NCBI GenBank assembly: GCA_004293905.1
Contig: RDZE01000021.1
Coordinates: forward strand, 28,769 to 92,768
Source: Cytophagales bacterium
GTDB lineage: Bacteria > Bacteroidota > Bacteroidia > Cytophagales > Microscillaceae
Direction of reading: 5' to 3'
DNA: 64,000 bases
Shown: positions 1 through 64,000 of the stretch, piece by piece
How the letters are laid out: every line of letters starts with the position of its first letter
How positions within the stretch are numbered: the first letter of the stretch is position 1
Notes under the pieces: model-generated
Seen by the model: only the letters and a program-made list of their open reading frames with translations
Databases searched by the model: none
Told to the model about the DNA's origin: nothing
Translations under genes and position numbers: made by a program

Positions 1-1013
1 TTACAAAATGTTACATCCTTGAGTTTACTTATTACTTCATTGAAATTAGAATGATCTTTTTCAAGAGGAATGTAGTGTATATCTGGTTTAACTAAACCCG
101 AGTAGTTACCTTTGTATAAAATCATAAGACATTTCAGAGCTGCCCCCTCGAAAATTCTAGGGGAGCTTACTCTGTATTGTATGTTATTGTCATATTTATA
201 AAGCACAGACTTGAAGACCTCTTCAAAAGAAGCATTTGGATTTTCTTTAAGGTATTGTTCGCATTTATTGACTGCTTCATCATGCAAATCAACAATACTA
301 CCTCCTGATTCTACTCCTAGTATGGCTTTACTATTGCCCAAGAAACGATACCAATCTTCGCCATAGATTCTATCATCAAAATTTACTTTAATGTCTAAAT
401 TTAGTTTGATATTGTTTTGGAAAACGTCATTTATAAACTTAAACCCTATCAAGTGTTTTTCTTGTCCTCCTGTTCCTAAATAGTAAGGTAATTCTCTTGC
501 TCTATAGCTAACATCGATTGTTCTCATATCGTAATCTTTGACATGGTTTTTAGTTTTATCAATAATGTCCTCGCTTACATAACCACAGAGGTAGTTGAAT
601 ATATAAGGTGCATTGGTATAAGTTCCATAGACTTTTGGTATATTTTCAGATTGTAGTGGGGTATATACTGTATGTATTTTGTATTGGTTGATGAATTGAA
701 ACCTTTTTTGGCAGTATCTGTAATCATCTTGAAAAAATGCAATTTTAAGAGCACTACTTCTTTGAATATATTCCAAAAACTCTTTTTGCAAAGCGTATTC
801 ATAACCTAATCCAAATAAAGAATAGTGTAATACGATTACATCAAACTCTAACTTTTCCAATCCTTTTGGGAATCCTAATTGCGTGTTATATTTCCAAACA
901 GGGAATTCAGAGTGTTTTTCAAATGCTTCAATATTCTCTAAAATAGTAGCTGCATTTGAAAATAGAATTTGATAGTCATATAATAGAAGAATCCCTTTAT
1001 TATATTTTTGCAT
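1..1013 (-). CDS. Glycosyltransferase-like protein (CgeB / Glyco_trans_1_2-like), C-terminus cut by window edge
   Basis: Absent from the ORF track because it has no in-window stop. Hand translation of the minus strand from ATG (1013..1011) gives MQKYNKGILLLYDYQILFSNAATILENIEAFEKHSEFP... The parts I translated by hand are open down to base 3 (...LGNSKAILGVESGGS...SSPRIFEGAALKCLMILYKGNYSGLVKPDIHYIPLEKDHSNFNEVISKLKDVTFC). These blocks parallel the 3307..4500 product (AIVGAESGS; SSRHFEPIGTKTCQILLEGHYNGILQAGQHYIAV). The start overlaps the stop of the upstream methyltransferase gene by 14 nt. Family name is from memory, not searched. Confidence 0.6.
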   Translation of the reverse strand, partial: MQKYNKGILLLYDYQILFSNAATILENIEAFEKHSEFPVWKYNTQLGFPKGLEKLEFDVIVLHYSLFGLGYEYALQKEFLEYIQRSSALKIAFFQDDYRYCQKRFQFINQYKIHTVYTPLQSENIPKVYGTYTNAPYIFNYLCGYVSEDIIDKTKNHVKDYDMRTIDVSYRARELPYYLGTGGQEKHLIGFKFINDVFQNNIKLNLDIKVNFDDRIYGEDWYRFLGNSKAILGVESGGSIVDLHDEAVNKCEQYLKENPNASFEEVFKSVLYKYDNNIQYRVSSPRIFEGAALKCLMILYKGNYSGLVKPDIHYIPLEKDHSNFNEVISKLKDVTFC

Positions 1014-1839
1014 TATTTTCTTCTCCTCCCCCAACTTTCTGAAAAACATAATTAATTTCAATAGGTTCATAACATAATTTTACTAGTCGTTTATGAAGCA
1101 GCCTACTGATTTTTTTTGAAAAATTAATCGTCCGAATTGCTATTTTTTGAAATAATTTGAAATACTTGAAGTATTTAAACTTATAATAAATGGGATGATA
1201 ACCTACTGTATTAAATTCAATTGGTTTGCAATCAAATACTCTATTTAACAACAATTCTAATGAAAACTCATCAAAATTCCTTAAATGTGCAAACCTATAG
1301 GGATAGTTTTTATCTAAATAGGGGGAAAGATTCTCTGCATGGGGCACTCTGATTATTAAATAGCCTTCAGGTTTAAGAACCCTTAGTATGTTTTTTATTG
1401 CTAGATTCAAATCTAATACATGTTCCAATACATCTGTACATACAATAATATCAAAATAACTATCATTGTAAGGCATTTCTTCCACCATTGCAAGACAAGT
1501 ATTTATTCCCTTCTTACTAGAAACCTTAAGTTGTTCCAAACTAATATCCATACCATATTTTTCTAATTTGGTGAGTCCAGAAATCAATCTTCCCATACCA
1601 ACCCCTACATCTAATATTTTATCTTTTTCTTTTGAATATTTGTTGATCAGTGAAATGGTTGAGGATTCCAGTTCTGTCCAATAAGCATCTTCCATAAAAG
1701 GGTTTTGCCCCGTTTTACTAATTGCTTCTAATACATCTTTGCCTATAATATCGTAATTCTCAATATAGGTATTGGATTCTGAAAATAATGGTATATTTTC
1801 TTCTATCCTTATAGCTTGTCTTATATATATATCTTGCAT
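1000..1839 (-). CDS. Class I SAM-dependent methyltransferase
   Basis: 279-aa ORF. SAM-binding motif I ILDVGVGMGRL, and the post-motif block IIVCTDVLEHV...LKPEGYLIIRVP typical of Methyltransf_11/23. ATG at 1839 overlaps the TAA of the upstream flippase gene by 1 nt. Confidence 0.8.
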   Translation of the reverse strand: MQDIYIRQAIRIEENIPLFSESNTYIENYDIIGKDVLEAISKTGQNPFMEDAYWTELESSTISLINKYSKEKDKILDVGVGMGRLISGLTKLEKYGMDISLEQLKVSSKKGINTCLAMVEEMPYNDSYFDIIVCTDVLEHVLDLNLAIKNILRVLKPEGYLIIRVPHAENLSPYLDKNYPYRFAHLRNFDEFSLELLLNRVFDCKPIEFNTVGYHPIYYKFKYFKYFKLFQKIAIRTINFSKKISRLLHKRLVKLCYEPIEINYVFQKVGGGEENNAKI

Positions 1840-3287
1840 TAGAATTTATTTTTAAAACCAACAAAATAAAGTTTAATATAATTTTTCTCGTCTTTATTAA
1901 TAAGTTGAAATATACCTATTGAAAATAAAAGAAATGAGAAACAAGAAACTGCAAAGTTATTGAATATATAATGAATTATCACAAATATTAGGTATAAAAT
2001 AGTGAAAATAAATAATCTTTTTCCTTCGTACTTTATCTGCAAGTATTGCGTTTTTTTCATTAGATTCCATAAGTGTAATATAAATATCATTGCCAAATAC
2101 CCAAATACTAGGCTTATCATAGTCCCAATAGAACCTATCGATGGGATTAATAATATGGCTAACAAGAAATATATAATAGTAGCAATAAGTTGAATCAAAG
2201 ATACATACCGGGTTTCTTTTTCAAAATACATTGGAGCCAATAAGAAATTAAAATAAAGGCTGATGAATGAAACGGTGGCTGTTCCTCCTATAAAATATCT
2301 TGCGTCCCAAAACTTTTCATTGGTAAGCAAATACACCAATGGAAAATCAAAAACATAAAAAAGGAGGCTAAGTGTTCCGACACTGATAGTATAATAAGAA
2401 ATAATTCTGCCAAAAGTAATTCTGGCTTCCTCTTTATTCTGGGTAAAAGACATTGCATAGGGAAACCATGCTGTAGCAATTGCGTTGGTAACTAATGTAA
2501 TAAAACTCCCAAAGGCAAAACCTACTGAGTAAAGCCCAAGTGCTCTATTATTAGTAAAATGCTCTAATAGGTAAATGTTTCCTTGTTGTAAGATTAGTAG
2601 AATAAAAAAAGAAGGTATGAGAGGAAGTCCATAAGCAAATAATTTTTTGGAAATGCTTTTACTGAATACAAACTTCACATCTTTAACAATCCACATGAAA
2701 GTGATTAAAAATTGAACAACACAAGCAAATAAATTTCCGATTATCAGACCACTTATTCCATAATCCAAATACACTATTAGTATCAATCTTAATAATATAG
2801 ATGAAATCGTAGTTACTAGGGTAATCATCACATATTGGTATTGCTTTTGTTCAAATTGAAGATATAAAGTCAGTGGTGTTGTAATATTAATAAATACAGT
2901 GGAAACAATAGTTATAAAAATAAAATCATATTGTGATGAATTTTTAAAAAGTAGGTCATTATAGAGAGGAATTGTCAAATAAAAAACACAAAACATTAAG
3001 ATCGATGTTATGAATAAGATTGTAAAAGATGTCCATATCACTCTTTTTTTTGATTCAATGAGTTCATTTTCATAATAACATAATCCAATAGATGACCCAA
3101 ATCCAAATAAGAAAATTGTTGAAAGGATGACTGAAAAAAAATTCAATACGGCAAATATCGCATAGTCTTCTGGGTTGAGATAAGCTGTGAAAAGTGGTGT
3201 AAGAAGTACAGATAAGCCTTTGTTTAGTGCTGCGCCTAACCCATATATGATAGTTCCTTTAAATAATTTGTTGATATTTTCAGACAT
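1839..3287 (-). CDS. wzx: Polysaccharide flippase, Wzx / MOP-superfamily
   Basis: 482-aa, very hydrophobic ORF with 12 or more predicted helices. The N-terminal block GLGAALNKGLSVLLTPLFTAYLNPEDYAIFAVL is typical of O-antigen/capsule flippases. It sits inside a sugar-modification cluster. Confidence 0.7.
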   Translation of the reverse strand: MSENINKLFKGTIIYGLGAALNKGLSVLLTPLFTAYLNPEDYAIFAVLNFFSVILSTIFLFGFGSSIGLCYYENELIESKKRVIWTSFTILFITSILMFCVFYLTIPLYNDLLFKNSSQYDFIFITIVSTVFINITTPLTLYLQFEQKQYQYVMITLVTTISSILLRLILIVYLDYGISGLIIGNLFACVVQFLITFMWIVKDVKFVFSKSISKKLFAYGLPLIPSFFILLILQQGNIYLLEHFTNNRALGLYSVGFAFGSFITLVTNAIATAWFPYAMSFTQNKEEARITFGRIISYYTISVGTLSLLFYVFDFPLVYLLTNEKFWDARYFIGGTATVSFISLYFNFLLAPMYFEKETRYVSLIQLIATIIYFLLAILLIPSIGSIGTMISLVFGYLAMIFILHLWNLMKKTQYLQIKYEGKRLFIFTILYLIFVIIHYIFNNFAVSCFSFLLFSIGIFQLINKDEKNYIKLYFVGFKNKF

Positions 3288-3306
3288 CTGCTAAAATTAA
3301 GGTTGT

Positions 3307-4500
3307 TTATTTATCCCTTTCCACTATTTCTTTTAAATATTCAATTCTTTTATGGTATGTATGGCTCTCTAAAACATACTCGTATGCTTGCTCTACAATC
3401 TGATCACGATAAGTTACATCTTTATAAAGTGCTATTGCTTCTTTAAGATTTGATAAATCAGGATGTACAGCAATATAGTGCTGCCCTGCTTGAAGGATAC
3501 CATTATAATGACCTTCTAATAGAATTTGACAAGTTTTAGTTCCAATTGGTTCGAAGTGTCTAGAGGAGATAGCTCTTCCTGATTTGAATTCAACGTTTAA
3601 TTGGTCAAAGATTGTTGCTTTTAAATCTTTAATTGAAGTCATAGGATTTTCAGCCAAAAACTTTTTTGCCTCTTTGAGCATAATTCCTTTTTTGTCTAAG
3701 TATAGGCTACCTGACTCCGCACCTACAATTGCATTAGTCTTATTCAGAAATTCAGCCCATTTTACTCTTCCTACTCTTTGATTGAGTGTGATATCGATGT
3801 TGAGATTGAACTCGTTTTCTGAAATTTTCAATAAAAAATCATTTCTGACTGTATCACCAACCCAAAGGGGGTACAAATCACCTTTGAATCCAATGTCAAT
3901 TTCTCTGTGTGTTGTTTCTTTTGATGGGAAATAAATGTTTGGATTTAAGGCGTGAGGCATCATTACTAACTTTACTTTTTGGTGTATGTCTTCATAAAGC
4001 CACTTGGCTGTTTCTTCTGTAAGTTGAGAACATATATATTTTACCCCTGCTTGGGAGATAAAATCAATTTTTTCTTCCATCAGGTCATACTCATTGCCAA
4101 TAAACATTGTCAGCTTTTTAGCTGAATGGTAATAATGTGCTGTTTGGTTCAATAAATGTATATTATCTCCTGTGGCAGAGTGCAGTATCACCACCCAATC
4201 GTACTCAGCCATTTTTTTAGCAAAGTATTTATATTCAATAAGATTATTGATGTTGCATAGATTGATTTTTTTTACACCTTTTAGTGATTGAAAAGCCTCA
4301 AGCCAATCAATTACATAAGAAAGAGCTTCATAACTGTTTCCTAATAATAATTTGATGAGTTTGTACTCTCGTATTTTTTCTGGAAATAGTTTTGATAATG
4401 TATTGGTTTTAAATGCGATACGTAAAGTATCTAACCAACTATATTTATGCGCTACACCAGAAGAGTAAATTAGTAACAACCTAATTCCACCATCTGTCAT
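3307..4500 (-). CDS. Glycosyltransferase-like protein (CgeB / Glyco_trans_1_2-like)
   Basis: 397-aa ORF. C-terminal blocks AIVGAESGSLYL and SSRHFEPIGTKTCQILLEGHYNGILQAGQHYIAV resemble the CgeB/DUF3880-type GT family. It is a paralogue of the edge gene 1..1013. 4-nt ATGA-type overlap with the upstream epimerase gene. Confidence 0.5.
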   Translation of the reverse strand: MTDGGIRLLLIYSSGVAHKYSWLDTLRIAFKTNTLSKLFPEKIREYKLIKLLLGNSYEALSYVIDWLEAFQSLKGVKKINLCNINNLIEYKYFAKKMAEYDWVVILHSATGDNIHLLNQTAHYYHSAKKLTMFIGNEYDLMEEKIDFISQAGVKYICSQLTEETAKWLYEDIHQKVKLVMMPHALNPNIYFPSKETTHREIDIGFKGDLYPLWVGDTVRNDFLLKISENEFNLNIDITLNQRVGRVKWAEFLNKTNAIVGAESGSLYLDKKGIMLKEAKKFLAENPMTSIKDLKATIFDQLNVEFKSGRAISSRHFEPIGTKTCQILLEGHYNGILQAGQHYIAVHPDLSNLKEAIALYKDVTYRDQIVEQAYEYVLESHTYHKRIEYLKEIVERDK

Positions 4501-5543
4501 ACTAATCTATCTTTGTGTTTATCGATATTCTTTTGTATCCAAGAAGCATTTTCTTTAGTCCACTGAATTGTTGTTTGCAATCCCTCTTTAAGCGTTGTAA
4601 TTGCTTCAAAACCCAATTCTTTCTTTGCTTTTTCTGTACTTCCAAAACGTTTACCAGAATTATCCCAAGGTCGTTTGGGTAAATGTTCGAATCCGCTTTT
4701 GTTCTGTGTTATTTCATTGATATGTGTTGCCAATTCTTTGATTGTAGTTTCTACCCCACTTGCAATATTATAAACATCTCCCACTGTACCTTTCAATGCA
4801 CAAGCAATCAGACCTCTACAAATATCTTCCACATAAATAAAATCTCTTGTTGCAATGCCATCATTTTCTAAAGGCAATGCAATACCATTGATTGCTTTAT
4901 AAATGAATGTTGGCGTTACATTTCTCCAAACAGTAGCGGGTGTTCCTCTCCATTGTCCTGCGCCAAGCACTTCACCAGGTCCATATACATTTTGGAATCT
5001 CGCTCTAACGGTAGGTAATCCATGTTGTTTGAAAAAGTAAACTGCATAAAACTCCCCAATTACTTTGGAGATAGAATAGGGACTATCTTGTGTAAGTGTA
5101 ATAGGTGCATTTTCGTCAGTAGCATGTGCTTCGTCAAATGTTTTTGCGGCTACTGAGCAACCTGCTGAAGAGTACACTAATTTTTTCAACCGTTTAAAGT
5201 TTTTAGTGTGGTTCATCAATTTCAGTGTTGTAAGTGTATTATTTTCGTGGTCGGCTAAAGGGTCATGGATAGAGCTCTGATTTCCATGGTAAGTAGCAAG
5301 GTGGAAAATATAGTCGAATTTATCCTCAATTTTATTTAATACTTCATCATTTGTAATAGAATAATGCCAGAAGGTAAGTCTGGCATCATTCAAGGGTATG
5401 TTTTCTTTTTCTGAGGATATGAGATTGTCTACTACACTGACCTGAACATTTTTGGTTTCGTTTAGTATCAGTTTGCAGAGGTTACTACCTACAAAACCTG
5501 CTCCGCCTATTATGAGTATATTTTGATTTTCAAAAGACATCAT
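4497..5543 (-). CDS. NAD-dependent sugar-nucleotide epimerase/dehydratase (extended SDR)
   Basis: 348 aa. N-terminal Rossmann motif IIGGAGFVGSNL and catalytic YxxxK (SPYSISKVIGE). Confidence 0.85.
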   Translation of the reverse strand: MMSFENQNILIIGGAGFVGSNLCKLILNETKNVQVSVVDNLISSEKENIPLNDARLTFWHYSITNDEVLNKIEDKFDYIFHLATYHGNQSSIHDPLADHENNTLTTLKLMNHTKNFKRLKKLVYSSAGCSVAAKTFDEAHATDENAPITLTQDSPYSISKVIGEFYAVYFFKQHGLPTVRARFQNVYGPGEVLGAGQWRGTPATVWRNVTPTFIYKAINGIALPLENDGIATRDFIYVEDICRGLIACALKGTVGDVYNIASGVETTIKELATHINEITQNKSGFEHLPKRPWDNSGKRFGSTEKAKKELGFEAITTLKEGLQTTIQWTKENASWIQKNIDKHKDRLV

Positions 5544-5586
5544 TGATTGTGATTTTTCTTTAAGTTATTTATATTTTTTCAAAAAA

Positions 5587-6543
5587 TTAATGTTTTTCGT
5601 CTATATGCTTTAGATGGGTAAAGGTCTGTTCGATTCCAAATTCTTTATAGTAATCAATAGCATTCTTAACGCCTACATTAAGGGGGGTACTCGCTTTCCA
5701 GTCAAAGTCTTTATTTGTTTTAGAAGGATCAATCAGAATAGTAAAAACATCATCTTCTCCTCTTGGTCTTACCTCTACTTCTTTTTCTAATTTAATATTT
5801 AGTGCTGAGATAGTTGCGTCAAATAATTCTTTAATAGAATAATCGCTACCTGTTGAAATATGATAATAGCCTCTTGTGCCTACTCCTTTTAATGCTTTCA
5901 TCACAACATCTACTAGATCGTGCACATAGATAAAATCTCTCCTTGTATCCATTACAAAACAAGCTTTGTTGGTAGTTAATCGTTGATAGAATGTAGGTAA
6001 AGGACCGCTGATATTTCTTGGACCGTAGGCATTGGCTAATCGGAAAGAAATAAAATCTAGACCACTTAGTTCTATATATTGCTCTCCTGAGGTCTTACTG
6101 ATGGCATAACTGCTACCACCAGGATAACCGCCTGAGAATAGAGGGTGATTAAAAGTAATAGGTTGTTCAACAGGTTTTAATCCATAACATAATGCTGTTT
6201 GGAAATAGATAAATCTTTTTACATTTACTTTTTTAGCTGCTTCTACTAAATATACAGTTCCTAATACATTTGTAAGAACATCTTCCTCGAAAGCATTCGG
6301 ATCTTTATAGGATGCGGCAGCATGTACAACTTGTTCTGGTAAAAAATCATTGAAAAGTTGATTTACAAGTTCTTTATCAGCAATAGTTCCTTCTACAATT
6401 TGAAGGTTTTGATGCGGTTTTAGGTTATCTCTTCGCCCTGTTTGGTAATTGTCAATTACCAATATTTGATGTCCTTCTGCCAATAGTCTATCTGTTAGGT
6501 GAGAACCTACAAAGCCTGCACCACCTGTGATTAAAATTTTCAT
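5587..6543 (-). CDS. NAD-dependent sugar-nucleotide epimerase/dehydratase (extended SDR)
   Basis: 318 aa. ITGGAGFVGSHL Rossmann motif and catalytic SSYAISKTSGE (YxxxK). Confidence 0.85.
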   Translation of the reverse strand: MKILITGGAGFVGSHLTDRLLAEGHQILVIDNYQTGRRDNLKPHQNLQIVEGTIADKELVNQLFNDFLPEQVVHAAASYKDPNAFEEDVLTNVLGTVYLVEAAKKVNVKRFIYFQTALCYGLKPVEQPITFNHPLFSGGYPGGSSYAISKTSGEQYIELSGLDFISFRLANAYGPRNISGPLPTFYQRLTTNKACFVMDTRRDFIYVHDLVDVVMKALKGVGTRGYYHISTGSDYSIKELFDATISALNIKLEKEVEVRPRGEDDVFTILIDPSKTNKDFDWKASTPLNVGVKNAIDYYKEFGIEQTFTHLKHIDEKH

Positions 6544-6550
6544 GATATAA

Positions 6551-8497
6551 TTATTTATTTAAGGGTTCTATATTAGTTTTACTTTTTTGATTTAATAAAG
6601 ATTTAAAATATGTTGCTTTGTCATAATATTGTTGATACCAAATTTCTAATGACAATAAACCCCATATTTTTCTTCCAAATTGAGACTCACCATCTAATCC
6701 GTTCAGAATGGCTTCATGATTAAAATAGTGTCTATTTTTGTTTTTTGCAGTATTGAATACATCATAAACAAAATCTTTAATTTCTTTTTTTAACCACTCA
6801 TTTAGTGGCACAGGAAAGCCCATTTTACTTTTTCTGTCTACGATATCCTTTGGGAGTTCATGCTTCATAGTGTTTAAAAGAATCATTTTTAAAGTGCCAT
6901 CTTTAAATTTGACATTTGAGGGCATTTTAGCTGCAAATTCTACAATTTTATGGTCTAAAAAAGGAACTCTTGATTCAAGACTATGTGCCATACTCATTCT
7001 ATCTTCTACTTGTAAAAGTCCAGGCAATAAGGTTTTGAAATCGAAATGAGTCATTTTATCAAAATAAGATTCTTTACCAACATTATCACCATTAAAAATT
7101 TTACTGAATTTCTCAAAAGGTTGATAATTTCCTAATGCTTCCCATTTAATTTCATTCTTTAAAGAAGGGGCACGATTGATTAGTTGATAATATCTCTTGT
7201 CTATACTCTCAAACAAACCTTCTCTCCAAAAATCTTTTAATAATGGTTTGTAATTTTGCAAAGAAATTAGGTTTGGGATAATGGATTCATAAGTAACCAC
7301 AAAGTTACCATTATTTAAAGTTCCATCAATTGCTCCTTTGATACATTGCTCAAAATAAGCAACCAAATAGCGAGTATAACCTCCAAATATTTCATCACCA
7401 CCTTGCCCTCCCAATACCACTTTACAATGGTTAGCAGCAAGTTTCGAAACATGGTATTGAGGAAAAGAGCCTGGTCCTGCAACAGGATAATCTAAGTGAT
7501 AAATTACTTTTTCAATACTATCAATAAAATCTGTATGAGTAATGCTCACCTCATGTAAGTCCATTTGTCGCATATTTGCCAATGAGCGAGCATAATGGCT
7601 TTCATCGTAAAGTTCTCCTAGTTCAAATTTTCCAGTAAATGCTTTAAAGATTGTTCCTTGTTGCATTCTTGCGGCAACGGAAGCGATAATGCCAGAGTCT
7701 ATTCCTCCACTCACATAAGCACCTACTGGAACATCACTTCGTAAATGGTATTTAATCGATTCCTCTATTAATTCCTGAAGTTGATCACTAAAATATTTAG
7801 GTGTGTGTTCCCAATCCAAGTCATAATATACTTCCCAGTAACATTCTTTAGTTATATTTCCATTTTCTATTACGATACGGTGGCTTCTCAATAGTTCATT
7901 GATACCTTTGAATAAGGTTTTACCATATAGGTAAAGTTGAAAAACAAGATAATCTTTTAAAGCATCAGTGTCTACTTCAATTTCAGGTAGAAAAGGTACT
8001 AAAGATTTCGCCTCAGAAGCAAAATAGAAAGTATCATTGACTATGGCATAATAAAAAGGTTTTATTCCAAAACGATCTCTTGCACAAAACAGGCGTTGTT
8101 GTCTTTCATCCCATATTACAAAAGCAAACATCCCTCTCAAATGCAATACACAATCAGCACCCCATTTAAGATATGCAGCAAGAATAACTTCAGTATCAGA
8201 AGTTGTTTTGAAATTATAACTAGACTTTAACTCTTCGCGTAATTCTATATAGTTATATATCTCACCATTATAACAGATGGTATTTTTTGCATCATCTGTG
8301 ATAGGTTGTTTTCCTGTTTCTAAATCAATAATACTTAGACGGCGGTGAGCAAAACCTACGAATTGGTTGGAATGTTGCCAGAAACCTTCTCCATCAGGAC
8401 CTCTATGTGCTTGTAATTGGTTCATCACCTCCAGATGATGTCCTAAATTTGAGTATTCATTATGATTTATTTGAAATATACCTGCAATGCCACACAT
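6551..8497 (-). CDS. asnB: Asparagine synthase (glutamine-hydrolysing) family amidotransferase, glycan-locus paralogue
   Basis: 648 aa. N-terminal nucleophile MCGIAGIF (class II GATase) and PP-loop VSGGIDSG. Its position inside a polysaccharide cluster suggests a sugar-acid amidotransferase role (WbpS-like) rather than housekeeping Asn synthesis. Confidence 0.85.
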   Translation of the reverse strand: MCGIAGIFQINHNEYSNLGHHLEVMNQLQAHRGPDGEGFWQHSNQFVGFAHRRLSIIDLETGKQPITDDAKNTICYNGEIYNYIELREELKSSYNFKTTSDTEVILAAYLKWGADCVLHLRGMFAFVIWDERQQRLFCARDRFGIKPFYYAIVNDTFYFASEAKSLVPFLPEIEVDTDALKDYLVFQLYLYGKTLFKGINELLRSHRIVIENGNITKECYWEVYYDLDWEHTPKYFSDQLQELIEESIKYHLRSDVPVGAYVSGGIDSGIIASVAARMQQGTIFKAFTGKFELGELYDESHYARSLANMRQMDLHEVSITHTDFIDSIEKVIYHLDYPVAGPGSFPQYHVSKLAANHCKVVLGGQGGDEIFGGYTRYLVAYFEQCIKGAIDGTLNNGNFVVTYESIIPNLISLQNYKPLLKDFWREGLFESIDKRYYQLINRAPSLKNEIKWEALGNYQPFEKFSKIFNGDNVGKESYFDKMTHFDFKTLLPGLLQVEDRMSMAHSLESRVPFLDHKIVEFAAKMPSNVKFKDGTLKMILLNTMKHELPKDIVDRKSKMGFPVPLNEWLKKEIKDFVYDVFNTAKNKNRHYFNHEAILNGLDGESQFGRKIWGLLSLEIWYQQYYDKATYFKSLLNQKSKTNIEPLNK

Positions 8498-8597
8498 AAT
8501 TAACTTAATAATGCCCTACTATATTTATTTTATTTTAAAAAATTATATTGAAAATTACCATAATGTTTATGGATATTATACCATTCTTTATCAGTCT

Positions 8598-9392
8598 TTA
8601 TTTTTTGTAGGCTTTTGCATAAAGAAACCAACCTAAGCTTCTCTCAAATGGTTTTAATAGTGCACGTGGAAAAATTTTAGTAAGTTTACCAGGAAGAAAA
8701 TGATATGGTTCTACAAGTCCCGCAAACATTTCAATATTCTTAAAATCTTTCAACAGTAATTTTAGTTCTTTTTTAGTATATACGTCTCCTTTAGGATTGC
8801 CTACCCCATCTACTTCATTGACTGATGTTTGAATGTTTTTCTTACCTAACAATTTAAGGAGTTGGAATCTGAATAAATATTTTATAGAATTTTTATGGTA
8901 AAACATAACAATCAGTCTGCCATCTTTTTTCAAAACCCTATGTACTTCTGACACTGCTTTAATGGTATCTGGTACGTGGTGCAATACACCCATTGAGGTA
9001 ACACAATCAAAAGTTTCATCTTCAAAAGGTAATTGTTCTGCATTAGCAACTTGAAAATTACCTTTTAAATCAAGTAAATCAAATCTTTTTGTTGTAAGCT
9101 CTATGGCTTTGTCAGTAATATCTACACCATATACCTCAGCTCCTTCTTTTGCAAATTTACTTAAAACATAGCCATTACCACAACCTACATCTAATACTTT
9201 TTTACCTTTGAAATTTTTAAACTCATGCAAATTGTAAGAAAAGTTGAGCGATTCATTCGCCTCTCTTAATTTATCATAATAATCAAAAAACTCCTTAGTT
9301 CCCGGCTCGTAGGGAACAGCTGCAGCAGCAACTGGGTTTTCATTCCAATATTTTTTTACATCTGTAATATTTACTTTAATATTTGTACTCAT
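8598..9392 (-). CDS. Class I SAM-dependent methyltransferase
   Basis: 264 aa. Motif I VLDVGCGNGYV, then DCVTSMGVLHHV and LKKDGRLIVMFYH. Confidence 0.85.
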   Translation of the reverse strand: MSTNIKVNITDVKKYWNENPVAAAAVPYEPGTKEFFDYYDKLREANESLNFSYNLHEFKNFKGKKVLDVGCGNGYVLSKFAKEGAEVYGVDITDKAIELTTKRFDLLDLKGNFQVANAEQLPFEDETFDCVTSMGVLHHVPDTIKAVSEVHRVLKKDGRLIVMFYHKNSIKYLFRFQLLKLLGKKNIQTSVNEVDGVGNPKGDVYTKKELKLLLKDFKNIEMFAGLVEPYHFLPGKLTKIFPRALLKPFERSLGWFLYAKAYKK

Positions 9393-9419
9393 ATAATGAA
9401 GTATTCTTTAAATTTTGTG

Positions 9420-9427
9420 CAAATCTA
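9420..9427 (-). promoter_or_regulatory. Candidate Bacteroidetes-type -7 promoter box (TAGATTTG on minus strand)
   Basis: Plus-strand caaatcta is TAGATTTG on the minus strand, matching the TAnnTTTG consensus. It lies about 28 nt upstream of the ATG at 9392. Confidence 0.35.
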
Positions 9428-9484
9428 ATGTTTTTTTTTGAACCTTTGTATTTTTGCAAGAAAAATTGTATCATCATTTAAAAC

Positions 9485-10558
9485 TCATAATCCTTTTTCA
9501 AGAAGAATTTTCACTATTTTTTTAGATGTGTTACCATCTCCATATAGGTTAGGGTGAGGTGATAGCTCACTTGAATTATTTATAGATGATGATGCACTTA
9601 CAATCTTTTCAGGATTAGTGCCTACAATTATATTCCACCCTGCATTTACAGTTTCTACCCACTCCGTTTCTTCTCGCAAGGTTATACAAGGTGTTTTCAA
9701 ATAATAAGCCTCCTTTTGAATTCCTCCTGAATCAGTTAAAATCATTTTTGCATTTTTCATTAACACTATCATATCCAAATATCCAATCGGCTCTGAAAAT
9801 ATTATATTTGGTGCAATAGATAAGCCATAATCCTCGATTTTTTGTTTAGTTCTTGGGTGTAAAGGTAATATAATTTGTTGATTGATAGTACCAAATGCTT
9901 CGAAAATATTGATAAGATTTTGTTTATCATCAGTATTCTCTGCTCTGTGTATTGTTGCAAGAGAATATTGCTTTTTAGTGATATTTAGTTTTTGTAAAAC
10001 ATGTTGCATTTCCTCTGATTTCTTACTATGAAGTAATATAGCATCTAACATAATATCACCTACGTTAAATACGCCATCTGTCAAATTCTCTTTTTGGAGA
10101 TTATTTACCGCAACATCTGAAGTGGCAAAAAGCCACTCTGAAACATGGTCGGTCATGATGCGATTGACTTCTTCTGGCATTTTTTTATTAAAGCTTCTTA
10201 ATCCTGCTTCTACATGGGCAATAGGAATATGTATCTTTGCCGCAGCCAATGCCCCTGCTAAGGTAGAGTTTGTATCACCATACACCAATACTATATTTGG
10301 TTTTTCTTTTATTAAGATTTCTTCAATTTTAGTAAGCATTTCACCTGTTTGTTTCCCTTGTGTAGCACTTCCTATACCAAGGTGATAATCAGGAATTGGA
10401 ATACCCAACTCTTTGAAAAAAATATCAGACATACCATAATCATAGTGTTGCCCTGTATGAATTATTAATTCTTGGAACTCTTTTCTTAATTCAATGCTCA
10501 AAGGGCTTGCTTTAATGAATTGAGGGCGAGCACCTAATATTGTACAGATTTTAGCCAT
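9485..10558 (-). CDS. wecB: UDP-N-acetylglucosamine 2-epimerase (non-hydrolysing)
   Basis: 357 aa. N-terminus MAKICTILGARPQFIKASPL, then GDTNSTLAGALAAAK, HVEAGLRSF and LTDSGGIQKEAYYLKTPCITLREETEW are hallmark WecB/WbpI blocks. Confidence 0.9.
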   Translation of the reverse strand: MAKICTILGARPQFIKASPLSIELRKEFQELIIHTGQHYDYGMSDIFFKELGIPIPDYHLGIGSATQGKQTGEMLTKIEEILIKEKPNIVLVYGDTNSTLAGALAAAKIHIPIAHVEAGLRSFNKKMPEEVNRIMTDHVSEWLFATSDVAVNNLQKENLTDGVFNVGDIMLDAILLHSKKSEEMQHVLQKLNITKKQYSLATIHRAENTDDKQNLINIFEAFGTINQQIILPLHPRTKQKIEDYGLSIAPNIIFSEPIGYLDMIVLMKNAKMILTDSGGIQKEAYYLKTPCITLREETEWVETVNAGWNIIVGTNPEKIVSASSSINNSSELSPHPNLYGDGNTSKKIVKILLEKGL

Positions 10559-10648
10559 ATTTTGAATTATATTTTAACCATATTTTGATTAGAGAATAGT
10601 CAAAACTATGCTTAACTCATTCTTTGTTATATATCAAATAAGATTTTT

Positions 10649-11602
10649 TTATTCTTTCATAAAAGGGTGATAACTAATTTTTTTATTGGCTAAAGGGTGA
10701 TAATCCCCTTGCAATCCGACGGGTTGGGCGTTGCGTATGTCGTGTACAGTAGAAATACTACCAAATCCTCTGCCTGCTAATATTTCTTCATAGCTTAGGG
10801 TGTGTAAATCTGTAAAACCTTCACTAAATTCTATTTCTTTGCCTGCAATCGTGATAGAGCGATAAGTCCTTTGTCCTTTGGCTCTGATGGCATCGGGCAC
10901 TGCTTCCACATCTATGCTCAAAAACCACCTTACACGCGCTTGTTCTAATTCTAAGTAACCTGCCGCACGTTTGGGCTCTGATATATGCACGACATTGGTT
11001 TTTACGTTGCCAAAAATCCAAGTGAGCATATCGAAGAAGTGAACACCTATGTTGGTAGCGATTCCTCCTGATTTTTCGGTTTGTGCTTTCCAACTCGTAA
11101 AATACCAATTTCCTCTTGAGGTGATGTAGGCTAAATCTATATCATAGATTTTGTCTTTGCCTTGCGCTTCTACCTCTTTTTTAAGTGCTATAATTGCAGG
11201 GTGTAGTCGTAGTTGTAATATGTTGAATATTTTTTTGCCAGTATCTTTTTCTGCTTCTGCCAATGCTTCTATGTTCCAAGGGTTTAGCACGAGAGGTTTT
11301 TCACAAATAGCATCTGCATCGTTGCGGAGGGCAAAACGGATATGCGAATCGTGCAGATAATTGGGAGAGCAGATGCTTACGTAGTCTATTTTTTGTGGGG
11401 TTTTTCGGAGTTTGTATAGGTGTCTGTCAAATCGTTCGAATTCTGTAAAAAAATCAGCTTCGGGAAAATAACTGTCTATAATACCTACACTATCGCTTTT
11501 GTCCATAGCGGCTACCAAATGGTTTTTGGTGTCTTTGATGGCTTTCATGTGCCTTGTAGCAATGTAGCCTGCCGCGCCGATGAGGGCGAAATTTTTTGTC
11601 AT
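10649..11602 (-). CDS. Gfo/Idh/MocA-family oxidoreductase (WbpB-like sugar-nucleotide 3-dehydrogenase)
   Basis: The ORF track starts at 11638, but that codon is GTG (plus-strand cac). The ATG at 11602 gives MTKNFALIGAAGYIATRHMKAIKD, the canonical Rossmann N-terminus of WbpB-like enzymes, plus the EKPL block. Confidence 0.75.
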   Translation of the reverse strand: MTKNFALIGAAGYIATRHMKAIKDTKNHLVAAMDKSDSVGIIDSYFPEADFFTEFERFDRHLYKLRKTPQKIDYVSICSPNYLHDSHIRFALRNDADAICEKPLVLNPWNIEALAEAEKDTGKKIFNILQLRLHPAIIALKKEVEAQGKDKIYDIDLAYITSRGNWYFTSWKAQTEKSGGIATNIGVHFFDMLTWIFGNVKTNVVHISEPKRAAGYLELEQARVRWFLSIDVEAVPDAIRAKGQRTYRSITIAGKEIEFSEGFTDLHTLSYEEILAGRGFGSISTVHDIRNAQPVGLQGDYHPLANKKISYHPFMKE

Positions 11603-11660
11603 AGTTTTAATTTGTGAGGTTTTTACCAAATAGCGCACAAAATAAGAGATTATTTTTCAG

Positions 11661-11699
11661 AAAAACAAATCCATAAAAGTGTAGTTTTTTATGGATTTG
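11661..11699 (-). terminator. Intrinsic terminator after the pncA-like gene
   Basis: Perfect 13-bp inverted repeat caaatccataaaa (11666..11678) / ttttatggatttg (11687..11699) with an 8-nt loop. On the minus strand it is followed by a T-run (plus-strand aaaaa, 11661..11665). It begins 12 nt after the stop at 11711. Confidence 0.75.
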
Positions 11700-11710
11700 T
11701 GTTAGTAAGT

Positions 11711-12508
11711 TTATAGGGTTGCTTGGCTCGATTTTACGAAGCGAAGCCCCCGTTTTTGGGCTTCTTGGTAAATAGGCTCGCCTAAGTGTCCCAAATTAGG
11801 CACATCAGACATACAATCTTCTATGATAACCATTTTATTGGCTAAGTTTGGCGCATAATCTAAGGCTTGTTTAATACTTGTTGCTACGCAATGCGATTTG
11901 GCTTCGCCTGCCACATATACATTCTGATAGCTCTCCAAAGTTTTAATAAGACTTTGGTTGAGTTGCGTTTCGGGGTGGTCAGGTACGGGAATTTGGGCGC
12001 AGAATATGCCAAAATGCTCTGTAAGGGGGTAAGTGCCTTTAGTTACGGCTTGGTAATATTTGCCCTTGCGTGTCCATACCTTGAGCGCGTCCATAATTTG
12101 GTCGTCTAAGGCAGAGCCCTTAGAACCCATCAAGCAATGCTCAGGCCATATCAAGTGTGGAAACTGACCTTGTTTTTCTAAATCTTCTAAATATTTGATG
12201 GCTTTTTGAGGAAAAAAACGGGGTGTCCATTTCCCCCCTAATACATCGGCGTGTGTAATTTGTGTGAAAGGTGCTGCAAATTTACCATCTTTGTCTTGCC
12301 AAAATGAAGGGTGCGATATATCATTAACAGGGTGCGAATCTAAAGTAACACAGATACTGTCTATTTTATCAACATTTTGAATGATAAAATTTTTGAGTCT
12401 TTCCATGTCTTTCTCTGCGCCATTGACATAGAGCGCGCCATTAGGGTTGCAAAAATCGTATTGCGCATCTATAATAAGTAAAGCATTTTTTTGATTTGCC
12501 ATAAGCAT
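11711..12508 (-). CDS. pncA: Nicotinamidase / isochorismatase-family cysteine hydrolase
   Basis: 265 aa. LLIIDAQYDFCNPNGALYV (catalytic Asp block), metal-site-like LDSHPVNDISH, and catalytic Cys block GEAKSHCVATS. Confidence 0.6.
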   Translation of the reverse strand: MLMANQKNALLIIDAQYDFCNPNGALYVNGAEKDMERLKNFIIQNVDKIDSICVTLDSHPVNDISHPSFWQDKDGKFAAPFTQITHADVLGGKWTPRFFPQKAIKYLEDLEKQGQFPHLIWPEHCLMGSKGSALDDQIMDALKVWTRKGKYYQAVTKGTYPLTEHFGIFCAQIPVPDHPETQLNQSLIKTLESYQNVYVAGEAKSHCVATSIKQALDYAPNLANKMVIIEDCMSDVPNLGHLGEPIYQEAQKRGLRFVKSSQATL

Positions 12509-12605
12509 AAATGAGATAAATAGATAAAATAAAAATACAAAGTATCAAAGGGTGAAATTATAAAAATAAAAAGACAATGAAAAACAAGAGGGCATATTTT
12601 TGATA

Positions 12606-12642
12606 AAAAAATACTACAATTTTGGAACAAAAAATACTACAA
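12606..12642 (+). repeat. 14-bp direct repeat AAAAAATACTACAA x2 in a divergent promoter region
   Basis: Copies at 12606..12619 and 12629..12642 (23-bp period), 38-74 nt upstream of the ABC ATPase ATG at 12680. Confidence 0.6.
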
Positions 12643-12679
12643 AATAGTTATTATTCCAACTCCATAAAAGTACAACTCC

Positions 12680-13393
12680 ATGAATACCACTCCCAAAGTA
12701 GTTGCAGCATTACAAGAAGCGGGCAAAACCTACCTTTCTGCTGATAATGAAGTAATAGCCCTCTATCCCACCTCCGTAGAGATTAATGAAAGGGAACTCA
12801 TGCTCATTGTAGGTCCTTCGGGTTCGGGCAAAACAACATTACTCTCCCTATTAGGTTGTGTGATTTACCCTTCATCGGGCGAGGTAAAAGTGAATAACAT
12901 TGCCGTTTCCACACTGAATCAAAAACAATTAGCAAAGTTACGCCTCCAAAACATAGGCTTTGTATTCCAAAGTATGAACCTTTTGGCACCACTCACCGCC
13001 TGCCAAAATGTGATGATTCCCCTACAACTCTTGGGAATGAGCGAAAAAGAAGCAAAAAAGCGGGCTTTGCAAGCCTTAGAAAAAGTAGGAATGCTCGATA
13101 GGCAAAAATTCAAGCCCAAACAAATGTCAGGAGGACAACAGCAACGCGTAGCCATAGCGCGGGCTTTAGTTACAGAAGCCCCACTCATTCTTTGTGATGA
13201 ACCTACGGCTGCTTTAGATGCCAAATCTTTAGTAGTAGTGATGGAAGAGTTGCGGAAATTAGCCAATGAGGGCAAAGCTGTTGCAGTAGTTACACACGAC
13301 CCACGCCTAAAGCCCTATGCCGATAGGTTGGTGATGGTAGAAAATGGAAAAATTCAATCAATAGAAACCCTTATTCATTCTGAAAATAATTAA
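12680..13393 (+). CDS. ABC transporter ATP-binding protein (MacB/LolD/DevA-like)
   Basis: 237 aa. Walker A GPSGSGKTTLL, signature MSGGQQQRVAIARAL, Walker B ILCDEPTAALD, H-loop VVTHD. Confidence 0.9.
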   Translation: MNTTPKVVAALQEAGKTYLSADNEVIALYPTSVEINERELMLIVGPSGSGKTTLLSLLGCVIYPSSGEVKVNNIAVSTLNQKQLAKLRLQNIGFVFQSMNLLAPLTACQNVMIPLQLLGMSEKEAKKRALQALEKVGMLDRQKFKPKQMSGGQQQRVAIARALVTEAPLILCDEPTAALDAKSLVVVMEELRKLANEGKAVAVVTHDPRLKPYADRLVMVENGKIQSIETLIHSENN

Positions 13394-13399
13394 AGAACC

Positions 13400-14368
13400 A
13401 TGAAACAGAACACTCATCGTATTTCTTCCTTGTTCGTTTTATTTTTGTATAGCAGTGTTGTTTTTTTTACACAATGCTCAGGCACTAAAAACGAAACACA
13501 AAAGAACGATTCCACGCAAGCCAATCAAAAATTGAACATAGATAAAATAGTGGCTACCGCACGCATAGAGCCTGAAACCAAAATAGTAAACCTAAGCAGT
13601 GAGGTCAGTGGCGTAGTGAAAGAAGTACGCGTAAAATCGGGCGATAAGGTAAAAAAGGGAGATATTTTGCTAATTCTTAACAATGATTTGGAACAAGCAC
13701 AAGTAAATCAAAACCAAGCCAATGTACAAGTCATCAGAGGAAGCCGCGCCGATTTGGAGGCTTCATTGCAAAATGCGAAAATAAAAGCCGAAAACGCCCT
13801 CAAAAAATACCAAAGGCTGAAAAATGCCTTCGAGCAAAACGCTGAAACACAGCAAAATGTGGACAATGCCGAAACCGAATACCGCACTGCCCTCAAAGAC
13901 ATAGACAAAATACAAGCCCAAATTACCAACAATGGTAACCAAGTGCAGGAAGGCATAGAACGCGTATCATTGGCGAGTGTACAAGTAGACAAAAAAATCA
14001 TCAAAGCCCCTTCCAATGGCACTATACTCTCCATAGACATTCAACCGGGCAGTGCCATTGTCGCCCTCAATCCCTTAGCTGAATTTGCCCCCGATGGTGC
14101 TATTGTAGCCATTTGCGAAGTAGACGAACTCTTTGCTACTGAGGTAAAAATAGGGCAAAAAGCCTTTGTGAGGCTCGTAGGCAAAACCGAAACCCTTGCT
14201 ACAGGGGAGGTAGTAGCCGTAGCACCTTATTTGAGAAAAAAATCTTTGTTTTCAGATGCAGGCGGTGATTTAGAAGACCGCCGCGTGAGAGAAGTTAAAA
14301 TAAGACTCAATAGCAGCCCCAAACTCATTTTAGGTATGCGCGTGGAAGCAGTCATTAGTACAAAATAA
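13400..14368 (+). CDS. HlyD-family membrane-fusion / periplasmic adaptor protein (DevB-like)
   Basis: 322 aa. Signal/anchor N-terminus, a lipoyl-like block (VKEVRVKSGDKVKKGDILLIL), a long Q/E/N-rich coiled coil and a beta-barrel C-terminus. 6-nt gap from the ATPase gene. Confidence 0.75.
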   Translation: MKQNTHRISSLFVLFLYSSVVFFTQCSGTKNETQKNDSTQANQKLNIDKIVATARIEPETKIVNLSSEVSGVVKEVRVKSGDKVKKGDILLILNNDLEQAQVNQNQANVQVIRGSRADLEASLQNAKIKAENALKKYQRLKNAFEQNAETQQNVDNAETEYRTALKDIDKIQAQITNNGNQVQEGIERVSLASVQVDKKIIKAPSNGTILSIDIQPGSAIVALNPLAEFAPDGAIVAICEVDELFATEVKIGQKAFVRLVGKTETLATGEVVAVAPYLRKKSLFSDAGGDLEDRRVREVKIRLNSSPKLILGMRVEAVISTK

Positions 14369-14400
14369 CTTTAAAAAAAACATTTACATCTAAAAATACC

Positions 14401-15522
14401 ATGTTCAAAACAGCCATTCGTTTCATGTTGTACGACAAGCCCAAAACCATCGGGGCTTTATTTGGAGTAGTAATTGCCATTTTTCTCATTGGGCAACAAA
14501 CAGGCATCTTTTTGTTTCTCACAGGGGCAATGTCTGCACTTGCCGATAACACACGTACTGACCTATGGATAGTAGATGAGCGAACGACCAATGTCAATGC
14601 TTTAGGTTTGCTTGATACTCGCTTCGGCAACGAGTTGGCTTCTTTTGCAGGGGTCAAAAAAGTGTATCCCTTTTTGGTAGCGGGTGGCTCTGCCAAATTT
14701 GCCAACGGAAAAACATACGGCGTGCAATTAGTAGGCTCACAAGCTCCCTATTTTGTAGGAGGACCTTGGAATATGATACAAGGGAGTTACGAAAATTTAC
14801 TCAACGAAGGGGCAGTTTCGGCAGACTATTTCGACCGAAAAAACTTAGGCGATGCACAATATGGAGAGTATTTCGAAATCAATGGCAAAAAAGTATTCAT
14901 TGCCGCACAAACACGCGGGGCAAGAGGCTTTGGAGCGGTCTACCTCTTCACCACCATAGAACGGGCGCGGGCTTTAGGACGCGTAAACCCAAATAAAGTG
15001 AGCGCGTTTTTAATAGAACTTGAACCCAATGCCAACCCCGAAGCCGTTCGCGATGCCATCAATCAACATTTAGTAGGGGTAAAAGCGTGGCTTCCTAAAG
15101 ATTTTGCGCGGGCAACAGTCATCAATATTCTTACTTCGAGTGGTATAGCCATCTCTACGGGGACACTCATTGTTTTTGCTGTCATTTCAGGTACGGTCAT
15201 TATTGGGCTTACACTTTATTCCGCAGCCGTTGACCGCCTAAAAGATTATGCGACACTCAAAGCCATCGGAGCTACCAATGGGTATATCAGCCGACTGATT
15301 TATACACAAGCAATCATTATTGCTCTAATAGGTTATATTGTAGGTTCTTTTTTAGTAGAAGGATTCAGAAATGGTGTGGCACAAGGTGGGGCAATATTTT
15401 TTATTACTCCTACGCTCAGGGTTGTTTTTTTAGTACTAACGCTTAGTATTGCTACTTTTGGGGCTTATTTTGCCATTCGCCGCATCACCCAAACAGAACC
15501 CGCCTCTGTATTTAGGGCATAA
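14401..15522 (+). CDS. ABC transporter permease (FtsX/DevC-like)
   Basis: 373 aa. One N-terminal TM helix, a large extracytoplasmic domain, and a C-terminal 3-helix FtsX-type bundle (LKAIGATNGYISRLIYTQAIIIALIG). Confidence 0.8.
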   Translation: MFKTAIRFMLYDKPKTIGALFGVVIAIFLIGQQTGIFLFLTGAMSALADNTRTDLWIVDERTTNVNALGLLDTRFGNELASFAGVKKVYPFLVAGGSAKFANGKTYGVQLVGSQAPYFVGGPWNMIQGSYENLLNEGAVSADYFDRKNLGDAQYGEYFEINGKKVFIAAQTRGARGFGAVYLFTTIERARALGRVNPNKVSAFLIELEPNANPEAVRDAINQHLVGVKAWLPKDFARATVINILTSSGIAISTGTLIVFAVISGTVIIGLTLYSAAVDRLKDYATLKAIGATNGYISRLIYTQAIIIALIGYIVGSFLVEGFRNGVAQGGAIFFITPTLRVVFLVLTLSIATFGAYFAIRRITQTEPASVFRA

Positions 15523-15550
15523 AAACCTAAAAACAAAAGCTACTTTTGAT

Positions 15551-15558
15551 TAGTTTTG
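15551..15558 (+). promoter_or_regulatory. Candidate -7 promoter box TAGTTTTG for menA
   Basis: Exact TAnnTTTG match 22 nt upstream of the ATG at 15580. It overlaps the TTG (15556) that the ORF track used as a start, which argues against that start. Confidence 0.4.
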
Positions 15559-15579
15559 CAAAAAAATAGAATTTTTTTT

Positions 15580-16491
15580 ATGCCAAATACTTCCCCTACT
15601 TTGCAAGATTGGCTCTCTGCCTTTCGCCTTCGCACCTTGCCCTTAGCCTTCAGTGGTATAGGCTTAGGTGCTTTTTTAGCCGCAAGTCTTCAGCGTTTCA
15701 ATCTTTGGATTTGCCTACTTTCTCTGCTCACTACCTTATTTTTACAAGTGTTGTCCAATTTAGCCAATGATTATGGCGATAGCGTACACGGGGCAGATAG
15801 TGAAACTCGCAAAGGACCGCAACGTGCCGTACAAAAAGGGACTATCACTGCTTCGCAAATGCTAAAAGCTATTTATATTTGTAGTGCTTTTGCTTTTATT
15901 ACAGGGCTCACTCTTTTATTGGTTGCCTTACAAAACCTGACTGATATTTTGATATTTTTAGGTTTGGGCGTATTAGCTATCATTGCTGCCATCACCTACA
16001 CCGCAGGCAAACGACCCTATGGGTATGCAGGTTTGGGCGATTTGTCAGTGCTGATTTTTTTTGGAGGTGTTGCAGTGTTAGGAAGTGTCTATTTACATGC
16101 GCATACCCTTAAATGGCTGTTTCTATTACCTGCCCTCAGCGCGGGTGCTTTTGCCGTAGGCGTGCTCAATATTAACAATATCAGAGACATAGACTCCGAC
16201 CAACAAGCAGGGAAAAAGTCTATTCCTGTGCGTATTGGTAGAAAAAATGCCATTTATTATCATTGGTTTTTATTATTAGCAGGAATATCTTCCACAGTAG
16301 TATATGCTTCGCAGCAGTTTACTTCCCCTGTACAATGGTTATTTTTGTTGGCAATACCTCTTTTTATTCATAATGGCAGACAAGTAAGCCGTTTTGCGCA
16401 AGAACCCCGCCAAATAGACCCTTATCTTAAGCAAATGGCACTAAGTACCTTACTTTTTGTCTTACTTTTTGGCATAGGAAGTCTTTTATAA
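15580..16491 (+). CDS. menA: 1,4-dihydroxy-2-naphthoate polyprenyltransferase (UbiA family)
   Basis: The track start at 15556 is TTG. The ATG at 15580 gives MPNTSPTLQDWLSAFRLRTLPLA. Asp-rich motifs NDYGDSVHGAD and NNIRDIDSD, and 8-9 TM helices. Confidence 0.85.
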   Translation: MPNTSPTLQDWLSAFRLRTLPLAFSGIGLGAFLAASLQRFNLWICLLSLLTTLFLQVLSNLANDYGDSVHGADSETRKGPQRAVQKGTITASQMLKAIYICSAFAFITGLTLLLVALQNLTDILIFLGLGVLAIIAAITYTAGKRPYGYAGLGDLSVLIFFGGVAVLGSVYLHAHTLKWLFLLPALSAGAFAVGVLNINNIRDIDSDQQAGKKSIPVRIGRKNAIYYHWFLLLAGISSTVVYASQQFTSPVQWLFLLAIPLFIHNGRQVSRFAQEPRQIDPYLKQMALSTLLFVLLFGIGSLL

Positions 16492-16509
16492 TCCTAAAAA
16501 TGATATAAA

Positions 16510-16526
16510 TATGACATTTTGTCATA
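16510..16526. promoter_or_regulatory. Perfect palindrome TATGACA-TTT-TGTCATA between menA and dnaK
   Basis: 7-bp arms at 16510..16516 and 16520..16526. The stem is AT-rich with no following T-run, so it is a poor terminator. It could be an operator. Confidence 0.3.
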
Positions 16527-16536
16527 AAAATATTCT

Positions 16537-16552
16537 TGGCACAAGGGTTGTT
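16537..16552 (+). promoter_or_regulatory. Possible -24/-12 (sigma-54-like) element upstream of dnaK
   Basis: TGGCAC-aaggg-TTGTT versus the consensus TGGCAC-N5-TTGCW. There is one mismatch, in the -12 GC. It lies 85 nt upstream of the dnaK ATG. Confidence 0.2.
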
Positions 16553-16636
16553 TCTGAATGAGTATATCTTATCGCTTTTTATCGATATTTTTTTGGAACA
16601 CAATTATTAACATCATACATCAAACAATACAACACA

Positions 16637-18538
16637 ATGGGTAAAATCATCGGAATAGATTTAGGAACTACCAACAGTTGCGTTGCTGTTATGGAAGGCA
16701 ACGAACCCGTAGTAATTGCCAATAGCGAAGGCAAACGTACTACTCCCTCCATAGTAGCATTTTTAGACAATGGCAACGGCGAGCGCAAAGTAGGCGACCC
16801 TGCCAAAAGGCAAGCCATCACCAACCCCAGAAATACGGTATACTCCATCAAGCGTTTTATGGGTAAAAAAATGACCGAAGTAGGCGAAGAAATTACTCGC
16901 ATGCCCTACACCGTAGAATCAGGAACAAATAACACAGCAAGAGTGCGTATCGGTGATAGACTCTATACTCCGCAAGAAATTTCGGCAATGATTCTGCAAA
17001 AAATGAAACAAACAGCAGAAGATTATTTAGGCACTACCGTTACCGAAGCCGTAGTTACTGTGCCTGCTTACTTCAACGATGCAGAACGCCAAGCAACTAA
17101 AGAAGCAGGACAAATTGCAGGCTTAGATGTAAAACGCATCATCAATGAACCCACCGCCGCTGCCTTAGCCTATGGCTTAGACAAACGTAGCAGAGATATG
17201 AAAATAGCTGTATTCGACTTAGGAGGTGGTACTTTCGATATCTCTATTCTCGAATTAGGCGATGGTGTTTTTGAAGTAAAATCTACCAATGGCGATGTGC
17301 ATTTAGGGGGCGATAACTTTGATGAGAGAATCATTGACTGGTTGGCTGATGAATTTAAAAAAGATGAAAATGTAGACCTTCGCAAAGACCCTATGGCTTT
17401 GCAACGCCTCAAAGAAGCCGCTGAAAAAGCTAAAATAGAACTTTCAAGCTCTTCTGTAACAGATATTAACTTGCCCTACGTAACCTCCGTAGATGGTGTT
17501 CCTAAACACTTAGTAAAACAACTCACACGTGCTAAATTCGAACAATTAGTAGATGATTTGGTACAACGCACCCTCGAACCTTGCCGCAAAGCAATGGGCG
17601 ATGCAAGCCTAAAACCTGCCGATATCGATGAGGTAATCTTAGTAGGTGGTTCTACACGTATCCCCAAAATTCAGGAGGTAGTAGAACAGTTCTTTGGCAA
17701 AAAACCTTCAAAAGGTGTAAACCCTGATGAAGTAGTAGCAGTAGGTGCGGCTATTCAAGGAGGTGTATTGACAGGTGATGTTACCGATGTATTGCTTTTA
17801 GATGTTACACCACTTTCATTAGGTATTGAAACGATGGGAGGTGTATTTACTAAATTGATAGAAGCCAATACAACCATTCCTACTAAAAAATCTGAAACTT
17901 TCTCTACAGCAAGCGACAATCAACCCTCTGTTGATATTCACGTATTGCAAGGTGAGCGACCTTTGGCAAAAGACAATCGTACTATCGGGCGTTTTAGCTT
18001 GGCAGATTTGCCCCCTGCACCACGCGGCGTGCCTCAAATAGAAGTAACTTTTGACATCGATGCCAACGGTATACTACAAGTTTCTGCCCGCGACAAAGGA
18101 ACAGGTAAAGAGCAAAAAATCAAAATAGAGGCTTCTTCTGGGCTTAGCAAAGACGAAATAGAGCGTATGAAACGTGAAGCAGAAGCCAACGCCGCTACTG
18201 ATGCTGCTGAAAAAGAGAAAATAGAAAAAATCAATGCGGCAGATTCCTTGATTTTCCAAACCGAAAAACAAGTGAAAGAATATGGCGACAAAATGTCCCA
18301 AAATAGTCGTGATGCCATAGAAGCTGCCTTAGGCAAACTCAGAACTGCACATGCCGCCAAAGATGCCAATCAGATAGATGCGGCAACTGAAGCACTCAAC
18401 GCCGCTTGGCAACAAGCCTCGCAAGAAATTTATGCACAAGGTGGCACTGAAGGCACTGGTACTACTGCCGAAAATGGAAATGCCCAAAGTGGTAAAGACG
18501 ATGTTACCGATGTAGATTTCGAAGAAGTGAAACAATAA
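16637..18538 (+). CDS. dnaK: Molecular chaperone DnaK (Hsp70)
   Basis: 633 aa. [35 protein letters not shown], and a C-terminal acidic tail ending DVDFEEVKQ. Confidence 0.98.
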
Positions 18539-18562
18539 ACAGAGTAATACATTCTCTAACAA

Positions 18563-18595
18563 AAGGGGCTGCTTTTTAGTAGCCCCTTATTTTTT
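18563..18595. terminator. Bidirectional intrinsic terminator between convergent genes
   Basis: Stem aaggggct (18563..18570) / agcccctt (18581..18588), followed by attttttc on the plus strand and preceded by an A-run. Confidence 0.7.
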
Positions 18596-19120
18596 CATTT
18601 TCTCTGCAAAAATAACAGCATAGCTCTCTGCTTCTGAAAGCACTGCCTTGATATGTTTACTTTCTTCAATAATGATACTATGAAAAGACTTGTTATCCTG
18701 CCAAATTTCAATGAGTTTATTGCCTTTTTCAAAATAGACTTTTAGCTGTTGATAGGCAGTACTACCTCCTTTTTCAATATAAAATATCATATTGCCATCA
18801 TTGTCATAGAGGTACTCTTTATAAAGTTTTCCATCAGTACTTTTCGTGATGATGAGGCGCAGTATAGGGGTATCATCGCCTGCAAAACTATAATAGAAAA
18901 CCTCTCTACCTCCATTGGTACTTTCTGTATTTTCCATCACTAAAGTTTGGTAAGCATTGTCTTCTATTTTATATTTGACGTAGTCATACAAATCACTGAT
19001 GTATCGCACTTTGTCCTGTTGTGCATAAAGAACTATATAACTATTTGCCAACAATGACAAAGTAAGCACCATTATTTTGCAAAATTTGTCTATGAAAGCA
19101 TTATCATTTTTGTTCATCAT
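18587..19120 (-). CDS. Hypothetical secreted protein
   Basis: 177 aa. Lys-containing n-region followed by the hydrophobic IMVLTLSLLANSYIVLYAQQ. No recognisable motif. ATG confirmed at 19120 (also at 19117 and 19072). Confidence 0.5.
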   Translation of the reverse strand: MMNKNDNAFIDKFCKIMVLTLSLLANSYIVLYAQQDKVRYISDLYDYVKYKIEDNAYQTLVMENTESTNGGREVFYYSFAGDDTPILRLIITKSTDGKLYKEYLYDNDGNMIFYIEKGGSTAYQQLKVYFEKGNKLIEIWQDNKSFHSIIIEESKHIKAVLSEAESYAVIFAEKMKK

Positions 19121-19550
19121 TTTATTATTTAGTAGTTTTTTTGCCTGTCAAACTGCCACTACTACAGATGTATTAGATTGGCAAGTATTGGCACAAGTAA
19201 CCTATGAAACCCAATACGATAGCACTACTGCTGGTTTTCAGCCCATACAAAGCCCTAAATTCAGTGCCGAAATTTTGGCTTTTGAGGGAAAATACGTAAC
19301 CATCAAAGGCTATTTGATACCCATGGAAGAAAGTGGGCGTGCTAATTATTTTGTTCTTTCTGCGTTACCTTTTAACTTGTGTTATTTTTGTGGTGGAGCA
19401 GGTCCTGAAACGCTCATAGAAGTACGTAGTCAGGAGGCTATTCCTTTTGATACTGAGCCTATTGTGCTGAAAGGAATTTTTAGAACTTATGCCCAAACAC
19501 AAGACTATTTGATGTATCAGCTTCATGAGGCTACTGTCGTAAAACCATAG
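19092..19550 (+). CDS. Hypothetical lipoprotein (possibly DUF3299-like)
   Basis: The track start at 19077 is TTG. The ATG at 19092 gives the textbook lipoprotein signal MKALSFLFIILLFSSFFAC. The block KGYLIPMEESGRANYFVLSALPFNLCYFCGGAGPE is reminiscent of DUF3299, from memory only. Confidence 0.55.
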   Translation: MKALSFLFIILLFSSFFACQTATTTDVLDWQVLAQVTYETQYDSTTAGFQPIQSPKFSAEILAFEGKYVTIKGYLIPMEESGRANYFVLSALPFNLCYFCGGAGPETLIEVRSQEAIPFDTEPIVLKGIFRTYAQTQDYLMYQLHEATVVKP

Positions 19551-19563
19551 TACAAATATAGTG

Positions 19564-19599
19564 CAAAAAAAAGAGGCATCAATGAGATTGCCTCCTTTT
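19564..19599. terminator. Bidirectional intrinsic terminator
   Basis: Stem gaggca (19573..19578) / tgcctc (19589..19594), flanked by an A-run upstream and cttttа-type T-run downstream. It sits between convergent genes. Confidence 0.55.
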
Positions 19600-19624
19600 A
19601 GGTTGGGTTATTACTGACTCGGAT

Positions 19625-21121
19625 TTAGTTGTTAGAAAAAGTATAATAAAATTTTCCTGCGGTATTGGGGTACATACCTCCTAAGGTAATAGTTTTTTTA
19701 GTGTTATTTATTAAAATATTTTTCAACTCTTTGGCACTTCTCACAGGTTGTCCGTTGCATTCTGTAATAATGAAACCTTGCTCTATATTCGTATTTTGGG
19801 CTATTTTACCTGTACCTATATTTGTAATTTTAGCTCCTCCTTCTATTCTAAGGCGTTGTTGGTCGGTTGTATTGGCATCTTCTACTTCTATGCCCAAATC
19901 ATTGAATGACATGTTTCCTTCAATTTGTATATCAGTATTGGCAGCATATCCATTCTGACTTTTGAGGGCTATGTTTAAAGTAGTTGGGCTATTGTTGCGC
20001 CATACCTCTAATTTTACTTCATCTCCGGGACTTCTGAGGGCAATTGCTTCTTGTAACTCAGCTACGCTTCTTACTTTTTTGCCTTCTACTGCAATGATAA
20101 TGTCGCCTTTTTTGATACCGCCTGTCATTGCTGAGCCATTGGCTACAAGGCTATCTACCAAAACTCCCTCCGTAAGGCTGATTTTACGCTCTTGGGCAAT
20201 TTTCCCATTCAAGTCGCGAATGAAAACCCCTAAATAAGCACGTTGCACCGCGCCAAACTCTATGAGGTCTTTCATTATTTTTTTTACAATATTGACAGGT
20301 ACGGCAAAAGAATAGCCCGCAAAAGTACCTGTTTGTGTGGCAATAGCTGTGTTAATGCCTATTAATTCCCCTTTCAGATTGACCAATGCACCGCCTGAAT
20401 TACCGGGATTCACTGCTGCATCGGTTTGTATGAACGACTCTATGGGGGCTTTGTCTTTTAGAATATTGATATTTCGCCCTTTTGCACTTACAATACCTGC
20501 CGTTACAGTTGATTCTAAATTGAAGGGGTTGCCTACAGCCAATACCCATTCGCCTACTTGTACCTCATCGGAATTGCCTAAAATAACTGCTGGTAGGTTG
20601 TCAGCCTCTATTTTGATGACTGCCAAGTCTGTATGAGGGGCAGTGCCTACTACGGAGGCTTGGTAGGTGCGTTTGTCCGATAAAATGACCTCTAATGTAG
20701 TGGCTTCGGCTACTACGTGGTAATTGGTAACAATATAGCCATCTGTACTTACAATCACCCCTGAGCCAGCAGATTGTGCAGGGTTTTGCCCTCCACGCCT
20801 GAAAAACTCCTCAAAAAGGTCGTTTTGGTTTCGATAACCTGCGCCACTATTTTGCCCACGCGAAGCCACAATATGGACAACTGTAGGGGTGGTTTGGGCG
20901 GCAGATTCTACAAAGTCTTCGGGGAGGTTGAATTGGGCATTTTTTAGGTCTTTGGTAAGTGAAAAGCCTTTTTTTGTTGGATTGACTTCTTGGAATACAA
21001 CTTGTTTTTTATCTTGGCTCATCCACCAATGATAAATGCCGAGCGTGCTGATGTTGGTAACAAAGGCTACCATGAACATAGCGAGTGTGGTATTTTGTTT
21101 GATTAATGCGAGTAGTTTCAT
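19625..21121 (-). CDS. htrA: Do/HtrA/DegQ-family periplasmic serine endopeptidase with two PDZ domains
   Basis: The track start at 21178 is TTG. The ATG at 21121 gives MKLLALIKQNTTLAMFMVAF (membrane anchor). Catalytic triad blocks TNYHVV, TDLAVIK and GNSGGALVN, plus two PDZ-like segments. Confidence 0.9.
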   Translation of the reverse strand: MKLLALIKQNTTLAMFMVAFVTNISTLGIYHWWMSQDKKQVVFQEVNPTKKGFSLTKDLKNAQFNLPEDFVESAAQTTPTVVHIVASRGQNSGAGYRNQNDLFEEFFRRGGQNPAQSAGSGVIVSTDGYIVTNYHVVAEATTLEVILSDKRTYQASVVGTAPHTDLAVIKIEADNLPAVILGNSDEVQVGEWVLAVGNPFNLESTVTAGIVSAKGRNINILKDKAPIESFIQTDAAVNPGNSGGALVNLKGELIGINTAIATQTGTFAGYSFAVPVNIVKKIMKDLIEFGAVQRAYLGVFIRDLNGKIAQERKISLTEGVLVDSLVANGSAMTGGIKKGDIIIAVEGKKVRSVAELQEAIALRSPGDEVKLEVWRNNSPTTLNIALKSQNGYAANTDIQIEGNMSFNDLGIEVEDANTTDQQRLRIEGGAKITNIGTGKIAQNTNIEQGFIITECNGQPVRSAKELKNILINNTKKTITLGGMYPNTAGKFYYTFSNN

Positions 21122-21219
21122 AATGCGTTCTATAAAAGTTTTATTTTTCTGAAATAAGTAACAAAAAATAGAACGCAAAAGTATATAAGAAGTCTTTTTT
21201 TTAACTTTTTTTAAAAAAA

Positions 21220-23106
21220 TCAGTAAGCTCTTTCAAAACTTCCTTGCATAAAGTTGACAAATGCCATATTGACTACTCGGTTGCCACCTTCGGTAGGGTA
21301 ATTGCCTGTGAAGTACCAATCGCCGATGTGATTGGGGCAGGCTTGGTGTAGGTTTTTTACGGTTTGGAAAACTACAGATACTTCGGCTGAAATATCGTTG
21401 CTACGTACAATTTGAGCTATTTTTTGCGAGATTTCCTCTTCTGAAAAAGGTGCATAAATGGCTTGTACATAGTTTTTTTGTTGGTCAGTGCCATTTCTGA
21501 TGGCTTGTTTGCACTCTTCAAACGTATTTTCGAGTAGGTGTTCCATTCCGCGTTCTTCTATCAATTCTTTAGCGGCTCTGAAAGCAACAAAATCTCTGAT
21601 GCGCGACATGTCTATACCATAACAATCAGGGTATCGTATTTGAGGGGCGGAGGAAACAATGACTATTTTCTTAGGTTCTAATTTATTGACCATCTTGAGG
21701 ATACTTTTCTCTAAGGTAGTGCCCCTCACGATGGAGTCATCTATAAGTACTATATTGTCTATACCTTTTTTGATTACTTCGTAAGTAGTGTCATAAACGT
21801 GCGCTACGAGTTCGTCTCGGTGCGAATCATCGGTGATGAAGGTGCGCAATTTAGCATCTTTGATGACTAATTTTTCAACGCGTGGTCTGAAAGCTAATTT
21901 TTTTAAGATTTCTTGGGTATCTTTCTGAGGGTTTTGGGCAAAATCGGACAGTAAATCTTGTCGATGTTGGCTTAAGTATTCTTCTATGCCTTTCATCAAA
22001 CCTAAGAAAGCAGTTTCAGCAGTGTTAGGTATGTAGGAAAATACCGTATTTTCTATGTCATAGTCTACGGCTTGGAGCACTTGTGGGGTAAGTAATTTGC
22101 CCAGCATTTTTCTTTCTTGATAAATTTCGGGGTCAGTGCCTCTTGAGAAGTAGATGCGTTCGAAACTACACGAAGTTCTTGTTTTTTCTTCTATGAATGC
22201 TTCTTGGTAACTTTTCCCATCTTGTTTGATGATGAGTGCATGGGCAGGTTTTATTTCTTGAATGTCTTGGTACGAAACACCAAAAGCGGTTTTGATGGCA
22301 GTTTTTTCGGAGGCTGCCACGATTACTTCTTCATCTTCATAAAAATAGGCGGGGCGTATTCCGTTAGGGTCGCGTGCTATGAAGGCATCACCATTGCCTG
22401 TTGCACCTACGATGCTGTACCCTCCATCGAAATCTCGGCAGGCTCTTTTGAGAACCCTAATGAGGTCGATTTCTTTTTGTAAGAAAGGCATGACATCTTT
22501 TTTGGTGTATTGGTCTTTGTATCGGTCTATGATGCGTTGGTTTTCTTCATCTAAGAAGTGCCCTATTTTTTCCAAAATTAATACTGTATCTACTTTATCG
22601 CGGGGGTGTTGTCCTAATCCAACAAGCATATTGAATAGCTCTTCTACGTTAGTGAGGTTAAAATTGCCTGCTACTACTAAATTGCGAGTACGCCAATTGC
22701 TTTGCCTTAAAAATGGGTGGCAGTTTTCTATTTTATTAGCTCCATAAGTACCATAGCGGAGATGTCCTATGTAGCAATCGCCTATGAAATCTACATTTTC
22801 ACTAATCCAATCAATGGGGTTAGATAAATTTCGGGGTATTTCTTTGAGGGTGCTATCTATTTTTTGTTGTATTTTTTTGAAGGTATCTTCTATGAATTGA
22901 TTTTCAATGGAGCGTTCGCGGTTCATGTATTTTTTACCTACGGGTACATTGATTTTGATGGTTGCTACGCCTGCGCCATTTTGCCCTCTATTGTGTTGTT
23001 TTTGCATCAATAAATAGAGTTTTTTCAGCCCATATTTATAGCTTCCGTATTTTTCTACATAGTAGTTGAGGTCTTTTTTTAGGCGAATAAAAGCAATACC
23101 ACACAT
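21220..23106 (-). CDS. purF: Amidophosphoribosyltransferase (long Bacteroidetes-type PurF)
   Basis: 628 aa. N-terminal nucleophile MCGIAFIRL and PRPP-binding loop VLIDDSIVRGTT. Confidence 0.8.
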   Translation of the reverse strand: MCGIAFIRLKKDLNYYVEKYGSYKYGLKKLYLLMQKQHNRGQNGAGVATIKINVPVGKKYMNRERSIENQFIEDTFKKIQQKIDSTLKEIPRNLSNPIDWISENVDFIGDCYIGHLRYGTYGANKIENCHPFLRQSNWRTRNLVVAGNFNLTNVEELFNMLVGLGQHPRDKVDTVLILEKIGHFLDEENQRIIDRYKDQYTKKDVMPFLQKEIDLIRVLKRACRDFDGGYSIVGATGNGDAFIARDPNGIRPAYFYEDEEVIVAASEKTAIKTAFGVSYQDIQEIKPAHALIIKQDGKSYQEAFIEEKTRTSCSFERIYFSRGTDPEIYQERKMLGKLLTPQVLQAVDYDIENTVFSYIPNTAETAFLGLMKGIEEYLSQHRQDLLSDFAQNPQKDTQEILKKLAFRPRVEKLVIKDAKLRTFITDDSHRDELVAHVYDTTYEVIKKGIDNIVLIDDSIVRGTTLEKSILKMVNKLEPKKIVIVSSAPQIRYPDCYGIDMSRIRDFVAFRAAKELIEERGMEHLLENTFEECKQAIRNGTDQQKNYVQAIYAPFSEEEISQKIAQIVRSNDISAEVSVVFQTVKNLHQACPNHIGDWYFTGNYPTEGGNRVVNMAFVNFMQGSFERAY

Positions 23107-23226
23107 AATAAAGAGGGTTTAATGGATAAATAAAATAAGAAGATGTATAGAGAGAACAAAAAAAACGTGCTTAGAGTTTTTTGGGGTAAAAATGAGGGTA
23201 GAAAAAGGGTAGGTAAAAAAATGAAG

Positions 23227-23308
23227 TGCTCACAGGGAGAGTCGAACTCCCACACCTTGCGGCACCACCCCCTCAAGATGGCGTGTCTACCAATTCCACC
23301 ATGTGAGC
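23227..23308 (-). tRNA. tRNA-Leu (anticodon GAG)
   Basis: Minus strand: GCTCACA TG GTGG AATTGGTAGA CAC G CCATC TTGAGGG GGTGG TGCCGCAAGGTGT GGGAG TTCGACT CTCCC TGTGAGC A. It has a 7-bp acceptor stem, a long variable arm and a T-loop TTCGACT. No CCA is encoded. Confidence 0.9.
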
Positions 23309-23377
23309 ATTGTAGAATTTGAGGTGCAAAGGTAAGGAAGTAATAATATAAAAACAAATTTTTGGGTTTAATATTTT

Positions 23378-24751
23378 TCATTTTTTACCAATAGATAGCA
23401 GTGTTTGTTGGTAATTGTATTTGAAAATCTCATATTTTTCGTGTTTTTGGTTTTTTACGCGCCATTTTGCTTGAGTAATAGTGCCTTTTATCCATTGACT
23501 ATCTGCATTGTATAGTATGATAGGGAGTATGTTTTGAGTTTCGGCGGCGGCAAGTAGTGGCATTTCATCATCAATGATGATGGCATCTAAGGGCATTCCT
23601 ACCTGAAAATAATCTTCGAGGAAAGGGAGATTGGCGGCGGCTCTTCCCTGAAAAATGGTTTGGTGGTAGGGGTGTTGTTTTTGGCTTTCGAAGTCAAAGG
23701 TATTTCTTCGGTGGGTTTGTGTGCGTTGGTGATAGTCTGTCCATCTGATTTCTTCGAAGGGAGAGAGGCAGATTTGGCTATCAGAGCCTATTGCCCATTT
23801 GCCTTGTTGATTTTGATAATCTGTAAGTTTGAATACGCCATCGCCTAAATTTCCTTCTGTACCAGTGCAAAGTATGGCAGTGGCTTTAGATTTTGCTAAC
23901 TGTTCTACTTCTGTTTTTGTAAGATGTGTGCAATGAACTAAAAAATGTTTTTCCCCTAAGGGTGTATTGTTTAGTAGCCATTCAACGGGTCGTTGTTGGG
24001 TGGTTTGTAGGCAGTCTTCTACTTCTTGTAATTGTTCGGCTGCGTGAGTATGAATGATACTTTCGGGGAGGTCTTTGAATATTTGTTGAATGACTGTAGT
24101 ATCTACAGCGCGTAGGGAGTGAAAAGAAGCGGCTGTTTGTACATTTTTGTATTGTTTTGCTATATTTTGTGTTTTTTCAAGTAGTTGGTAGTATTGTTCG
24201 AGGTTTGATGAGATAAAACGCCTTTGTTCGGGGAGTGCATCTTTCTGAAAACCTCCTTTTTGATACAGAACAGGTATGAGTGTGATACCTATGCCTGTGT
24301 TTTGTGCGGCTTCTATGAGTCTTTCGCCCATTTCGGCGAGGTTTTCGTAGGGTTTTCCGTTGGGTTGGTGGTGTAGGTAATGAAATTCGACTACATGGGT
24401 ATAGCCTAAACGCAACATTTCGGCATAGAGCATTTCGGCTACGTGCTGCATTTGTGTAGGGTTGAGCGATAGTGCTGTTTTGTACATCAGTTCGCGCCAT
24501 GTCCAAAAAGTATCTTTTTGTGCCCATAAAGCTGTTTCGGCTCTTCCTGCCATTGCATATTGAAAGGCGTGAGAGTGTGCATTGGGAAAGCCCGCTAAGG
24601 TATATCCTTTTACTATTTCGGTGTTATTATATTGGGTATCTATGGAGTTGTTAATCGTTAAGATAGTGCCTTCTTGGTCGGTGTTGATGGCTACATTTTT
24701 TTGCCATTGATGTCCTTGCCATAGGTTTTCAAAAATCCATTGTTTCATCAT
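23378..24751 (-). CDS. Amidohydrolase-superfamily deiminase (formimidoylglutamate deiminase HutF-like)
   Basis: 457 aa. Metal-binding HxH block GFPNAHSHAFQYAMAGRAE, then HYLHH and HTHAAEQ blocks. No other hut genes are nearby. Confidence 0.6.
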   Translation of the reverse strand: MMKQWIFENLWQGHQWQKNVAINTDQEGTILTINNSIDTQYNNTEIVKGYTLAGFPNAHSHAFQYAMAGRAETALWAQKDTFWTWRELMYKTALSLNPTQMQHVAEMLYAEMLRLGYTHVVEFHYLHHQPNGKPYENLAEMGERLIEAAQNTGIGITLIPVLYQKGGFQKDALPEQRRFISSNLEQYYQLLEKTQNIAKQYKNVQTAASFHSLRAVDTTVIQQIFKDLPESIIHTHAAEQLQEVEDCLQTTQQRPVEWLLNNTPLGEKHFLVHCTHLTKTEVEQLAKSKATAILCTGTEGNLGDGVFKLTDYQNQQGKWAIGSDSQICLSPFEEIRWTDYHQRTQTHRRNTFDFESQKQHPYHQTIFQGRAAANLPFLEDYFQVGMPLDAIIIDDEMPLLAAAETQNILPIILYNADSQWIKGTITQAKWRVKNQKHEKYEIFKYNYQQTLLSIGKK

Positions 24752-24754
24752 TTT

Positions 24755-26197
24755 TTATTTCATTTTGATTTGTAGATTTCCTGTTGCCAATACGTTAAGA
24801 ATGATTTTATCGGGCGTGATGGCTACTTCGCCCATTTTGAGTTGGTCGAGTTTTCCATTGAGCAATGCTACTTCGCCGAGGGGGTAGTTGGTGAGGTTCT
24901 TTTGTATTTCTTTTTTGAGGTCTTCCAAAGAGGTTTTAAGTGGCATTTTTAATGATTCGGCAATCAATTTATTGATTTTTTTATCAAAAAGCCAAGCGGC
25001 AGATTTGGCAAGGAGGTTTTTGGTATCGAGGCTGAAGTCTAAATTTTTAATCATGATGCTCTGAGAGGCTTCATCATAGGTAGGCAACCCTTCAAAATAG
25101 GCTGTTCCGTTGAGGCTGCCCATCATGCTCACGGCTAAAACCATATTGCCTTCGCTTCCATAGAGGTTGATATTGGTGATGGTTATTTTCTTTTTGCCTT
25201 GTGTGTAGGTTTGCCCTACAAATTGTTTTTTTACCTCTTCTATGGCAAATTGCCTGTCTATATGGTTTTGCAATGTGATTTGAAACTGTGGGCTGATTTG
25301 GTTGGTTAGTTGTAGGTTTTTAAGTGGTAAATTGGAGGTATTATTGGGTGGGTTAGCTCCTATATAGCTATTAGCATACATACGCATTGCGACAGTTGTT
25401 TGTAGGGTATTGTTTTCGAAGCCAATGGGTTTCATCTGTATTTCTTCGGGCTTGAGTGTGAGCCAAGTATTGTATTCTTCGGAGAGTAAGATGGGTTTTT
25501 GAAGCATTGTCCATACCTGACTTACTTCTCCTTTTAGGTTGGCTTGGCTGCTGAGGGCTTCATCTATTTTTTTGGCAATGTATTCCTTTTGGTTTTTGAG
25601 TAATAAATCGGCAATAAAATCAATAGGGAGGCTAAAACCGCGTATATCAATGGTGGGTTTTACGAGCCATTGGTAGTTCTCAATAGTAGTTTGTGATTGT
25701 AATTGCCATTGTGGGCTGATGCCTATTTTGGTAGCAAAATTGATTTTGATGGCAAAATCTGAAGTGGCAGTTTCGCTGATGCTAAATCCTAAGGCTTCGG
25801 CTTCAAAAGTACCATCTAAGCGGACACGTAAAGGGACAGCAATTTTTAGACTGGAGGCATTGCCTGAGAGTTTAATATCTTCTTGTTTACTTACTTTCAG
25901 ATTGAACCTATCGTAGTCGCTACTTGATTGATTTTTTAACTCATAGAGCACTCCTTTTACTTGGCTATTGAGTTGTTTTTCAATTTGTAGTAGGGGAATT
26001 TGGAGGGGAAGTGCAATAGTCGACAACACTGATTTAGGGCTATAGTTTTGATAAGATTCAATGGGTGCTTTGGGGTATAGCGTTTTGGAACACGCGCTTA
26101 GAAAGAGCATTGAAGTACATAACACTAATAAATATACCACTGAGGTATATTTTAGCTTAGGATTGTTGTATGGTATGTAGTTTTTTATAGTAGCCAT
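24755..26197 (-). CDS. Hypothetical lipoprotein (possibly DUF4403-like)
   Basis: 480 aa. Lipobox LFLSAC after a Lys-containing n-region. ATG confirmed at 26197. It overlaps the upstream ABC gene by 41 nt. Confidence 0.5.
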   Translation of the reverse strand: MATIKNYIPYNNPKLKYTSVVYLLVLCTSMLFLSACSKTLYPKAPIESYQNYSPKSVLSTIALPLQIPLLQIEKQLNSQVKGVLYELKNQSSSDYDRFNLKVSKQEDIKLSGNASSLKIAVPLRVRLDGTFEAEALGFSISETATSDFAIKINFATKIGISPQWQLQSQTTIENYQWLVKPTIDIRGFSLPIDFIADLLLKNQKEYIAKKIDEALSSQANLKGEVSQVWTMLQKPILLSEEYNTWLTLKPEEIQMKPIGFENNTLQTTVAMRMYANSYIGANPPNNTSNLPLKNLQLTNQISPQFQITLQNHIDRQFAIEEVKKQFVGQTYTQGKKKITITNINLYGSEGNMVLAVSMMGSLNGTAYFEGLPTYDEASQSIMIKNLDFSLDTKNLLAKSAAWLFDKKINKLIAESLKMPLKTSLEDLKKEIQKNLTNYPLGEVALLNGKLDQLKMGEVAITPDKIILNVLATGNLQIKMK

Positions 26198-27977
26198 TTT
26201 CTTTTGCTATCAATTCTTGATGAGAACCTATTTCTACAATTTCACCTTGTTTTAATACGATGATTCTATCTGCTTTTTGTACGGTACTGAGGCGGTGCGC
26301 AATGACCAAAGAGGTGCGGTTTTGCATTAGTGATTCTAAGGCTACCTGCACTATTTTCTCCGATTCATTGTCTAAGGCTGAGGTGGCTTCGTCTAATATT
26401 AGGAGTGCTGGATTTTTCAGTACGGCTCTTGCAATGGTGAGTCGTTGTCGTTGCCCGCCTGCCAATTTCATTCCTCTGTCGCCAATGGAGGTTTGATATC
26501 CTTGTTCGCTTTGCATAATAAAGTCGTGTGCAAAGGCTATTTTTGCAGCTTCTTCTACGGTGCTTGGTGTGGCTTTAGGGTTGGCAAATGCTATGTTGTT
26601 ATAAATAGTATCATTGAATAAAATAGGTTCTTGGCTCACAATACCTATGAGTTCTAAAAGGCTTTCTTTGTTGATGTCTTTGATGTTGATACCGTCTATG
26701 AGTATTTCGCCTTCCTGAACATCATAAAAGCGAGGTATGAGGTCAGCAATGGTAGATTTTCCGCTCCCTGTTTCGCCTACAAGTGCTAAGGTTTCACCTT
26801 TTTGTATAGTAAAGGAAATATTTTTGAGCACCCATTGTGTATTGTATTTAAAAGATACATTTCTGAATTCTATACTTTTTTCAAATCCTTTTATTTCTTT
26901 TGCATTTAATTGGTTAGTAACTTCTTCGGGTGTATCTAAAATACTAAAAACTCTTTCGGCGGCTGAAAAACCACGTTGCAAAGTACTGTATGCACCTGCG
27001 ATGGTTTTGGCAGGTTGCATTACTTGTGAAAATAAGATGATGTAGGTTACAAATTGGCTTGCAGTCAGGTTCGTTTCTCCTGAAAGTACTAAACTACCTC
27101 CATACAAAAGAATACCCGAAACGACCAATACGCCTAAAAATTCAGAAACGGGGGAAGCCATTTCGCGGGTGTTGGCAGTTTTTCTGATGACGTTTCCGTA
27201 GTTGTGATTTTCGGTATAAAATTTAGAGGCAATGTATTGTTGTCCCTGAAAGGCTTTGATGATGCGAAGCGCGCCTATAGCCTCTTCTACTATAGTGATC
27301 ATATTGCCGAAGGTTTTTTGCCCTAAGTCGGTTTGGTGTCTTAATTTACTTACAAGCCATGCAACAATGCCACCAGCTAAGGGAATAAAAAAGATGCTGA
27401 ATAGGGTGAGTTCTGCCGAAATGAGGAAGAGTGCTAAGAAAAAGCCAACCAACTTGAAGGGTTCTTTGATGATGCGCATAGTGTTGGTTACAACCGCTTC
27501 TAATTCCAAAGAGTCAGCACTGATGCGTGCGATAAGGTCTCCCTTTCTTTGTTCGGAAAAATAACCAAGATGTAAATTGATAATTTTTTGGAATAGGTCT
27601 TGGCGTAGGTTTTCTATGATGGTGGCACGTAAATACTCTATAATTCTTATTGAGAGAAATAAAAAAACATTGGTAAGCAATACTGAAACAATGATAATGG
27701 AGCAGACAAATAATAGGGCGTGAGTTTTTCCGTGTTGTTGTGCTATGCTTAGGAAATAGTAATAGAAAATATCATTCAGATAACCAATTGTGAATGAAAA
27801 AGTGGGTATTTGGGGGGCTTGTGGCATTTCTTTGCTGAAAAGCACATCGAAGAGTGGCACTAAAAGGGTAAAATTGAACAACCCAAAGAGGGTATATAGG
27901 ATAGAGCAGAGAATAAAAGGGACAAAAACCACCCATAGTGGTTTGCCGTAGGCAAAAAGTTTGGATAGATATTTCAT
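26157..27977 (-). CDS. ABC transporter permease/ATP-binding protein (MsbA-like type I exporter)
   Basis: The track start at 28004 is TTG and overlaps a terminator tail. The ATG at 27977 gives MKYLSKLFAYGKPLW. Six TM helices, Walker A GETGSGKST, signature LAGGQRQRLTIARA, Walker B LILDEATSALD. Confidence 0.9.
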   Translation of the reverse strand: MKYLSKLFAYGKPLWVVFVPFILCSILYTLFGLFNFTLLVPLFDVLFSKEMPQAPQIPTFSFTIGYLNDIFYYYFLSIAQQHGKTHALLFVCSIIIVSVLLTNVFLFLSIRIIEYLRATIIENLRQDLFQKIINLHLGYFSEQRKGDLIARISADSLELEAVVTNTMRIIKEPFKLVGFFLALFLISAELTLFSIFFIPLAGGIVAWLVSKLRHQTDLGQKTFGNMITIVEEAIGALRIIKAFQGQQYIASKFYTENHNYGNVIRKTANTREMASPVSEFLGVLVVSGILLYGGSLVLSGETNLTASQFVTYIILFSQVMQPAKTIAGAYSTLQRGFSAAERVFSILDTPEEVTNQLNAKEIKGFEKSIEFRNVSFKYNTQWVLKNISFTIQKGETLALVGETGSGKSTIADLIPRFYDVQEGEILIDGINIKDINKESLLELIGIVSQEPILFNDTIYNNIAFANPKATPSTVEEAAKIAFAHDFIMQSEQGYQTSIGDRGMKLAGGQRQRLTIARAVLKNPALLILDEATSALDNESEKIVQVALESLMQNRTSLVIAHRLSTVQKADRIIVLKQGEIVEIGSHQELIAKENGYYKKLHTIQQS

Positions 27978-27993
27978 AATATTTTTGTAGGTG

Positions 27994-28001
27994 CAAAAAT
28001 A
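27994..28001 (-). promoter_or_regulatory. Candidate -7 promoter box (TATTTTTG on minus strand)
   Basis: Plus-strand caaaaata is TATTTTTG on the minus strand, 17 nt upstream of the ATG at 27977 and immediately after the terminator hairpin. Confidence 0.35.
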
Positions 28002-28002
28002 C

Positions 28003-28026
28003 AAAAAGCAGTCTGATTAGACTGCT
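28003..28026 (-). terminator. Intrinsic terminator after the lipoprotein gene
   Basis: 8-bp stem agcagtct (28007..28014) / agactgct (28019..28026) with loop gatt. The minus strand continues with TTTTT (plus-strand a-run 28003..28007). Confidence 0.7.
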
Positions 28027-28064
28027 TCGCAATGCATATTTTTTGAATGAGTGATAAGAGTAAA

Positions 28065-28979
28065 TTAGTTGATGATTTTATCTCTTATTTTGATAGAGGT
28101 TTTTAGGATATTATCTAAATCTTTATCTGTAAGATTGATTTTGCTAGAAGTGTTGTCTTCTACGATTAGTATACCATTTTCTTCTTTTGTTACAGTAGGC
28201 TCTTCAGATTGGCTAAATTCTATTTTTACATTGTTATATATTTTTTGTAACTCTCCAAGTTCATTTCTTAGCTCTTTGATTTTAGCATTTTCTTCTTCAT
28301 AAAATGAAAGTAATAGCATTAATTGGTCTAAGATAATTTTTTGCTCTCCTATTCTATTGTTAAGCAATTCATTAGGTGTTTTTTTAGCTACTTCGCAAGT
28401 GATATAGAGCATTTCGAGCCATCCTCCTGTTACGATGAGGACTGTTAAATCGGCACGTTCTCTTTTTTGTAAATTTTCGTTGATTCTTTCAAGGTTAAGG
28501 TTCGTAACGATGAGTAAAGAGTCTAAATTATTGCTATTAGTGGCTAATTCTTTGATGGTGTTGAAGTCAAAAAATTCACCGATTTGTAAGCCATCTGCCA
28601 TTTTTTTGATAGAGTTCAAGAAGTAAAGCGCATCTTGAGTTTGGGAGTAGATATTGGAGTAGCCCAAATCAGCACTGTATACGCCCAAGTTAAGAGCCTT
28701 TTTGAAGTCAGTAGTATAGCTTGCGGTTTTATCTGTTGAGTTCAACAAGCCTTTATTATATTGAATTCCTAAATCTTTGATAAGGAAAGAAATTTCAAGG
28801 GGAGAAGGAATAGAGCGTACTATATCAGCGAGCACGTCTTTTGAAATGGGAGGGTTATCAGATTTGTTTTCTGTATTTTCTTTGTTGTCAGTTCCGCTTT
28901 TTTTAGAATTTTTTTTAGAGTCGCCTCCGCAAGCTCCTACTAAAAGGGCAACGATGAATAAAAATGCTAACTTTTTCAT
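28065..28979 (-). CDS. Hypothetical lipoprotein
   Basis: 304 aa. Signal plus lipobox MKKLAFLFIVALLVGACGG, a Lys/Asn-rich linker, then a largely helical body. It lies 15 nt downstream of the ABCG-like gene. Confidence 0.55.
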   Translation of the reverse strand: MKKLAFLFIVALLVGACGGDSKKNSKKSGTDNKENTENKSDNPPISKDVLADIVRSIPSPLEISFLIKDLGIQYNKGLLNSTDKTASYTTDFKKALNLGVYSADLGYSNIYSQTQDALYFLNSIKKMADGLQIGEFFDFNTIKELATNSNNLDSLLIVTNLNLERINENLQKRERADLTVLIVTGGWLEMLYITCEVAKKTPNELLNNRIGEQKIILDQLMLLLSFYEEENAKIKELRNELGELQKIYNNVKIEFSQSEEPTVTKEENGILIVEDNTSSKINLTDKDLDNILKTSIKIRDKIIN

Positions 28980-28994
28980 ATATACAAATTGTTT

Positions 28995-31900
28995 TTATTT
29001 GTTTATTTTTTTAGATTTAATTTTATTGAAAGAAATTTTACTTGTAATGTTAGATAAATTTTTTACCGCATCATAGTACAGTGTAATATATAATAGTATA
29101 GTAAAAAGCCATATTACGGTTAGGTTGTAGTAATAAGTATCAAACAAAAACCCTGCAAAATGCTTTTTGGGCGCAAGAAAATGAGTGCGATAATCATACC
29201 AACCTTCCGCATCGGAGGGTTCGTGGTAGATAGGGTCTATCATTTGTACTAATTTATCATTGCCTTCTATAAGACCATTGAGTAAAGATTCTTCTTTTTT
29301 TACAAGCCTCGCAAGTTCTAAGTTAAAGTATTGCGCTTTGAGGTCGTCATAGGTAGAGTCTGCTTCTTTGAATTCATCGTAGATTTTATCGCGTTCTTTG
29401 GCGGCATTGTTCATTTTTTTGGTAGCGTCTTTGTCTACTTTATCTAAGTAGGTTCTGATACGCTCCGCAATTTTTTCGTTGAATTTTTCTTCTGTAATAT
29501 CTTCTTCAGGGTTGATGCCTGTGAGGTATTTTTTGTAATCTTCTTTACGATTGAGTTCGTTTCGGAGTATTCTAAGGTCTTTTTCGTATTTTTTCTGTAC
29601 CGAATCTTCCCTTTTTTTCATTTGTTGATTTTTGACTAAATCATCTACCTTGTTTTTTAGGTTAGGCACCCAATATTTGGTAAGTACACGATTGATGCTT
29701 TCTTCTTTCTCAAGGTCGTAGTAGTCTATTTCGTAGTAGTTGTGTCTGAAATTATTGACGGCTATAGCTTCGTAAGCCCATCGCGATACCATAATGTCAG
29801 CCAAAAGGGGTACTTTGTCTTTATCAGCAATTACTTGGTTCATTTTATCATATTTGAAGATGATACCACTCATAATCATTTGAGGTATAAGCAACAAAGG
29901 AATCGTGATGTAAATAGTTACTACGGAATTGAAGGTAGAGGAGATATTCAGTCCTAACATATTAGCAAAACACGATACTGAGAAGAGTACTATCCAATAG
30001 TTCATCAATTCACCATCTATACTTAGTACGCTATTGCCTATGAGCACAAAAGTAAAAGTTTGGATGGCTGAAAGTGAAAATAAAATAAAAACTTTTGAAA
30101 CGAGGTAGGCGGCACGGCTTAAATTAAGGAAACGTTCTCTTTTTTGTATTTTTCTATCTCTGATGATTTCTTCCGCGCTGACTGTAAGCCCCATAAATAG
30201 TGAAATGATGATACAAATGAGCACATAAGCGGGGATATTGTCGTTGTACATAAAATTGTATTTTCCTTCTTCCTCGGGGTCGTTCTGAAAACGAATGACA
30301 TAGGAAAGTAAAAATGCCAACACAGGTGCTTCTAATAAATTGATAAGCATGTATTGTTGGTTACTTATCTTAGAAAGAAAATCGCGAATGGTAAAGATGA
30401 ATGTTTGTATTATCAACGAGGGTAGTTTGATAGAGGTTGGGGGTTTTTCGTTGATGGTTTCTACGGCTTCGAGCGATGGTTCTATATTTTGTTTGTATTT
30501 TTCATTCCAACCTTCGGGCGATATTTTTCTTTTGTTAGTGTATTGCCCGTATTCATTTACTACTTGTCTTTCTAAGAGGTTGAATACTTGTTCAGGGTTA
30601 AGGTTGCTCTTGTCGCCTTCTACTTGGTTGGTTTCTTTTTTGAAATAAGTGATGGCTTCGAGTGGGTTGCCATAGTATACAGGGTATCCGCCTTTGTCGA
30701 GGATTACCATTTTATCGAACATGCGGTATATCTCAACAGAGGGTTGGTGTATTACTACGAAAATGAGTTTTCCTTTGAGTGAAAGCTCTTTGAGTAAGTC
30801 CATTACATTTTCAGAATCGCGTGAGGAGAGTCCAGAGGTGGGCTCATCTACAAAAAGCACAGCGGGTTGTCTGATGAGTTCAAGGGCTATATTAAGGCGT
30901 TTTCTTTGCCCTCCGCTTATTTTTTTATTGAGTACATTCCCTACTTTTAGGTCTTTGATGTGGTCTAAGCCTAAATCTCCTAATACATCTATGACGCGTT
31001 CGTCTATGTCTTTTTCGCTCATATCGCCAAAGCATAATTTGGCATTGTAGTAGAGGTTTTGGTATACGGTTAATTCTTCTATGAGTAAGTCGTCTTGGGC
31101 TACATATCCGATAACGCCTTCTACTTTTTTGCGGTTTTCGTGGATATTGATGCCATTAATGAGTACTTCTCCTTTGGAGGGCTTCTCTATGCCTGAAAGT
31201 ACATTGAGTAGGGTTGTTTTACCTGCGCCACTACCTCCCATGATGCCTACTAATCTGCCTTGTGGCTCGGAGATGAATACGCCTCTTAGCCCTAATGCGC
31301 CATTGGGAAATTTGAATTCTATGTCGTTGGCTGTAAAAGAAACTCTGGTATCTAAGTGGCTTTCTAAGAAAATACTTGTTACATCGCTATAGTATACAGC
31401 CCTTGCTTGTTGTGTTTTTATGGAACTTCCGCTAGGGTATAAGTATGTAATTTGGTTTTTGAGAGGGAAGCCATTGAGCATTGGCAATTCTTCGCCAAGG
31501 TATTTAACGAAATAAATATCGGCAGATTTTACGTGTAGAAAAACGATATTTCCTTCAAGTTCTGGTACAATGAGATGTTTGAAGGCAGTTACTTCAAAAG
31601 GTTTTTCTTTGGAGGCAACTAATATGGTACTATGGTTAAAGTCGTATATTTGTGTGGAAAGTACGAATCCTTCTATGGCTTTGTACTCTTCTTTGTCGAA
31701 GTTAAATGCGCTTGATACGGTATCTATGATTTCACGTCTTTGTTTGCTGAAATTTCCGTCTGAGGCTACAAGTTCTAATAGTTTTACTACGATAAGTACT
31801 TTTTGCCCTTGCTCGAGTTCGCTATTGATTTGTTTGCAATAGTTTAGTATCTTCACCGATTCTTTCATTGTGATTTTATCGGGTCCGGGTTTTCCATATT

Positions 31901-32066
31901 CAGCTACTTGGTCATAGAGTTGGCTATAAGTGTTAATGGAATCTTCGTCTAATTGTTCTCTGAAATAATTCACTACAAAGTCTCTTTCGCGGGCAGTAGC
32001 ACCGCCTGCTTGTTTGGTGATAATTCCAAAGAGATTTGTTAATGCTTTTAATATATTTTCACTCAT
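28995..32066 (-). CDS. ABCG/ABC-2-type transporter fusion: TerB-like N-domain + unassigned beta-rich segment + NBD + 6-TM permease with a long coiled-coil insert
   Basis: 1023 aa. aa 1-135 are TerB-like (LLELVASDGNFSKQRREIIDTVSSAFNFDKEEY). The NBD has GGSGAGKTTLLNVLSG, ISGGQRKRLNIALEL, LFVDEPTSGLS and VIHQPS, which is the White/ABCG signature set. The ABC-2 permease covers aa ~550-775. aa ~780-970 are K/E-rich coiled coil, followed by a last TM helix (aa ~976-1000). Confidence 0.8.
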   Translation of the reverse strand: MSENILKALTNLFGIITKQAGGATARERDFVVNYFREQLDEDSINTYSQLYDQVAEYGKPGPDKITMKESVKILNYCKQINSELEQGQKVLIVVKLLELVASDGNFSKQRREIIDTVSSAFNFDKEEYKAIEGFVLSTQIYDFNHSTILVASKEKPFEVTAFKHLIVPELEGNIVFLHVKSADIYFVKYLGEELPMLNGFPLKNQITYLYPSGSSIKTQQARAVYYSDVTSIFLESHLDTRVSFTANDIEFKFPNGALGLRGVFISEPQGRLVGIMGGSGAGKTTLLNVLSGIEKPSKGEVLINGINIHENRKKVEGVIGYVAQDDLLIEELTVYQNLYYNAKLCFGDMSEKDIDERVIDVLGDLGLDHIKDLKVGNVLNKKISGGQRKRLNIALELIRQPAVLFVDEPTSGLSSRDSENVMDLLKELSLKGKLIFVVIHQPSVEIYRMFDKMVILDKGGYPVYYGNPLEAITYFKKETNQVEGDKSNLNPEQVFNLLERQVVNEYGQYTNKRKISPEGWNEKYKQNIEPSLEAVETINEKPPTSIKLPSLIIQTFIFTIRDFLSKISNQQYMLINLLEAPVLAFLLSYVIRFQNDPEEEGKYNFMYNDNIPAYVLICIIISLFMGLTVSAEEIIRDRKIQKRERFLNLSRAAYLVSKVFILFSLSAIQTFTFVLIGNSVLSIDGELMNYWIVLFSVSCFANMLGLNISSTFNSVVTIYITIPLLLIPQMIMSGIIFKYDKMNQVIADKDKVPLLADIMVSRWAYEAIAVNNFRHNYYEIDYYDLEKEESINRVLTKYWVPNLKNKVDDLVKNQQMKKREDSVQKKYEKDLRILRNELNRKEDYKKYLTGINPEEDITEEKFNEKIAERIRTYLDKVDKDATKKMNNAAKERDKIYDEFKEADSTYDDLKAQYFNLELARLVKKEESLLNGLIEGNDKLVQMIDPIYHEPSDAEGWYDYRTHFLAPKKHFAGFLFDTYYYNLTVIWLFTILLYITLYYDAVKNLSNITSKISFNKIKSKKINK

Positions 32067-32099
32067 TTTTATTCAGAGCTTTTGAGAGATTAGATAATG

Positions 32100-32131
32100 A
32101 AAAAAAAGCTAAGATGTTGAGTTATCTTAGC
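32100..32131 (-). terminator. Strong intrinsic terminator after the SiaC-like gene
   Basis: 8-bp stem gctaagat (32108..32115) / atcttagc (32124..32131) with an 8-nt loop. It is followed on the minus strand by TTTTTTTT (plus-strand a-run 32100..32107). Confidence 0.8.
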
Positions 32132-32177
32132 AAGAAGTTTTTGGGTTATAGCGAAAGCTATTTCGGTTGGTAAAAAA

Positions 32178-32546
32178 TTAGTATGACTTGAATTCGAAGG
32201 GTACTTCTACCAATTCAGAGAATTCAGTTCCTGCTTCTTCCATATCTTCATCGTCTTCGTGGTAGTACCAAGTGATAGTAGTACCATTGATTTTTTCTAA
32301 TTTGGAGAGGATATCTAAGATAAGTTTAGAGGAAGCTGTGTTGAAGTATTCCAATTTGAAGATAAAGTTGGTTTCTTCGTTGGCTTGTTTGGAATATTCT
32401 TCCAACCATTCAAGAACGGGTTTGTAGAAATCGGCGGCATCTTCGGGTAGGGAGCGACCTGAGATTTCAAATATACCGTTGTTTTTGTCTAATATTATTT
32501 TGGGCGTATCTTCGGTGCCTTCTAAGTTAATTACATCTAACGACAT
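32178..32546 (-). CDS. SiaC-family regulatory phosphoprotein (DUF1987)
   Basis: 122-aa acidic protein. TPKIILDKNNGIFEISGRSLPEDAADFYKPVLEWL and EYFNTASSKLILDIL blocks are typical of DUF1987. Confidence 0.75.
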   Translation of the reverse strand: MSLDVINLEGTEDTPKIILDKNNGIFEISGRSLPEDAADFYKPVLEWLEEYSKQANEETNFIFKLEYFNTASSKLILDILSKLEKINGTTITWYYHEDDEDMEEAGTEFSELVEVPFEFKSY

Positions 32547-32609
32547 TGCTATACAAGATTTAAGTTGTAAAGATTTAATTCAGTTGCAAATATAGTATTT
32601 TTTTGGGAA

Positions 32610-33176
32610 TTAGTCATCTTTTCCAGATTCTTTGGTACGAGGTACTATAGTTTTTAGTGAAAAAAATGAAATTCTGTTATTGATAGGTTCGAAATCGAAC
32701 TGCAGTTTTTGTCCTGATTTTCGTGCCATATCGATGAAGCCTAAGCCTGCTCCGCCTTTCGGGGAGATATCGCCTGTTTTGATAATATCTTTATAAAGGG
32801 CTTTTAGTCCGTCTTTATCAAGGTTATTGATGCGCTCTATTTTTTCGTGCAATATGGCGACTTTGTCGTTTGAGACGGGATTGCCTGAGGAGATGACATA
32901 CATATCTTCTTGTTTTCCGACCATAAAAATAGCGCTGTTTTTCCCTCTGTAGAGGTCGTCATCGACTTCATCGGAGTGTTTGACGATGTTTTGTAAGCAC
33001 TCTACCATTACATTGAAAACTTTACGTTTGATGCTTGCATCTTCACCTATAGCATCCATGTTTCTTTCAGCCATTGCTAATACGGATTTGGTAATTTCCT
33101 GCGTAAATTCGCCCTCATATACTAATATGAGAGAGCGGTCTAGCATGGTTTTGTGCAACTCATAGATGTACTTCAT
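32610..33176 (-). CDS. SiaB-family protein kinase (GHKL-fold, anti-sigma-kinase-like)
   Basis: 188 aa. N-box-like VMVECLQNIVKHS and G-box GGAGLGFIDMARKSG. The size and its position between a PP2C gene and a DUF1987 gene match the SiaB pattern. Confidence 0.7.
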   Translation of the reverse strand: MKYIYELHKTMLDRSLILVYEGEFTQEITKSVLAMAERNMDAIGEDASIKRKVFNVMVECLQNIVKHSDEVDDDLYRGKNSAIFMVGKQEDMYVISSGNPVSNDKVAILHEKIERINNLDKDGLKALYKDIIKTGDISPKGGAGLGFIDMARKSGQKLQFDFEPINNRISFFSLKTIVPRTKESGKDD

Positions 33177-33180
33177 ACTT

Positions 33181-33216
33181 GTTGAACTTTTAGGTGTAAA
33201 ATAAGTTGAACTTTTA
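33181..33216 (-). repeat. 12-bp direct repeat (plus GTTGAACTTTTA; minus TAAAAGTTCAAC) x2 immediately upstream of the SiaB-like start
   Basis: Copies at 33181..33192 and 33205..33216 (24-bp period). The proximal copy ends 4 nt from the ATG at 33176. Confidence 0.6.
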
Positions 33217-33346
33217 TACTTAATTATTGAATAAAATTTATTTAACTAACTAACTACCTTTTAGCAAGGGCTTTGGGTAATTTTCTTTACTTTGCTGAAA
33301 TTGTTGCTAATTACTATATTTTTTTTTTAAAATCATACAATTTTAT

Positions 33347-36300
33347 TTAAAATTTTGCACCAATCACTAATATATCGTCCGTTTGTTTTGTTTCTCCTTT
33401 CCAACTTTCAAATGCGTCATCTAAGATGTTGTGCATTTGGTCAAATTTACCTTTTTTGATGCCATCTAAAATTACTTCTCTCATTTTTCTTGGGGAGAAT
33501 TTTTTATTATCTGCGCCTCCGAATTGGTCTCCGTATCCGTCAGAAGAAATATAAAAAGAGTCTCCTTTTTCTATTTGTATGATGTGGTTTGTAAACCCAT
33601 CTTTTTTCTTATAGTGTTCTCCACCTCCACCAACAGGCATTTTATCTCCTTTTACTTCCTCTATTTCTGTGCCATTATTTTTGAAGAAGAACATGGGGCG
33701 GTGCGCGCCTGCATATTCAAGTGTATTTTCTTGTAGGTTTATTTTACAAAGTGCAATATCCATTCCATCTTTTGTAACTGCCTCTGGAGAGTCTTGTTTT
33801 AGGGTTTTTGCCATCTCTACGTCAAGAAGATTGAGCACATCGCTGGGGTGTATTGCTTTACCAGAGTTGAGTACGTTGTTGATGGTAAAGAATCCAATGA
33901 TTGAGATAAGGGCACCTGGTACACCGTGTCCTGTACAGTCAACGGCGGCTAAGTAAATATCATCGTCTTTTTTGAAGAACCATGGGAAGTCTCCTGAAAC
34001 CACATCGCGGGGTTTGTATAAGATGAATGAATCAGGGAGGTAGTTTTTCAGAAAACTTGCACTAGGGAGTATGGCTTCTTGTATTCTTTTGGCGTAGTTG
34101 ATACTTTCTGTAATTCTACGGTTGGTTTGTTGTACTGCGAGTTCTATGAGTTTGCGCTCGGTGATGTCGTGTGATACTAAGAGTATAGATTCTATGGCTT
34201 GAGTTTCGCTGTATTCGGGTATGGCATTGACTTGCATGATGTGTTTTTCTTTGTCAGTGATGGGAAAATCCATCTCAAGACTTACTTTTTCTTTTTTCTC
34301 CACGATATCGTCAATGATTTCTTTCCATCGTTTGATAATTCGCCCATCTAAAATAATATCATCAATGCGTTTTCTGATGTATTCTTCTTTTCTGATGTTG
34401 GTCAGTCTTTCTATAGTAGGGTTGATGTAGAAAATTGTACCATCTGTACTGAGTCGGGTGATGAGGTCAGGTGAATTTTCAGAGAGAGCTTGCATTTGTC
34501 CTCTCATTCGGGCTTCTTTTTCGGCGAGTCTTCTTTCGGTGATATCGCGCGAGTTCACAACTATACCTTGTATGGCGGGGTCATTGAGTAGGTTAGTACC
34601 TGTGGCTTCGAGCCATACGCGACCTGCGATTTTGGATTTATAGTTGATTTGTATGGTTACTTTCTTGTATGGTTCGGCTATCAGTGTTGCGAACATGGTT
34701 TTGAAGGCTTGCTGACCTTCAGCATTCATATACTTGAGGTCTTGTATGCCTATCATGTCTTCTACGGTATAACCCAATATTTTTTCTACGGAGGGGCTTA
34801 TTTCTCTGATTTCTCCTGTTTCTTTGTATATGGTGATGATTTCAGAAGAGTTTTCAAGTAAGATGGCTGTTTTAGCGTTCGCAATTTGCACTTTTTCTAC
34901 TTCTGCTTCTAGTCGTATGTTAGTGAGTTTGAGTGTTTCTTGCGTTGATTCCATTTCTTCGGCGTTCTGCGTCAATATTTGTTGTTGGTATTGTAGGCTT
35001 CGGCTCATTTCTTGGGATTCGTCAAGCAGTTTTTGGGTACGTTCTTGTACTTTTATGTTGAATACTGTGCGTGCAATGATTTCGCTTACTTCTTCTACGA
35101 ATCGTACATCGCGAGAAGAGAATTTTTCGAATCCTGCAAATTCTAATACTCCTAATACTTTTTCTTCTCTATCTACCAGTGTGATGAGTGGTGTGATGAG
35201 TAGGGCTGTGGGTTTTCGGTCGCCTAATAAACCAGAGGTGATGGTTATGTATTCGTCTGGTATTTCGGTTCTTAGGATTGTGTCTTGCTCTGCTACGGCT
35301 TGTCCTATTAGTCCTTCTGCAAATCGGAATTGTGCTTTTATGTATTTTCTTTTATTATAGGCATAGCTTGCGTTCATTTCTATGAGTACGTCTTGTGCGT
35401 CTTGCTCTATAGAGTTAAGCGTGTAAAAAGCACCTTGTACGGCATTGATTTTTCGGCAAATGTACTCTACTACAGCTTCCCCGAGGCTTTCTATGTTGTT
35501 TCGTTCGCGCAAGATATCACCTATTTCTGCACGTCCTACTACTATCCAGTTTCGTTCTTCGTCTTTCTTTGCGGCTTGTTGAATGCTATTGCGCATAGTA
35601 AGTAAGGCTATAGCAAGTGCATCGTTTTCGCTGGAGGGGTGGAATTGTGCATTGAAATCACCTTCTCCTATTTTGTGTGCAAATTCGGCTGTGTTTTTTA
35701 GATTTGTTACTAATTCGTTAAGTAGTTGGCTCATTTCTCCAAATTCGTCTGCTGTACTTTGTTCAAGTTCTTTGGGCAGTACTCCTTGTGAGAGTAGTTC
35801 GATGGTATCTTTGAGTGATTGTAGGGGTTCGATGAGTATTCTGGAGAAAATAACGCCTATGATGACAGAGATAATGATTACTACTGCTCCTGCGATGAAG
35901 AACACATTGCGGAGGCGATAGGAAGGTGCGTATATTTCGTTGTTATCTACTTTTACAATGACCCCCCAATTTACTTCGGGTATAAAACGCCAAGTAGCCA
36001 ATACTTGCTCGCCTCTGTAGTCAGTGCCTGTGGTGTAGGTTTCGTATCCATATCCTCTTACGGCTTTGTCTAAAAACTCACTTTCGCCTACAACTGCATA
36101 TTTTTTGAGAGCAGCGTCTTTATCTTCCTTGAGTGGGTTGAGGTAGGTGATTTTATTTCCGTATCTTTTGATGAGCAATATTTCGCCTGTTTTTCCTAAT
36201 CCGAGCGTATCACTGGCTATTTCGTAGATATAATCCATCGTTACTTCATAGACAATGAGCCCTAATATTTGTCTGGTTTTGTCAATGACGGGTGCATAAA

Positions 36301-36907
36301 TGGAAAAATATTTTTCTTTTTTATTTTGAGAGTTGTATACCCCTGTAAAAATAATAGAATCGCCTGCTGAAGTAATGGGGTCGCCTTCTTCATTGAGGTA
36401 GTAATCTTTGATTTTACGGGCACTAAGGTCTGTATTTTTATCTGTTTTGAATATTATTTTTCCTTCTTTATCGGTGAGGTATATATTCTTGATTTGGTAG
36501 AAGTTGCTTTGTAATGCTTTGAGTAGGTCGTATACTTCGTTATCGTTTTTGTAGATGATGTTGTTGGTTTCTATGTTGTTTTGTGTAGTGTCGTTTTGTT
36601 TTTGTAAGGAATCTTTTTTGAGTGTTATATTATTATTATCATTGTTAATGAGTAATTCTTTTTGTAGTTTTTCACGAACGGCTTTTAGATTGGAAGAGAA
36701 TCGTAGGTTTTCTTTGAGTTTATCAAGGAAGATGTCTATTTTCTGTGATTTTAATTTGGCAATCACATTGACTGACTCAAGATAACGCTCTTCTATGGAG
36801 CTTTCGCTGAGTTGATAAGCAATAAAACTCACAGATACTGTTGATATGAGTACTATGAATATAACCAGTAAGGTAATTTTTGTGCTTATTTTTATTTTTT
36901 GGAGCAT
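33347..36907 (-). CDS. Membrane sensor Ser/Thr phosphatase: TM - Cache-like ectodomain - TM - HAMP - GAF - coiled coil - PAS - PAS - PP2C/SpoIIE (SiaA-like)
   Basis: 1186 aa. TM helices at aa ~11-32 and ~335-356. HAMP aa ~357-410. GAF aa ~455-612 (AVQGAFY, FAEGLIGQAV, VLGVLEFAGF). PAS ends NSRDITERR and VSHDITERK. PP2C blocks SGDFPWFF, AAVDCTGHGVPGAL, DGMDIALC and SSDGYGDQFGG. Confidence 0.85.
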   Translation of the reverse strand: MLQKIKISTKITLLVIFIVLISTVSVSFIAYQLSESSIEERYLESVNVIAKLKSQKIDIFLDKLKENLRFSSNLKAVREKLQKELLINNDNNNITLKKDSLQKQNDTTQNNIETNNIIYKNDNEVYDLLKALQSNFYQIKNIYLTDKEGKIIFKTDKNTDLSARKIKDYYLNEEGDPITSAGDSIIFTGVYNSQNKKEKYFSIYAPVIDKTRQILGLIVYEVTMDYIYEIASDTLGLGKTGEILLIKRYGNKITYLNPLKEDKDAALKKYAVVGESEFLDKAVRGYGYETYTTGTDYRGEQVLATWRFIPEVNWGVIVKVDNNEIYAPSYRLRNVFFIAGAVVIIISVIIGVIFSRILIEPLQSLKDTIELLSQGVLPKELEQSTADEFGEMSQLLNELVTNLKNTAEFAHKIGEGDFNAQFHPSSENDALAIALLTMRNSIQQAAKKDEERNWIVVGRAEIGDILRERNNIESLGEAVVEYICRKINAVQGAFYTLNSIEQDAQDVLIEMNASYAYNKRKYIKAQFRFAEGLIGQAVAEQDTILRTEIPDEYITITSGLLGDRKPTALLITPLITLVDREEKVLGVLEFAGFEKFSSRDVRFVEEVSEIIARTVFNIKVQERTQKLLDESQEMSRSLQYQQQILTQNAEEMESTQETLKLTNIRLEAEVEKVQIANAKTAILLENSSEIITIYKETGEIREISPSVEKILGYTVEDMIGIQDLKYMNAEGQQAFKTMFATLIAEPYKKVTIQINYKSKIAGRVWLEATGTNLLNDPAIQGIVVNSRDITERRLAEKEARMRGQMQALSENSPDLITRLSTDGTIFYINPTIERLTNIRKEEYIRKRIDDIILDGRIIKRWKEIIDDIVEKKEKVSLEMDFPITDKEKHIMQVNAIPEYSETQAIESILLVSHDITERKLIELAVQQTNRRITESINYAKRIQEAILPSASFLKNYLPDSFILYKPRDVVSGDFPWFFKKDDDIYLAAVDCTGHGVPGALISIIGFFTINNVLNSGKAIHPSDVLNLLDVEMAKTLKQDSPEAVTKDGMDIALCKINLQENTLEYAGAHRPMFFFKNNGTEIEEVKGDKMPVGGGGEHYKKKDGFTNHIIQIEKGDSFYISSDGYGDQFGGADNKKFSPRKMREVILDGIKKGKFDQMHNILDDAFESWKGETKQTDDILVIGAKF

Positions 36908-36983
36908 GGTATTCTGTTCCTTTTTTGATTTTATGATGGGTGTCTTTTTATTTTATATTCCAAACTTCGTGCAAAAATTTACA

Positions 36984-37805
36984 CTAAGATAATAATTTAT
37001 GTTCGTTTTTTAAAAATTCTTCTGCAATGAGGCTGGCTAATTCTTCTAATATTTGTTTTTGAGTTTCATTTATTTGTTTAAAATAAGCTAATTCCACTAC
37101 TCCTACAATTTGTTTTTCCATAGTTTGTATAGGTATGATTTGTAGTGTTTTGGGCTGTGATTTCCCTAAGCCTGATACAATATCGATATACCCTTCGGGT
37201 AAATTATTGATTTCTATGGCATTGCCTGTTTTGACTACTTGTCCTAATAGCCCTTCACCTGCTTGAAAGCTTGTTTTTTGACTATCATTGGTAAAATAGG
37301 CATAGTTGGCTACCATTGAGAAAGTGTCTTGTGATTCATTTCGGAGGTAGATAGCTCCTTGTACAGCTTCAGTATGGTTACAAACTTTCCAAAGTATTTT
37401 TTCTAATTTTGTTTGTTCGTTTTCGTTTGTAAGTTGAATGTCTTTGATAAGTGGTTCTAATAGGTTTGTATTTTGATGACTTCCATTGTTTTGGTTTTCA
37501 TTTTGGTTATTGCTTTGTGCATTATTCGAGGAAATATATCTATCTACATACACCAATTTGATGCGTCCTCTTCTGCTTACTAATAATAATAGTATAGCCA
37601 ACAGTGCTAAGGCAGCTTGTACTCCTGAGATGAGGAAGAGATTGAAGGTTACTTCGTTGAAATAGGCTATATTTTCAGCATTTTTTCTCAAATTGAGTTG
37701 TTCTGCCAATTGGCTATGCCATTGGTAGAGTTGGTAGATGCTAAAAAAAGTACCTAATATAAATAATAGTACTGCTAAGGTACTGATGAAACTAATCCTT
37801 TTCAT
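36984..37805 (-). CDS. Two-TM membrane protein with Asn/Gln-rich linker and cytoplasmic GAF domain
   Basis: 273 aa. TM helices at aa ~5-27 and ~55-77. Linker SSNNAQSNNQNENQNNGSHQNTN. GAF blocks AVQGAIYL, NYAY, AGEGLLGQVV, LPEGY and IVGVVELAYF are paralogous to the GAF of the 1186-aa phosphatase. ATGA overlap with cheB. Confidence 0.75.
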   Translation of the reverse strand: MKRISFISTLAVLLFILGTFFSIYQLYQWHSQLAEQLNLRKNAENIAYFNEVTFNLFLISGVQAALALLAILLLLVSRRGRIKLVYVDRYISSNNAQSNNQNENQNNGSHQNTNLLEPLIKDIQLTNENEQTKLEKILWKVCNHTEAVQGAIYLRNESQDTFSMVANYAYFTNDSQKTSFQAGEGLLGQVVKTGNAIEINNLPEGYIDIVSGLGKSQPKTLQIIPIQTMEKQIVGVVELAYFKQINETQKQILEELASLIAEEFLKNEHKLLS

Positions 37806-38419
37806 TTCTTTTTTTTGATTTTTTGGTCGATGTACAACAATAAATCAATGATTTTATCTACGCTGAGTGTGTGGTTGATTTTGGTGATTTTCAATGCAGA
37901 AGTAGGCATTGTATCTATTAAACATTCGGCGGGGTCTTGCACTACGGTAAGAGCTCCTTTTTCGCTGGCAGCTTTCATGCCCAATGCGCCATCTTTGTTA
38001 GCTCCTGAAAGAAGTATAGCAATGAGTTTATGGCGGTAATTATGGGCGGCTGTTTGAATCATATAATCTATAGCGGGTCTTGAATTATTGAAAAGTTCTT
38101 CTGTAGAGAGGGCAAAAGTATTGCCAAGTTCTACGCATAGATGATAATTGGCTGGTGCTAAGTAGATTTTTCCTTTTTTGATGGGTTCTTTGTCTGTGGG
38201 TTCTTCTATATTGATAGTACTTTTTATGTTGAGTGCTTCAGTGAACCCATTGCGTACATGTCTTAATCTGTGTAGGCACATCATGATAGGGAGCTCAAAA
38301 TCGGTAGGTAAGCTACTAAGTATTTTCGTAACTACTTGGAAACTACCAGCCGAGCCGCCTATAGCAATGGCTTTATAAGGGAGTGATTCGTCTATTTCGT
38401 ATTTTTGTGATGCGCTCAT
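37802..38419 (-). CDS. cheB: Protein-glutamate methylesterase, CheB catalytic domain only (no receiver domain)
   Basis: 205 aa. AIGGSAGSFQ (Ser nucleophile block), CLHRL (His) and LSGANKDGALG (Asp block). There is no N-terminal REC. Confidence 0.8.
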   Translation of the reverse strand: MSASQKYEIDESLPYKAIAIGGSAGSFQVVTKILSSLPTDFELPIMMCLHRLRHVRNGFTEALNIKSTINIEEPTDKEPIKKGKIYLAPANYHLCVELGNTFALSTEELFNNSRPAIDYMIQTAAHNYRHKLIAILLSGANKDGALGMKAASEKGALTVVQDPAECLIDTMPTSALKITKINHTLSVDKIIDLLLYIDQKIKKKK

Positions 38420-38422
38420 AGC

Positions 38423-39253
38423 TTAGTCTTTGACCTTTTTATAAATTTTCTCTTCATTGTTTACTACTACAAATTTATTGGCTATTTCGCACCAAATAAG
38501 TGATTCTTTTGAACCTACTGCTAAATAACAATATTTATGAAGGCTCTCATGGAAAGTTTTTAAGACAGTATTCTGTAATTGTTGATTGAAATAAATCATT
38601 ACATTTCGGCATAATATGAGGTCAAATTTAGCAAAACTTCCTCCACTGACCAAATTATGCTCGCGCCATTCTACATTTTTGACCAATTCTTTGTCCATAA
38701 TTGCTTTTCCTGCCTCTTCTTTATAATATTTTTGCAGTAAAAAACTACCTTCATATCTTTCATAGTTTTTTTGGTTTACTTCCATATTCTTAATGGGGTA
38801 TTTTCCTTCGCGTGCTTTGGCTAAGATGGCATTGTCAACATCTGAGGCAACTATTTTGGCTTTACCGAGTAGGTTCATTTCTGTAAGAAGAATAGCCATA
38901 GAGAAAACTTCTTCTCCGGAGGAACAGCCCGCATGCCAAATATTGATTTCGCGGTCGTTTAGGAGTAAATTGGGAATAATGCTTTCTTTGAGTTCGCGCC
39001 AAAAAGTGGGGTCTCTGAACATTTCAGTAACATTGACGGTGATTTCAGAAAGAAATTCTTGAAAAAATTTGTGGTCTGCGTCATTTAGGCGGTCTATGAG
39101 TGCATCGATAGAGGCATATTTGTATATCTCGATAACTCTTTGGATACGTCTTTTAAAAGAAGACATGGCATAATTGCCGAAATCAAAATCAAATCGTTTT
39201 TGAATGATGTCAGTAATTTTTTTTAGTTGCGCTAATTCAATTTCCTGTTGCAT
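38423..39253 (-). CDS. cheR: CheR-type protein-glutamate O-methyltransferase
   Basis: 276 aa. FRDPTFW, IWHAGCSSGEEVFSMAILL and FDLILCRNVMIYFN are hallmark CheR blocks. 3-nt gap to cheB. Confidence 0.85.
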   Translation of the reverse strand: MQQEIELAQLKKITDIIQKRFDFDFGNYAMSSFKRRIQRVIEIYKYASIDALIDRLNDADHKFFQEFLSEITVNVTEMFRDPTFWRELKESIIPNLLLNDREINIWHAGCSSGEEVFSMAILLTEMNLLGKAKIVASDVDNAILAKAREGKYPIKNMEVNQKNYERYEGSFLLQKYYKEEAGKAIMDKELVKNVEWREHNLVSGGSFAKFDLILCRNVMIYFNQQLQNTVLKTFHESLHKYCYLAVGSKESLIWCEIANKFVVVNNEEKIYKKVKD

Positions 39254-39286
39254 AAAATACTGGGTTTATGGTGAAATTTGGATATA

Positions 39287-42124
39287 CTAACCTGCTCCTT
39301 CTTTTTGTTGAGGAGGTCCTTGTGCATCTTTTGCTTTTACTAATATTTCGCCTTTTATAGGTTCTCGGCGCATAATGATACGGCGGAAGAGCAACTCAAG
39401 TGGTGCTAATGAAATGGCTAAAATGATGTTCATTCCTAATTTGAAAAAAGAAATACCACCTGTAAAGGCTTCTACATAAGGCTCAAAAACGAGGAAGAGA
39501 AACTCAAACATGGTGATAATGGTAACCATTGATATCACATAGGCGATTCTTGAGGTAAGTTTGGTTTTGGCAATACGTGAGAGGGCTATAGAGAGTGCCA
39601 TCAGTAAGGCAAAAAATGCGCTTTGTAGGGCATAAAACCAAGTGGTTTCCCAAAAAGGAGGGTTTATTTTGAAAGTAAAGACTTGTTCTTGACTGGGCTG
39701 TCCGAAGATGTTTTTGGCTCTTACGTGGAATTTGTATTCGCCACTTGGCAAAAATGGAAAAGAGATAATGGCTTGTCTTTCCCAACTTGACCATTCATAT
39801 TTTTTCTTGTCGTTGAGTCCTTCAAGCCAATATTGGTATTCCGTTGCAAATTCGTTTCGGAAGAAGGGGGCAGCTATTTGGAAGGTAAAACTGAGGGCAT
39901 TGTCGCCATAGTCCAATACTAAATCTTGTAATGGAAGAAGAATTCCTTGTTTATTCTTGACTGTTCTGATGAAGATATTGAATTTTTCTCTAAGGTCTAT
40001 TTGTGCGTTGGCATCTATACGATGTAAATGACCATTGTTTACTACCCATATATATCCTTTTTTATCGATATGAATTTCTTGTACCTCATCAAAAAGGGAA
40101 AAGAAAGCCATTTTTGAGGCGTAGTTATTGGTAGTTTGGCTTATGTTTTGCCAGTTTCCTGTGGCATTGCTCCAAGTGAAAGCATCTTGCGAGAAAATAA
40201 GCCTTGCTTTGCTGTGGTAGTATTTTTGAAATTCAGGGTCTTTGACTAATTTTTTATTTTGAAAATCAAAAATGAACACACCATTAGAGAGAAAAAAAGT
40301 TATTTTATTGTTAATAAGTCTTACAGCTATGTTTTCAGAGTAGCTTTCAGGAAAATCATACATTTGGTATTCGGCAAATTTTCCATCAGGTTTTAATTTT
40401 ATAGCCACGGCTTTGTTCTCAGCCCCTAACCATAAACCACCTTGGTATTCTAAAATGGAATATACGTTTTCGTCTAAGTTTTTAAGTTGGTCTGTTTGTT
40501 TCCAAGCGCCATTGACAAATTCTAAAAAATAAATACCTTTGTTAGTGCCTACATATATTCGGTTAGATTGTATGCGAGAAACGATGATGTAGTGAATATA
40601 AGTATCTTGAATGAGGGTATTGCCTACAAATCCGCCTTTTCCTGCTACTACTTCATAGAGTCCTGTATTGGCGGCTACTAATACACGATCGCGGAAAGTT
40701 ACCATTTGTTTGCATTTTCCATTTATGTTATCTACTTGTTTGTAAATAAATGGAATAGATTCTAAGGCATAGGCTTTCCTGCCTTCGGCAGTGCTTCGGT
40801 GTTGTATGGCTTTTTCAGTAGTACTGATAACACGAGTAGGAACTTCTTCTAAGAGAGAACTTTCTTTGGTTTTTATTTTTCTTTTGAGGTCTTTATGCCC
40901 TTCTACGGAGTGTGTATAAGTTCGTATGTTGTTTTTTTCTTTGGGTTCTGTAATCTGCACTATTCTTGTTACGGTTTCTACAGTTTTCAGAAATTTTGCT
41001 TCTTTTTTGATATAACCCTCTACTTCCTCAAATCGGTTAACCTTTACGAGATAGAAAACACCTTGACTTGTACTTACAAAAGTGGTATCTCCTAAATGTG
41101 CTACGGAGGTTACGTTGCCATCAATACCTGCATAAGAAGAGAAAGTGCGTACAGGCAGTTTTAGGTCAGCACGTGTGATGCCTTTGTCATGTGTAAGCCA
41201 AAGTCCCCCTTCACGATCGATGCACATGGCAAATACTTCATCATCAGGAAGTCCTGTTTGATAATTGATTATCTTTTGTGTTTTACCTGTTTTCTTTTCT
41301 ACCATAATAGCCCCTCCAGTAACTAAGGCAGTAATGAAACTATTTTCATTGACATCCATACTAAAGTTAAGAATATTACCTTTTAGGTATTCTTCGGCTA
41401 CTAAAAAAAATAAAGAAAACTCTTTTCCATCAAAGAGGTAGTGCCAATCGTTATTAGCCCCAAACATTATGTTGTCTTTGTCATAATTGCAAAAGGGTTT
41501 AAGTTCTAAATATTTAAAATAGTCCCCCTCTTCTACTAATACGAATTGTTTGCCTTGCATTCTATGCAGCCCTTGGTCGGGAAGGTTGAGGTATGGGGTA
41601 TCTTTATGGAGTAAAAAACCTGTGAATTTGGTTCCTGCTACGGGCGGATACCAAACTTCTTCTGTCTTCAGGGTGGTTCTATTTACTTTTATTAAGGCTC
41701 TTTCACTATAGAAGTAAACATGATTTTGGGCTATGACAATTTGCTTGATTTGCCCAAATGCTTTGCTGGGCTCAGTAATGGACACATACTCTTCTTGTCC
41801 AAATCGATTGTAACGGATATAACCGAAGTTATCGCGGCATCCTACATAAATTCTTCCGTTTTGACTGTCTTTGGCAAAGCTATAAGGAGTAGTACGTGTG
41901 GCAATTACGCCCCAAGCAACACCATCATAAGTAAGTATCCCTTTAGTATTAGCAAAATACATAATACCATTGTTTCCTTGTACAATGGCTAAATTTTGGT
42001 TGTCGATGTTAGAGAGTGGTATTTTATAGTTTTGCAAAAATATATCTCCCTCTTGTGCATAAACATTGTTCCAAGCAAGGAAATATATACAAAACAACAC
42101 TACCCGAGTATAATTTTTCAGCAT
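39287..42124 (-). CDS. Orphan extracytoplasmic sensor: signal peptide + two-component-regulator beta-propeller repeats + Y_Y_Y-like domain + 3 TM helices, no output domain
   Basis: 945 aa. Signal peptide VVLFCIYFLAWNNVYAQ. Repeated G-x-W-hydrophobic-G/T propeller strands (GLWLTHDKGI, GGLWLGAENK, GYIWVVNNGHL). Y_Y_Y-like FATEYQYWLEG...SGEYKFHVRAKN. TM helices lie within aa ~828-912, followed by only a ~35-aa tail. Confidence 0.7.
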   Translation of the reverse strand: MLKNYTRVVLFCIYFLAWNNVYAQEGDIFLQNYKIPLSNIDNQNLAIVQGNNGIMYFANTKGILTYDGVAWGVIATRTTPYSFAKDSQNGRIYVGCRDNFGYIRYNRFGQEEYVSITEPSKAFGQIKQIVIAQNHVYFYSERALIKVNRTTLKTEEVWYPPVAGTKFTGFLLHKDTPYLNLPDQGLHRMQGKQFVLVEEGDYFKYLELKPFCNYDKDNIMFGANNDWHYLFDGKEFSLFFLVAEEYLKGNILNFSMDVNENSFITALVTGGAIMVEKKTGKTQKIINYQTGLPDDEVFAMCIDREGGLWLTHDKGITRADLKLPVRTFSSYAGIDGNVTSVAHLGDTTFVSTSQGVFYLVKVNRFEEVEGYIKKEAKFLKTVETVTRIVQITEPKEKNNIRTYTHSVEGHKDLKRKIKTKESSLLEEVPTRVISTTEKAIQHRSTAEGRKAYALESIPFIYKQVDNINGKCKQMVTFRDRVLVAANTGLYEVVAGKGGFVGNTLIQDTYIHYIIVSRIQSNRIYVGTNKGIYFLEFVNGAWKQTDQLKNLDENVYSILEYQGGLWLGAENKAVAIKLKPDGKFAEYQMYDFPESYSENIAVRLINNKITFFLSNGVFIFDFQNKKLVKDPEFQKYYHSKARLIFSQDAFTWSNATGNWQNISQTTNNYASKMAFFSLFDEVQEIHIDKKGYIWVVNNGHLHRIDANAQIDLREKFNIFIRTVKNKQGILLPLQDLVLDYGDNALSFTFQIAAPFFRNEFATEYQYWLEGLNDKKKYEWSSWERQAIISFPFLPSGEYKFHVRAKNIFGQPSQEQVFTFKINPPFWETTWFYALQSAFFALLMALSIALSRIAKTKLTSRIAYVISMVTIITMFEFLFLVFEPYVEAFTGGISFFKLGMNIILAISLAPLELLFRRIIMRREPIKGEILVKAKDAQGPPQQKEGAG

Positions 42125-42236
42125 AGATGAAAAAGTTTTTTTTCTTTTCTCAAAAGAGAAGTTTCAAATTCAATGCCTAAATTATGAATTTATGGCTAAA
42201 ACTTAGCGTAATATAGGGAAAAATATTACATAGGAG

Positions 42237-42270
42237 GCGCAACATCTCTATAAAGTTAAGAGGGTTGCGC
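42237..42270 (-). terminator. Possible terminator hairpin after fabG
   Basis: gcgcaac (42237..42243) / gttgcgc (42264..42270), with inner ctct/agag pairing. No clean T-run follows on the minus strand. Confidence 0.35.
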
Positions 42271-42292
42271 TCTACTGTATGGTTTTGTTTTT

Positions 42293-43033
42293 TTAGGTAA
42301 GCATTCCTCCGTCTACTTGAATGACTTGCCCTGTGATGTATTTTGCCATGTCAGAGCCTAAAAATACAGCGCAGTCCGCTACTTCGTCGGCGGTGCCACC
42401 TCTTTGTAGGGGTATATTTTTCAACCATTCTTCTTTATTGCTTAGTTCAGAAGTCATTTCAGTTTCTATGAACCCAGGAGCTATGGCGTTGGAACGTATG
42501 TTGCGTGAGCCTAACTCTAAGGCTACTGACTTTGTAAAACCTATGATACCAGCTTTGGAGGCAGCATAATTGGCTTGCCCTGCATTTCCTCTGATACCTA
42601 CTACAGAAGTGAGATTGATGATGGAGCCATTTTTTTGCTTCATCATTTGACGTATAGCGGCTTTTGTGAGGTTAAAGACTGACTTTAAGTTAGTAGTCAT
42701 GATGCTATCCCATTGTTCTTCACTCATACGCATCAGGAGGTTATCTTTAGTAATGCCTGCATTGTTGATAAGTATATCTAAACCGCCAAAGTCTGCTATT
42801 ACTTGTGTGATGAGGTTTTCGGCTTCTTTAAAATCAGAAGCATCTGAACGGTAGCCTTTTGCTTTTACGCCCAAAGCCTGTAGCTCTTGTTCTAAGACTT
42901 GCCCTTTTTCTACACTTGATAGGTAAGTAAAGGCTACTTCCGCGCCTTGTGCAGCAAAACGCAATGCGATTGCGCGCCCTATTCCTTTTGATGCGCCAGT
43001 AATGAGTGTTTTCTTGCCTTCTAAAAGTTTCAT
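42293..43033 (-). CDS. fabG: 3-oxoacyl-[acyl-carrier-protein] reductase
   Basis: 246 aa. ITGASKGIGRAIA, NNAGIT, YAASKAG and a C-terminus GQVIQVDGGM. Confidence 0.9.
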   Translation of the reverse strand: MKLLEGKKTLITGASKGIGRAIALRFAAQGAEVAFTYLSSVEKGQVLEQELQALGVKAKGYRSDASDFKEAENLITQVIADFGGLDILINNAGITKDNLLMRMSEEQWDSIMTTNLKSVFNLTKAAIRQMMKQKNGSIINLTSVVGIRGNAGQANYAASKAGIIGFTKSVALELGSRNIRSNAIAPGFIETEMTSELSNKEEWLKNIPLQRGGTADEVADCAVFLGSDMAKYITGQVIQVDGGMLT

Positions 43034-43132
43034 ATTCAGTAAATTGTATATTTATGATACCATTGAATTGATGTGATATGGTTTCAAATAAACATAAAAA
43101 AGCTGAATATAGAACTATGAACTGTACAAAAA

Positions 43133-44434
43133 TTATTTTGTGCCTACATCAGCGGCGGCGTCTTGGTCTTCTTTCTTCACTATTTTTTGCCCTACAGGTA
43201 TGAGTTCTACATTGGCAATGATTTGGTTTAGCCCTATTTGTATGGTGGTTTCGTGTTTTTGCTCGTCTTTTTCGAAGCCTGTTTTAGTTACTTCTTTGAT
43301 AATAGAAGTGGCATTGGTAGGCAGTACTAAGGCAAATTCTCCCGTAATAGAGTTGCTATTGGTTTGTGCAATTACTTTTTTTGTATTACTATCAATGATT
43401 TTGACAAGTGCATTGGTGCCTTTTTTATTAGTAGAATTCGTGATAATGCCACTGATCATGAGTGTAGAGTAAGAAGGTTTGAGTTCCTCATTGGCTTGGC
43501 TCACATCGGCAAAGTAAATATCGCCATCGCGAACAAAGTAGGCTTGCGAACCTGCGGCTGTAAGAATGAATCCATAGTCGTCTTGCGTGGTATTGAAGGG
43601 TGCTCCTATGTTTAGTATTTCGCTTGTAACATTGTTTTCTAGGAGCGTTGTCTTTAAAATATCCAAACCTCCCCAACCTGCATAGCCATCGGAGGCAAAG
43701 TAGAGCGTTTTTCCGTCAGAGGCTAAGAAGGGAGAACGTTCATTATAAATTGAACTTGCTGTTAGTCTTGTGGGGTAAGACCAAATACCATTTATATTTT
43801 TACGGCTGATGTATAAATCCATGTTGCCATCATAGGGTCCTACTGCTACAATGAATATGTTGCCATCGGCAGAGAGTGTTGCTCCATCTGTGGCTAAATC
43901 TAATCCACTGGCTTCTCTATCTAAGAAAAATGCAGTGATGCCACCGCCCAATCCTTTGGGCTGATTCCAATAGGCACCATTGAGTTGGGAAATATAATAA
44001 GGACCTCCTGTGTATTGCCATTGGTTGCGCCAACTTTGGAACACAACTGTTTGTCCATCGGGGGAAATATTGGGTTCGTCTTCACCCATTTCGGTATTGA
44101 TGCTTGCATCTAAACAACGCGGGTATTGCCAACCATTTGCACCCATATTGACTGAATACCAAATGTCGCCGTCAAATTCGGGGTGTCCTTTGTAGTTAGT
44201 ATAAAAGGGGGTAGACCAACTCATTCCTCCGCGCCCTGACATAAAAAACAGGTATTTGCCATCGGGCGAAATACAAAGGTTGGTTTCGCGGTAACGGGAG
44301 TTGAGAGTATTAAGATATTGTTGTTGAATTTGTGTGGGATGTTGTAGGATTCGTGGGGGGGTGAATTGGGCTTTTGCTCCAAGGTTGATTCCTACGAGTA
44401 AGCAAAAATAAATAAACCAAAAACGAGTAAGCAT
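43133..44434 (-). CDS. TolB-like PD40 beta-propeller protein with C-terminal carboxypeptidase-regulatory-like domain
   Basis: 433 aa. Signal peptide. Repeated SPDGK/SPDGQ/SADGN/ASDGKTLYF PD40-type motifs. The C-terminal ISGIITNS...ALVKIIDSNT...GEFALVLP is a CarboxypepD_reg-like beta sandwich. No OmpA domain. Confidence 0.55.
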   Translation of the reverse strand: MLTRFWFIYFCLLVGINLGAKAQFTPPRILQHPTQIQQQYLNTLNSRYRETNLCISPDGKYLFFMSGRGGMSWSTPFYTNYKGHPEFDGDIWYSVNMGANGWQYPRCLDASINTEMGEDEPNISPDGQTVVFQSWRNQWQYTGGPYYISQLNGAYWNQPKGLGGGITAFFLDREASGLDLATDGATLSADGNIFIVAVGPYDGNMDLYISRKNINGIWSYPTRLTASSIYNERSPFLASDGKTLYFASDGYAGWGGLDILKTTLLENNVTSEILNIGAPFNTTQDDYGFILTAAGSQAYFVRDGDIYFADVSQANEELKPSYSTLMISGIITNSTNKKGTNALVKIIDSNTKKVIAQTNSNSITGEFALVLPTNATSIIKEVTKTGFEKDEQKHETTIQIGLNQIIANVELIPVGQKIVKKEDQDAAADVGTK

Positions 44435-44494
44435 TTTTTTATATTGTTTTATTATGTAATTATACGAATTTGATTTTTTTTCATTACTTTTTTT

Positions 44495-46258
44495 TTAAAT
44501 TATTTCTTTGTATTGTAATTGATGAAGTTTGGCGTAGAAACCTTCTAATGCTAACAATTCTTCATGAGTGCCTTGTTCTTTTATTTCACCTTTATCCATC
44601 ACTATGATTTTATCTGCCTTTTGGATTGTAGAAAGGCGGTGCGCAATGACTATGGCAGTACGTCCTTTCATGAGTTTTTCTATGGCTTCTTGTATCATTT
44701 CTTCGGTTTCGGTATCTACAGAGGAGGTAGCTTCGTCTAAAACGATGATAGAGGGGTTGTATACCATAGCCCTCACAAAAGAGATGAGCTGTCTTTGACC
44801 TACTGAAAGGGTAGCACCTCGTTCCATAACATCATATTGATAGCCTTGTGGTAGTTTTTCAATGAATTTACTTGCTCCTACTAATTCGGAAGCGTGGGTT
44901 ATATGAGCTTGTGTTATTTGGTTATTTCCTAAATGTATATTGTCAGCAATACTTCCTGAAAAGAGAAATACATCTTGAAGTACTACGCCTATTTGGGTTC
45001 GGAGGGTTTCGAGGTCGTACTCTTCTAAGGGAATATTATCAATGAGAATTTGCCCTTTTTCTATTTCATAAAATCGGCTTAGTAGGTTGATGATGGTGCT
45101 TTTGCCTGAGCCTGTAGCACCTACAAAAGCAACGGTTTCTCCTGCTTTTACTTCAAAAGAAATATCTTTGAGTACATAGTTGTCATCATTATAAGCAAAC
45201 CATACATTTTTGAATTGAATGCTTCCCTCTATTTTTTCGGGGTGAAAATGACCGCTTTGGGCTACGTGTTCGTGATTGTCTAAGAGTTTGATGATTCGGT
45301 CGGTGCTTACTACGCCTAATTGCAGGGTGTTAAATCGGTCAGCAATCATACGAATCGGTCGGAAAAAGAGTGCAATATACATAATGAAGGCTATCAATAC
45401 CCCTAAGGTTACTTCTTCATTGAGTACGGCACGTGCGCCATACCAAACAACTAAACCCGTTCCTATGGCACTAATTACTTCGGCTACAGGAAAATATACA
45501 GAGTAGTACAGTACAGAGCGTATATTGGCGCGTCTGTGTTCGCGGTTGATTTCTTTAAATTTTTCATATTCTATGGGTTCACTTCCGAATATTTGGACAA
45601 TATTCATTCCTGTGATATGTTCTTGCACAAAAGAGTTCAGATTAGAAACCGCAGCACGTACTCGGTCAAATGATTTTTTTACTTTTTCTTTAAAAACATA
45701 AGTACTCAACAATAAAAGGGGTAACATAGACAAACTGACTAAGGTAAGTTTCCAATCTATGTAAAACATAAGTGCTAAGATGAAAATGATTTGTAAAATA
45801 TCAGCAATCATGGCGGCTATGCCTTCTGTGAATACATTGGAGAGGGTTTCTATATCAGAAACTACGCGGGTTACTAAGCGTCCTACGGGGGTTTTGTCAT
45901 AAAATTTCAGGCGTAAGCTAAGTATATGACGGTAGAGCATCGTTCGAATGTCTTTGACGATTGACTGCCCTAGCCAGCCTGAGAGGTAGGTATGTAGGTA
46001 TTGTAGGTATGATTGTAGGAGAAGTAAGCCAAGCATGAGAAGTGTCATATTGAGTAAACCTTGATAGTTGCCTACTGCTACATGGTGGTCTATGGTATAT
46101 TGTGTGATAAAAGGTCGTGTAGGACCTAATAGTGCTATTGAAATGGTGAGAAATGTTAGCCATACGAACCAAATACTATAGGGTTTTGCAAAACTTAGGA
46201 GGCGGCGGAGGGTCTTTCCGTCTAAGATTTTTTCGGAGGGTTTCTCTAAATCGGACAT
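44495..46258 (-). CDS. ABC transporter permease/ATP-binding protein (MsbA/MdlB-like type I exporter)
   Basis: The track start at 46297 is TTG. The ATG at 46258 gives MSDLEKPSEKILDGKTLRRL. Six TM helices, GATGSGKSTI, LSVGQRQLISFVRA, IVLDEATSSVD. Confidence 0.9.
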   Translation of the reverse strand: MSDLEKPSEKILDGKTLRRLLSFAKPYSIWFVWLTFLTISIALLGPTRPFITQYTIDHHVAVGNYQGLLNMTLLMLGLLLLQSYLQYLHTYLSGWLGQSIVKDIRTMLYRHILSLRLKFYDKTPVGRLVTRVVSDIETLSNVFTEGIAAMIADILQIIFILALMFYIDWKLTLVSLSMLPLLLLSTYVFKEKVKKSFDRVRAAVSNLNSFVQEHITGMNIVQIFGSEPIEYEKFKEINREHRRANIRSVLYYSVYFPVAEVISAIGTGLVVWYGARAVLNEEVTLGVLIAFIMYIALFFRPIRMIADRFNTLQLGVVSTDRIIKLLDNHEHVAQSGHFHPEKIEGSIQFKNVWFAYNDDNYVLKDISFEVKAGETVAFVGATGSGKSTIINLLSRFYEIEKGQILIDNIPLEEYDLETLRTQIGVVLQDVFLFSGSIADNIHLGNNQITQAHITHASELVGASKFIEKLPQGYQYDVMERGATLSVGQRQLISFVRAMVYNPSIIVLDEATSSVDTETEEMIQEAIEKLMKGRTAIVIAHRLSTIQKADKIIVMDKGEIKEQGTHEELLALEGFYAKLHQLQYKEII

Positions 46259-46327
46259 GCAAGTAAGGGGGTAGAAAATATAAAATAGAAACGCCAAAAA
46301 GCAATAAACAGTTCAGAATTGTAGGGT

Positions 46328-46696
46328 TTATTGCTCCCAAGCAACTCCTATTTGTTTGCGTGTTTCAAGGTCTATGGGTTCGAGGTGCATTAGTCTTTCT
46401 TTGGTAATGCGTTGATTGTTGCGGAGGAATTCGCTCAATTCTTTACCTGAAAGCGATTCGTCTGATTGCTCGGAGAGCCATTTGATAAAATCTTTTCGGT
46501 TGTCAAATACTTTTTCAGGGTAAAAGCCCTGACCATCTTGTACGCTACAGTAGGCAAATTTTTGCTTTTCTGCATCATAAATAAGCCCCATACCACAATA
46601 ATCACGGTGTGCATAGGCAATCACTCCTCCCTTTTCAAGGTAGATAGCTACATTGGTAGCAAGACTGTTTCCGTAAGTATTATTTCCTTTTTTCAT
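46328..46696 (-). CDS. Hypothetical protein
   Basis: The track start at 46750 is TTG. The first ATG, at 46696, gives a 122-aa product MKKGNNTYGNSLATNV... No recognisable motif. Confidence 0.45.
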   Translation of the reverse strand: MKKGNNTYGNSLATNVAIYLEKGGVIAYAHRDYCGMGLIYDAEKQKFAYCSVQDGQGFYPEKVFDNRKDFIKWLSEQSDESLSGKELSEFLRNNQRITKERLMHLEPIDLETRKQIGVAWEQ

Positions 46697-46761
46697 TTTC
46701 CTAAATAAGTTTATTTTTTCAAAGTTAATTTTTTTTATGCATTTTTTCAATTCTATGCCAA

Positions 46762-46805
46762 TAAAAAAAGAAGACTTTACTTTATGATTAAGTAAAACCT
46801 TCTTT
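46762..46805 (-). terminator. Intrinsic terminator after tRNA-Cys
   Basis: Nested stems aaagaag (46767..46773) / cttcttt (46799..46805) and tttactt (46776..46782) / aagtaaa (46790..46796). The minus strand continues with a T-run (plus-strand a-run 46763..46769). Confidence 0.65.
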
Positions 46806-46821
46806 GGATTTTTTGTAGAGG

Positions 46822-46892
46822 AGGTCGGAAGCGGATTCGAACCGCTGTACGGGCTTTTGCAGAGCCCTGCCTAGCCACTCGGCCATCCGACC
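46822..46892 (-). tRNA. tRNA-Cys (anticodon GCA)
   Basis: Minus strand: GGTCGGA TG GCC GAGTGGCTA GGC A GGGCT CTGCAAA AGCCC GTAC AGCGG TTCGAAT CCGCT TCCGACC T. The discriminator U is as expected for tRNA-Cys. 71 nt, no complete CCA encoded. Confidence 0.88.
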
Positions 46893-46899
46893 TTTGTAT

Positions 46900-46963
46900 A
46901 ATCGGTTAAAAAGGAGTGCAAAGGTGATGAATGAATACCAAAAATGCAAATTTTTAACCGATT
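46900..46963. repeat. 13-bp perfect inverted repeat with 38-nt spacer between rpsA and tRNA-Cys
   Basis: aatcggttaaaaa (46900..46912) / tttttaaccgatt (46951..46963). Confidence 0.6.
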
Positions 46964-46976
46964 AAATTATAGGACT

Positions 46977-48779
46977 TTATTGTTTGTCCATTTGTTCTTT
47001 CAAAGAAGAAAGTGCTTCTATGTCGCCTAATGTACTTTTGTTTTCATCACTACTTTCGGTAGTTTTCTTCTTACGAGTACTTTTCTTTTTGGCTTCAGTT
47101 TCAGTGCTTGTTTCTTCTTCTGTAGTTTTTTCTGCTTTTTCTTCAGGTTTTTCGTGCGTTCTTGTATGAGAAAGAACTATTTTCTTCTCTTCTTTAGAGA
47201 ACTCAACCACCATGAAATCTAAGGTTTCGCCTACTTCAGCATTTGCGCCATTGGCTTTTACTAAACCTTTTGAGGGCACAAATCCTTCTACGCCGTAGGG
47301 TAGCTCAAGCATAGCACCTTTTTCTACTTTGGAGATGATGGTACATTTGTGTACTGAGTTGGGGAGGAAAACTGTTTCGAAAGTATCCCAAGGGTTATCT
47401 TCGAGTTGTTTATGACCCAATGAAAGTCTTTTGTTTTCTACGTCTAACTCTAATACAACTACATCTAATTCTTCTCCTACTTTTACAAACTCAGAAGGGT
47501 GTTTTATTTTCTTAGTCCAAGAGAGGTCAGAAACGTGTACTAAGCCATCTATGCCTTCTTCTAATTCTATGAATAAGCCAAAACTTGTAAGATTTCTTAC
47601 GATACCTTTGTGTTTGGTATTTACGGCGTATTTAGAGAGGAGGTTGGTTTTTGTCCAAGGGTCTTCAGTAAGTTGTTTGATGCCTAAGGACATTTTTCTC
47701 TCGGCACGGTCTATGGTCAATACTACTGCTTCTATTTCGTCTCCTACTTTGAGGAAGTCTTGTGGGTTGCGTAAGTGTTGCGACCAAGACATTTCGGATA
47801 CGTGAATGAGTCCTTCTACGCCGGGTATTACTTCAAGGAATGCGCCGTAATCTGCTACGTTTACAATTTTTCCTTTTACTTTAGAGTTTACTTGTATGTC
47901 AGCGTCTAATGATTCCCAAGGGTGGGCTGTGAGTTGCTTCATACCCAATGAGATACGTTTTTTATCTTCATCAAAATCGAGTACTACTATATTTACGCGT
48001 TGGTCGAGTTGTAGTACTTCTTCAGGGTGGTTGATACGTCCCCAAGATATATCAGTAATGTGTAATAATCCATCTACACCTCCTAAATCTATGAATACAC
48101 CGAAGTTTGTCATATTTTTGATGATACCTTCGAGTACTTGTCCTCTTTCGAGGTTATTAAGAATTTCTACGCGTTGGTCTTCTAAATCTTTTTCAATGAG
48201 TACTTTGTGAGAAACTACTACGTTGTCATTGGCATAGTTGATTTTGACTACTTTTACTTCCATTTTTTTGCCTACAAAAACATCAAAATCGCGGATGGGT
48301 TTCACATCTATTTGTGAGCCGGGTAAGAAAGATTCTATACCGAAGATGTCTACAATCAAGCCACCTTTGGTTCTTCTTTTTACGATACCTTCAATGATGG
48401 AGTCAGCATCTAAGGCATCTTGAATTTTTGTCCAAGCGGTAAGGATTTTGGCTTTTTTACGTGATAGGATTACTTGCCCGTTGGTAGATTCTCTGTTTTC
48501 TACATAAACTTCTACTTGGTCGCCTACTTTGAGTTCGGGCAGGTCTTTGAATTCGGAGCGGGGGATGAGTCCATCGGATTTGAAGCCTACATTGACGATT
48601 ACGTCTCTTTCAGCGATTCCGACTACAATACCGAGTGCTACTTCTTTTTCGTTTACGGTACTAAATGTTTCTTCGTATTTACGTACTAATTCTTCTTTTT
48701 CGGCTTGTGTATAATCAGAGCCAAATTTTTTGGATTGTATTTTGTTCCAATCAAAATCTTCTTTTGTGTTGTATGCCAT
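46977..48779 (-). CDS. rpsA: 30S ribosomal protein S1
   Basis: 600 aa with six S1 OB-fold repeats (G.V....G..V..G.EGLIHVSE-type blocks, e.g. GVEGLIHVSEMSW, IDGLVHVSDLSW) and a Lys/Glu-rich tail. Confidence 0.95.
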   Translation of the reverse strand: MAYNTKEDFDWNKIQSKKFGSDYTQAEKEELVRKYEETFSTVNEKEVALGIVVGIAERDVIVNVGFKSDGLIPRSEFKDLPELKVGDQVEVYVENRESTNGQVILSRKKAKILTAWTKIQDALDADSIIEGIVKRRTKGGLIVDIFGIESFLPGSQIDVKPIRDFDVFVGKKMEVKVVKINYANDNVVVSHKVLIEKDLEDQRVEILNNLERGQVLEGIIKNMTNFGVFIDLGGVDGLLHITDISWGRINHPEEVLQLDQRVNIVVLDFDEDKKRISLGMKQLTAHPWESLDADIQVNSKVKGKIVNVADYGAFLEVIPGVEGLIHVSEMSWSQHLRNPQDFLKVGDEIEAVVLTIDRAERKMSLGIKQLTEDPWTKTNLLSKYAVNTKHKGIVRNLTSFGLFIELEEGIDGLVHVSDLSWTKKIKHPSEFVKVGEELDVVVLELDVENKRLSLGHKQLEDNPWDTFETVFLPNSVHKCTIISKVEKGAMLELPYGVEGFVPSKGLVKANGANAEVGETLDFMVVEFSKEEKKIVLSHTRTHEKPEEKAEKTTEEETSTETEAKKKSTRKKKTTESSDENKSTLGDIEALSSLKEQMDKQ

Positions 48780-48869
48780 AATGAGATGAATGAATACCCT
48801 TGATTACATCAACTTTGTCGGGTTACCAAAGCTGAATTTATTGTTTAACAAAATTTCAAAAATAGTCTG

Positions 48870-48877
48870 CAAAATTA
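48870..48877 (-). promoter_or_regulatory. Candidate -7 promoter box (TAATTTTG on minus strand) for rpsA
   Basis: Plus-strand caaaatta is TAATTTTG on the minus strand, about 90 nt upstream of the rpsA ATG. A TTTG lies about 22 nt further upstream. Confidence 0.35.
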
Positions 48878-48953
48878 ATATAATTTTGTGGATTTTATTC
48901 AAATTTTGGAAAAAATATTTTGTATGTTGGGTTTTGAAAAAAGGGTAAAAATA

Positions 48954-49172
48954 TTAGAAATTGATTTTTACCCTTACGGAGAGCCCTACTTGGAGGGGTT
49001 CTAATTTGATTTTGTGTTTTTTATAGAGTTTGTCAAGTAATGTTTCTTGAATTTCTCTGATTTTGGTACCTTCTGTGGTTATTTCTGGGAATTCTTCGAT
49101 ATGAGCCTCAAAAACGCGTTTGGTTTCGGAGGGTTCTAAGATGATAAGTATATAATTGATGTCTTTGTTCAC
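48954..49172 (-). CDS. Small hypothetical protein, weakly HicB/UPF0150-like; no ATG start available
   Basis: The ORF has no internal Met. The track start at 49220 is TTG and overlaps the upstream gene by 44 nt. A GTG at 49172 sits 5 nt after the upstream stop and gives VNKDINYILIILEPSETKRVFEAHIEEFPEITTEGTKIREIQETL..., which is reminiscent of HicB-type antitoxin N-domains. That resemblance is from memory only. Confidence 0.3.
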   Translation of the reverse strand: MNKDINYILIILEPSETKRVFEAHIEEFPEITTEGTKIREIQETLLDKLYKKHKIKLEPLQVGLSVRVKINF

Positions 49173-49176
49173 TATA

Positions 49177-50073
49177 TTATTTTTCACTTTGCAACTCGTT
49201 GGCTTCTCTTGTGTTGTCAAAGGATACGTTGGTATTGGTTAAAAAGTTATTATTTTTTAGCCACTCTTTGAATTTTGTTTCATCAGTGATTTTTCCGTAC
49301 ACATCGCGAACGTATCTGAAGAGGTGGTAGTATTTGCCTGCATCGCTTTGTTTATCATTATCAGGTATGAAATCGGCTATTGCGCTTAGTTCTTCTTTGA
49401 GGTCGAGTAGGCGTTGGTCGTCGAAGTAAGCGATTTTAAATTTTCCTATTTCAGTACTTGCTTTGTTTTGTAAGCTGGAATAGTATAGCAGGGTTATAGG
49501 GGCTACTTCTTCAGGGTTGATTGCATTGCCATCTTTTTCGAACATTGTTTTTTTGTCTAAAGTGATAACATCTGTTTGGTAAGGTACTTTTTTTCCTACG
49601 TTTGCGCCATTGTATTTGTAACTAATAACAAATCTTTTATCATCGTTCATAGGGAATAAATTGGCATCTACGCGCAGAGTATATGTATTTCCGAGTACGA
49701 ATAGTGCGCCTGAGGCGAGGTAGTTTTTGAAGTCAATGATTCCATTTTTCTCTTCGTCTCCGCGTGTGCTGGCTTGTGCATTGGTTTTGATGGGGGAAAG
49801 TACATCTTTGACAAAGGTTACTATTTCGGTTTGTACGGGTTTTACGGGGTCGGGCATGTTGAATCGTCCTTGTGTAGAGCTCATGACGATGGCTTTGGCA
49901 CCTGGGCTTAGTTTAAGTTTGGAGGTGGCACTTACTTGTGAGCCTTTGATGATGGCTTTACCAGTGGTGAGGTCTGTGATAGTGCCTTGTACTTGTACGA
50001 AGTAGTAGGTTTGTGCTTTGGCTACTGTGAAAAAAAGGAGTGCAAATAGGAATAGTAATGATTGTTTTTTCAT
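49177..50073 (-). CDS. Hypothetical secreted protein
   Basis: 298 aa. Signal peptide MKKQSLLFLFALLFFTVAKAQ. No recognisable motif. Confidence 0.55.
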   Translation of the reverse strand: MKKQSLLFLFALLFFTVAKAQTYYFVQVQGTITDLTTGKAIIKGSQVSATSKLKLSPGAKAIVMSSTQGRFNMPDPVKPVQTEIVTFVKDVLSPIKTNAQASTRGDEEKNGIIDFKNYLASGALFVLGNTYTLRVDANLFPMNDDKRFVISYKYNGANVGKKVPYQTDVITLDKKTMFEKDGNAINPEEVAPITLLYYSSLQNKASTEIGKFKIAYFDDQRLLDLKEELSAIADFIPDNDKQSDAGKYYHLFRYVRDVYGKITDETKFKEWLKNNNFLTNTNVSFDNTREANELQSEK

Positions 50074-50133
50074 GTCTTGATTATTAATAATTGTTTTTTC
50101 TTAAACGTGATTTGGTTTTGAATGTTTATTTGC

Positions 50134-51132
50134 TTATTCTTCTTCCTCTTCTTCGGTTGTTTTCTTACCTTCTTTGATTTCTTTTTCTTTCTTTCTTTTT
50201 TTCTCTATGGCTTCTATGTCTTTTGCGTTTCTGATGCTATAATCGTCATAATCCTCGCTATCGTCTTGGTTTTCGTCTTCTTTGCTTTCGGGGTCGGGTG
50301 CGGCGTTGCCCGAAACCCAAATGTCGATGGTTTGTCCTGCTCTTACCATGTTGCGTGGTCGGTCATCGCCATCAGAGAAGGCAATTGTTCCTTTTCTTAC
50401 TTTTCCTGCTCTTACATCGGGTTTTTGTTTGATGACAGTTCCAATTTCTTGGTTGCTATTGTTGTCGTAAGCTACTATATTCACTACTAAGTCCATTCCT
50501 TTGAGTATGAGTTCGGCTTCGTGCAGGGGTAGCCCTACTAAATTGGGTACGGGAAATTCTTTTTCGCCTAAGCCATCTCCTACTACGAGGTCTACTTTGG
50601 AGCCTGCTAAGATGGGGTCTCCTGCTTTTATTTTTTTGCCATTGTAGGTAATCATGAGCACTTGGTCAGAAACATCGGGTACGTATTTGATGCGCCCTAT
50701 TTCTAAATCCATATTTTTGATAATTCTTTCCGCGCTCTCGAAAACTAAGTTTGTGAGTTCGGGCATTTTGCGCATGGGCGGATTTTTAGGGCTGATGACG
50801 ATGGTGATTTTTCGGCTTTGCTTTACTTTTGCTCCGGGTTCGGGGGACTGTGATAAGACAGTAAAGGGCTTGTATTTGCGCGAGTAGGTAGAGTCTTTGA
50901 TGATGTAGGTAAGACCTTTGGAGCGCATGAATTCGTCTATTTCTTGTACACTCATGCCTACTAAGTTGGGCACAGTTACGGTTTCGCCATGGTCGGTGAA
51001 GTAGGGTAAAAAATTGGTAAAGAAACCAAATAGGAGGGTGATGCCTAAACTTACAACAATGCCTAAGTGTATGAGTAGGTCATAGATTTTATTTCCTTTG
51101 AGAATGATGATTTTTTTGGAAGTTGCTTCCAT
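50134..51132 (-). CDS. Stand-alone PASTA-domain membrane protein with acidic/Lys-rich tail
   Basis: 332 aa. One N-terminal TM helix (LIHLGIVVSLGITLLFGFF). Three PASTA-like units (VPNLVGMSVQEIDEFMRSKGL; MPELTNLVFESAERIIKNMDL; VPNLVGLPLHEAELILKGMDL). Tail ...EDENQDDSEDYDDY...KKRKKEKEIKEGKKTTEEEEEE. Confidence 0.75.
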   Translation of the reverse strand: MEATSKKIIILKGNKIYDLLIHLGIVVSLGITLLFGFFTNFLPYFTDHGETVTVPNLVGMSVQEIDEFMRSKGLTYIIKDSTYSRKYKPFTVLSQSPEPGAKVKQSRKITIVISPKNPPMRKMPELTNLVFESAERIIKNMDLEIGRIKYVPDVSDQVLMITYNGKKIKAGDPILAGSKVDLVVGDGLGEKEFPVPNLVGLPLHEAELILKGMDLVVNIVAYDNNSNQEIGTVIKQKPDVRAGKVRKGTIAFSDGDDRPRNMVRAGQTIDIWVSGNAAPDPESKEDENQDDSEDYDDYSIRNAKDIEAIEKKRKKEKEIKEGKKTTEEEEEE

Positions 51133-51175
51133 GGTACGAATTAACGTTTTTTGTTTTTGAATGATTTTAAAGATT

Positions 51176-51212
51176 TTCCACTTCTTTTTTTCTTATTTCA
51201 AAAGAAGTGGAA
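51176..51212. terminator. 11-bp hairpin downstream of lpd
   Basis: ttccacttctt (51176..51186) / aagaagtggaa (51202..51212). It starts 7 nt after the lpd stop. The T-run is better on the plus strand (aggttttt) than on the minus strand. Confidence 0.5.
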
Positions 51213-51218
51213 AGGTTT

Positions 51219-52619
51219 TTACATGTGCAGTGCTCTGTTGGCAGTAGCAGCTAAACATGCTTCTTTGAATGCTTCGGTGTATGTGGGGTGCGAATGCGAC
51301 ATACGTGCAATGTCTTCGGCAGAGGCACGGTATTCCATAGCGACAACGGCTTCGGCTATCATGTCAGCGGCACGTGGTCCGATGATGTGTGCGCCTAAGA
51401 TTTCGTCTGTGTTTTTATCGGCTAATATTTTCACTACGCCGTCCATATCCATACTTGCTCTTGAGCGTCCTAAGGCTTTAAAAGGGAATGTACCGACTTT
51501 GTATTCTATTTTTTCAGCTTTGAGTTCTTCTTCGGTGTATCCTACGCTGGCTACTTCGGGCCAAGTATATACTACATTGGGTATGAGTAGATAGTTGATG
51601 TGTGGTTTTTGCCCTACAATCCATTCAGCTACAAATACGCCCTCTTCTTCGGCTTTGTGTGCGAGCATGGCACCACGTACAACATCGCCTATGGCATAGA
51701 TGCCTTTGACGTTTGTTTCTAAGTGTTCATTTACTTTGATTCGTCCTTTTTCATCTACTTCTACACCAGCATTTTCTAAGCCTAATGCTTCGGTATAGGG
51801 TTTTCTTCCGATGCATACTAAGCAGTACTCAGCTTCGAATTGGATAGTTTTGCCTTGTTTGTCTTCTGCGGTTACGTCTACGCTCTCACCTTTATTGTTA
51901 ATATTGGTTACTTTATGATTGAAAAAGAATTTCATTCCTAATTTTGAGAGAGATTTTTGAAGTTCTTTCCCCATAGTAGCGTCCATTGTAGGTATCATAC
52001 TTCCTAAGTATTCTATCATGGTTACTTGTGTGCCAAGACGTGCGTACACGGAGCCTAATTCTGCGCCGATGACCCCTGCACCGATGATGATGAGGCTTTT
52101 GGGAAGTGTTTCGAAGGCGAGTGCTTCGGTAGAGCTAATGATTCTTTTTTTGTCTAAGGGTATATTGGGAAATGGTGTTGGCTTAGAGCCTGTTGCGATG
52201 ATTGCATTTTTGGTGGTGAGGGTGGTAACTGTTCCATCGGAGGCGGTTACATTGATGGTGTTTTTATCTTTGAATGAACCTATGCCGTAGTAGGTGTCTA
52301 TTTTATTTTTCTTCATCAGATAGACAATTCCATCGCAATTTTGCTTCACTACCTCTGTTTTTCTTTTCATCATTTGAGATAGGTTTACGGTAAGGTTCTC
52401 GAGGTCTACACCGTGTGTTTTGAAGTTATGGGCGGCGTTGTGGTAGTGTTCGGAGGAGTCTAAAAGGGCTTTTGAGGGTATACAACCTACATTGAGGCAG
52501 GTACCTCCTAAGGTAGGGTATTTTTCTATGATGGCGGTTTTGAGTCCTAATTGTGCGGCTCTGATGGCTGCTACGTACCCTCCGGGACCTGAACCGATGA
52601 TGACGATGTCGTAGTTCAT
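51219..52619 (-). CDS. lpdA: Dihydrolipoyl dehydrogenase
   Basis: 466 aa. FAD motif IIGSGPGGYVAAIRAAQLG, redox-active disulfide GGTCLNVGCIPSK, and C-terminal HSHPTYTEA interface motif. Confidence 0.95.
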   Translation of the reverse strand: MNYDIVIIGSGPGGYVAAIRAAQLGLKTAIIEKYPTLGGTCLNVGCIPSKALLDSSEHYHNAAHNFKTHGVDLENLTVNLSQMMKRKTEVVKQNCDGIVYLMKKNKIDTYYGIGSFKDKNTINVTASDGTVTTLTTKNAIIATGSKPTPFPNIPLDKKRIISSTEALAFETLPKSLIIIGAGVIGAELGSVYARLGTQVTMIEYLGSMIPTMDATMGKELQKSLSKLGMKFFFNHKVTNINNKGESVDVTAEDKQGKTIQFEAEYCLVCIGRKPYTEALGLENAGVEVDEKGRIKVNEHLETNVKGIYAIGDVVRGAMLAHKAEEEGVFVAEWIVGQKPHINYLLIPNVVYTWPEVASVGYTEEELKAEKIEYKVGTFPFKALGRSRASMDMDGVVKILADKNTDEILGAHIIGPRAADMIAEAVVAMEYRASAEDIARMSHSHPTYTEAFKEACLAATANRALHM

Positions 52620-52655
52620 GATAGATACTGTGTTGTTTTTTAGGTGGTAGATAGT

Positions 52656-52940
52656 TTATGCTTTTTCGCTTTCGCTGTCGTTTTCGTCTTTTTTAATTTT
52701 TTTTACGTATTGATTTATGTTATCAATCGTTGATTTTGCTTGTTCGCTGATTTTCTCCACGTTTTTGTTTAGTTCGTGCTTTAGGTTTCTTGTGGTTTCA
52801 TCTAATTTTTTGCTGATGTCATCTATTTTTTGACGTGCATTTTGTTTTCTTTCATCGTTGGTGATGATGATACCTACTGTTATGCCTGCAAAGAAGCCTG
52901 CTACGAAGCCCCAAATGAGATTTTCACTGTTATTGCTCAT
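52656..52940 (-). CDS. YtxH-domain protein
   Basis: 94 aa. N-terminal hydrophobic GFVAGFFAGITVGIIIT followed by a charged helical repeat region. Confidence 0.65.
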   Translation of the reverse strand: MSNNSENLIWGFVAGFFAGITVGIIITNDERKQNARQKIDDISKKLDETTRNLKHELNKNVEKISEQAKSTIDNINQYVKKIKKDENDSESEKA

Positions 52941-52998
52941 AGTTTTATTATCGTTTATTTGATTTTGGGTATAAAGGTAGTATATTTTTATTATTTTG

Positions 52999-54015
52999 TC
53001 AAATATCTTGCACTAATAAATTACAGCCTCTTATTTCGCTGTGGTCGGTTCTGCCTAATACTTTAAATTGTTGTGGGTGGTCATTTTTTTCGCCTATATC
53101 TTGTGTTGCGATGAATGCGCAACTGTGAAAATTGGCTAAGTCAATAATGTTGATAACTCCTCTTTTGAGTTTGGGATTGGTTTGTAGTGGGTCGTCTGTT
53201 TCGCGGAGTAGTATTTTGAGCCATTGTGGGGCTTCGAAATATTGGTTGGGTTGCAGATAGGCTTGTGATAGGAGTTCGGTCATTCCGTATTCGGAGTGAA
53301 TGCGTTGGAGGGGTAGTTGTTTTAGTAGTTGTTGGTGTAATTCTTCGCGGAGTAGTTCTTTTCGGCGTCCTTTCATGCCTCCTGTTTCCATTACGATTGT
53401 TTGTAGGGGTAGTTTTTGGGGTGGGTCTTTTTCTATCCATTCTAAGAGCGCGAAACTGACACCTATGACAAGTGTTTTTTTTGTGTTTTTTTCTTCTGCT
53501 ATTTGTTTTAGCTTTTGGTTCAGTTCGGATAGGTTGTAGAGGTAAAAGTCTGAATGTGGGGAGTTTGTTTTTTTTATAAAATCTTGCACCATATAGATAA
53601 GCGATGAGTTTTCGCGCTCTAAATAGGAGGGTAATAGTGCTAAAATATGGTATTGTGATAGTGCTCCATAGTACTTTTCGAAGATATTTTGGGCGTTTTG
53701 CAAATAAAAATCGGGGTTGCTAACGTAGTGTTTGCTGCTGAGGTCGCTGGTGGTTCGGCTACTTTCAAAGCATATTTTTGGTGTTTGGTTTTCGCAGAGT
53801 ATTGTGTGGTTTTTAAATAATTCTATGGGCAAAAAAGGGATGTCTGTAATCCGATTAATTTTTGTTATATTTATGTTGAGGTGTTTTATGAATTGAGCGT
53901 AAATAGGGTTTTTTTGGGCTTGGTATCTGAAAAGCTCAAGTGTGATTGTTTCAAACTCTTGTGGTTTGATTTGGAAGATATTTTTTTCGAGATAGTGAAT
54001 GATGTTGTCTTTCAC
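52999..54015 (-). CDS. LuxE/PaaK-like acyl-adenylate-forming enzyme (annotated in relatives as acyl transferase)
   Basis: 338 aa. The start codon at 54015 is GTG (read directly) and there is no early ATG. N-terminal FETITLELFRYQAQKNPIYAQF and METGGMKGRRKEL blocks fit the LuxE-like family, from memory. Confidence 0.45.
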   Translation of the reverse strand: MKDNIIHYLEKNIFQIKPQEFETITLELFRYQAQKNPIYAQFIKHLNINITKINRITDIPFLPIELFKNHTILCENQTPKICFESSRTTSDLSSKHYVSNPDFYLQNAQNIFEKYYGALSQYHILALLPSYLERENSSLIYMVQDFIKKTNSPHSDFYLYNLSELNQKLKQIAEEKNTKKTLVIGVSFALLEWIEKDPPQKLPLQTIVMETGGMKGRRKELLREELHQQLLKQLPLQRIHSEYGMTELLSQAYLQPNQYFEAPQWLKILLRETDDPLQTNPKLKRGVINIIDLANFHSCAFIATQDIGEKNDHPQQFKVLGRTDHSEIRGCNLLVQDI

Positions 54016-54022
54016 TGAAGGT

Positions 54023-55168
54023 TTATTTTTGTGTTTTTAGGATAGTACCTTCTGCTACTTCTCTGAACCCTTCGTCTATAAGTTGCTCATTTCCTTTGAG
54101 TCCCTTGTTGATGAGTGTTTTTTCTTTGTAGCTTTCACCTTTTTCCACTTCTATTCGTTTGGCTTTGAGAACGTTATTTTCTTTGACTGCAATGTACACA
54201 AAGTATCCGCTTTTGTCATTTTGGAGTAGGCGTGTGGGCACGGTGATGGCATTTTCTTTTTCGTAGTTTTTAAGTCTTATAGTAGCAAGGAGGTCGGGTT
54301 TGAGTAGGTCGTTATCGTTGCTGATGGCTACTTCTATTCTGAAAGTACGGTTGTCGGGATTGATTACCTGCCCAATGGTGGAAACGGTGGCTTGTTTCTC
54401 GATACCTAATGAGGGAAATTCTACAGTTACTGCATCGCCTCGTTTTATTTTTCCGAGGTATTTTTCAGATACATCAGCAACTACTTGCATTTGGTTATTG
54501 CTTACTAAGCGCATCAATTGCATACCGGGCATGGCATTTTGCCCTACTTTGATGAACACTTCATCTATAACGCCACTAAAAGGGGCTCTTACATTGGAGA
54601 GTTCTAATTGGGCATATAGGGTTTGGAGTTGTTTTTCGAGGCGTTCTTTGTTGTTTTTCGCTTGTAAATATTGTATTTCCGTTCCTATTTTTTGTTCCCA
54701 GAGGCTTTTTTGTTTCTCATAAACTATGTTGGCTAAGTCTATAGCTGTTTTTACTTCTTCTATGGAGCGTTGTACTACGGAATTGTCTTGGTTCATGAGT
54801 ACTTGTCCTGCGCCTACATTTTGCCCTTCTTTTACATAGAGGGCTTTTACTAAACCGGGTGTTTCACTGCTTAATATTACGTTGTTGTCAGTTTCTACTT
54901 TTCCTTTTACCTCTATGAAGTGCGTAAATGTACTTTGGTTGATGGTAGAAAGTGTAACTAAAACATTTTGCTCATTATTTTTTTTGAAATTGGGGTCTAA
55001 GGCAGCGATTTCTTTTTCAAGGGTTGCAATTTCTGCTTTTATTATTTCCAATTGGCTTTGCTTTTCTTTGAGCATTTTTTTCTTACTAGCAAGGTCATCG
55101 TTTGCGCCTCCACAGGCTTGTAATAATAATAATAACAATAAGAAAAATAGGGAAGTGATTTTTTTCAT
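54023..55168 (-). CDS. Efflux-transporter periplasmic adaptor subunit (HlyD/RND MFP family)
   Basis: The track start at 55192 is TTG. The ATG at 55168 gives the lipoprotein signal MKKITSLFFLLLLLLLQACGG. Coiled-coil hairpin, lipoyl-like blocks (VKALYVKEGQNVGAGQVLM; FSGVIDEVFIKVGQNAMPGMQLMRL) and a beta-barrel. No pump gene is adjacent. Confidence 0.75.
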   Translation of the reverse strand: MKKITSLFFLLLLLLLQACGGANDDLASKKKMLKEKQSQLEIIKAEIATLEKEIAALDPNFKKNNEQNVLVTLSTINQSTFTHFIEVKGKVETDNNVILSSETPGLVKALYVKEGQNVGAGQVLMNQDNSVVQRSIEEVKTAIDLANIVYEKQKSLWEQKIGTEIQYLQAKNNKERLEKQLQTLYAQLELSNVRAPFSGVIDEVFIKVGQNAMPGMQLMRLVSNNQMQVVADVSEKYLGKIKRGDAVTVEFPSLGIEKQATVSTIGQVINPDNRTFRIEVAISNDNDLLKPDLLATIRLKNYEKENAITVPTRLLQNDKSGYFVYIAVKENNVLKAKRIEVEKGESYKEKTLINKGLKGNEQLIDEGFREVAEGTILKTQK

Positions 55169-55187
55169 ATTTTGTTTAAAAAAAGTG

Positions 55188-55224
55188 TGCAATGCGGTTG
55201 CAATATTACTAAAAAAAATGCAAT
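55188..55224. repeat. Three TGCAAT hexamers in the divergent intergenic region
   Basis: TGCAAT at 55188..55193, 55199..55204 and 55219..55224, between the adaptor gene (minus) and crtZ (plus). Confidence 0.5.
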
Positions 55225-55291
55225 TTGCTATTTCTAAAACATTCCTTTTTCTAACTTTGTTTCTTATATTGAGAACAAACTTTTAAAAATA

Positions 55292-55753
55292 ATGACTTAT
55301 ATAGATTTGATGATTCGTTTTTCCCTAATCGTTGGCACTTTTTTTCTAATGGAAGGGGTAGCTTGGGCTACTCACAAATATATAATGCATGGTTTTTTAT
55401 GGCGTTGGCATGCATCTCATCATCAGCCTCATGAAGGTTTTTTTGAAAAAAATGACTATTTCGCGGTCGTTTTCAGTGTTCCTTCTGTGCTTACGATGGT
55501 AGTTGGGGCAGAAGTTCCTTTTTTATGGTTTTTGTTTCCGATAGGCATTGGGATATTGGCGTATGGTATTTTTTATGTTGTTTTTCATGATATTATTGTG
55601 CATAGACGTGTAAGAATTAGGTTTGTAGCAAAAAGTCGTTATCTAAGACGTATGATTCGTGCGCACAAGGTGCATCATCAGTGCCGAGATAAGGAGGGTG
55701 CAGAGGCTTTTGGTTTTTTGTATGCGCCCAAAAAATATGAACCCATAGATTAA
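55292..55753 (+). CDS. crtZ: Beta-carotene hydroxylase (fatty-acid hydroxylase superfamily)
   Basis: 153 aa. Four His boxes: HKYIMH, HASHH, HDIIVH, HKVHH. Confidence 0.85.
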   Translation: MTYIDLMIRFSLIVGTFFLMEGVAWATHKYIMHGFLWRWHASHHQPHEGFFEKNDYFAVVFSVPSVLTMVVGAEVPFLWFLFPIGIGILAYGIFYVVFHDIIVHRRVRIRFVAKSRYLRRMIRAHKVHHQCRDKEGAEAFGFLYAPKKYEPID

Positions 55754-55756
55754 GCC

Positions 55757-57535
55757 ATGTTTCCTTCGCATGTGGCTCATTTGGTAGCCCTACTGTACCA
55801 AAAAAATGTACGTCAAGTGGTACTTTCTCCGGGTTCGCGCGTAGCACCGCTTACATTGGCATTTGTTCGGCATGGAGGCTTTGAGGTCTACACAATGAGT
55901 GATGAGCGTTCGGCGGCATTTATGGCGTTAGGTTTGGCGCAAAAAAAGTTAAAAGATTTTGAAACTGAAAAAGACAATGCCCTCTGCTTGGTGGCTTTAG
56001 CTTGTACTTCGGGTACGGCTGTGCTGAATTACGCACCTGCTGTAGCAGAGGCTTTTTACCAAGAAATACCTTTGATAGTGCTTACTGCTGACCGACCGCC
56101 TGAGTGGATAGACCAACAAGATGGGCAGGCAATTAGGCAGATGCATGTGTATGGAGCACACGTGAAGAAAAGTGTTGATATTGCGGCTGATACCTATATG
56201 CGAGCAGAAGCTATTTGGTACATGGAGCGGCTGTGCAATGAGTCTATACAGTGTGCTATAGAATCGCCACGTGCTGCTGTGCATTTTAATTTGCCTTTCC
56301 GTGAGCCTTTTTACCCTGATATTGACGAAATTTTTACGTTTCCTTCTTCTTCTCAGATTCGAACTATTCAGAAAATCATACCTCCTTCTACACTCTCTAC
56401 CACAGTTTGGGAAACGTTGTTTTCTCTTTGGGAACAAGCCGAACGAAAAATGATAGTGGCAGCTCAAATGTTTCCTTCGGAAAGGCTTAAAAATAGCTTA
56501 CAGAGAATAGTGCAGGAGTATAAAATTCCTCTTATTGCTGATACAGTGGCTAATTTACACACTATAGAGGGCACTATACAAGCGCACGAATTGATTCTTT
56601 TTAAACCTGATGCAACTTTTCGTCCCGATTTGTTGATTACATTTGGTAAATCATTGATTGCCAAGCCTTTAAAGATGTTTTTGCGTCAATACCAACCCAA
56701 ATGGCATATTCATATTCAGGAGGGTGGCTGGGCGGCTGATACTTTTCAAACGCTTACGCACCAAGTGGCAATGTGTCCTGCGTCTTTTTTCGAGCAATGG
56801 TACGAAGCCTTAGAATATCAGTACAAATTGGAAGATGAGAATGAGGAAAATGAAGCCTTTTTTCAGCGTTGGCAAACGGCTAATCAGCGAGCAATGCGTT
56901 ATTTGTGGCAGGAATTTAACTTTAAGGGGGATTTTTCGGCTTTGGCGGCAACTAAAATAATTTTAGATACTTTGCCTAATGTTCCTTTGCACTTACATGT
57001 AGCCAATAGTATGGCGGTCAGATACCTTAATTATTGGGGTATAGAACGAACTCAAACAGAACTGACTGTATTTGCCAATAGGGGTACGAGTGGCATAGAA
57101 GGGAGCAGTAGTACTGCGGTAGGTTGTGCATTGGCTGATAGGGATACACTTACACTCCTTATTACGGGCGATTTGGCTTTTTTCTACGATAGAAATGCTT
57201 TTTGGCACAATTACCCATTGCCTAACTTGCGTATCATTGTGCTCAATGACCAAGGAGGGGGAATTTTTCGTATTATCAAAGGTCCGAGAGAGCAACCTGA
57301 ATTAGACGAGTTTTTTGAAACAAAACAAATGCTAAATGCTTCCCTTACCAGTCAAGATTTTATGATGGACTATACAAAAGTGGATAATGAACAGGATTTA
57401 AAAAACGCGCTTACTCATTTTTTTGAACCTCATACCAATGCCAAAATTTTAGAAATAGCCTTTGACAGCACTGTCAATGCTGAGGCTGTAAAAAAAATGC
57501 TCAATAATTACCAAAATCCCTCCATCTCTTTATGA
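55757..57535 (+). CDS. menD: 2-succinyl-5-enolpyruvyl-6-hydroxy-3-cyclohexene-1-carboxylate synthase
   Basis: 592 aa. LSPGSRVAPLTLAF, CTSGTAVLNYAPAVAEA, and ThDP-binding GTSGIEGSSSTAVG ... GDLAFFYDRN. Confidence 0.85.
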   Translation: MFPSHVAHLVALLYQKNVRQVVLSPGSRVAPLTLAFVRHGGFEVYTMSDERSAAFMALGLAQKKLKDFETEKDNALCLVALACTSGTAVLNYAPAVAEAFYQEIPLIVLTADRPPEWIDQQDGQAIRQMHVYGAHVKKSVDIAADTYMRAEAIWYMERLCNESIQCAIESPRAAVHFNLPFREPFYPDIDEIFTFPSSSQIRTIQKIIPPSTLSTTVWETLFSLWEQAERKMIVAAQMFPSERLKNSLQRIVQEYKIPLIADTVANLHTIEGTIQAHELILFKPDATFRPDLLITFGKSLIAKPLKMFLRQYQPKWHIHIQEGGWAADTFQTLTHQVAMCPASFFEQWYEALEYQYKLEDENEENEAFFQRWQTANQRAMRYLWQEFNFKGDFSALAATKIILDTLPNVPLHLHVANSMAVRYLNYWGIERTQTELTVFANRGTSGIEGSSSTAVGCALADRDTLTLLITGDLAFFYDRNAFWHNYPLPNLRIIVLNDQGGGIFRIIKGPREQPELDEFFETKQMLNASLTSQDFMMDYTKVDNEQDLKNALTHFFEPHTNAKILEIAFDSTVNAEAVKKMLNNYQNPSISL

Positions 57536-58224
57536 CGATTAAATGCTATTTTTTACTTTGCGTATATTTGTTTTTGAATTTTAACTCTCTTTTTGCGCAG
57601 CTACCAAGCAATTCAAAATGGCGAGCAGAAGGCTCGTGGGCGCATGCTTCCGAAAAGTTCCAAATTTCAGCCTCGTTGCATCGTATTCATTCGATTGCCT
57701 TGAAGCAGAAGTTCAGTATAGGCTACGGACTACGTTTTTCGTTTTTTGAAGGCAGAGCACTCAATTATATTTCTGCCCCTCCTTTATTGGCGGCTGACCA
57801 AAGTAAACAAGCTCAATGGTATTTGAATGATGCACAAGTCAATTTTCTTAATCTTGAAATACATTTGCACTATCAACTTTTGCCAAGAATAGAGTTAGGG
57901 TTTAATATAGATGCTTTGGGACTGAGTTGGGGAGCACCCAAAGAAGGTATTTTGAATTTGAACAATGGCACTCAACAGTTGCATAGAGGCACTCCTACTG
58001 CCTACAATATTTTATTGATTGGCAATGCCGATGTAGGGAGTTTGAATGCGAATAGTTACATAGTTTACCGAGTCAATCAACATTGGGGAGTAGGTTTGAG
58101 TTATAGTCATTTATATACAGAGTATACCTTAGACCAAAAAGTAGTGGCTAACTTTGAAAATGACCGTTTTAGGAATAAATCTTGGTTGTTGAGATGGGTT
58201 GTACGGTATTATTTTGGCAATTAA
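57532..58224 (+). CDS. Hypothetical secreted protein, possibly outer-membrane beta-barrel
   Basis: 230 aa. Signal peptide CYFLLCVYLFLNFNSLFAQ. Alternating hydrophobic/aromatic beta-strand-like pattern. ATGA overlap with menD. Confidence 0.4.
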   Translation: MTIKCYFLLCVYLFLNFNSLFAQLPSNSKWRAEGSWAHASEKFQISASLHRIHSIALKQKFSIGYGLRFSFFEGRALNYISAPPLLAADQSKQAQWYLNDAQVNFLNLEIHLHYQLLPRIELGFNIDALGLSWGAPKEGILNLNNGTQQLHRGTPTAYNILLIGNADVGSLNANSYIVYRVNQHWGVGLSYSHLYTEYTLDQKVVANFENDRFRNKSWLLRWVVRYYFGN

Positions 58225-58239
58225 GCAAGGAGGAATAAA

Positions 58240-58282
58240 AACAATAAAGCAGGCTTCTTATGAATCAACCTGCTTTATTGTT
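58240..58282. terminator. Bidirectional terminator, 14-bp perfect stem
   Basis: aacaataaagcagg (58240..58253) / cctgctttattgtt (58269..58282), between convergent genes. Confidence 0.75.
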
Positions 58283-58303
58283 ATGTTATATTGTTACTAT
58301 TGT

Positions 58304-59638
58304 TTATTCTAAGTCATCTGCCCAATTGAATCTATCAGAGGGAGAGAATTTCCAAGGAGCCATATTATTTTCTATGTTTGCAAACATAGAGTTCCAAGAA
58401 GCGGGGGCGGCTGTTTCTTCCATAGCTATGTGGCGGCGTAATTCCATAATGATAGACAAAGGGTCTATATTTACAGGGCAAGCCTCAACACAAGCGTTGC
58501 AAGTGTTACAAGCCATTAGTTCTTCTTTGGAAATGTATTTATCGCTATAGAGGCTTTCTCCTTCGGCTAAGGCTTCTTCTTGTGTTTTTCCTTTTGCTAC
58601 CAAAGTGCCTACTTCTTCCATACGGTCGCGGGTGTCCATCATTACTTTGCGAGGCGAAAGTTTTTTACCTGTTTGGTTAGCAGGACATTGTGCGGTGCAT
58701 CTTCCGCACTCCGTACAAGAATAGGCATCAAGGAGGCTCTTCCAAGATAAATCATTGATGTCTTTTGCCCCAAATTTTACCTCACCTGCTTCTACGCCAT
58801 CATCATTCATGAGCCCCATTGCTATTTTTACCTCTTTAGTGATGGATTCCATATTATTAAATTTACCTAAATCGTCTAAGTTAGAGAAATAAGTATTGGG
58901 GAAAGCCATGAAAATATGCAAGTGTTTGGAATAAGTAACATAAGCGGCAAAACAGAATATGCCAATGATATGAAACCACCAACCTACGCGCTCAACTACT
59001 ATGAGGCTGGTTTCGCTCAACGAAGATAAAAGAGGAATAAGGAACTGACTAAAAGCAAATGCACCTGTGATAGGGTAGTGTTCCGCGCCTTTAGTTTGCA
59101 AAATTGCATCGGCAGCGTTCATCGTTAGAATCGCAATCATGAGTAAAATCTCAATCGTAAGAATGAGGTTTGCATCTAAACGAGGCCAAGCAGTCATTTC
59201 GGCTTTCCAGAAACGGTCTATTTTGAGCACATTTCTACGAATAAGAAATATAACACAGACTGTTATAACGCCAACGGCTAAAAATTCGAAAAAGCTAATG
59301 AGTACGTTATAAAATCCTCCTAAAAAAGGAGCAAAGAGGCGATGGCTTCCTGTCAAACCATCTAAAACGATTTCTAACACCTCTATATTGACTAACAAGA
59401 ACCCAGCGTAAATGACAAAGTGCATAATGCCTACTAAGGGTTTCTCGAACATTTTTTTCTGCCCAAATGCAATCAAAAACATTTTATTCCATCTTTTGCC
59501 TGCATTGTCAAAAGGTTGTGCGTGCGCTTTTCCTATTTTGATGTTATTGATAATGAAGAGTACTCTTTTGCGTATGAAAAAAGTAGCAACACCCAATATA
59601 AGTATGAAAGCTATTTGTTGAAGAAGATAAAAGCTCAT
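58304..59638 (-). CDS. Membrane-bound (Fe-S)-binding protein (heterodisulfide-reductase-related)
   Basis: 444 aa. Five or six N-terminal TM helices, then two 4Fe-4S ferredoxin motifs, CTECGRCTAQCP and CNTCNACVEACP. Confidence 0.8.
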   Translation of the reverse strand: MSFYLLQQIAFILILGVATFFIRKRVLFIINNIKIGKAHAQPFDNAGKRWNKMFLIAFGQKKMFEKPLVGIMHFVIYAGFLLVNIEVLEIVLDGLTGSHRLFAPFLGGFYNVLISFFEFLAVGVITVCVIFLIRRNVLKIDRFWKAEMTAWPRLDANLILTIEILLMIAILTMNAADAILQTKGAEHYPITGAFAFSQFLIPLLSSLSETSLIVVERVGWWFHIIGIFCFAAYVTYSKHLHIFMAFPNTYFSNLDDLGKFNNMESITKEVKIAMGLMNDDGVEAGEVKFGAKDINDLSWKSLLDAYSCTECGRCTAQCPANQTGKKLSPRKVMMDTRDRMEEVGTLVAKGKTQEEALAEGESLYSDKYISKEELMACNTCNACVEACPVNIDPLSIIMELRRHIAMEETAAPASWNSMFANIENNMAPWKFSPSDRFNWADDLE

Positions 59639-59697
59639 ATATCTGCTTAATTAATGATGATTTATTGTTCAAACATAATAAAAAAGTTAATAAATAG

Positions 59698-59705
59698 TAA
59701 CTTTG
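59698..59705 (+). promoter_or_regulatory. Candidate -7 promoter box TAACTTTG
   Basis: Exact TAnnTTTG match 27 nt upstream of the ATG at 59732. It lies inside the N-terminal extension proposed by the ORF track. Confidence 0.4.
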
Positions 59706-59731
59706 TCATCATAAAAATCTTATATTTTAGA

Positions 59732-60967
59732 ATGAGTATAAATAAGAAACCCTCTATTATTGTTGTAGGAGGAGGGGCTGCGGGCTTTTTTGCGGCGATT
59801 GCGGCTGCCGAAAACCAAGCCTATGAGGTCGTTTTATTGGAAAAAAGCACTAAATTGCTTTCAAAAGTAAAAATCTCAGGAGGTGGGCGTTGCAATGTTA
59901 CGCATCATACTTTCGATATCAAATATTTGCTGTCGCACTATCCGAGAGGGGCTCATTTTCTAAAAAAAGTATTTCAGCAATTTGGCGTTGCTGAAACGAT
60001 TGCTTGGTTTGAGCAGCGAGGCGTTGTACTAAAAGCTGAAAAAGATGGGCGAATGTTTCCTACTACTGACCAATCACAAACCATTATAGACTGCCTAATG
60101 AAAGAAGCTCGGAAACTGAATATTCTTATCCATACACAAGTAAGCATAGAGCAAATTTTACCTACAGAAGCGGGAAATTTTATATTGTTAGACAATCAAC
60201 AAAGGAAATGGCAGTGCCAAAAACTCATTATTGCTACTGGAGGTAGTCCTAAAACAGGTGGGCTCGATTGGCTTCGCTCTTTAGGAATTGGGGTAATAGC
60301 ACCTGTACCGTCTTTGTTCAGTTTTAATATGCCCAAAAACCCAATTTTATCATTGCAAGGTTGTGCAGTTCCGAAGGCTAAGGTGGTGCTTTGGGACACA
60401 AAACAACAGACTGAAGGGGCATTGTTGGTTACGCATTGGGGTATGAGTGGTCCTGCTGTCTTAAAACTTTCGGCTTGGGCGGCGCGCGAATTGGCAGCAC
60501 TTTCTTACCAAGCCAAAATCCGTGTCAATTGGTTGGCACTTTCCGAAGAAAATTTGCGTGAGCAACTCCAAAATTATAAACAGCAAATTGCCCAAAGAAC
60601 ATTAGGAGGGAAAAATCCTTTCTTATTGCCTGAGAGATTATGGCTTTTTTTGCTTCAAAAATACCAACTCAATGAGGCTAAAAAATGGGCAGATATTTCT
60701 AAAAAAGAGATGCACCAATGCGTAGAGGCTTTGTGCTACGATGCGTATCTGGTAGAGGGCAAAACTACCTTTAAGGAAGAATTTGTAACGGCAGGAGGCG
60801 TAGATGTAGGCGAAGTACAAGCCAAAGATATGCAAGCAAAAAGGATTCGTAATTTATATTTTGCAGGTGAAATATTGGATATTGATGGGGTTACGGGGGG
60901 CTTTAATTTTCAGGCGGCTTGGTCTACGGGGTACGTAGCGGGCAAATCTGCGGCTGACATTGAGTGA
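59732..60967 (+). CDS. NAD(P)/FAD-dependent oxidoreductase, HI0933/YhiN (BaiN-like) family
   Basis: The start is moved from 59654 to the ATG at 59732, so the Rossmann motif IIVVGGGAAGFFAAIAAAE is N-terminal. GGGRCNVTH block and C-terminal LYFAGEILDIDGVTGGFNFQ. Confidence 0.8.
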   Translation: MSINKKPSIIVVGGGAAGFFAAIAAAENQAYEVVLLEKSTKLLSKVKISGGGRCNVTHHTFDIKYLLSHYPRGAHFLKKVFQQFGVAETIAWFEQRGVVLKAEKDGRMFPTTDQSQTIIDCLMKEARKLNILIHTQVSIEQILPTEAGNFILLDNQQRKWQCQKLIIATGGSPKTGGLDWLRSLGIGVIAPVPSLFSFNMPKNPILSLQGCAVPKAKVVLWDTKQQTEGALLVTHWGMSGPAVLKLSAWAARELAALSYQAKIRVNWLALSEENLREQLQNYKQQIAQRTLGGKNPFLLPERLWLFLLQKYQLNEAKKWADISKKEMHQCVEALCYDAYLVEGKTTFKEEFVTAGGVDVGEVQAKDMQAKRIRNLYFAGEILDIDGVTGGFNFQAAWSTGYVAGKSAADIE

Positions 60968-60978
60968 GGAAGGAAGAA

Positions 60979-62190
60979 TTAAAGATAATACATAATAATG
61001 GTCTCGATGATGCCTGCCAAAAGTGCCAATACAATCAGAAAAGGTTGTGAAATTTTAGTAAAAGTAAGTGCTAAGGCAGAGCCTATTACCAAACTTACAT
61101 TTACCCAAGACATACCTTGAGGCTCTAAAAAAATGACAGCCGCCGCAATCACTAAACCCGCGTTTGCCGCCTGAATACCCTCCAAAGATGCCTTGATAAA
61201 GCGATATTTTTTCAATTCGCCCCACATACGAATCACAAAAAATATAAGGAATGTACCAGGTAAAAAAATACCTGCTGCCGAAGCCACCCCTGCGATTATT
61301 TGCCCTAAAGTACCTTGTTGCTCATGGATAGAAAGTGCTCCAATATAGGCTGTAAATGAAAAAACAGGACCAGGAACTAACTGCGCCATACCATAACCCG
61401 ACAAAAATTCTTCTTTTGTGAGAAATTCTTTGAAATCGACAAACTCCGTAAAAAGAACAGGCATCAGCACCTGCCCACCTCCGAATACAAAACTACCATT
61501 GCGGTAAAAATTGACAAACAAACGCAAAAAATCATCTCCCGTAATTTCAGCCAATAGCCAACTTAAGACCATCATACCCCAATACAGATTGAACCCTGTC
61601 CAATTGATTTTGATGATAGGAGGTTGCTCCTCTTTGGGTAGGTTGCGAAAGCGTAAAAAAGAAGTAATGAGCCCCCCAATGATTACTGCCAAAGGAAAAA
61701 CCCAAGGGCTACGGATATAATAACCTACTATAGAAGTGATGAAAATGAGCACAAAAGTAGTTTTAGTACCCCATACCAATTGTGTAATACGCAACGCGGA
61801 AAAACATACAAAACCCACTGCCACAGGTTGCACATATACCAAAAAATGCATAGAAATAGCCTGTGTTTGGATAAAATGGATAAAAATAGCCATCAAAATC
61901 ATCAAAACAACTGAAGGCAAACACCAAACAATGAGAGTAAGGTATGCCAAGCGAATGCCCCCTTTCTGAAAGCCAATGGCAACTATTGTTTGTGAGGAAC
62001 TCGGACCAGGGAGTATATTACAAAGTGCATTCAATTCCAAAAACTCATCTTCGTTTAAGTATTTCCGTTTTGCGACTAATAAATCTAAAAATAAGGAAAT
62101 ATGCACCTGCGGACCTCCAAAGGCAGAGCAAGCAAGCCAAAGGACATCGCGCAGGAACAGAAAATAAGAGATATTGGAATGGGGTAGCAT
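60979..62190 (-). CDS. chrA: Chromate ion transporter (CHR family)
   Basis: 403 aa, duplicated CHR halves (AFGGPQVHISLF... and FVFGGGQVLMPVL...), 10 or more TM helices. Confidence 0.85.
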   Translation of the reverse strand: MLPHSNISYFLFLRDVLWLACSAFGGPQVHISLFLDLLVAKRKYLNEDEFLELNALCNILPGPSSSQTIVAIGFQKGGIRLAYLTLIVWCLPSVVLMILMAIFIHFIQTQAISMHFLVYVQPVAVGFVCFSALRITQLVWGTKTTFVLIFITSIVGYYIRSPWVFPLAVIIGGLITSFLRFRNLPKEEQPPIIKINWTGFNLYWGMMVLSWLLAEITGDDFLRLFVNFYRNGSFVFGGGQVLMPVLFTEFVDFKEFLTKEEFLSGYGMAQLVPGPVFSFTAYIGALSIHEQQGTLGQIIAGVASAAGIFLPGTFLIFFVIRMWGELKKYRFIKASLEGIQAANAGLVIAAAVIFLEPQGMSWVNVSLVIGSALALTFTKISQPFLIVLALLAGIIETIIMYYL

Positions 62191-62197
62191 GCGAAGG

Positions 62198-63172
62198 TTA
62201 TTTTTTCAAGCCTATTTCTGCCAAGCGTTGTTCTAAGAAATCACCCGCCGTGATGTCTTCATAACGTTTTGGGTTTTGGCTATCTACACAATTTTCTAAA
62301 CAGCTCAAATCCATTTCGGCGCGCGGATGCATAAAAAAAGGAATGGAATAGCGAGAAGTATTCATTTTTTCTTTAGCAGGATTTACTACTCTATGAATGG
62401 TAGATTTGAGGTAGTGATTGGTGAGGCGGTCGAGCATATCACCTACATTGACAATAATCTGTTCGGGGAGTGCCGTAATTGCAATCCATTTGCCATCTCT
62501 GCGCAATACCTCTAACCCTTCGGCACTTGCGCCCATGAGCAGTGTGATGAGGTTGATGTCGCCGTGTGCAGCCGCTCTTACTGCTCCTTCGGGTACGGCA
62601 TCGGGGTTTGTGATGGGAAAATAGTGAATGGGACGCAAAATACTATTGCCATGATGTACTTTGCTCTCAAAGTAGTTTTCTTCTAAACCTAAAAAAAGTG
62701 CAATGGCACGAAGTATGTTTTTGCCTGTATTCTCCAATATTCTGAAGGCTTCTAAGGTATGCTGTCGCATGGTAGGAATTTCGTCAGGGAAGATATTATC
62801 AGGGTATTTGCCAAAATCTGCCTCTTTGGGGTCAGTAATTTCTTGCCCTATGTGATAAAACTCTTTCAAATCGCCTACATTGCTGTCTTTAGCGTGTTCT
62901 TTCCCCTTGCCTGTGTAGCCGCGTTGCCCCGCAAGATTGGCAAGCTCATATTTTTGCTTTACTTCATCGGGGAGGGCAAAAAAAGCCTGAATGGTAGCAT
63001 ACAATTGATGGCGCAATTGGTCATCTAAGCCATGATTTTTGATTGCCACGAAGCCAATTTCTTGGAAGGCATTGCCCAAATCTTGTATAAATTGTTTCCT
63101 TTCGGTGTCATTCCCTTCGGTGAAGTTGGCTAAATCAAGAGAAGGGATTTCATTGAGTAAGTTTGTTTCCAT
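62198..63172 (-). CDS. 2-oxoglutarate/Fe(II)-dependent oxygenase (isopenicillin-N-synthase-like)
   Basis: The track start at 63184 is TTG. The ATG at 63172 gives METNLLNEIPSLDL. HxD in AAHGDINLITLL, and distal His/Arg in KSTIHRVVNP. Confidence 0.85.
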   Translation of the reverse strand: METNLLNEIPSLDLANFTEGNDTERKQFIQDLGNAFQEIGFVAIKNHGLDDQLRHQLYATIQAFFALPDEVKQKYELANLAGQRGYTGKGKEHAKDSNVGDLKEFYHIGQEITDPKEADFGKYPDNIFPDEIPTMRQHTLEAFRILENTGKNILRAIALFLGLEENYFESKVHHGNSILRPIHYFPITNPDAVPEGAVRAAAHGDINLITLLMGASAEGLEVLRRDGKWIAITALPEQIIVNVGDMLDRLTNHYLKSTIHRVVNPAKEKMNTSRYSIPFFMHPRAEMDLSCLENCVDSQNPKRYEDITAGDFLEQRLAEIGLKK

Positions 63173-63233
63173 GATGGGGTACAAAATAATGTTTTGTAAA
63201 TCTTTCGAATAGCAAAATAAAGTATTTTTTCTT

Positions 63234-64000
63234 TTATTGACTATTAATAAGATAGCAATTTCCTTTTTCTAAGGCAACAATTCCTGAAAGAGTGCTAAAC
63301 AATACACTTTCATCGCTTAAAACAGGGCAGTCGCTTTTTTGAATGAGTTGAAAATCTTTACTTTTTCTGATGAGTAGTGCGTCATCGGCTGGTTCAAAAA
63401 CAATGCCTTCTTGTGCATTTGTAGCTCTGTAAGCAATGTGTTTGGGTCGGGTGAGTTCTATGGCACTCCATTGTGTTTGTAGGTTTTGGATATCGAAATA
63501 GGCATTTTTTAGAGAAGTTTCGCCTTGTTTGGTTTCGCTGTAAGTGCCTATGCCTACTTGCCCTGCAATGAATACTTGGTGAAGCATTTGTGTACTTTTG
63601 ACAGTAGAAATATTTTTGCCCGAATGATAAAACACATATTGCATACCTCCTGCGTTTTGGATAAGTCCGCCAAAAACATCAAAGCCTTTGCCGAAAACCA
63701 TTGTTTGTTCTATTCTGATTTGGTCTTTGATGATATCATCTATGAATACCCATTTCATGTAGTCTTCTTCTATGAGTACAAGTGTTTGGTTGATTTGTTT
63801 GTAGTTTTGCTCCTCAAAAGTACCTTGTAGGTTATTGATAGGGGTTTCGGTTTTATCGGGGTGTAGTTGGTAAAGTTTTTGTTTTTTCAAACCTATTATA
63901 TTTTTTTCTCCTACCCATACTTTTTGGTATTCAGTTTTTGCAAAAGTTTGTATGGCTTGTAGGTAACCTTTGTTAGAACTGTCATATACATAGTAATTTT
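63234..64000 (-). CDS. Hypothetical protein, N-terminus lies beyond the window edge
   Basis: The track start at 63890 is TTG. I read the same frame upstream to base 64000 and found no stop (...NYYVYDSSNKGYLQAIQTFAKTEYQKVWVGEKNIIGLKKQKLYQL...), so the gene continues outside the window. No recognisable motif. Confidence 0.5.
   Translation of the reverse strand, partial: NYYVYDSSNKGYLQAIQTFAKTEYQKVWVGEKNIIGLKKQKLYQLHPDKTETPINNLQGTFEEQNYKQINQTLVLIEEDYMKWVFIDDIIKDQIRIEQTMVFGKGFDVFGGLIQNAGGMQYVFYHSGKNISTVKSTQMLHQVFIAGQVGIGTYSETKQGETSLKNAYFDIQNLQTQWSAIELTRPKHIAYRATNAQEGIVFEPADDALLIRKSKDFQLIQKSDCPVLSDESVLFSTLSGIVALEKGNCYLINSQ

Follow-up and report, generated by a model that had tools for sequence, protein, structure and literature searches.

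An ABCG-type exporter with TerB and pseudo-FHA domains as a candidate output of a SiaABC-type partner switch in Cytophagales

A gene on the minus strand of a Cytophagales contig (RDZE01000021.1), within the 64,000-nucleotide stretch analyzed here (the window), encodes an ABC exporter beside genes of a Ser/Thr phosphorylation switch. Is the exporter controlled by that switch, and through which of its domains? There is a precedent in M. tuberculosis Rv1747, an FHA-FHA-ABC exporter under the Ser/Thr kinase PknF. An earlier note, made from the sequence alone, had suggested such a link through an N-terminal module resembling a degenerate FHA domain. Our literature search found no paper describing a family of ABCG exporters with TerB and FHA-fold domains.

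The start codon of the exporter gene is supported by M1 and S2, both invariant in homologues. The layout proposed earlier (TerB domain, beta module, NBD, five TM helices, and a final TM helix) was borne out by Pfam, hydropathy, and AF2 (Table 1), the AF2 models of the transporter parts being built from shallow alignments (26–30 sequences, at least 32% identity). The Pfam scan of the 1023-aa protein left aa 135–250 and aa 780–970 without any match.

Table 1 Features of the exporter locus, in window coordinates
Feature	Position	Strand	Basis or remark
ABCG exporter gene	28995..32066	-	ORF, 1023 aa
TerB domain, aa 1-136	31659..32066	-	Pfam, AF2, Foldseek
Pseudo-FHA domain, aa 145-240	31347..31634	-	AF2 and Foldseek; predicted beta sandwich directly before NBD
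NBD, aa 245-480	30627..31334	-	Pfam ABC_tran aa 268-411, E 8e-32
NBD-TMD linker or connecting helix region, aa 481-555	30402..30626	-	Pfam ABC2_membrane_7 aa 440-531
TM1-TM5 and re-entrant helix SRWAYEAIAV, aa 556-775	29742..30401	-	Pfam ABC2_membrane aa 554-769, hydropathy
Periplasmic helical domain, aa 776-976	29139..29741	-	between SRWAYEA re-entrant helix and TM6
TM6 and Lys-rich cytoplasmic tail, aa 977-1023, with stop codon	28995..29138	-	AF2 helix aa 977-1007
SiaA-like sensor phosphatase	33347..36907	-	Pfam: dCache-HAMP-GAF-PAS-PP2C/SpoIIE; 19/21 loci
SiaB-like kinase (DUF6272)	32610..33176	-	Pfam PF19788 E 4.6e-45; 20/21 loci
SiaC-family phosphoprotein, 122 aa	32178..32546	-	Pfam SiaC (PF09345) E 1.4e-40
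Terminator-like hairpin, then T8	32108..32131	-	in 111-nt siaC-ABCG spacer
Partner lipoprotein, 304 aa, lipobox LVGAC	28065..28979	-	uncharacterised helical family

The NBD has an intact set of motifs (Walker A, Q-loop, signature, Walker B D-E, and H-loop), and the four quoted in the earlier note (GGSGAGKTTLLNVLSG, ISGGQRKRLNIALEL, LFVDEPTSGLS, and VIHQPS) were confirmed and are invariant across 35 homologues. The nearest sequences of solved structure are CDR1/Pdr5 and ABCG2/G1/G5/G8/G25. The NBD precedes the TMD in one chain with six TM helices (by hydropathy, five in aa 572–738 and one at aa 982–1001), a re-entrant helix (AF2: aa 760–775), and an extracytoplasmic TM5–TM6 loop. On these sequence features, the product is an ABCG-type (White/ABC-2) half-transporter of the homodimer type. 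It scores 253 bits against TIGR00955 (pigment precursor permease subfamily), far short of the cut-off of 736, which places it as ABCG-like outside that eukaryote-centred subfamily. Type VII transporters (MacB/LolCDE/FtsEX) have four TM helices, with TM1 and TM2 separated by a large periplasmic domain. This type was ruled out, the protein here having six TM helices and its periplasmic domain between TM5 and TM6.

At the N-terminus, the earlier assignment of aa 1–135 as TerB-like held up, with a Pfam match above the gathering cut-off (PF05099, aa 12–131, E = 5e-7, 30.4 bits vs. 24.4). The region has seven helices (AF2 helices within aa 3–136, pLDDT about 90) and two DG-x5-(E/Q)R-type motifs, and its model resembles 2h5n (PG1108; Foldseek TMt 0.59–0.63). 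PF05099 is also present in most ABCG homologues. The stretch that follows, previously described as beta-rich at aa ~140–245, was modeled by AF2 as a beta sandwich with strands in aa 148–225 (pLDDT about 90). Its top Foldseek matches are almost all FHA domains (among them 5yyz: E = 1.6e-3, probability 1.0, TMt 0.59, rmsd 3.1 A, 89 columns). Pfam FHA (PF00498) was not detected in this module at E ≤ 1; a genome-wide search with that profile picked up canonical FHA proteins of these genomes and never the ABCG beta module, and hhalign of the module against the canonical FHA domains of relatives gave a probability of 0.1%. The residues that bind pThr (Arg of GR, Ser of SxxH, and the Ser/Thr and Asn of S/T-x-NG), placed by motif spacing, are not conserved; in the alignment the position of the beta6–beta7 loop reads G-(E/Q/H)-(E/D)-x and is acidic, and N198 and G213 are the sole invariant residues of the module across both paralogue groups described below. 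As modeled, the beta module is an FHA fold without the canonical pThr residues, and we name it pseudo-FHA. Of the degenerate FHA-like reader proposed earlier, the fold was supported and the pThr reading was not. Orthologues of 1120–1148 aa, which match only from aa ~179 and were suspected of carrying another N-domain, just have insertions in the TerB loop and an FHA hairpin.

The charged segment before TM6 had been placed in the periplasm as a coiled coil, and its placement agrees with hydropathy, the K/R distribution, and AF2. The TM2–TM3 loop, with 7 K/R, and the C-tail, with 6 K, are the K/R-rich segments; aa 776–976 accordingly fall on the periplasmic side. The segment is K/E/D-rich as described (aa 780–970: K 15%, E 11.5%, D 10.5%) and helical, but AF2 predicts a multi-helix domain in place of a single coiled coil (pLDDT 88, pTM 0.83), with helices at aa 783–814, 821–840, 864–902, and 906–923 (main lengths 32, 20, and 39 residues) and beta-hairpins at aa 932–941 and 967–976. 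Its length and motifs are conserved in homologues. Foldseek against the PDB gave no significant fold match for the insert model; the best one, at E = 1.0, was to a compact helical bundle. When the insert was searched by itself with a word-based method, one other protein came back, a result that is uninformative since the insert diverges fast.

The family is restricted to Cytophagales and a small number of further Bacteroidia, as a rule with two paralogues (A and B) per genome. A scan of genome contigs with the single ABCG protein returned four distant ABC ATPases only. At E ≤ 1e-3, a TerB-FHA profile matched 953 representatives; of the best 150, the majority are proteins of ~1000 aa. Ten odd-length matches were also scanned: nine are apparently truncated ABC proteins, and the tenth has GTPase domains instead. 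Among the best 150 and the off-length matches checked, the tandem of TerB and FHA fold occurs only N-terminally in the ABCG family. The match with HflX GTPase domains (P0171) looks like a possible chimera.

Neighborhood conservation, a check proposed in the earlier note, was examined by clustering of neighboring genes: siaA, siaB, siaC, and the lipoprotein gene are each kept in 19–20 of 21 orthologous loci, and the genes beyond the siaA-siaB-siaC-ABCG-lipoprotein cluster are not conserved in these loci. Counted locus by locus, in a set of 20 orthologous loci that covers about 10 GTDB families of the order, siaA-siaB-siaC lie immediately upstream on the same strand in 19 and the lipoprotein gene immediately downstream in 18. 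A SiaC orthologue (at least 63% identity) adjoins the ABCG gene wherever the assembly permits checking; both it and the group-A ABCG are absent from five genomes, and one fragmented genome has the SiaC orthologue with no group-A ABCG detected. The genome studied here (3.3 Mb) carries 16 SiaC paralogues. Conserved gene order and phyletic co-occurrence strongly support the link with the adjacent Ser/Thr switch. Paralogue B has the same TerB/pseudo-FHA module and is also flanked by a lipoprotein homologue, with no Sia genes nearby.

A PP2C phosphatase, a SiaB-type kinase, and a SiaC with its acceptor Thr stand in one cluster. The dCache domain of the SiaA-like protein is extracytoplasmic. The phospho-acceptor Thr70 of SiaC is retained within YFNTASSK, a motif matching the T68 peptide LLYLNTSSIK of P. 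aeruginosa SiaC (PMC7647112). The SiaC of PMC11885536, met in the literature search, is an unrelated sialidase and not the SiaC phosphoprotein. No GGDEF (SiaD-type) gene was found in the Pfam scan of the neighbors tested or among the conserved neighbors; the output position behind siaC is occupied by the ABCG gene. CheR, CheB, and a GAF protein are encoded upstream. The terminator noted earlier between siaC and the exporter gene is present here as a terminator-like hairpin, but is not a conserved element: a comparable stable hairpin with T-run was seen in about 5 of 17 orthologous siaC-ABCG spacers. Because of this hairpin, here and in about four other genomes, siaC and the ABCG gene may be separate transcripts. 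On the other side, the lipoprotein gene starts 15 nt past the ABCG stop; in 20 of 21 orthologous loci a lipoprotein gene is directly downstream, often as two to three tandem paralogues. Pfam and PDB profile searches with the lipoprotein returned no significant relative, and its family comprises 2197 homologues, almost all unnamed or ‘hypothetical protein’.

Given the conserved placing of siaABC, the ABCG gene, and the lipoprotein gene across Cytophagales, the exporter is probably the output of the SiaABC-type switch. We hold with moderate confidence that it is an effector gated by this switch. SiaA phosphatase and SiaB kinase would set the phosphorylation state of SiaC Thr70, and one form of SiaC would dock on the TerB/pseudo-FHA module and gate ATPase activity or transport; direct binding of SiaC to the transporter is what we infer here. 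The docking form would most likely be unphosphorylated SiaC, since the phosphate-binding residues are gone from the FHA-like domain and by analogy with SiaC–SiaD of P. aeruginosa, in which phosphorylation of SiaC blocks partner binding (PMC8457831). A hydrophobic cargo might then be lifted from the inner membrane and passed by the periplasmic domain to the helical lipoprotein or periplasmic paralogues, a hand-over that would recall the way in which eukaryotic ABCG/ABCA exporters load extracellular acceptors; the suggested substrate and acceptor roles follow from that analogy. The whole chain, in which a CheR/CheB-fed SiaABC switch gates the ABCG pump via TerB and pseudo-FHA and a novel periplasmic domain loads lipoprotein or periplasmic acceptors, is put forward tentatively, as one possible scheme.

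Two other readings concern how, or whether, the switch reaches the transporter. Were the pseudo-FHA a working pThr reader of phospho-SiaC, the kinase state would activate the pump, in the way that PknF acts on Rv1747. The FHA fold, the retained acceptor Thr, and the Rv1747 precedent, with Rv1747-like proteins sharing the ABC core, all suit this idea, but the GR, SxxH, and S/T-x-N positions are not conserved, the loop is acidic, and only two residues of the module are invariant. Since the pThr-binding residues are absent and Pfam FHA and hhalign were negative, canonical reading of phospho-SiaC is unlikely, and we consider this route improbable as a whole. The transporter might instead be regulated apart from the Sia switch, with a metal, an envelope signal, or some small ligand sensed by its TerB/pseudo-FHA module, and adjacency reflecting a shared pathway or co-expression with no direct contact between the proteins. 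The target of the switch could then be something else, such as the CheR/CheB/GAF part, or SiaA could receive feedback from the exported product through its dCache domain, which is extracytoplasmic. TerB domains are generally regarded as ligand or metal binders, a terminator-like element stands before the transporter gene in some genomes, and the N-module is kept in both paralogue groups while Sia neighbors accompany group A only. As paralogue B has the module without Sia neighbors, TerB/pseudo-FHA may sense something other than SiaC. However, the cluster holds no other conserved candidate output gene, adjacency and co-occurrence are near-perfect despite the 16 SiaC paralogues, and TerB is the part that diverges most between groups A and B (54% vs. 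34% identity), which fits partner specificity. Independence from the switch is therefore doubtful in our view, and gating by SiaC is preferred.

The remaining alternative concerns the insert, which the earlier note had proposed as a tether or tunnel towards the outer membrane. In a version of this idea, the inserts of a dimer would form a long stalk or channel bridging to the outer membrane in the manner of a tripartite pump, with the lipoprotein as anchor. The periplasmic position of the insert and the conserved lipoprotein partner agree with it, but the predicted domain is compact, comprising two hairpins and at least five helices, and neither an outer-membrane barrel gene nor an MFP-like one is among the conserved genes of the cluster. 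Its longest helix (39 residues) would span about 58 A, estimated at 1.5 A per residue, and there is no long coiled coil, so the modeled insert alone is unlikely to reach the outer membrane as tunnel or tether; the stalk or channel is highly improbable.

To our knowledge, the diguanylate cyclase SiaD of Pseudomonas is the sole known output of a SiaC-family protein. These bacteria have many partner switches of the SiaC family, as the copy number in this genome illustrates, and the ABC exporter is a conserved candidate for a second class of SiaC output, which makes the question of such a class directly testable. If the proposed mechanism is true, the system would be a new SiaC output class and would parallel, in bacteria, the efflux of lipids by ABCG/ABCA proteins to extracellular acceptors. 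For gliding Cytophagales, the finding could be relevant to the export of envelope lipids or pigments. The analysis also defines a large transporter family (953 representative clusters) that carries generic names only, a periplasmic domain new in having no solved structural relative, and a family of about 2200 unannotated partner proteins. The pseudo-FHA may illustrate the repurposing of phospho-readers.

Like the TerB family (PF05099; PG1108, PDB 2h5n), the N-terminal domain forms a bundle of helices in which a DG-x5-(E/Q)R-like motif is duplicated; it differs in its fusion to an ABC transporter and in the absence of a ter operon nearby. The transporter shares with ABCG2, ABCG1, ABCG5/G8, White, and the fungal PDR pumps the NBD-TMD order, six TM helices, the VIHQPS-type H-loop, and a re-entrant helix ahead of the extracytoplasmic TM5–TM6 loop. 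It differs from eukaryotic ABCG proteins in its N-terminal TerB and pseudo-FHA domains and in a loop that is a ~200-aa helical domain and not a Cys-rich EL3.

Like Rv1747, it is an ABC-2/ABCG-like half-transporter with the NBD first, an FHA fold immediately before it, and Ser/Thr phospho-signalling genes beside it. Relatives encode Rv1747-like 2xFHA-ABC proteins, one of which is 31% identical over NBD and TMD, shares SRWxxEA, and has its FHA in the same place before the NBD; such proteins are a precedent and a likely ancestry. The combination of canonical FHA and Hanks-type kinase that marks the Rv1747 type was not found: in place of two canonical FHA domains there are TerB and one degenerate FHA-fold domain lacking the pThr residues, and in place of a Hanks kinase a partner switch of GHKL-type SiaB, PP2C SiaA, and SiaC. 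The loop, ~70 aa in the Rv1747 type, is here a ~200-aa periplasmic domain with a dedicated lipoprotein partner. The closest match on the signalling side is SiaABCD of P. aeruginosa, which has a PP2C phosphatase, a SiaB-type kinase, and a SiaC with its Thr in the same order, followed by an effector gene (PMC7647112, PMC8457831). The system here lacks a coiled-coil stalk of the SiaD kind, has CheR, CheB, and a GAF protein upstream, and has a SiaA with dCache-HAMP-GAF-PAS. The fourth gene encodes the diguanylate cyclase SiaD in P. aeruginosa, whereas here it encodes an ABCG exporter.

The ABCG gene (window 28995..32066, minus strand) is a genuine ORF of 1023 aa, and its start codon is fixed because M1-S2 are invariant among homologues. 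Pfam recovered a TerB domain above its cut-off, an ABC ATPase, and two membrane domains (see table), with no assignment for aa 135-250 or aa 780-970. The top NCBIfam model was TIGR00955 (White/ABCG subfamily, 253 bits over NBD+TMD against a far higher cut-off of 736), and the solved proteins closest in sequence are CDR1/Pdr5 and ABCG2, G1, G5/G8, and G25. Walker A, Q-loop, signature, Walker B D-E, and H-loop are all invariant in 35 homologues, so the ATPase should be active. ORF, TerB match, and NBD motifs bear out the earlier note's ABCG-type exporter with a TerB-like N-domain, and its domain architecture is demonstrated. Hydropathy placed five helices within aa 572-738 and a sixth at aa 982-1001; the positive charges (seven K/R in the TM2-TM3 loop, six Lys in the C-terminal tail), taken with a cytoplasmic NBD, give the proposed ABCG topology, with the insert (aa 776-976) outside the cytoplasm.

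Features of the ABCG protein, structural matches of its N-terminal model, and domains of the neighboring Sia-like products
Feature	Residues (aa)	Source	Detail
TerB	12-131	Pfam	E = 5e-7; 30.4 bits vs. cut-off 24.4
ABC_tran	268-411	Pfam	
ABC2_membrane_7	440-531	Pfam	
ABC2_membrane	554-769	Pfam	
Re-entrant helix	760-775	AF2	
Insert helices	783-814, 821-840, 864-902	AF2	32, 20, and 39 residues
Two short insert helices	906-923	AF2	
Two insert beta-hairpins	932-941, 967-976	AF2	
TM6	977-1007	AF2	
MEK1 FHA (5yyz), best match		Foldseek	E = 1.6e-3; probability 1.0; TMt 0.59; rmsd 3.1 A over 89 columns
CEP170, Rad53 FHA1, kanadaptin, Bdellovibrio DgcB FHA		Foldseek	next matches
SiaC neighbor		PF09345	E = 1e-40
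SiaB-like neighbor		DUF6272	E = 5e-45
SiaA-like neighbor			dCache-HAMP-GAF-PAS-SpoIIE/PP2C

The AlphaFold2 (AF2) model of the N-terminal 262 residues, built on a shallow alignment of 26 sequences (pLDDT 88, pTM 0.81), has seven helices at aa 3-136 and then a beta domain, with strands at aa 148-225. When searched against the PDB with Foldseek, it returned FHA domains almost exclusively at the top ranks, and its helical part was matched by the TerB-like PG1108 (2h5n). The degenerate FHA-like module of the earlier note thus holds at the level of fold but not of sequence: the beta module has no Pfam FHA match, though Pfam FHA detects other genes of the same genomes, and aligning its profile to that of 14 canonical FHA domains found in relatives gave a probability of 0.1%. 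With residues assigned by motif spacing in the family alignment, not by structural superposition, the canonical GR is replaced by (V/A)(S/D/N), SxxH has lost its Ser and keeps K-H/Y alone, the S/T-x-NG loop reads G-(E/Q/H)-(E/D)-x, and the invariant N198-G199 corresponds to the second, structural 'vNG' turn. Because the fold is that of FHA while the sequence profile and the pThr-binding residues are not, we call the module (aa 145-240) a pseudo-FHA. Judged by these substitutions, canonical phospho-Thr binding is unlikely, and the proposed phospho-reader role is not sustained. Across groups A and B, the two paralogue groups of the family (the gene studied here is in A), the beta module keeps no invariant residues other than N198 and G213, and TerB is the most divergent part (54% vs. 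34% identity). Some orthologues of 1120-1148 aa (L053, L054, L056) carry long insertions: 60-90 aa between helices 3 and 4 of TerB, and a Lys/Asn-rich stretch of ~30 aa within a pseudo-FHA hairpin.

Linkage to a Ser/Thr switch, also proposed in that note, was upheld by synteny and co-occurrence. We retrieved the surrounding 20 kb for 20 genes of each group; siaA-, siaB-, and siaC-like genes lie immediately 5′ of the group-A gene on the same strand in 19 of 20 loci, with cheR-cheB-GAF farther upstream in about 15, and no Sia genes were found in the group-B regions. The SiaC orthologue (at least 63% identity) adjoins the group-A gene wherever the assembly permits checking, and five genomes lack both; in the fragmented assembly G002, the orthologue is present and the group-A gene was not detected. 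Synteny and co-occurrence with this one SiaC orthologue are near-perfect, despite 16 SiaC-family (PF09345) genes in the bacterium's own 3.3-Mb genome (G000). Their number (e.g., C14:25365-25724, C22:68428-68784, C1:163648-164007) implies that SiaABC-like partner switches have expanded extensively. Thr70 of SiaC (YFNTASSK) aligns with the phosphorylated T68 peptide of Pseudomonas aeruginosa, LLYLNTSSIK (PMC7647112). The 111-nt siaC-ABCG spacer does contain a hairpin followed by T8; a similar hairpin occurs in ~5 of 17 orthologous spacers, which measure 56-250 nt except for three of 448-924 nt.

On the 3′ side, a 304-aa lipoprotein (28065..28979, minus strand) immediately follows the group-A gene in 18 of 20 loci, and one or two further paralogues in tandem, bearing ordinary signal peptides, often come after it. 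Clustering of all ORFs agreed with this synteny and that of the genes on the 5′ side, and the only other conserved gene, located distally in 14 of 21 loci and missing from the window, encodes a secreted protein of ~143 aa. Orthologous loci such as L040:11634-14737, L043:11662-15301, and L039:5322-8453 carry two to three tandem lipoprotein paralogues, the later copies with ordinary signal peptides, and then the ~143-aa protein, which contains Cys; the window has a single lipoprotein, and a copy of the 143-aa protein (37% identity) lies at G000:C43:25072-25440. In group B, a remote homologue of the lipoprotein lies upstream in seven to eight loci. Neither Pfam nor the PDB yielded a relative of the lipoprotein family, whose 2197 homologues are nearly all 'hypothetical' or unnamed; the lipoproteins are demonstrated family-specific partner proteins. 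Directly past the lipoprotein lie an MsbA-like ABC exporter (615 aa) and a DUF4403 protein (480 aa; window 24755-28004), an adjacency not kept in relatives.

The earlier note had envisaged the insert as a coiled coil, possibly a tether or tunnel toward the outer membrane. The AF2 model of aa 745-1008 (shallow alignment of 30 sequences; pLDDT 88, pTM 0.83) speaks against a long coiled-coil tunnel, giving a multi-helix domain with hairpins and no helix longer than 39 residues. Its alignment has few indels and conserves motifs such as YYxLEK, NESLADLVRN, QQIDPVF, and DYRTHFFAPxK. As modeled, it is a folded periplasmic domain rather than a featureless charged coiled coil, and it is unlikely to span the periplasm alone because its longest helix reaches only ~58 A (estimated at 1.5 A per residue). 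Foldseek returned nothing significant for the insert (top match, OspC helical bundle, E = 1.0).

Cytophagales account for more than 120 homologues of full length, 1013-1079 aa long and 53-65% identical, all with generic names. The family is present in 28 of 31 genomes of the order, mostly as two paralogues (identity 53-66% in group A, 40-48% in group B), and in nine of 301 genomes sampled evenly across the phylum, five from the same order and four from two other families of the class. The bacterium's own genome has both groups; a full-length paralogue (46% identity) at G000:C14:38250-41303 (L058:8442-11504) has no Sia genes nearby and is followed by a RidA-like gene of 131 aa and a membrane protein of 304 aa. 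Searched against 1.84 billion proteins, a TerB + pseudo-FHA profile matched 953 representative clusters. The best 150 are mostly ~1000-aa proteins, and most of ten odd-length matches scanned resemble truncated ABC proteins; the only alternative fusion among these was P0171. This metagenomic protein (504 aa) joins the N-module (TerB + pseudo-FHA) and the NBD start to HflX-type GTPase domains, and could be a chimera created by assembly or gene calling.

We infer that the output of the partner switch would be the ABCG transporter, with SiaC, probably unphosphorylated, docking on the TerB/pseudo-FHA module. In P. aeruginosa, unphosphorylated SiaC binds to SiaD at its helical stalks, an interaction that phosphorylation prevents (PMC8457831); no GGDEF domain was found in the neighbors scanned. 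The main caveat is group B, which retains the N-module without Sia neighbors. On the far side of the membrane, the periplasmic domain and the helical lipoprotein/periplasmic paralogues might jointly hand over hydrophobic cargo.

A close comparison is with Rv1747-like proteins. Relatives encode an 809-aa ABC exporter of this kind with two canonical FHA domains (L104:1157-3586 in G005; also G001:C206 and G008:C40); the bacterium's own genome apparently lacks one, its sole Pfam FHA match lying in a 191-aa ORF (C15:63898-64089). The Rv1747-like protein shares 31% identity with the ABCG protein over NBD+TMD. Its loop equivalent to the insert is only ~70 aa, so the insert is an expansion. A canonical FHA immediately precedes its NBD, as the pseudo-FHA does here, and this positional homology suggests descent of the ABCG protein from an FHA-regulated ABC exporter. 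The ABCG protein represents a genuine, conserved variant of FHA-linked ABCG-type exporters that has not been described so far and is probably coupled to a SiaABC partner switch.

Follow-up and report, generated by a model that had tools for sequence, protein, structure and literature searches.

The window, a stretch of 64,000 nucleotides from a Cytophagales bacterium (contig RDZE01000021.1), contains a gene cluster whose order, cheR-cheB-2TM_GAF-siaA_like-siaB-siaC, is fixed in 55 of the 61 informative loci, which span many Cytophagales lineages. In the conserved unit, siaC is followed by genes for a TerB/FHA-like/ABCG transporter and then a lipoprotein (Table 1). We give an even chance to the cluster being one signalling-to-effector unit conserved in Cytophagales, with three layers: a switch, an output and a methylation input. 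What it controls is probably an ABCG-type exporter, and not motility or c-di-GMP. If this reading is true, CheR/CheB-type enzymes are given a role outside chemotaxis. No characterized system joining CheR/CheB to a SiaABC-type switch was found in the literature searched.

Table 1. Coordinates of the cluster and associated features in the window.
Feature	Position	Strand	Description
Propeller protein	39287..42124	-	Signal peptide, Reg_prop/Y_Y_Y ectodomain, 3 TM helices, no output domain
CheR-type glutamate O-methyltransferase	38423..39253	-	First gene of conserved unit; Pfam CheR_N and CheR
CheB methylesterase/deamidase catalytic domain	37802..38419	-	No receiver; Pfam CheB_methylest
2TM-GAF protein	36984..37805	-	Two TM helices, N/Q-rich linker, C-terminal GAF; Pfam GAF_2 (9e-12)
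SiaA-like sensor phosphatase	33347..36907	-	TM-dCache-TM-HAMP-GAF-S-helix/coiled coil-PAS-PAS-PP2C; Pfam
S-helix (ERT) and extended coiled coil	34844..35068	-	Phosphatase residues 614-688; candidate methyl-accepting segment
SiaB-family protein kinase	32610..33176	-	NF038262 (SiaB_fam_kinase), DUF6272
SiaC-family phospho-threonine switch protein	32178..32546	-	PF09345; Thr70 codon 32337-32339
Hairpin between siaC and ABC gene	32100..32131 (hairpin + T8 also given as 32108-32131)	-	8 bp, 3 G-C pairs, T8
ABCG/White-type half transporter	28995..32066	-	1023 aa; Pfam TerB, ABC_tran, ABC2_membrane
TerB-like domain of transporter	31659-32066	-	Residues 1-136
FHA-like beta domain of transporter	31362-31625	-	Residues 148-235
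Conserved lipoprotein	28065..28979	-	Signal peptide, LVGAC lipobox; mostly helical (predicted); last gene of unit
Terminator-like hairpin and T-run	28005..28028	-	Stronger; 10 bp, just 3' of lipoprotein gene

The initial annotation described seven minus-strand genes, from the propeller gene to siaC, as one unit. The seven ORFs lie exactly where it placed them and have the domains and junctions that it gave (33, 3, -4, 76, 170, and 63 nt in transcription order, calculated from the coordinates). Their shared strand is uninformative: every called ORF between 19.6 and 55.2 kb is on the minus strand (greedy ORF selection may have dropped some). Rather, the cluster is more than a chance arrangement because its gene order is conserved in other genomes. 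Of the 61 loci that extend 7.5 kb or more past the downstream side of cheR, 55 have cheB and the 2TM-GAF, phosphatase, siaB, siaC and ABC genes co-oriented and in identical order, with median intergenic gaps of 0-106 nt. The whole ordered set occurs in Marivirga, Flexithrix, Bernardetia, Ohtaekwangia and Chryseolinea as well as in cultured Eisenibacter elegans, and the same arrangement is present in a Microscillaceae MAG and a Ferruginibacter-labelled MAG. The host lineages are gliding Cytophagales. The lipoprotein gene is found 3' of the ABC gene in loci reaching that far. The proposed union of CheR/CheB with a SiaA/SiaB/SiaC-type switch is thus a stable one; the boundaries of the unit have shifted, in that cheR to siaC and the two downstream genes are conserved but the propeller gene is not.

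The propeller protein matches Reg_prop (1.6e-11) and Y_Y_Y (6.4e-8) in Pfam and belongs to a family of output-less proteins of roughly 900-990 aa, with 39-47% identity over their full length; longer relatives terminate in SpoIIE or HisKA-HATPase. A tblastn search found no counterpart of the gene in 80 loci, nor in the closest relatives, and a metagenome scan returned only 31-37% matches, over the Y_Y_Y domain. Because it is absent from every other locus, the gene is a lineage-specific add-on outside the conserved unit. The suggestion that two ectodomain sensors, propeller and Cache, feed the switch holds at most for this lineage, in which the propeller protein, inserted ahead of cheR, may supply a second input.

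Profile searches in Pfam and NCBIfam bore out the CheR, receiver-less CheB and 2TM-GAF assignments. CheR matches the CheR (6.3e-44, 150 bits) and CheR_N (4.8e-9) families; its closest solved structure is Bacillus subtilis CheR (5FTW, 1.6e-29), it also aligns with 1AF7, and its homologues in Bacteroidota are 65-78% identical. CheB matches CheB_methylest (1.2e-46, 159 bits), and its triad (GxSxG Ser, His, Asp) aligns with 1CHD and 3SFT; at 205 aa it has no room for a REC domain. The catalytic residues are retained in both CheR (5FTW/1AF7 alignment) and CheB (1CHD alignment). The 2TM-GAF gene position is occupied by a gene of ~250-290 aa in 59 loci, with conservation confined to the GAF core. The GAF of the window protein is paralogous to that of the phosphatase (34% identity, 6e-20, phosphatase residues 462-612).

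Being genuine members of their families with the catalytic residues in place, CheR and CheB might serve conventional chemoreceptors encoded elsewhere, their adjacency to the partner switch being incidental. We consider this very improbable. Incidental adjacency would not be expected to outlast the 50-71% CheR identity across which the order is constant in many genera, among loci with enough flank, and this CheB lacks the receiver domain that couples CheB to CheA. Nor were partners found nearby. Consistent with the initial annotation, Pfam detected no MCPsignal, CheA, CheW, REC, HisKA or GGDEF domain in 50 of the 52 non-overlapping ORFs of the window; most of these domains would not fit into the remaining pair, of 100 aa (23079-23381) and 94 aa (52656-52940). 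Using hand-typed tblastn probes, we detected no MCP hairpin, CheW or CheY across the whole window, and no MCP hairpin or CheW in 1.55 Mb around 85 cheR loci. Bacteroidota are not generally known to carry CheA/CheW/MCP systems.

The switch layer is delineated by profiles and by alignments to P. aeruginosa structures. The Pfam architecture of the phosphatase, dCache_1-HAMP-GAF-PAS-PAS-SpoIIE, agrees with the one first proposed; its C-terminal 260 aa match the SiaA model (206 bits) and its PP2C domain aligns with SiaA-PP2C (6K4E, 3e-35). The SiaB-family kinase scores 185 bits against NF038262 (cut-off 85) and 4.6e-45 against DUF6272, and aligns with P. aeruginosa SiaB (6KKO_A, 4e-15). The SiaC-like protein matches PF09345 (138 bits, 1.4e-40), so that its earlier assignment to SiaC/DUF1987, like that of the kinase, is supported. 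Its FNTASSK segment aligns with LNTSSIK of SiaC in 6KKO and 7E6G, placing Thr70 opposite T68, the proven phospho-site of P. aeruginosa SiaC (PMC7647112), and the equivalent of Thr70 is retained in all SiaC-like orthologues inspected. As shown by this homology, the membrane sensor phosphatase and the SiaB-family kinase would set the phosphorylation of Thr70.

The output of the switch had been left unassigned. No GGDEF domain is encoded nearby. Synteny and the siaD precedent now offer a candidate, the TerB/FHA-like ABCG transporter, encoded next after siaC in 59 of 61 loci. The transporter matches TIGR00955 (5.6e-75), its best solved relatives are Cdr1 and ABCG2, and its C-terminus carries a coiled-coil extension and an extra TM helix. 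An AF2 model of its N-terminus (pLDDT 86) comprises the TerB domain and an FHA-like sandwich; in Foldseek, nearly all of the top 45 matches were FHA domains, with a modest best E-value of 6.6e-3. FHA profiles gave no match to this domain at the sequence level, and the canonical phospho-Thr-binding Arg and His are missing from it (alignment A3). The TerB domain is about as conserved (0.79) as the NBD (0.84). The lipoprotein matched no family in Pfam, NCBIfam or a PDB profile search, and its single-sequence AF2 model was unusable (pLDDT 45). We propose that the conserved cytoplasmic TerB/FHA-like module is bound by SiaC, probably in just one of its phospho-states. Binding would switch export by the transporter, acting jointly with the adjacent lipoprotein, of a substrate that is probably lipophilic or an envelope component.

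Alternatively, the SiaC-like protein might control a target outside the cluster, such as a cyclase, a sigma-factor antagonist or the gliding machinery, with the ABC and lipoprotein genes present for another reason, such as export or import of the compound sensed by dCache. The terminator-like hairpin between siaC and the ABC gene counts against the one-unit output reading, as do the two tandem switch modules of locus L077, which have no ABC gene within 10 kb, and the FHA-like domain's lack of phospho-Thr-binding residues. The hairpin and T8, reported initially as the terminator of the locus, are present but do not mark a functional end, since the ABC and lipoprotein genes follow in 59 of 61 loci. 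A comparable hairpin occurs in 14 of 57 other genomes, and is therefore not conserved; the spacer has a median of 106 nt and a minimum of 3 nt. The hairpin is possibly a partial terminator, and the stronger one 3' of the lipoprotein gene likely ends the transcription unit. Spacers as short as 3-13 nt, minimal clusters that retain exactly siaC, the ABC gene and the lipoprotein gene, a dedicated and highly conserved cytoplasmic regulatory module on the transporter, and the precedent of a SiaC whose target is encoded by the next gene (PMC8457831) make an outside target unlikely.

For the methylation input, whose substrate had been left unassigned, motif, conservation and linkage now point to a concrete candidate, the EE-heptad coiled coil found in the phosphatase and in its paralogues. 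This coil is the most conserved segment of the phosphatase (alignment A2, 58 sequences, mean column identity 83%; by region, dCache 0.33, GAF 0.72, coil 0.85 and PP2C 0.74). Its conserved, solvent-exposed acidic pairs occupy heptad positions b and c with seven-residue spacing, and the window protein (EEMEST, residues 650-655, 34943-34960, minus strand) is more diverged in this stripe than the consensus. Within the coil, EE-x-x-A-T fits the enterobacterial consensus for methylation sites. The longer chemoreceptor consensus, [ASTG]2-x2-[EQ]2-x2-[ASTG]2, is only half matched. The coil was not significantly similar to MCP signalling domains (Pfam MCPsignal E = 0.014, 15.7 bits versus a cut-off of 34.6, amid generic coiled-coil families) and retrieved only generic coiled coils in a PDB profile search. 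The motif is single in the six-frame translation of the window. A search of 1.37 Mb of loci gave 82 occurrences, of which 57 fall in the phosphatase family, 24 in HAMP-GAF-coil proteins and one elsewhere (+8 kb). Such HAMP-GAF-coil proteins lie directly upstream of cheR in 23-26 loci, one of them with a Tar-like ligand-binding domain, and in L073 a cheR paralogue lies directly 3' of a CHASE3-GAF-coil hybrid kinase bearing the same EEL heptads.

It is conceivable, if rather improbable, that CheR, with or without CheB, instead targets another cluster protein, either SiaC or the transporter's invariant N-terminus/TerB, so that methylation and phosphorylation would both act on the switch protein or on its target. 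Four reduced clusters keep cheR without cheB or the coil, which implies another CheR target or a substrate supplied in trans: L070, L073 and L074 (cheR-PP2C-siaB-siaC-ABC-lipoprotein) and the minimal L076 (cheR-siaC-ABC-lipoprotein) have cheR beside siaC-ABC-lipoprotein without the 2TM-GAF gene. The transporter N-terminus, MSEEILKALTQLFAIITKQDGG, is nearly invariant, and SiaC has a conserved acidic helix, EDDEDMEEAGxEFSELVE. However, neither segment matches the EE-x-x-A-[ST] spacing or has the seven-residue repeat of acidic pairs. Across loci, moreover, the phosphatase's GAF-coil part comes and goes with cheB and the 2TM-GAF gene, so that cheB co-varies with the GAF-coil part and not with the SiaC or ABC gene; and coil-motif accessory proteins and the hybrid kinase adjoin cheR genes. 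In the mechanism that we favor, CheR would methylate glutamates in the acidic b/c stripe of the GAF-PAS coil, and the receiver-less CheB would demethylate or deamidate the same residues. Accessory TarH- or CHASE3-HAMP-GAF-coil proteins, where present, would be targets likewise. Coil methylation would tune the drive that the phosphatase receives from its sensor domains, a form of memory or adaptation that needs no CheA, CheW or MCP.

Two known systems lend precedent to the proposed output. In P. aeruginosa, siaD, which encodes the SiaC target SiaD, lies directly 3' of siaC and is co-transcribed with it, and it was proposed that DUF1987 proteins regulate adjacent proteins (PMC8457831); in the Cytophagales cluster, the next gene encodes the ABC transporter. 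Regulation of an FHA-domain ABC exporter through Ser/Thr phosphorylation is known for Rv1747, with PknF (PMC3138270).

The initial annotation had described seven consecutive minus-strand genes running from a propeller gene through cheR and cheB to siaC, and the ORF listing returned identical coordinates for all seven (see table). Junctions computed from these coordinates were 33, 3, −4, 76, 170, and 63 nt. Profile searches (Pfam/NCBIfam), which that annotation had proposed as a check, bore out its domain calls for each of the seven proteins, and the terminator-like hairpin that it had placed after siaC was recovered, followed by a run of eight T. It had further stated that the window encodes no MCPsignal, CheA, CheW, REC, HisKA, or GGDEF domain; none was detected by Pfam in 50 of the 52 non-overlapping ORFs, the remaining two being 94 and 100 aa. 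Similarly, tblastn with single-sequence MCP-hairpin and CheW probes gave no match in 1.55 Mb around 85 cheR loci plus the window. Overall, the observation of the locus is confirmed and the interpretation placed on it is partly supported.

Features of the cluster and its surroundings, in window coordinates, with the median identity of homologues to the window protein
Feature	Coordinates	Strand	Domains or content	Median identity
Propeller gene	39287-42124	minus	Reg_prop + Y_Y_Y (Pfam)	
cheR	38423-39253	minus	CheR_N, 36 bits; CheR, 150 bits (Pfam)	61%
cheB	37802-38419	minus	CheB_methylest alone, 159 bits	64%
2TM-GAF gene	36984-37805	minus	Two hydrophobic helices, then GAF	31%
Phosphatase gene	33347-36907	minus	dCache_1-HAMP-GAF-PAS-PAS-SpoIIE	46%
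Phosphatase coil	34844-35068	minus	S-helix + coiled coil between GAF and PAS	
Motif match in coil	34960		EEMEST (residues 650-655)	
siaB	32610-33176	minus	SiaB-family kinase NF038262, 185 bits (cut-off 85)	62%
siaC	32178-32546	minus	SiaC PF09345, 138 bits	74%
Hairpin after siaC	32131..32108	minus	Hairpin + T8	
ABC gene	28995-32066	minus	ABCG/White-type half transporter	53%
Lipoprotein gene	28065-28979	minus	Lipobox Cys	
Terminator 3' of lipoprotein gene	28028..28005	minus		
Conserved eight-gene unit	28065-39253	minus	cheR to lipoprotein gene	
Downstream genes	24755-28004		MsbA-like ABC exporter; DUF4403 protein	
Unbroken minus-strand run	19625-55192	minus	~30 consecutive ORFs	
Low-GC region	1-12500		Polysaccharide biosynthesis set	

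From 19.6 to 55.2 kb, every called ORF is minus-strand and the GC skew stays positive throughout; in view of this unbroken run, co-orientation alone is uninformative on operon membership in the window. An Rfam scan of 27.5-43.5 kb found no RNA family. A scan for sigma-70 promoters gave fewer matches than in shuffled sequence and is uninformative for a Bacteroidota genome. Neither CheB nor the 2TM-GAF protein (protein P0001) had an exact match in the contig index. Elsewhere, the start of the window has a GC content of 0.29-0.34, versus ~0.39 in the remainder, and encodes a Wzx-like flippase, a glycosyltransferase, NAD-dependent epimerases/dehydratases, an AsnB-like amidotransferase, SAM methyltransferases, and a UDP-GlcNAc 2-epimerase. 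It may represent a variable island for O-antigen or EPS.

The CheR alignment was used to scan species-representative genomes. At least 587 stretches matched, and 80 loci were kept. The window proteins are those of a Cytophagales MAG, and CheR homologues sharing 65-78% identity occurred throughout Cytophagales-like Bacteroidota. Analysis of the 80 loci using tblastn with the window proteins revealed a fixed order, cheR-cheB-2TM_GAF-phosphatase-siaB-siaC, followed by the TerB/ABC gene and then a gene encoding ~300 aa. Of the loci, 61 reached 7.5 kb or further downstream of cheR; in 55 of these, all six components after cheR were present, and in 59, siaC was followed by the ABC gene. Thus, the CheR/CheB half and the SiaABC half are joined well beyond this genome, and the possibility that they are adjacent only here clearly does not hold. 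The same cluster occurs in two MAGs, one from Microscillaceae and one labelled Ferruginibacter, and in cultured Eisenibacter elegans; in all three, the genes upstream of cheR are unrelated or divergent.

The limits first drawn around the unit, from the propeller gene to the hairpin after siaC, were revised at both ends. None of the 80 loci gave a tblastn match to the propeller gene, and the ABC and lipoprotein genes belong to the unit. Hairpins comparable to that after siaC were found in only 14 of 57 siaC-ABC spacers, the shortest of which are 3 nt, so this hairpin is no conserved feature; a stronger terminator lies 3' of the lipoprotein gene. The conserved unit is therefore the eight genes from cheR to the lipoprotein gene, and the propeller gene is a local addition. 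Directly downstream, the window encodes an MsbA-like ABC exporter (TIGR02203, 1.8e-145) and a DUF4403 protein, neither of which is conserved in this position among the small number of loci whose sequence continues beyond the lipoprotein gene.

Four loci contained reduced clusters: cheR-PP2C-siaB-siaC-ABC-lipoprotein in L070, L073, and L074, and cheR-siaC-ABC-lipoprotein in L076. In these, cheB, the 2TM-GAF gene, and the GAF-coil part of the phosphatase are missing together, and the ABC gene stays beside siaC. Other loci differed in arrangement. Positions 3379-18602 of L077 (CAZNHL010000017.1), a contig labelled as an uncultured Bifidobacteriaceae MAG and probably mis-binned, carry two tandem Cytophagales-type cheR-cheB-GAF-PP2C-siaB-siaC modules and a TarH-HAMP-GAF-coil protein, with no ABC gene. 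Block duplication of the whole regulatory module is thus possible. At 12159-15814 of another locus, L075, two YfiR/HmsC-like (DUF4154) genes and a gene for a protein with a TonB-dependent-receptor plug domain lie between the 2TM-GAF and phosphatase genes; in Pseudomonas, YfiR regulates a diguanylate cyclase from the periplasm. Finally, the siaB-siaC-ABC region of L092 (Ga0558124_00305) is split into many short gene calls that look like assembly frameshift errors. Such frameshifted assembly may explain many partial database 'TerB family' proteins.

The phosphatase matched the SpoIIE domain (Pfam, 8.5e-18). The sole PDB sequence relative of its PP2C domain was SiaA-PP2C (6K4E, 3e-35), with the metal-binding Asp motifs aligned. 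Based on its score of 206 bits against the SiaA model NF038263, which has an equivalog cut-off of 700, the phosphatase is a SiaA homologue and not an equivalog. The SiaB-family kinase aligned with P. aeruginosa SiaB (6KKO_A, 4e-15), and the SiaC-family protein with 6KKO_C (5e-13). Thr70 of the latter, kept in the orthologues inspected, aligned with T68 of P. aeruginosa SiaC (LLYLNTSSIK peptide), the experimentally mapped phospho-site of that protein (PMC7647112). As judged from these alignments, the switch core belongs to the SiaABC kind, with counterparts for the phosphatase, the kinase, the switch protein, and its Thr site. It has no counterpart of the diguanylate cyclase SiaD, no GGDEF domain having been found in the 50 Pfam-scanned ORFs.

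The best solved structure for CheR was that of B. subtilis CheR (5FTW, 1.6e-29). The Ser-His-Asp triad of CheB is intact, its residues aligning with those of 1CHD. Pfam found only the catalytic domain in this 205-aa protein and no receiver, and tblastn matches to it in the 80 loci started within its first 15 residues. A receiver-less CheB implies no CheA-type feedback, so that any adaptation would proceed via conformation-dependent substrate access. By homology, the methylation pair belongs to the CheR and CheB families, in a system whose locus lacks the MCP, CheA, CheW, and CheB-REC features.

A candidate substrate was found within the cluster itself. In an alignment of 53 full-length phosphatase orthologues, conservation was lowest in the dCache domain (0.33) and highest in the S-helix and coiled coil between GAF and PAS (0.85). 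The consensus of this coil is NERTRxLLxESQxMSxELQEKQEVLRQNAEEMQATQEELxRTNxxLEEQIEEVNRTQKRMQLLLENASEV. Within its heptads, the d positions are occupied by Leu, Met, or Val and the a positions chiefly by polar residues (Gln, Asn, Ala), and nearly invariant Glu pairs recur at b and c with seven-residue spacing. Conservation of exposed residues in a linker coil indicates a binding partner. One of the Glu pairs reads EE-M-Q-A-T, which agrees with the classical enterobacterial methylation-site consensus, Glu-Glu-X-X-Ala-Ser/Thr. A regular expression for the motif matched once in the six-frame window, inside the phosphatase. In 1.37 Mb of loci it matched 82 times, every time on the cluster strand: 57 matches belonged to phosphatase family members, 24 to a second family whose genes lie immediately before cheR, and one to a site elsewhere, at ~+8 kb. 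Members of this second family, found in 23-26 loci, are ~460-820 aa long and combine two TM helices with HAMP, GAF, and a coil (...MRAQEEEMRQNMEELQATQEEM...) in which three EE[LM] heptads are in register. A Tar-like ligand-binding domain occurs in one member, and extra PAS domains in others.

Taking together its conservation, its motif, the confinement of that motif, the linkage to cheR, and the joint loss with cheB, the GAF-linked acidic coil is the best candidate methyl acceptor, a proposal that we consider nearly evenly balanced between right and wrong. The coil was also evaluated as a homologue of the MCP signalling domain, but neither Pfam, scanned with the consensus, nor PDB, searched by profile, returned anything beyond generic coiled-coil noise. 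We thus claim a motif-level resemblance and nothing more. The longer chemoreceptor methylation-site consensus is [ASTG]2-x2-[EQ]2-x2-[ASTG]2, of which the coil matches only half. At the coil sites, the residue is almost always Glu and the rare substitutes are not specifically Gln, so no specific Glu/Gln interchange, a signature of CheB deamidation, was seen. These three points, and the retention of cheR in reduced clusters that have no local coil, count against the coil as the substrate.

A related arrangement was observed outside the cluster. Positions 200-5627 of L073, on the minus strand, encode a CHASE3-GAF-coil-HisKA-HATPase-REC3 hybrid kinase, followed directly by a second cheR paralogue (41% identity) and then by a REC-HisKA-HATPase protein. 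The coil of the hybrid kinase, QAEELETQQHELRHANEELE, has EEL heptads like those of the phosphatase coil. This hints that CheR may be paired with GAF-coil proteins more widely than in the cluster.

The ABC gene encodes a 1023-aa half transporter (TIGR00955, 5.6e-75) in which ABC_tran precedes ABC2_membrane (Pfam) and whose best solved relatives are Cdr1, Pdr5, and ABCG2. Pfam further identified a TerB-like N-terminus, and the C-terminus is extended by a coiled coil and an additional TM helix. Conservation was 0.79 in TerB, 0.84 in the NBD, 0.80 in the TMD, and 0.51 in the C-terminal extension, so that the N-terminal module nearly equals the ATPase and membrane domains in this respect. An AlphaFold (AF2) model of residues 1-262, built on 17 homologues (pLDDT 86), predicts a helical TerB-like domain and then a beta sandwich at residues 148-235 (pLDDT 83-95). 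Nearly all of the top 45 Foldseek matches to the sandwich were FHA domains, such as those of Mek1, Rad53, CEP170, and DgcB; the best had an E-value of 6.6e-3, a probability of 1.0, and a target-normalised TM-score of 0.57. At the sequence level, Pfam found no FHA match in the 17 transporter homologues. Canonical FHA domains bind phospho-Thr through the Arg of GR, the Ser and His of SxxH, and the Asn of NG. In an alignment of the transporter N-terminus (A3), in which FHA positions were assigned from motif spacing and not by structural alignment, G172 is followed by a variable residue that is not Arg, S181 and N198 are invariant, G199 is nearly so, and no His follows S181. Given no conserved phosphate-binding Arg/His and no sequence-level FHA match, we call the domain FHA-like only, the resemblance being one of fold. 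The lipoprotein encoded next is predicted to be mostly helical; it matched no known family, and a PDB profile search yielded nothing meaningful. A single-sequence AF2 model of it was unusable (pLDDT 45).

The initial annotation had left the output of the partner switch unassigned. Indeed, no GGDEF protein was found, but the ABC transporter gene that follows siaC is now a candidate. In P. aeruginosa, siaD is the next gene after siaC in the same operon, and SiaD is bound by unphosphorylated SiaC; the authors suggested that DUF1987 proteins regulate adjacent proteins generally (PMC8457831). Rv1747, with PknF, provides an example of an FHA-domain ABC exporter under Ser/Thr phosphorylation control (PMC3138270). 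Based on these two precedents and on an adjacency that persists in reduced clusters, SiaC probably gates the transporter via its TerB/FHA-like module. With a degenerate FHA pocket, the module is less likely to act by simple phospho-Thr recognition.

A metagenome scan with the propeller gene gave only matches of 31-37% identity over the Y_Y_Y domain. Among 1.8 billion representative proteins, relatives of ~900-990 aa aligned with the propeller protein end to end, including the three TM helices. Among longer relatives, the closest to the ectodomain have C-termini that are SpoIIE/PP2C phosphatases (proteins P0149, P0150, and P0154) and others have histidine kinases (P0152 and P0153); propeller-sensor phosphatases thus exist elsewhere as single proteins. 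The window protein has a tail of ~30 residues after its third TM helix, with no cytoplasmic HisKA, HATPase, REC, or HTH output, and its closest full-length relatives are likewise output-less. The gene is a real one, and its product is a lineage-specific, output-less, sensor-like protein, encoded 33 nt before cheR. The 2TM-GAF protein, paralogous to the GAF domain of the phosphatase, is conserved in gene position and fast-evolving outside the GAF core. Because of this fast evolution, a word-indexed search found six matches only, and homologues were instead extracted from the loci by position. Its TM2-GAF linker (residues ~90-115) is of Asn/Gln-rich low complexity, SSNNAQSNNQNENQNNGSHQNTN, and unalignable between orthologues. 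The 2TM-GAF protein could, for example, partner the phosphatase in the membrane.

As enzymes, CheR and CheB are known from textbook chemotaxis, and MCP-type receptors are, to our knowledge, their only established substrates. The phylum Bacteroidota is generally not known to have chemotaxis pathways, and we know of no role assigned so far to the CheR/CheB copies of its non-flagellated members. The literature searched contained no description of a CheR/CheB pair combined with a SiaC-type switch, nor of relevant non-chemoreceptor CheR/CheB substrates or CheB-CheR fusions. The cluster is a real, widespread, uncharacterised composite that makes two testable mechanistic predictions. It gives the CheR/CheB of non-flagellated Bacteroidota a concrete, conserved context and a specific, testable candidate acceptor segment; it also offers a candidate for a new class of output from SiaC/DUF1987 switches, in which an ABC exporter takes the place of the diguanylate cyclase. 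In a tentative reading, toward which we are somewhat more doubtful than confident, CheR and the receiver-less CheB would reversibly methylate the coil of the SiaA-like phosphatase and of sister HAMP-GAF-coil sensors and hybrid kinases, as an adaptation or memory for a Ser/Thr switch gating an ABCG-type exporter. If true, this would be a chemotaxis-independent use of adaptation enzymes that is widespread in Bacteroidota. If confirmed, methylation-based adaptation would be a portable module, attachable to phosphatase and kinase sensors, and the cluster would provide a handle on an uncharacterised regulated exporter-lipoprotein pair of Cytophagales from soil, marine, and mat environments.

Like P. 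aeruginosa SiaABCD, the cluster has the order phosphatase-kinase-switch protein, homologous PP2C, SiaB, and SiaC with the phospho-Thr position kept, and a target, here a candidate, encoded directly downstream of siaC. In contrast, an ABCG-type transporter with a TerB/FHA-like N-terminus and a lipoprotein replace the GGDEF protein, and CheR, CheB, and the 2TM-GAF protein precede the phosphatase. The sensor part of the latter (dCache-HAMP-GAF-coil-PAS-PAS) is far larger than that of SiaA, and the phosphatase scores 206 bits, far below the SiaA equivalog cut-off of 700.

With respect to chemotaxis adaptation, both catalytic domains, CheR and CheB, genuinely belong to their families, but the locus has no MCP signalling hairpin, CheA, or CheW, and CheB has no receiver. 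The candidate helix resembles MCP methylation helices in lying downstream of HAMP, in its exposed Glu pairs per seven residues, and in EE-x-x-A-T; some accessory carriers of the motif also share with MCPs a Tar-like or CHASE3 periplasmic domain, two TM helices, and HAMP. Unlike MCP helices, it comes after GAF and is followed by PAS-PP2C or, in a paralogue, by HisKA. The coil is expected to be a parallel linker and not an antiparallel four-helix bundle, and its similarity to MCPsignal is not significant.

The propeller protein is similar to Bacteroidota Reg_prop/Y_Y_Y sensors in having a propeller/Y_Y_Y ectodomain followed by TM helices, with ectodomain relatives fused to SpoIIE or histidine kinases. 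It differs from hybrid two-component Reg_prop sensors in having no cytoplasmic output, and lies beside cheR in no other genome examined. Finally, the transporter, like M. tuberculosis Rv1747, is an NBD-TMD exporter with an added N-terminal beta-sandwich, here of predicted FHA-like fold, encoded beside a Ser/Thr phospho-signalling gene. The kinase, however, is SiaB-type (GHKL-like) and not Hanks-type like PknF, and a separate switch protein would be the phosphorylation target. The transporter has a single FHA-like domain behind a TerB-like domain, without the canonical phospho-Thr-binding Arg/His or a sequence-level FHA match. The transporter thus resembles Rv1747 in logic, not in binding residues.

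Follow-up and report, generated by a model that had tools for sequence, protein, structure and literature searches.

A CheR/CheB pair in a partner-switch locus

The window analyzed here, a 64,000-nt stretch of contig RDZE01000021.1 from a Cytophagales bacterium, harbors on its minus strand an eight-gene cluster that encodes CheR, CheB, a TM-GAF protein, a sensor phosphatase, a SiaB-like kinase, SiaC, a TerB-ABC exporter, and a lipoprotein (Table 1). The first-pass annotation had described a split pair in R-before-B order, with a receiver-less cheB 3 nt after cheR and a cheB stop codon overlapping the next ATG, and had noted its attachment to a PP2C output. Closer reading bore this out: the cheR-cheB junction is TAA-GCT-ATG with its 3-nt gap, cheB ends and the TM-GAF gene begins within a shared ATGA, and the phosphatase carries a SpoIIE domain within a partner-switch locus (Pfam). 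Genes upstream of cheR vary from locus to locus. The Reg_prop/Y_Y_Y gene found there in the window was considered as a cluster member and rejected; it has a homologue in 0 of 80 related loci, and was set outside the unit because it is absent from every other locus.

Table 1. Coordinates of the features at the locus (positions of the window)
Feature	Position	Strand	Description
Reg_prop/Y_Y_Y membrane protein	39287..42124	-	945 aa; 33 nt upstream of cheR; Pfam; outside conserved cluster
cheR	38423..39253	-	protein-glutamate O-methyltransferase, 276 aa; CheR_N + SAM-binding domain; Pfam
cheB	37802..38419	-	receiver-less protein-glutamate methylesterase, 205 aa; Pfam
TM-GAF protein	36984..37805	-	273 aa; two hydrophobic helices, low-complexity linker, GAF; GAF_2 E 9e-12
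Sensor phosphatase, SiaA-like	33347..36907	-	1186 aa; TM, dCache, TM, HAMP, GAF, S-helix, PAS, PAS, PP2C (SpoIIE); Pfam
Phosphatase S-helix, candidate methyl-accepting segment	34838..35062	-	aa 616-690, between GAF and PAS1
S-helix core	34931-34975	-	aa 645-659 = LTQNAEEMESTQETL
SiaB-like kinase (DUF6272)	32610..33176	-	188 aa; PF19788 E 5e-45
SiaC-like phosphoprotein (DUF1987)	32178..32546	-	122 aa; PF09345 E 1e-40
Terminator-like hairpin, then T8, 3' of siaC	32108..32131	-	consensus scan
TerB-ABC exporter (ABC_tran + ABC2_membrane)	28995..32066	-	1023 aa; Pfam
Lipoprotein downstream of exporter	28065..28979	-	304 aa; tblastn

Both enzymes look active. CheR matched PF01739 (CheR; E 6e-44) and PF03705 (CheR_N; E 5e-9), both over the Pfam cut-off, and its SAM-binding motifs WHAGCSSGEE, A(T/S)DxD, and CRNVMIYF are invariant in 76 of 76 orthologues. 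The PF01339 (CheB_methylest) match of CheB spans positions 1 to 173 of the 174 in the model (E 1e-46), and the catalytic triad S23, H50, and D143 is invariant in all 81 orthologues; the motifs initially recognized by eye in both proteins are all present. The closest solved structures were B. subtilis CheR (5FTW, E 2e-29; 1AF7 also matched) and the catalytic domain of T. maritima CheB (3SFT, E 2e-24; 1CHD also matched). Pfam detected no Response_reg domain in the 205-aa CheB, which sets it apart from canonical two-domain CheB proteins. A missed upstream exon or domain is impossible because cheR lies only 3 nt away. Without a receiver domain, this CheB is therefore beyond CheA control.

The remaining genes identify the switch. 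The SiaB-like kinase matched chain A of 6KKO (E 4e-15), which we take to be the P. aeruginosa SiaB-SiaC complex, and the SiaC-like protein matched the DUF1987 chains 6KKO_C and 6K4F_U (E 5e-13). SpoIIE, DUF6272, and SiaC proteins are thus encoded together (Pfam; 6KKO chains A and C), as expected of a SiaABC-type module. A Pfam scan of ten genes around the cluster revealed no GGDEF domain, and the cluster therefore lacks a SiaD diguanylate cyclase. The exporter follows siaC in 65 loci (46 to 61% identity), and the lipoprotein follows the exporter in 60 (tblastn; 46 to 66% identity among 15 listed). These two proteins are probably the output of the module.

Distribution and phylogeny across Cytophagales

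The arrangement is order-wide in Cytophagales, not peculiar to the window's genome. The order CheR-CheB-TMGAF-phosphatase-SiaB-SiaC-ABC is kept in about 70 of 80 related loci from many families. Among 201 Cytophagales genomes, 100 encode both this CheB type and a SiaB orthologue and 95 neither, with SiaB alone in 4 and CheB alone in 2. One of the latter two (G498) holds the whole cluster, its siaB aligning over residues 1 to 105 only.

In the CheB tree, Sia-linked sequences form a clade (support 100/99) that is sister (97/94) to receiver-less kinase-linked CheBs and separate from the REC-CheB clade. Within this small sampling, which holds no Pseudomonas sequence, the Sia-linked clade is sister to, not nested in, a two-member cfc-like clade; a small 'CheB' from a che-like context (L106) had a very long branch and was disregarded. 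The L105 operon encodes CheR, a receiver-less CheB, and a CHASE3-GAF-S-helix-HisKA-HATPase-REC x3 kinase of the RsbK/CfcA type, the GAF of which aligns with the GAF unit of the phosphatase (29% identity, E 1e-24). The window's CheR is closer to the L105 CheR (36% identity) than to the CheR domain of a fusion protein in the window's genome (29%). That genome encodes two CheB and two CheR domains in all, the second set being part of a 2243-aa CheB-CheR-coil-PAS-HisKA fusion on contig C42. The first-pass annotation had contrasted the split pair with the fused CheB-CheR kinases common in Bacteroidota; the genome itself carries such a fusion, separate in the tree. Derivation of the pair by splitting of this fusion was rejected (27 to 29% identity; distant in the CheB tree).

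A variant locus, G467, encodes CheR, CheB, a small GAF protein, and a GAF-S-helix-PAS-PAS sensor that ends in an OmpA-family domain, without PP2C. Its helix is intact (QNAEEMRATQEEL), and its 18-kb stretch gave no match to SiaB, SiaC, or the ABC exporter. The constant partners of CheR/CheB are therefore a GAF/S-helix sensor and a small GAF protein.

The phosphatase S-helix as candidate substrate

The first-pass annotation had named the two proteins encoded downstream, the phosphatase and the TM-GAF protein, as candidate substrates, and had placed a coiled coil in the former at aa ~620-675 (nt 34883-35050). The coil was found at that position and is the best-supported candidate examined, whereas the TM-GAF protein fared less well (see below). 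The helix after the phosphatase GAF is thus the most likely CheR/CheB substrate, as judged from the conservation described here and from the precedents discussed in the last section. Phosphatase orthologues occupy the same position in 69 loci (42 to 56% identity), and the S-helix is their most conserved segment, with a mean column conservation of 0.86 versus 0.63 overall and 0.74 for the PP2C domain. The consensus reads QNAEEMxATQEELxR(T/S)N and is near-invariant through QNAEEMxATQEEL. Glu occurs at positions 650, 651, 657, and 658 in 70, 67, 67, and 68 of the 70 phosphatase copies, respectively; 63 copies keep both EE pairs and 69 keep at least one. In the window's phosphatase the helix has diverged from this consensus to a degenerate form (QNAEEMESTQETL) with the candidate sites A649-E650-E651-M652 and Q656-E657-T658-L659; it keeps a single EE pair, the second reading E657-T658. 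Conservation alone is weak evidence of methylation, because S-helices are conserved for structural signaling, methylated or not.

Each Glu pair resembles chemoreceptor methylation sites in part. The E. coli MCP consensus is A/S-x-x-E-E-x-A/T/S-A-S/T; pair 1 (Q-N-A-E-E-M-x-A-T) fits only its C-terminal half and pair 2 (A-T-Q-E-E-L-x-R-S/T) only its N-terminal half. Neither pair matches all flanking residues, in agreement with the earlier remark that the helix departs from the strict E. coli consensus. The underlying heptad (polar a, E, E, L/M at d) also occurs in the C42 fusion, within the coil that follows its CheR domain. Pfam scanning of the isolated coils returned generic coiled-coil noise only, which places the helix outside any curated family. 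An AF2 monomer model of aa 440-800 predicted the GAF and PAS domains confidently, along with helices at 598-653 and 659-684 that meet at a low-confidence junction (pLDDT 52 to 57 at the motif); the model fits either a continuous helix or a hairpin at aa 654-658.

Taken together, we estimate a probability of roughly 0.55 that CheR and the receiver-less CheB are a methylation/demethylation pair dedicated to this chemoreceptor-free module, likely acting via the phosphatase S-helix. Support for a dedicated pair comes from the G496 genome, in which CheB and EE pairs were lost together: it has no CheB of this type, a divergent CheR (34%), and L-D and D-D in place of the two pairs. We infer substrate, sites, direction of regulation, and output as follows. 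In the membrane sensor phosphatase, the S-helix (aa ~616-690) between GAF and PAS domains would be the substrate, and its putatively solvent-exposed Glu pairs, one every seven residues, the candidate sites. Methyl esters added by CheR and removed by CheB would shift the helix between conformations, thereby adjusting PP2C gain for a given ligand occupancy of dCache. The PP2C domain would dephosphorylate the SiaC-like protein, which the SiaB-like kinase would re-phosphorylate, and free or phosphorylated SiaC may then control the output, probably the co-conserved exporter and lipoprotein.

The two enzymes might instead act in trans on the whole GAF-S-helix-PAS family of the genome, phosphatase included or not, so that gene position would not reflect exclusive targeting. 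A helix HMM retrieved about 10 further proteins in the window's genome, one of them a second GAF-SpoIIE protein, and all 8 of those scanned with Pfam show a GAF, then QEEELRQNMEELxATQEEM, and then a PAS. This EE-heptad motif is even better than that of the window's phosphatase, with three EE pairs against one. Furthermore, and as counter-evidence to the phosphatase helix being the target, some genomes keep the enzymes though that helix has no pairs: in G441 the helix (QNAKDMELAQDNL) has Glu at neither pair and CheR (69% identity) and CheB (66%) are retained on separate contigs, and in L007 (Microscilla) the pairs read E-I and E-A despite adjoining CheR and CheB. In G496, a GAF-S-helix protein (EQEEQTKKNLEALKTTQEEIE) is encoded immediately upstream of cheR. 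However, the DNA pattern for EExRQNxEE, with 12 matches in the window's genome, was found in only 4 of 301 Bacteroidota genomes (3 of 300 besides the window's). The paralogue expansion is therefore lineage-specific, whereas linkage of CheR/CheB to the phosphatase is order-wide. Presence of this CheB type also coincides almost perfectly with that of the Sia cluster (100 genomes with both, 95 with neither). Together, these observations make action in trans unlikely. Phylum-wide co-occurrence of motif and CheB was discarded as a test; CheB is present in all 4 motif genomes, but a pattern this lineage-specific is uninformative.

It is less probable still that the TM-GAF protein is the methyl acceptor, or an obligatory adaptor presenting the substrate. 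Its start overlaps the cheB stop, suggestive of translational coupling; the gene is kept beside cheB in about 70 loci, and variant clusters retain it as a small GAF protein (G467) or a TM-GAF protein (G496). Nevertheless, conservation among its orthologues (27 to 46% identity) is limited to GAF-core motifs, and the C-terminal tail is variable. No conserved Glu-pair helix was found in these orthologues, which renders the protein a weak substrate candidate. Known CheR substrates such as MCPs and RsbK are, on the contrary, methylated on long coiled-coil helices.

The first-pass annotation had seen no methyl-accepting substrate for the pair, and its view extends to the whole assembly (3.29 Mb, 50 contigs, 90% complete), in which MCPsignal and CheW each gave 0 matches; control searches gave matches in 8 of 14 reference genomes. 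The lack of CheW-domain matches excludes CheA too. The first-pass annotation had also proposed that classical MCPs with CheA/CheW accounting for the pair, if encoded in the complete genome, would refute a local substrate. Presence of MCPs does not settle the question: 11 of 12 cluster-bearing relatives encode them (1 to 8 MCPsignal proteins each), and in Marivirga tractuosa the operon of the single MCP (MCP-CheW-CheD-CheY-CheB(REC)-CheA-...-CheR) supplies adaptation enzymes of its own. The cluster is independent of MCPs, as in G307, a 7.9-Mb genome deposited as one chromosome that has the cluster and no MCPsignal match. A role for the pair on ordinary chemoreceptors, with their genes in the ~10% absent from the assembly, as the relatives' MCPs might suggest, is very improbable against two non-canonical CheB/CheR sets as the only ones in the window's genome, a relative with the cluster but no MCPsignal match, a separate REC-CheB and CheR in the Marivirga operon, a Sia-linked CheB clade apart from REC-CheBs, and a CheB type found with SiaB in 100 genomes and without it in 2.

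In textbooks, chemotactic memory depends on reversible glutamate methylation, for which an MCP-CheA-CheW array is normally assumed to be necessary. Here, the same enzymes are linked throughout the order to a Ser/Thr partner switch and its sensor phosphatase, a pathway that apparently ends in an exporter. If the phosphatase S-helix is indeed the target, methylation-based adaptation would be portable among GAF/S-helix sensors, whose outputs are as diverse as a kinase (RsbK/CfcA), PP2C (the window), and an OmpA-like domain (G467). It would also account for the many 'orphan' CheR/CheB genes found in gliding Bacteroidota without flagella, and would provide a short defined peptide, QNAEEMxATQEEL, for probing CheR specificity. 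The exporter would be the first clue to the target of a SiaABC-type switch that has no diguanylate cyclase. More tentatively, and with the odds somewhat against it, GAF-adjacent 'polar-E-E-L/M' heptad helices may be a general class of MCP-independent methyl acceptors, in which CheR, CheB, and the GAF-S-helix sensor would form a constant core with interchangeable output domains (kinase, PP2C, OmpA-like). CheR/CheB would then confer chemotaxis-style adaptation (memory) on the dCache phosphatase, with SiaB/SiaC and the exporter downstream, and the ~10 paralogues and, in cis, the CheB-CheR fusion kinases may also be targets.

Comparison with known systems

The module shares with P. aeruginosa SiaABCD (6KKO, 6KKP, and 7E6G) a HAMP-containing membrane PP2C phosphatase, a SiaB-type kinase, and a DUF1987 SiaC. 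It differs in the conserved neighbor, which is the TerB-ABC exporter in place of the diguanylate cyclase SiaD, in the additional dCache, GAF, S-helix, and two PAS domains of the phosphatase, and in the CheR/CheB pair and TM-GAF gene that precede it. Canonical MCP adaptation also relies on CheR and CheB, whose catalytic motifs are intact in the window, and the candidate target has Glu-Glu pairs seven residues apart on a predicted helix, with flanks that in part resemble the MCP site consensus (EE-x-x-A-T in pair 1, A-x-x-E-E in pair 2). However, the window's system has no MCP signaling domain, CheA, or CheW, and its CheB has no receiver. Unlike MCP four-helix bundles, which pack through small residues, the helix follows a GAF and has polar a positions (A, Q, N).

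CheB-CheR fusion kinases ('CheBR', such as the C42 protein) also combine CheB and CheR without an MCP, and an EE-heptad coil (NEELQS repeats) adjoins their enzymes. Nonetheless, they are single polypeptides with PAS and HisKA domains in B-then-R order, as opposed to a split R-then-B pair, and their enzymes are only 27 to 29% identical to the window's and distant in the CheB tree. Literature searches on CheB-CheR fusions, NEELQS-type sequences, and CheR with PP2C returned nothing relevant.

Two precedents that the first-pass annotation missed extend the case for the phosphatase S-helix. In P. putida, cfcB and cfcC encode a CheR and a CheB beside the CHASE3/GAF kinase CfcA and have no chemotaxis role (PMC4951495). 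The cfcABCDE and L105 systems, like the window, encode CheR and CheB with a GAF-containing sensor and not for chemotaxis; L105 further has a receiver-less CheB, from the clade sister to the window's, and EEL-heptad helices after the kinase GAF. Both lack the TM-GAF gene, and they feed a phosphorelay through a CHASE3/GAF hybrid histidine kinase rather than acting through PP2C/SiaB/SiaC; CfcA is not known to be methylated.

The second precedent is B. cereus RsbM, a CheR homologue that methylates the post-GAF S-helix of RsbK in vitro, as determined with 14C-SAM; RsbK is a CHASE3-HAMP-GAF-S-helix-HK-REC protein upstream of a PP2C partner switch (PMC4574943). RsbK is a hybrid histidine kinase whose PP2C partner, RsbY, is a separate response regulator, whereas the PP2C of the window is fused to a sensor in which Pfam found no HisKA, HATPase, or REC. 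RsbM is an orphan methyltransferase without an esterase, whereas the window has a receiver-less CheB; CHASE3 is replaced by dCache, and RsbV/RsbW/sigma-B by a SiaB/SiaC-type switch with a probable exporter output. In both systems, though, a CheR-family gene adjoins that of a membrane sensor with HAMP and a GAF followed by an S-helix (Pfam and AF2 for the window, where the adjacency is conserved among loci), in a pathway where a PP2C phosphatase drives a Ser/Thr partner switch.

The CheR/CheB pair and the Sia cluster

The first-pass annotation described a split cheR and a receiver-less cheB whose stop codon shares bases with the start of the following gene (ATGA), and gene calls, Pfam, and motif alignments confirmed this description in every detail. 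The two genes are 3 nt apart (TAA-GCT-ATG). The CheB_methylest domain of the window CheB is complete (Pfam model positions 1-173 of 174), and Pfam returned no match to a receiver domain in this protein, which would therefore not be under CheA control. In the orthologue alignments, the CheB triad (S23, H50, and D143) is invariant in 81/81 sequences and the SAM-binding motifs of CheR in 76/76, and both enzymes look intact. The closest solved structures are those of ordinary chemotaxis enzymes (5FTW and 1AF7 for CheR; 3SFT and 1CHD for CheB).

The downstream genes encode the remaining signalling proteins of the Sia cluster, among them homologues of the two partners in PDB 6KKO, which we take to be the P. 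aeruginosa SiaB-SiaC complex. A terminator-like hairpin lies 3' of the SiaC gene, followed by the TerB-ABC exporter and lipoprotein genes; these make up a terminator-bracketed unit of their own, which ~60 loci retain together with the signalling genes. At the other end, 33 nt separate cheR from the upstream Reg_prop/Y_Y_Y gene, a lineage-specific neighbour that is absent from all of the 80 related loci. The C-terminal helices of its product are hydrophobic, and the protein is devoid of a kinase or AraC domain.

Features of the window and of the loci compared with it
Feature	Location	Strand	Description
cheR	38423-39253	minus	276 aa; CheR_N and CheR (Pfam)
cheB	37802-38419	minus	205 aa; CheB_methylest (Pfam)
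TM-GAF protein	downstream of cheB		273 aa
Membrane sensor phosphatase	downstream		1186 aa; dCache, HAMP, GAF, coiled coil, PAS, PAS, PP2C/SpoIIE
DUF6272 protein	downstream of phosphatase gene		match to 6KKO chain A, E 4e-15
SiaC-family protein	downstream of DUF6272 gene		match to 6KKO chain C, E 5e-13
TerB-ABC exporter and lipoprotein	28065-32066	minus	lipoprotein, 304 aa
Reg_prop/Y_Y_Y gene	39287-42124	minus	945 aa
Fused CheB-CheR protein, own genome (L093)	C42:14572-21300		2243 aa; CheB, CheR, NEELQS-repeat coil, many PAS, HisKA
GAF-S-helix-PAS proteins, own genome (L085-L092)	C12:34098-36668, C19:7665-10279, C26:26181-28235, C12:41707-44574, C15:130416-135608, C13:110025-112223, C18:87534-91565, C43:31087-32964		
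L105 kinase	G146:C12, 5306-8893		CHASE3-GAF hybrid kinase; several near-identical EKEKRAAELxIANKELAxQN repeats between GAF and QQEEL helices
Complete che-like operon of M. tractuosa, a non-flagellated gliding bacterium (L127)	chromosome, 8830-19212		PAS-PAS-MCP, CheW, CheD, CheY, REC-CheB, CheA, 202-aa protein, GAF-PAS protein, PAS protein, short CheR
G467 variant cluster (L134)	C4, 13114-17191		CheR, CheB, 156-aa GAF protein, 667-aa GAF-S-helix-PAS-PAS-OmpA-family protein
G496 variant cluster (L130)	C3, 3828-14999		GAF-S-helix protein (634 aa), CheR (34% identity), TM-GAF, phosphatase, SiaB, SiaC, ABC
G331 variant cluster (L129)	C2, 10985-13998		CheR (42% identity) directly upstream of SiaB-SiaC-ABC

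A search with the window CheB as the query, with one genome per species, returned 80 loci (60-77% identity) from Microscillaceae, Marivirgaceae, Cyclobacteriaceae, Fulvivirgaceae, Flammeovirgaceae, Spirosomataceae, some Chitinophagaceae, and others. The order CheR-CheB-TMGAF-phosphatase-SiaB-SiaC-ABC is maintained in ~70 of the 80, and the lipoprotein is also seen in 60. CheR and CheB are non-adjacent in three genomes, two of which carry the remaining cluster genes elsewhere. Among 201 evenly drawn Cytophagales genomes, a SiaB orthologue and this CheB type (each at E <= 1e-50) were both present in 100 and both absent from 95, with SiaB only in 4 and CheB only in 2; the genomes are related, so these counts are not independent events. 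One of the two CheB-only genomes (G498) has the full cluster, with a siaB alignment limited to residues 1-105, and the other (G467) has a variant cluster with an OmpA-family domain. Clearly, the CheR/CheB pair belongs to the Sia cluster.

MCPs and the relatives of the pair

The first-pass annotation held that classical MCPs accounting for the pair would refute its proposal. In fact, 1-8 MCPsignal proteins occur in 11 of 12 relatives that carry the cluster, yet the single MCP of Marivirga tractuosa heads an operon (MCP-CheW-CheD-CheY-CheB(REC)-CheA-...-CheR) that includes a REC-CheB and a CheR and thus brings its own adaptation enzymes. Moreover, neither MCPsignal nor CheW was matched in the window's genome (3.29 Mb in 50 contigs, 90% complete), with control genomes giving matches, and MCPsignal was likewise unmatched in G307, whose 7.9 Mb were deposited as a single chromosome. 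The two genomes, each without a che system, keep the Sia-linked CheR/CheB intact. In the CheB tree, Sia-linked CheBs form one clade (support 100/99) apart from the REC-CheBs. The enzymes of the Marivirga che operon, the retention of the pair without MCPs, and the separate CheB clade make MCPs an unlikely substrate. CheR/CheB are shown here to be dedicated to the cluster and independent of MCPs, and we put the probability that they serve the Sia module rather than MCPs at roughly 85%.

The sister group of the Sia-linked CheB clade consists of receiver-less CheBs (support 97/94). One of them lies at L105, a locus of another Bacteroidota family, in the operon CheR-CheB-[CHASE3-GAF-coil-HisKA-HATPase-REC x3]. 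The window CheR is 36% identical to the L105 CheR versus 29% to the CheR domain fused to CheB in its own genome, and the phosphatase linker plus GAF unit aligns with the GAF unit of the L105 kinase (29% identity over 251 aa, E 1e-24). These comparisons show that the window enzymes are related to kinase-linked receiver-less pairs. The fused CheB-CheR-coil-PAS(n)-HisKA protein is the one other CheB/CheR set in the window's genome; it ends right after HisKA, with no match to HATPase_c at E <= 1e-4. Its upstream neighbour, L001, codes for a 448-aa protein whose C-terminal segment closely resembles that of the fused protein (QQSHELRRP...).

The S-helix of the phosphatase as candidate substrate

Across 70 aligned phosphatases (that of the window and 69 orthologues), conservation peaks in the S-helix that separates GAF from PAS1 (aa 616-690), with a mean column conservation of 0.86 versus 0.63 overall and 0.74 for PP2C, and the consensus ELxEQQEVLRQNAEEMxATQEELxR(T/S)NxxLExQIEEV. 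Residues L645, M652, L659, and L666 fall at one core position and A649, Q656, N663, and I670 at the other, which leaves the Glu pairs 650/651 (pair 1) and 657/658 (pair 2) exposed at b and c, with a seven-residue spacing. Glu occupies position 650 in all 70 phosphatases, 651 in 67, 657 in 67 (Asp in 3), and 658 in 68; both pairs are kept in 63/70 and at least one in 69/70, and the invariance of E650 covers phosphatases of CheB-matched loci. The polar-E-E-L heptad also runs through the coil that follows CheR in the fused protein and through the L105 kinase helices (QQEELRQLNEELEQQ...QQEELQMTNEELEE). Against the E. coli consensus for MCP sites, each S-helix pair fits over one half only; the segment is MCP-like but is no MCP site. 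In the TM-GAF protein, conservation is limited to GAF-core motifs, and orthologue comparison disclosed no conserved Glu-pair helix. By context and analogy, we lean slightly toward the phosphatase S-helix as the substrate, or one substrate, of CheR/CheB.

Several observations count against this site assignment. Signalling by itself would keep an S-helix conserved. An AF2 monomer model of the phosphatase (mean pLDDT 82.5; GAF and PAS confident) predicts helices at 598-653 and 659-684, with pLDDT of 52-57 and hence only a tentative geometry around the motif. The S-helix of the window is degenerate (QQQILTQNAEEMESTQETL), with pair 1 alone intact; within its family, pair 1 reads E-I at L006 and L008, and the two pairs read E-I and E-A at L007, even though that locus has an intact CheR next to an intact CheB. 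G441 keeps CheR (69%) and CheB (66%) on separate contigs, and its phosphatase helix reads QNAKDMELAQDNL. If methylation occurs, either E650 would be the site or other substrates would exist. The latter could be further GAF-helix-PAS proteins of the window's genome, which encodes ~10 more, each carrying three EE pairs (QEEELRQNMEELxATQEEM). Among 301 Bacteroidota genomes, such an expansion is nearly confined to this one: an EExRQNxEE DNA pattern has 12 matches in the window's genome and 1-2 in only 3 of the 300 others. Several of these proteins have no recognisable output domain, and one carries the helix four times.

Three variant clusters bear on the choice among candidate substrates. In G467, an OmpA-family domain stands in place of PP2C in a sensor with an intact helix, and no match to PP2C, SiaB, SiaC, or ABC was found within the 18-kb stretch analysed; this arrangement points to the GAF/helix sensor and the small GAF protein as the constant partners of CheR/CheB. 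An OmpA-like domain ending a PAS sensor is unusual. In G496, from which this CheB type is absent, neither Glu pair survives in the phosphatase helix (L-D and D-D), and the GAF protein encoded upstream of CheR carries EQEEQTKKNLEALKTTQEEIE. The G331 locus has no phosphatase, TM-GAF, or CheB gene beside its CheR.

Proposed mechanism and known systems

With the phosphatase as substrate, CheR would methylate exposed Glu of the post-GAF helix and CheB would take the methyl groups off, with feedback, if any, coming from substrate conformation. Methylation may shift helix register or stability and hence PP2C activity toward phospho-SiaC, the SiaB-like kinase countering the phosphatase. SiaC would then act on an output; the only candidates for it within the cluster are the TerB-ABC exporter and the lipoprotein, both co-conserved.

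We found no report in the open-access literature of a combination of CheR, CheB, TM-GAF, a PP2C-fused sensor, SiaB/SiaC, and an exporter conserved across Cytophagales. Already known are receiver-less CheBs, CheR-type methylation of a GAF-linked S-helix (RsbK/RsbM), and SiaABC switches, the last characterised in P. aeruginosa. The F3 chemosensory class is where receiver-less CheBs have been mentioned (PMC9239204). The L105 kinase has the published architecture of Bacillus cereus RsbK and Pseudomonas putida CfcA. The post-GAF S-helix of RsbK, which governs a PP2C partner switch, is methylated by the CheR homologue RsbM (PMC4574943), and the CfcA cluster codes for a CheR (CfcB) and a CheB (CfcC) with no chemotaxis role (PMC4951495).
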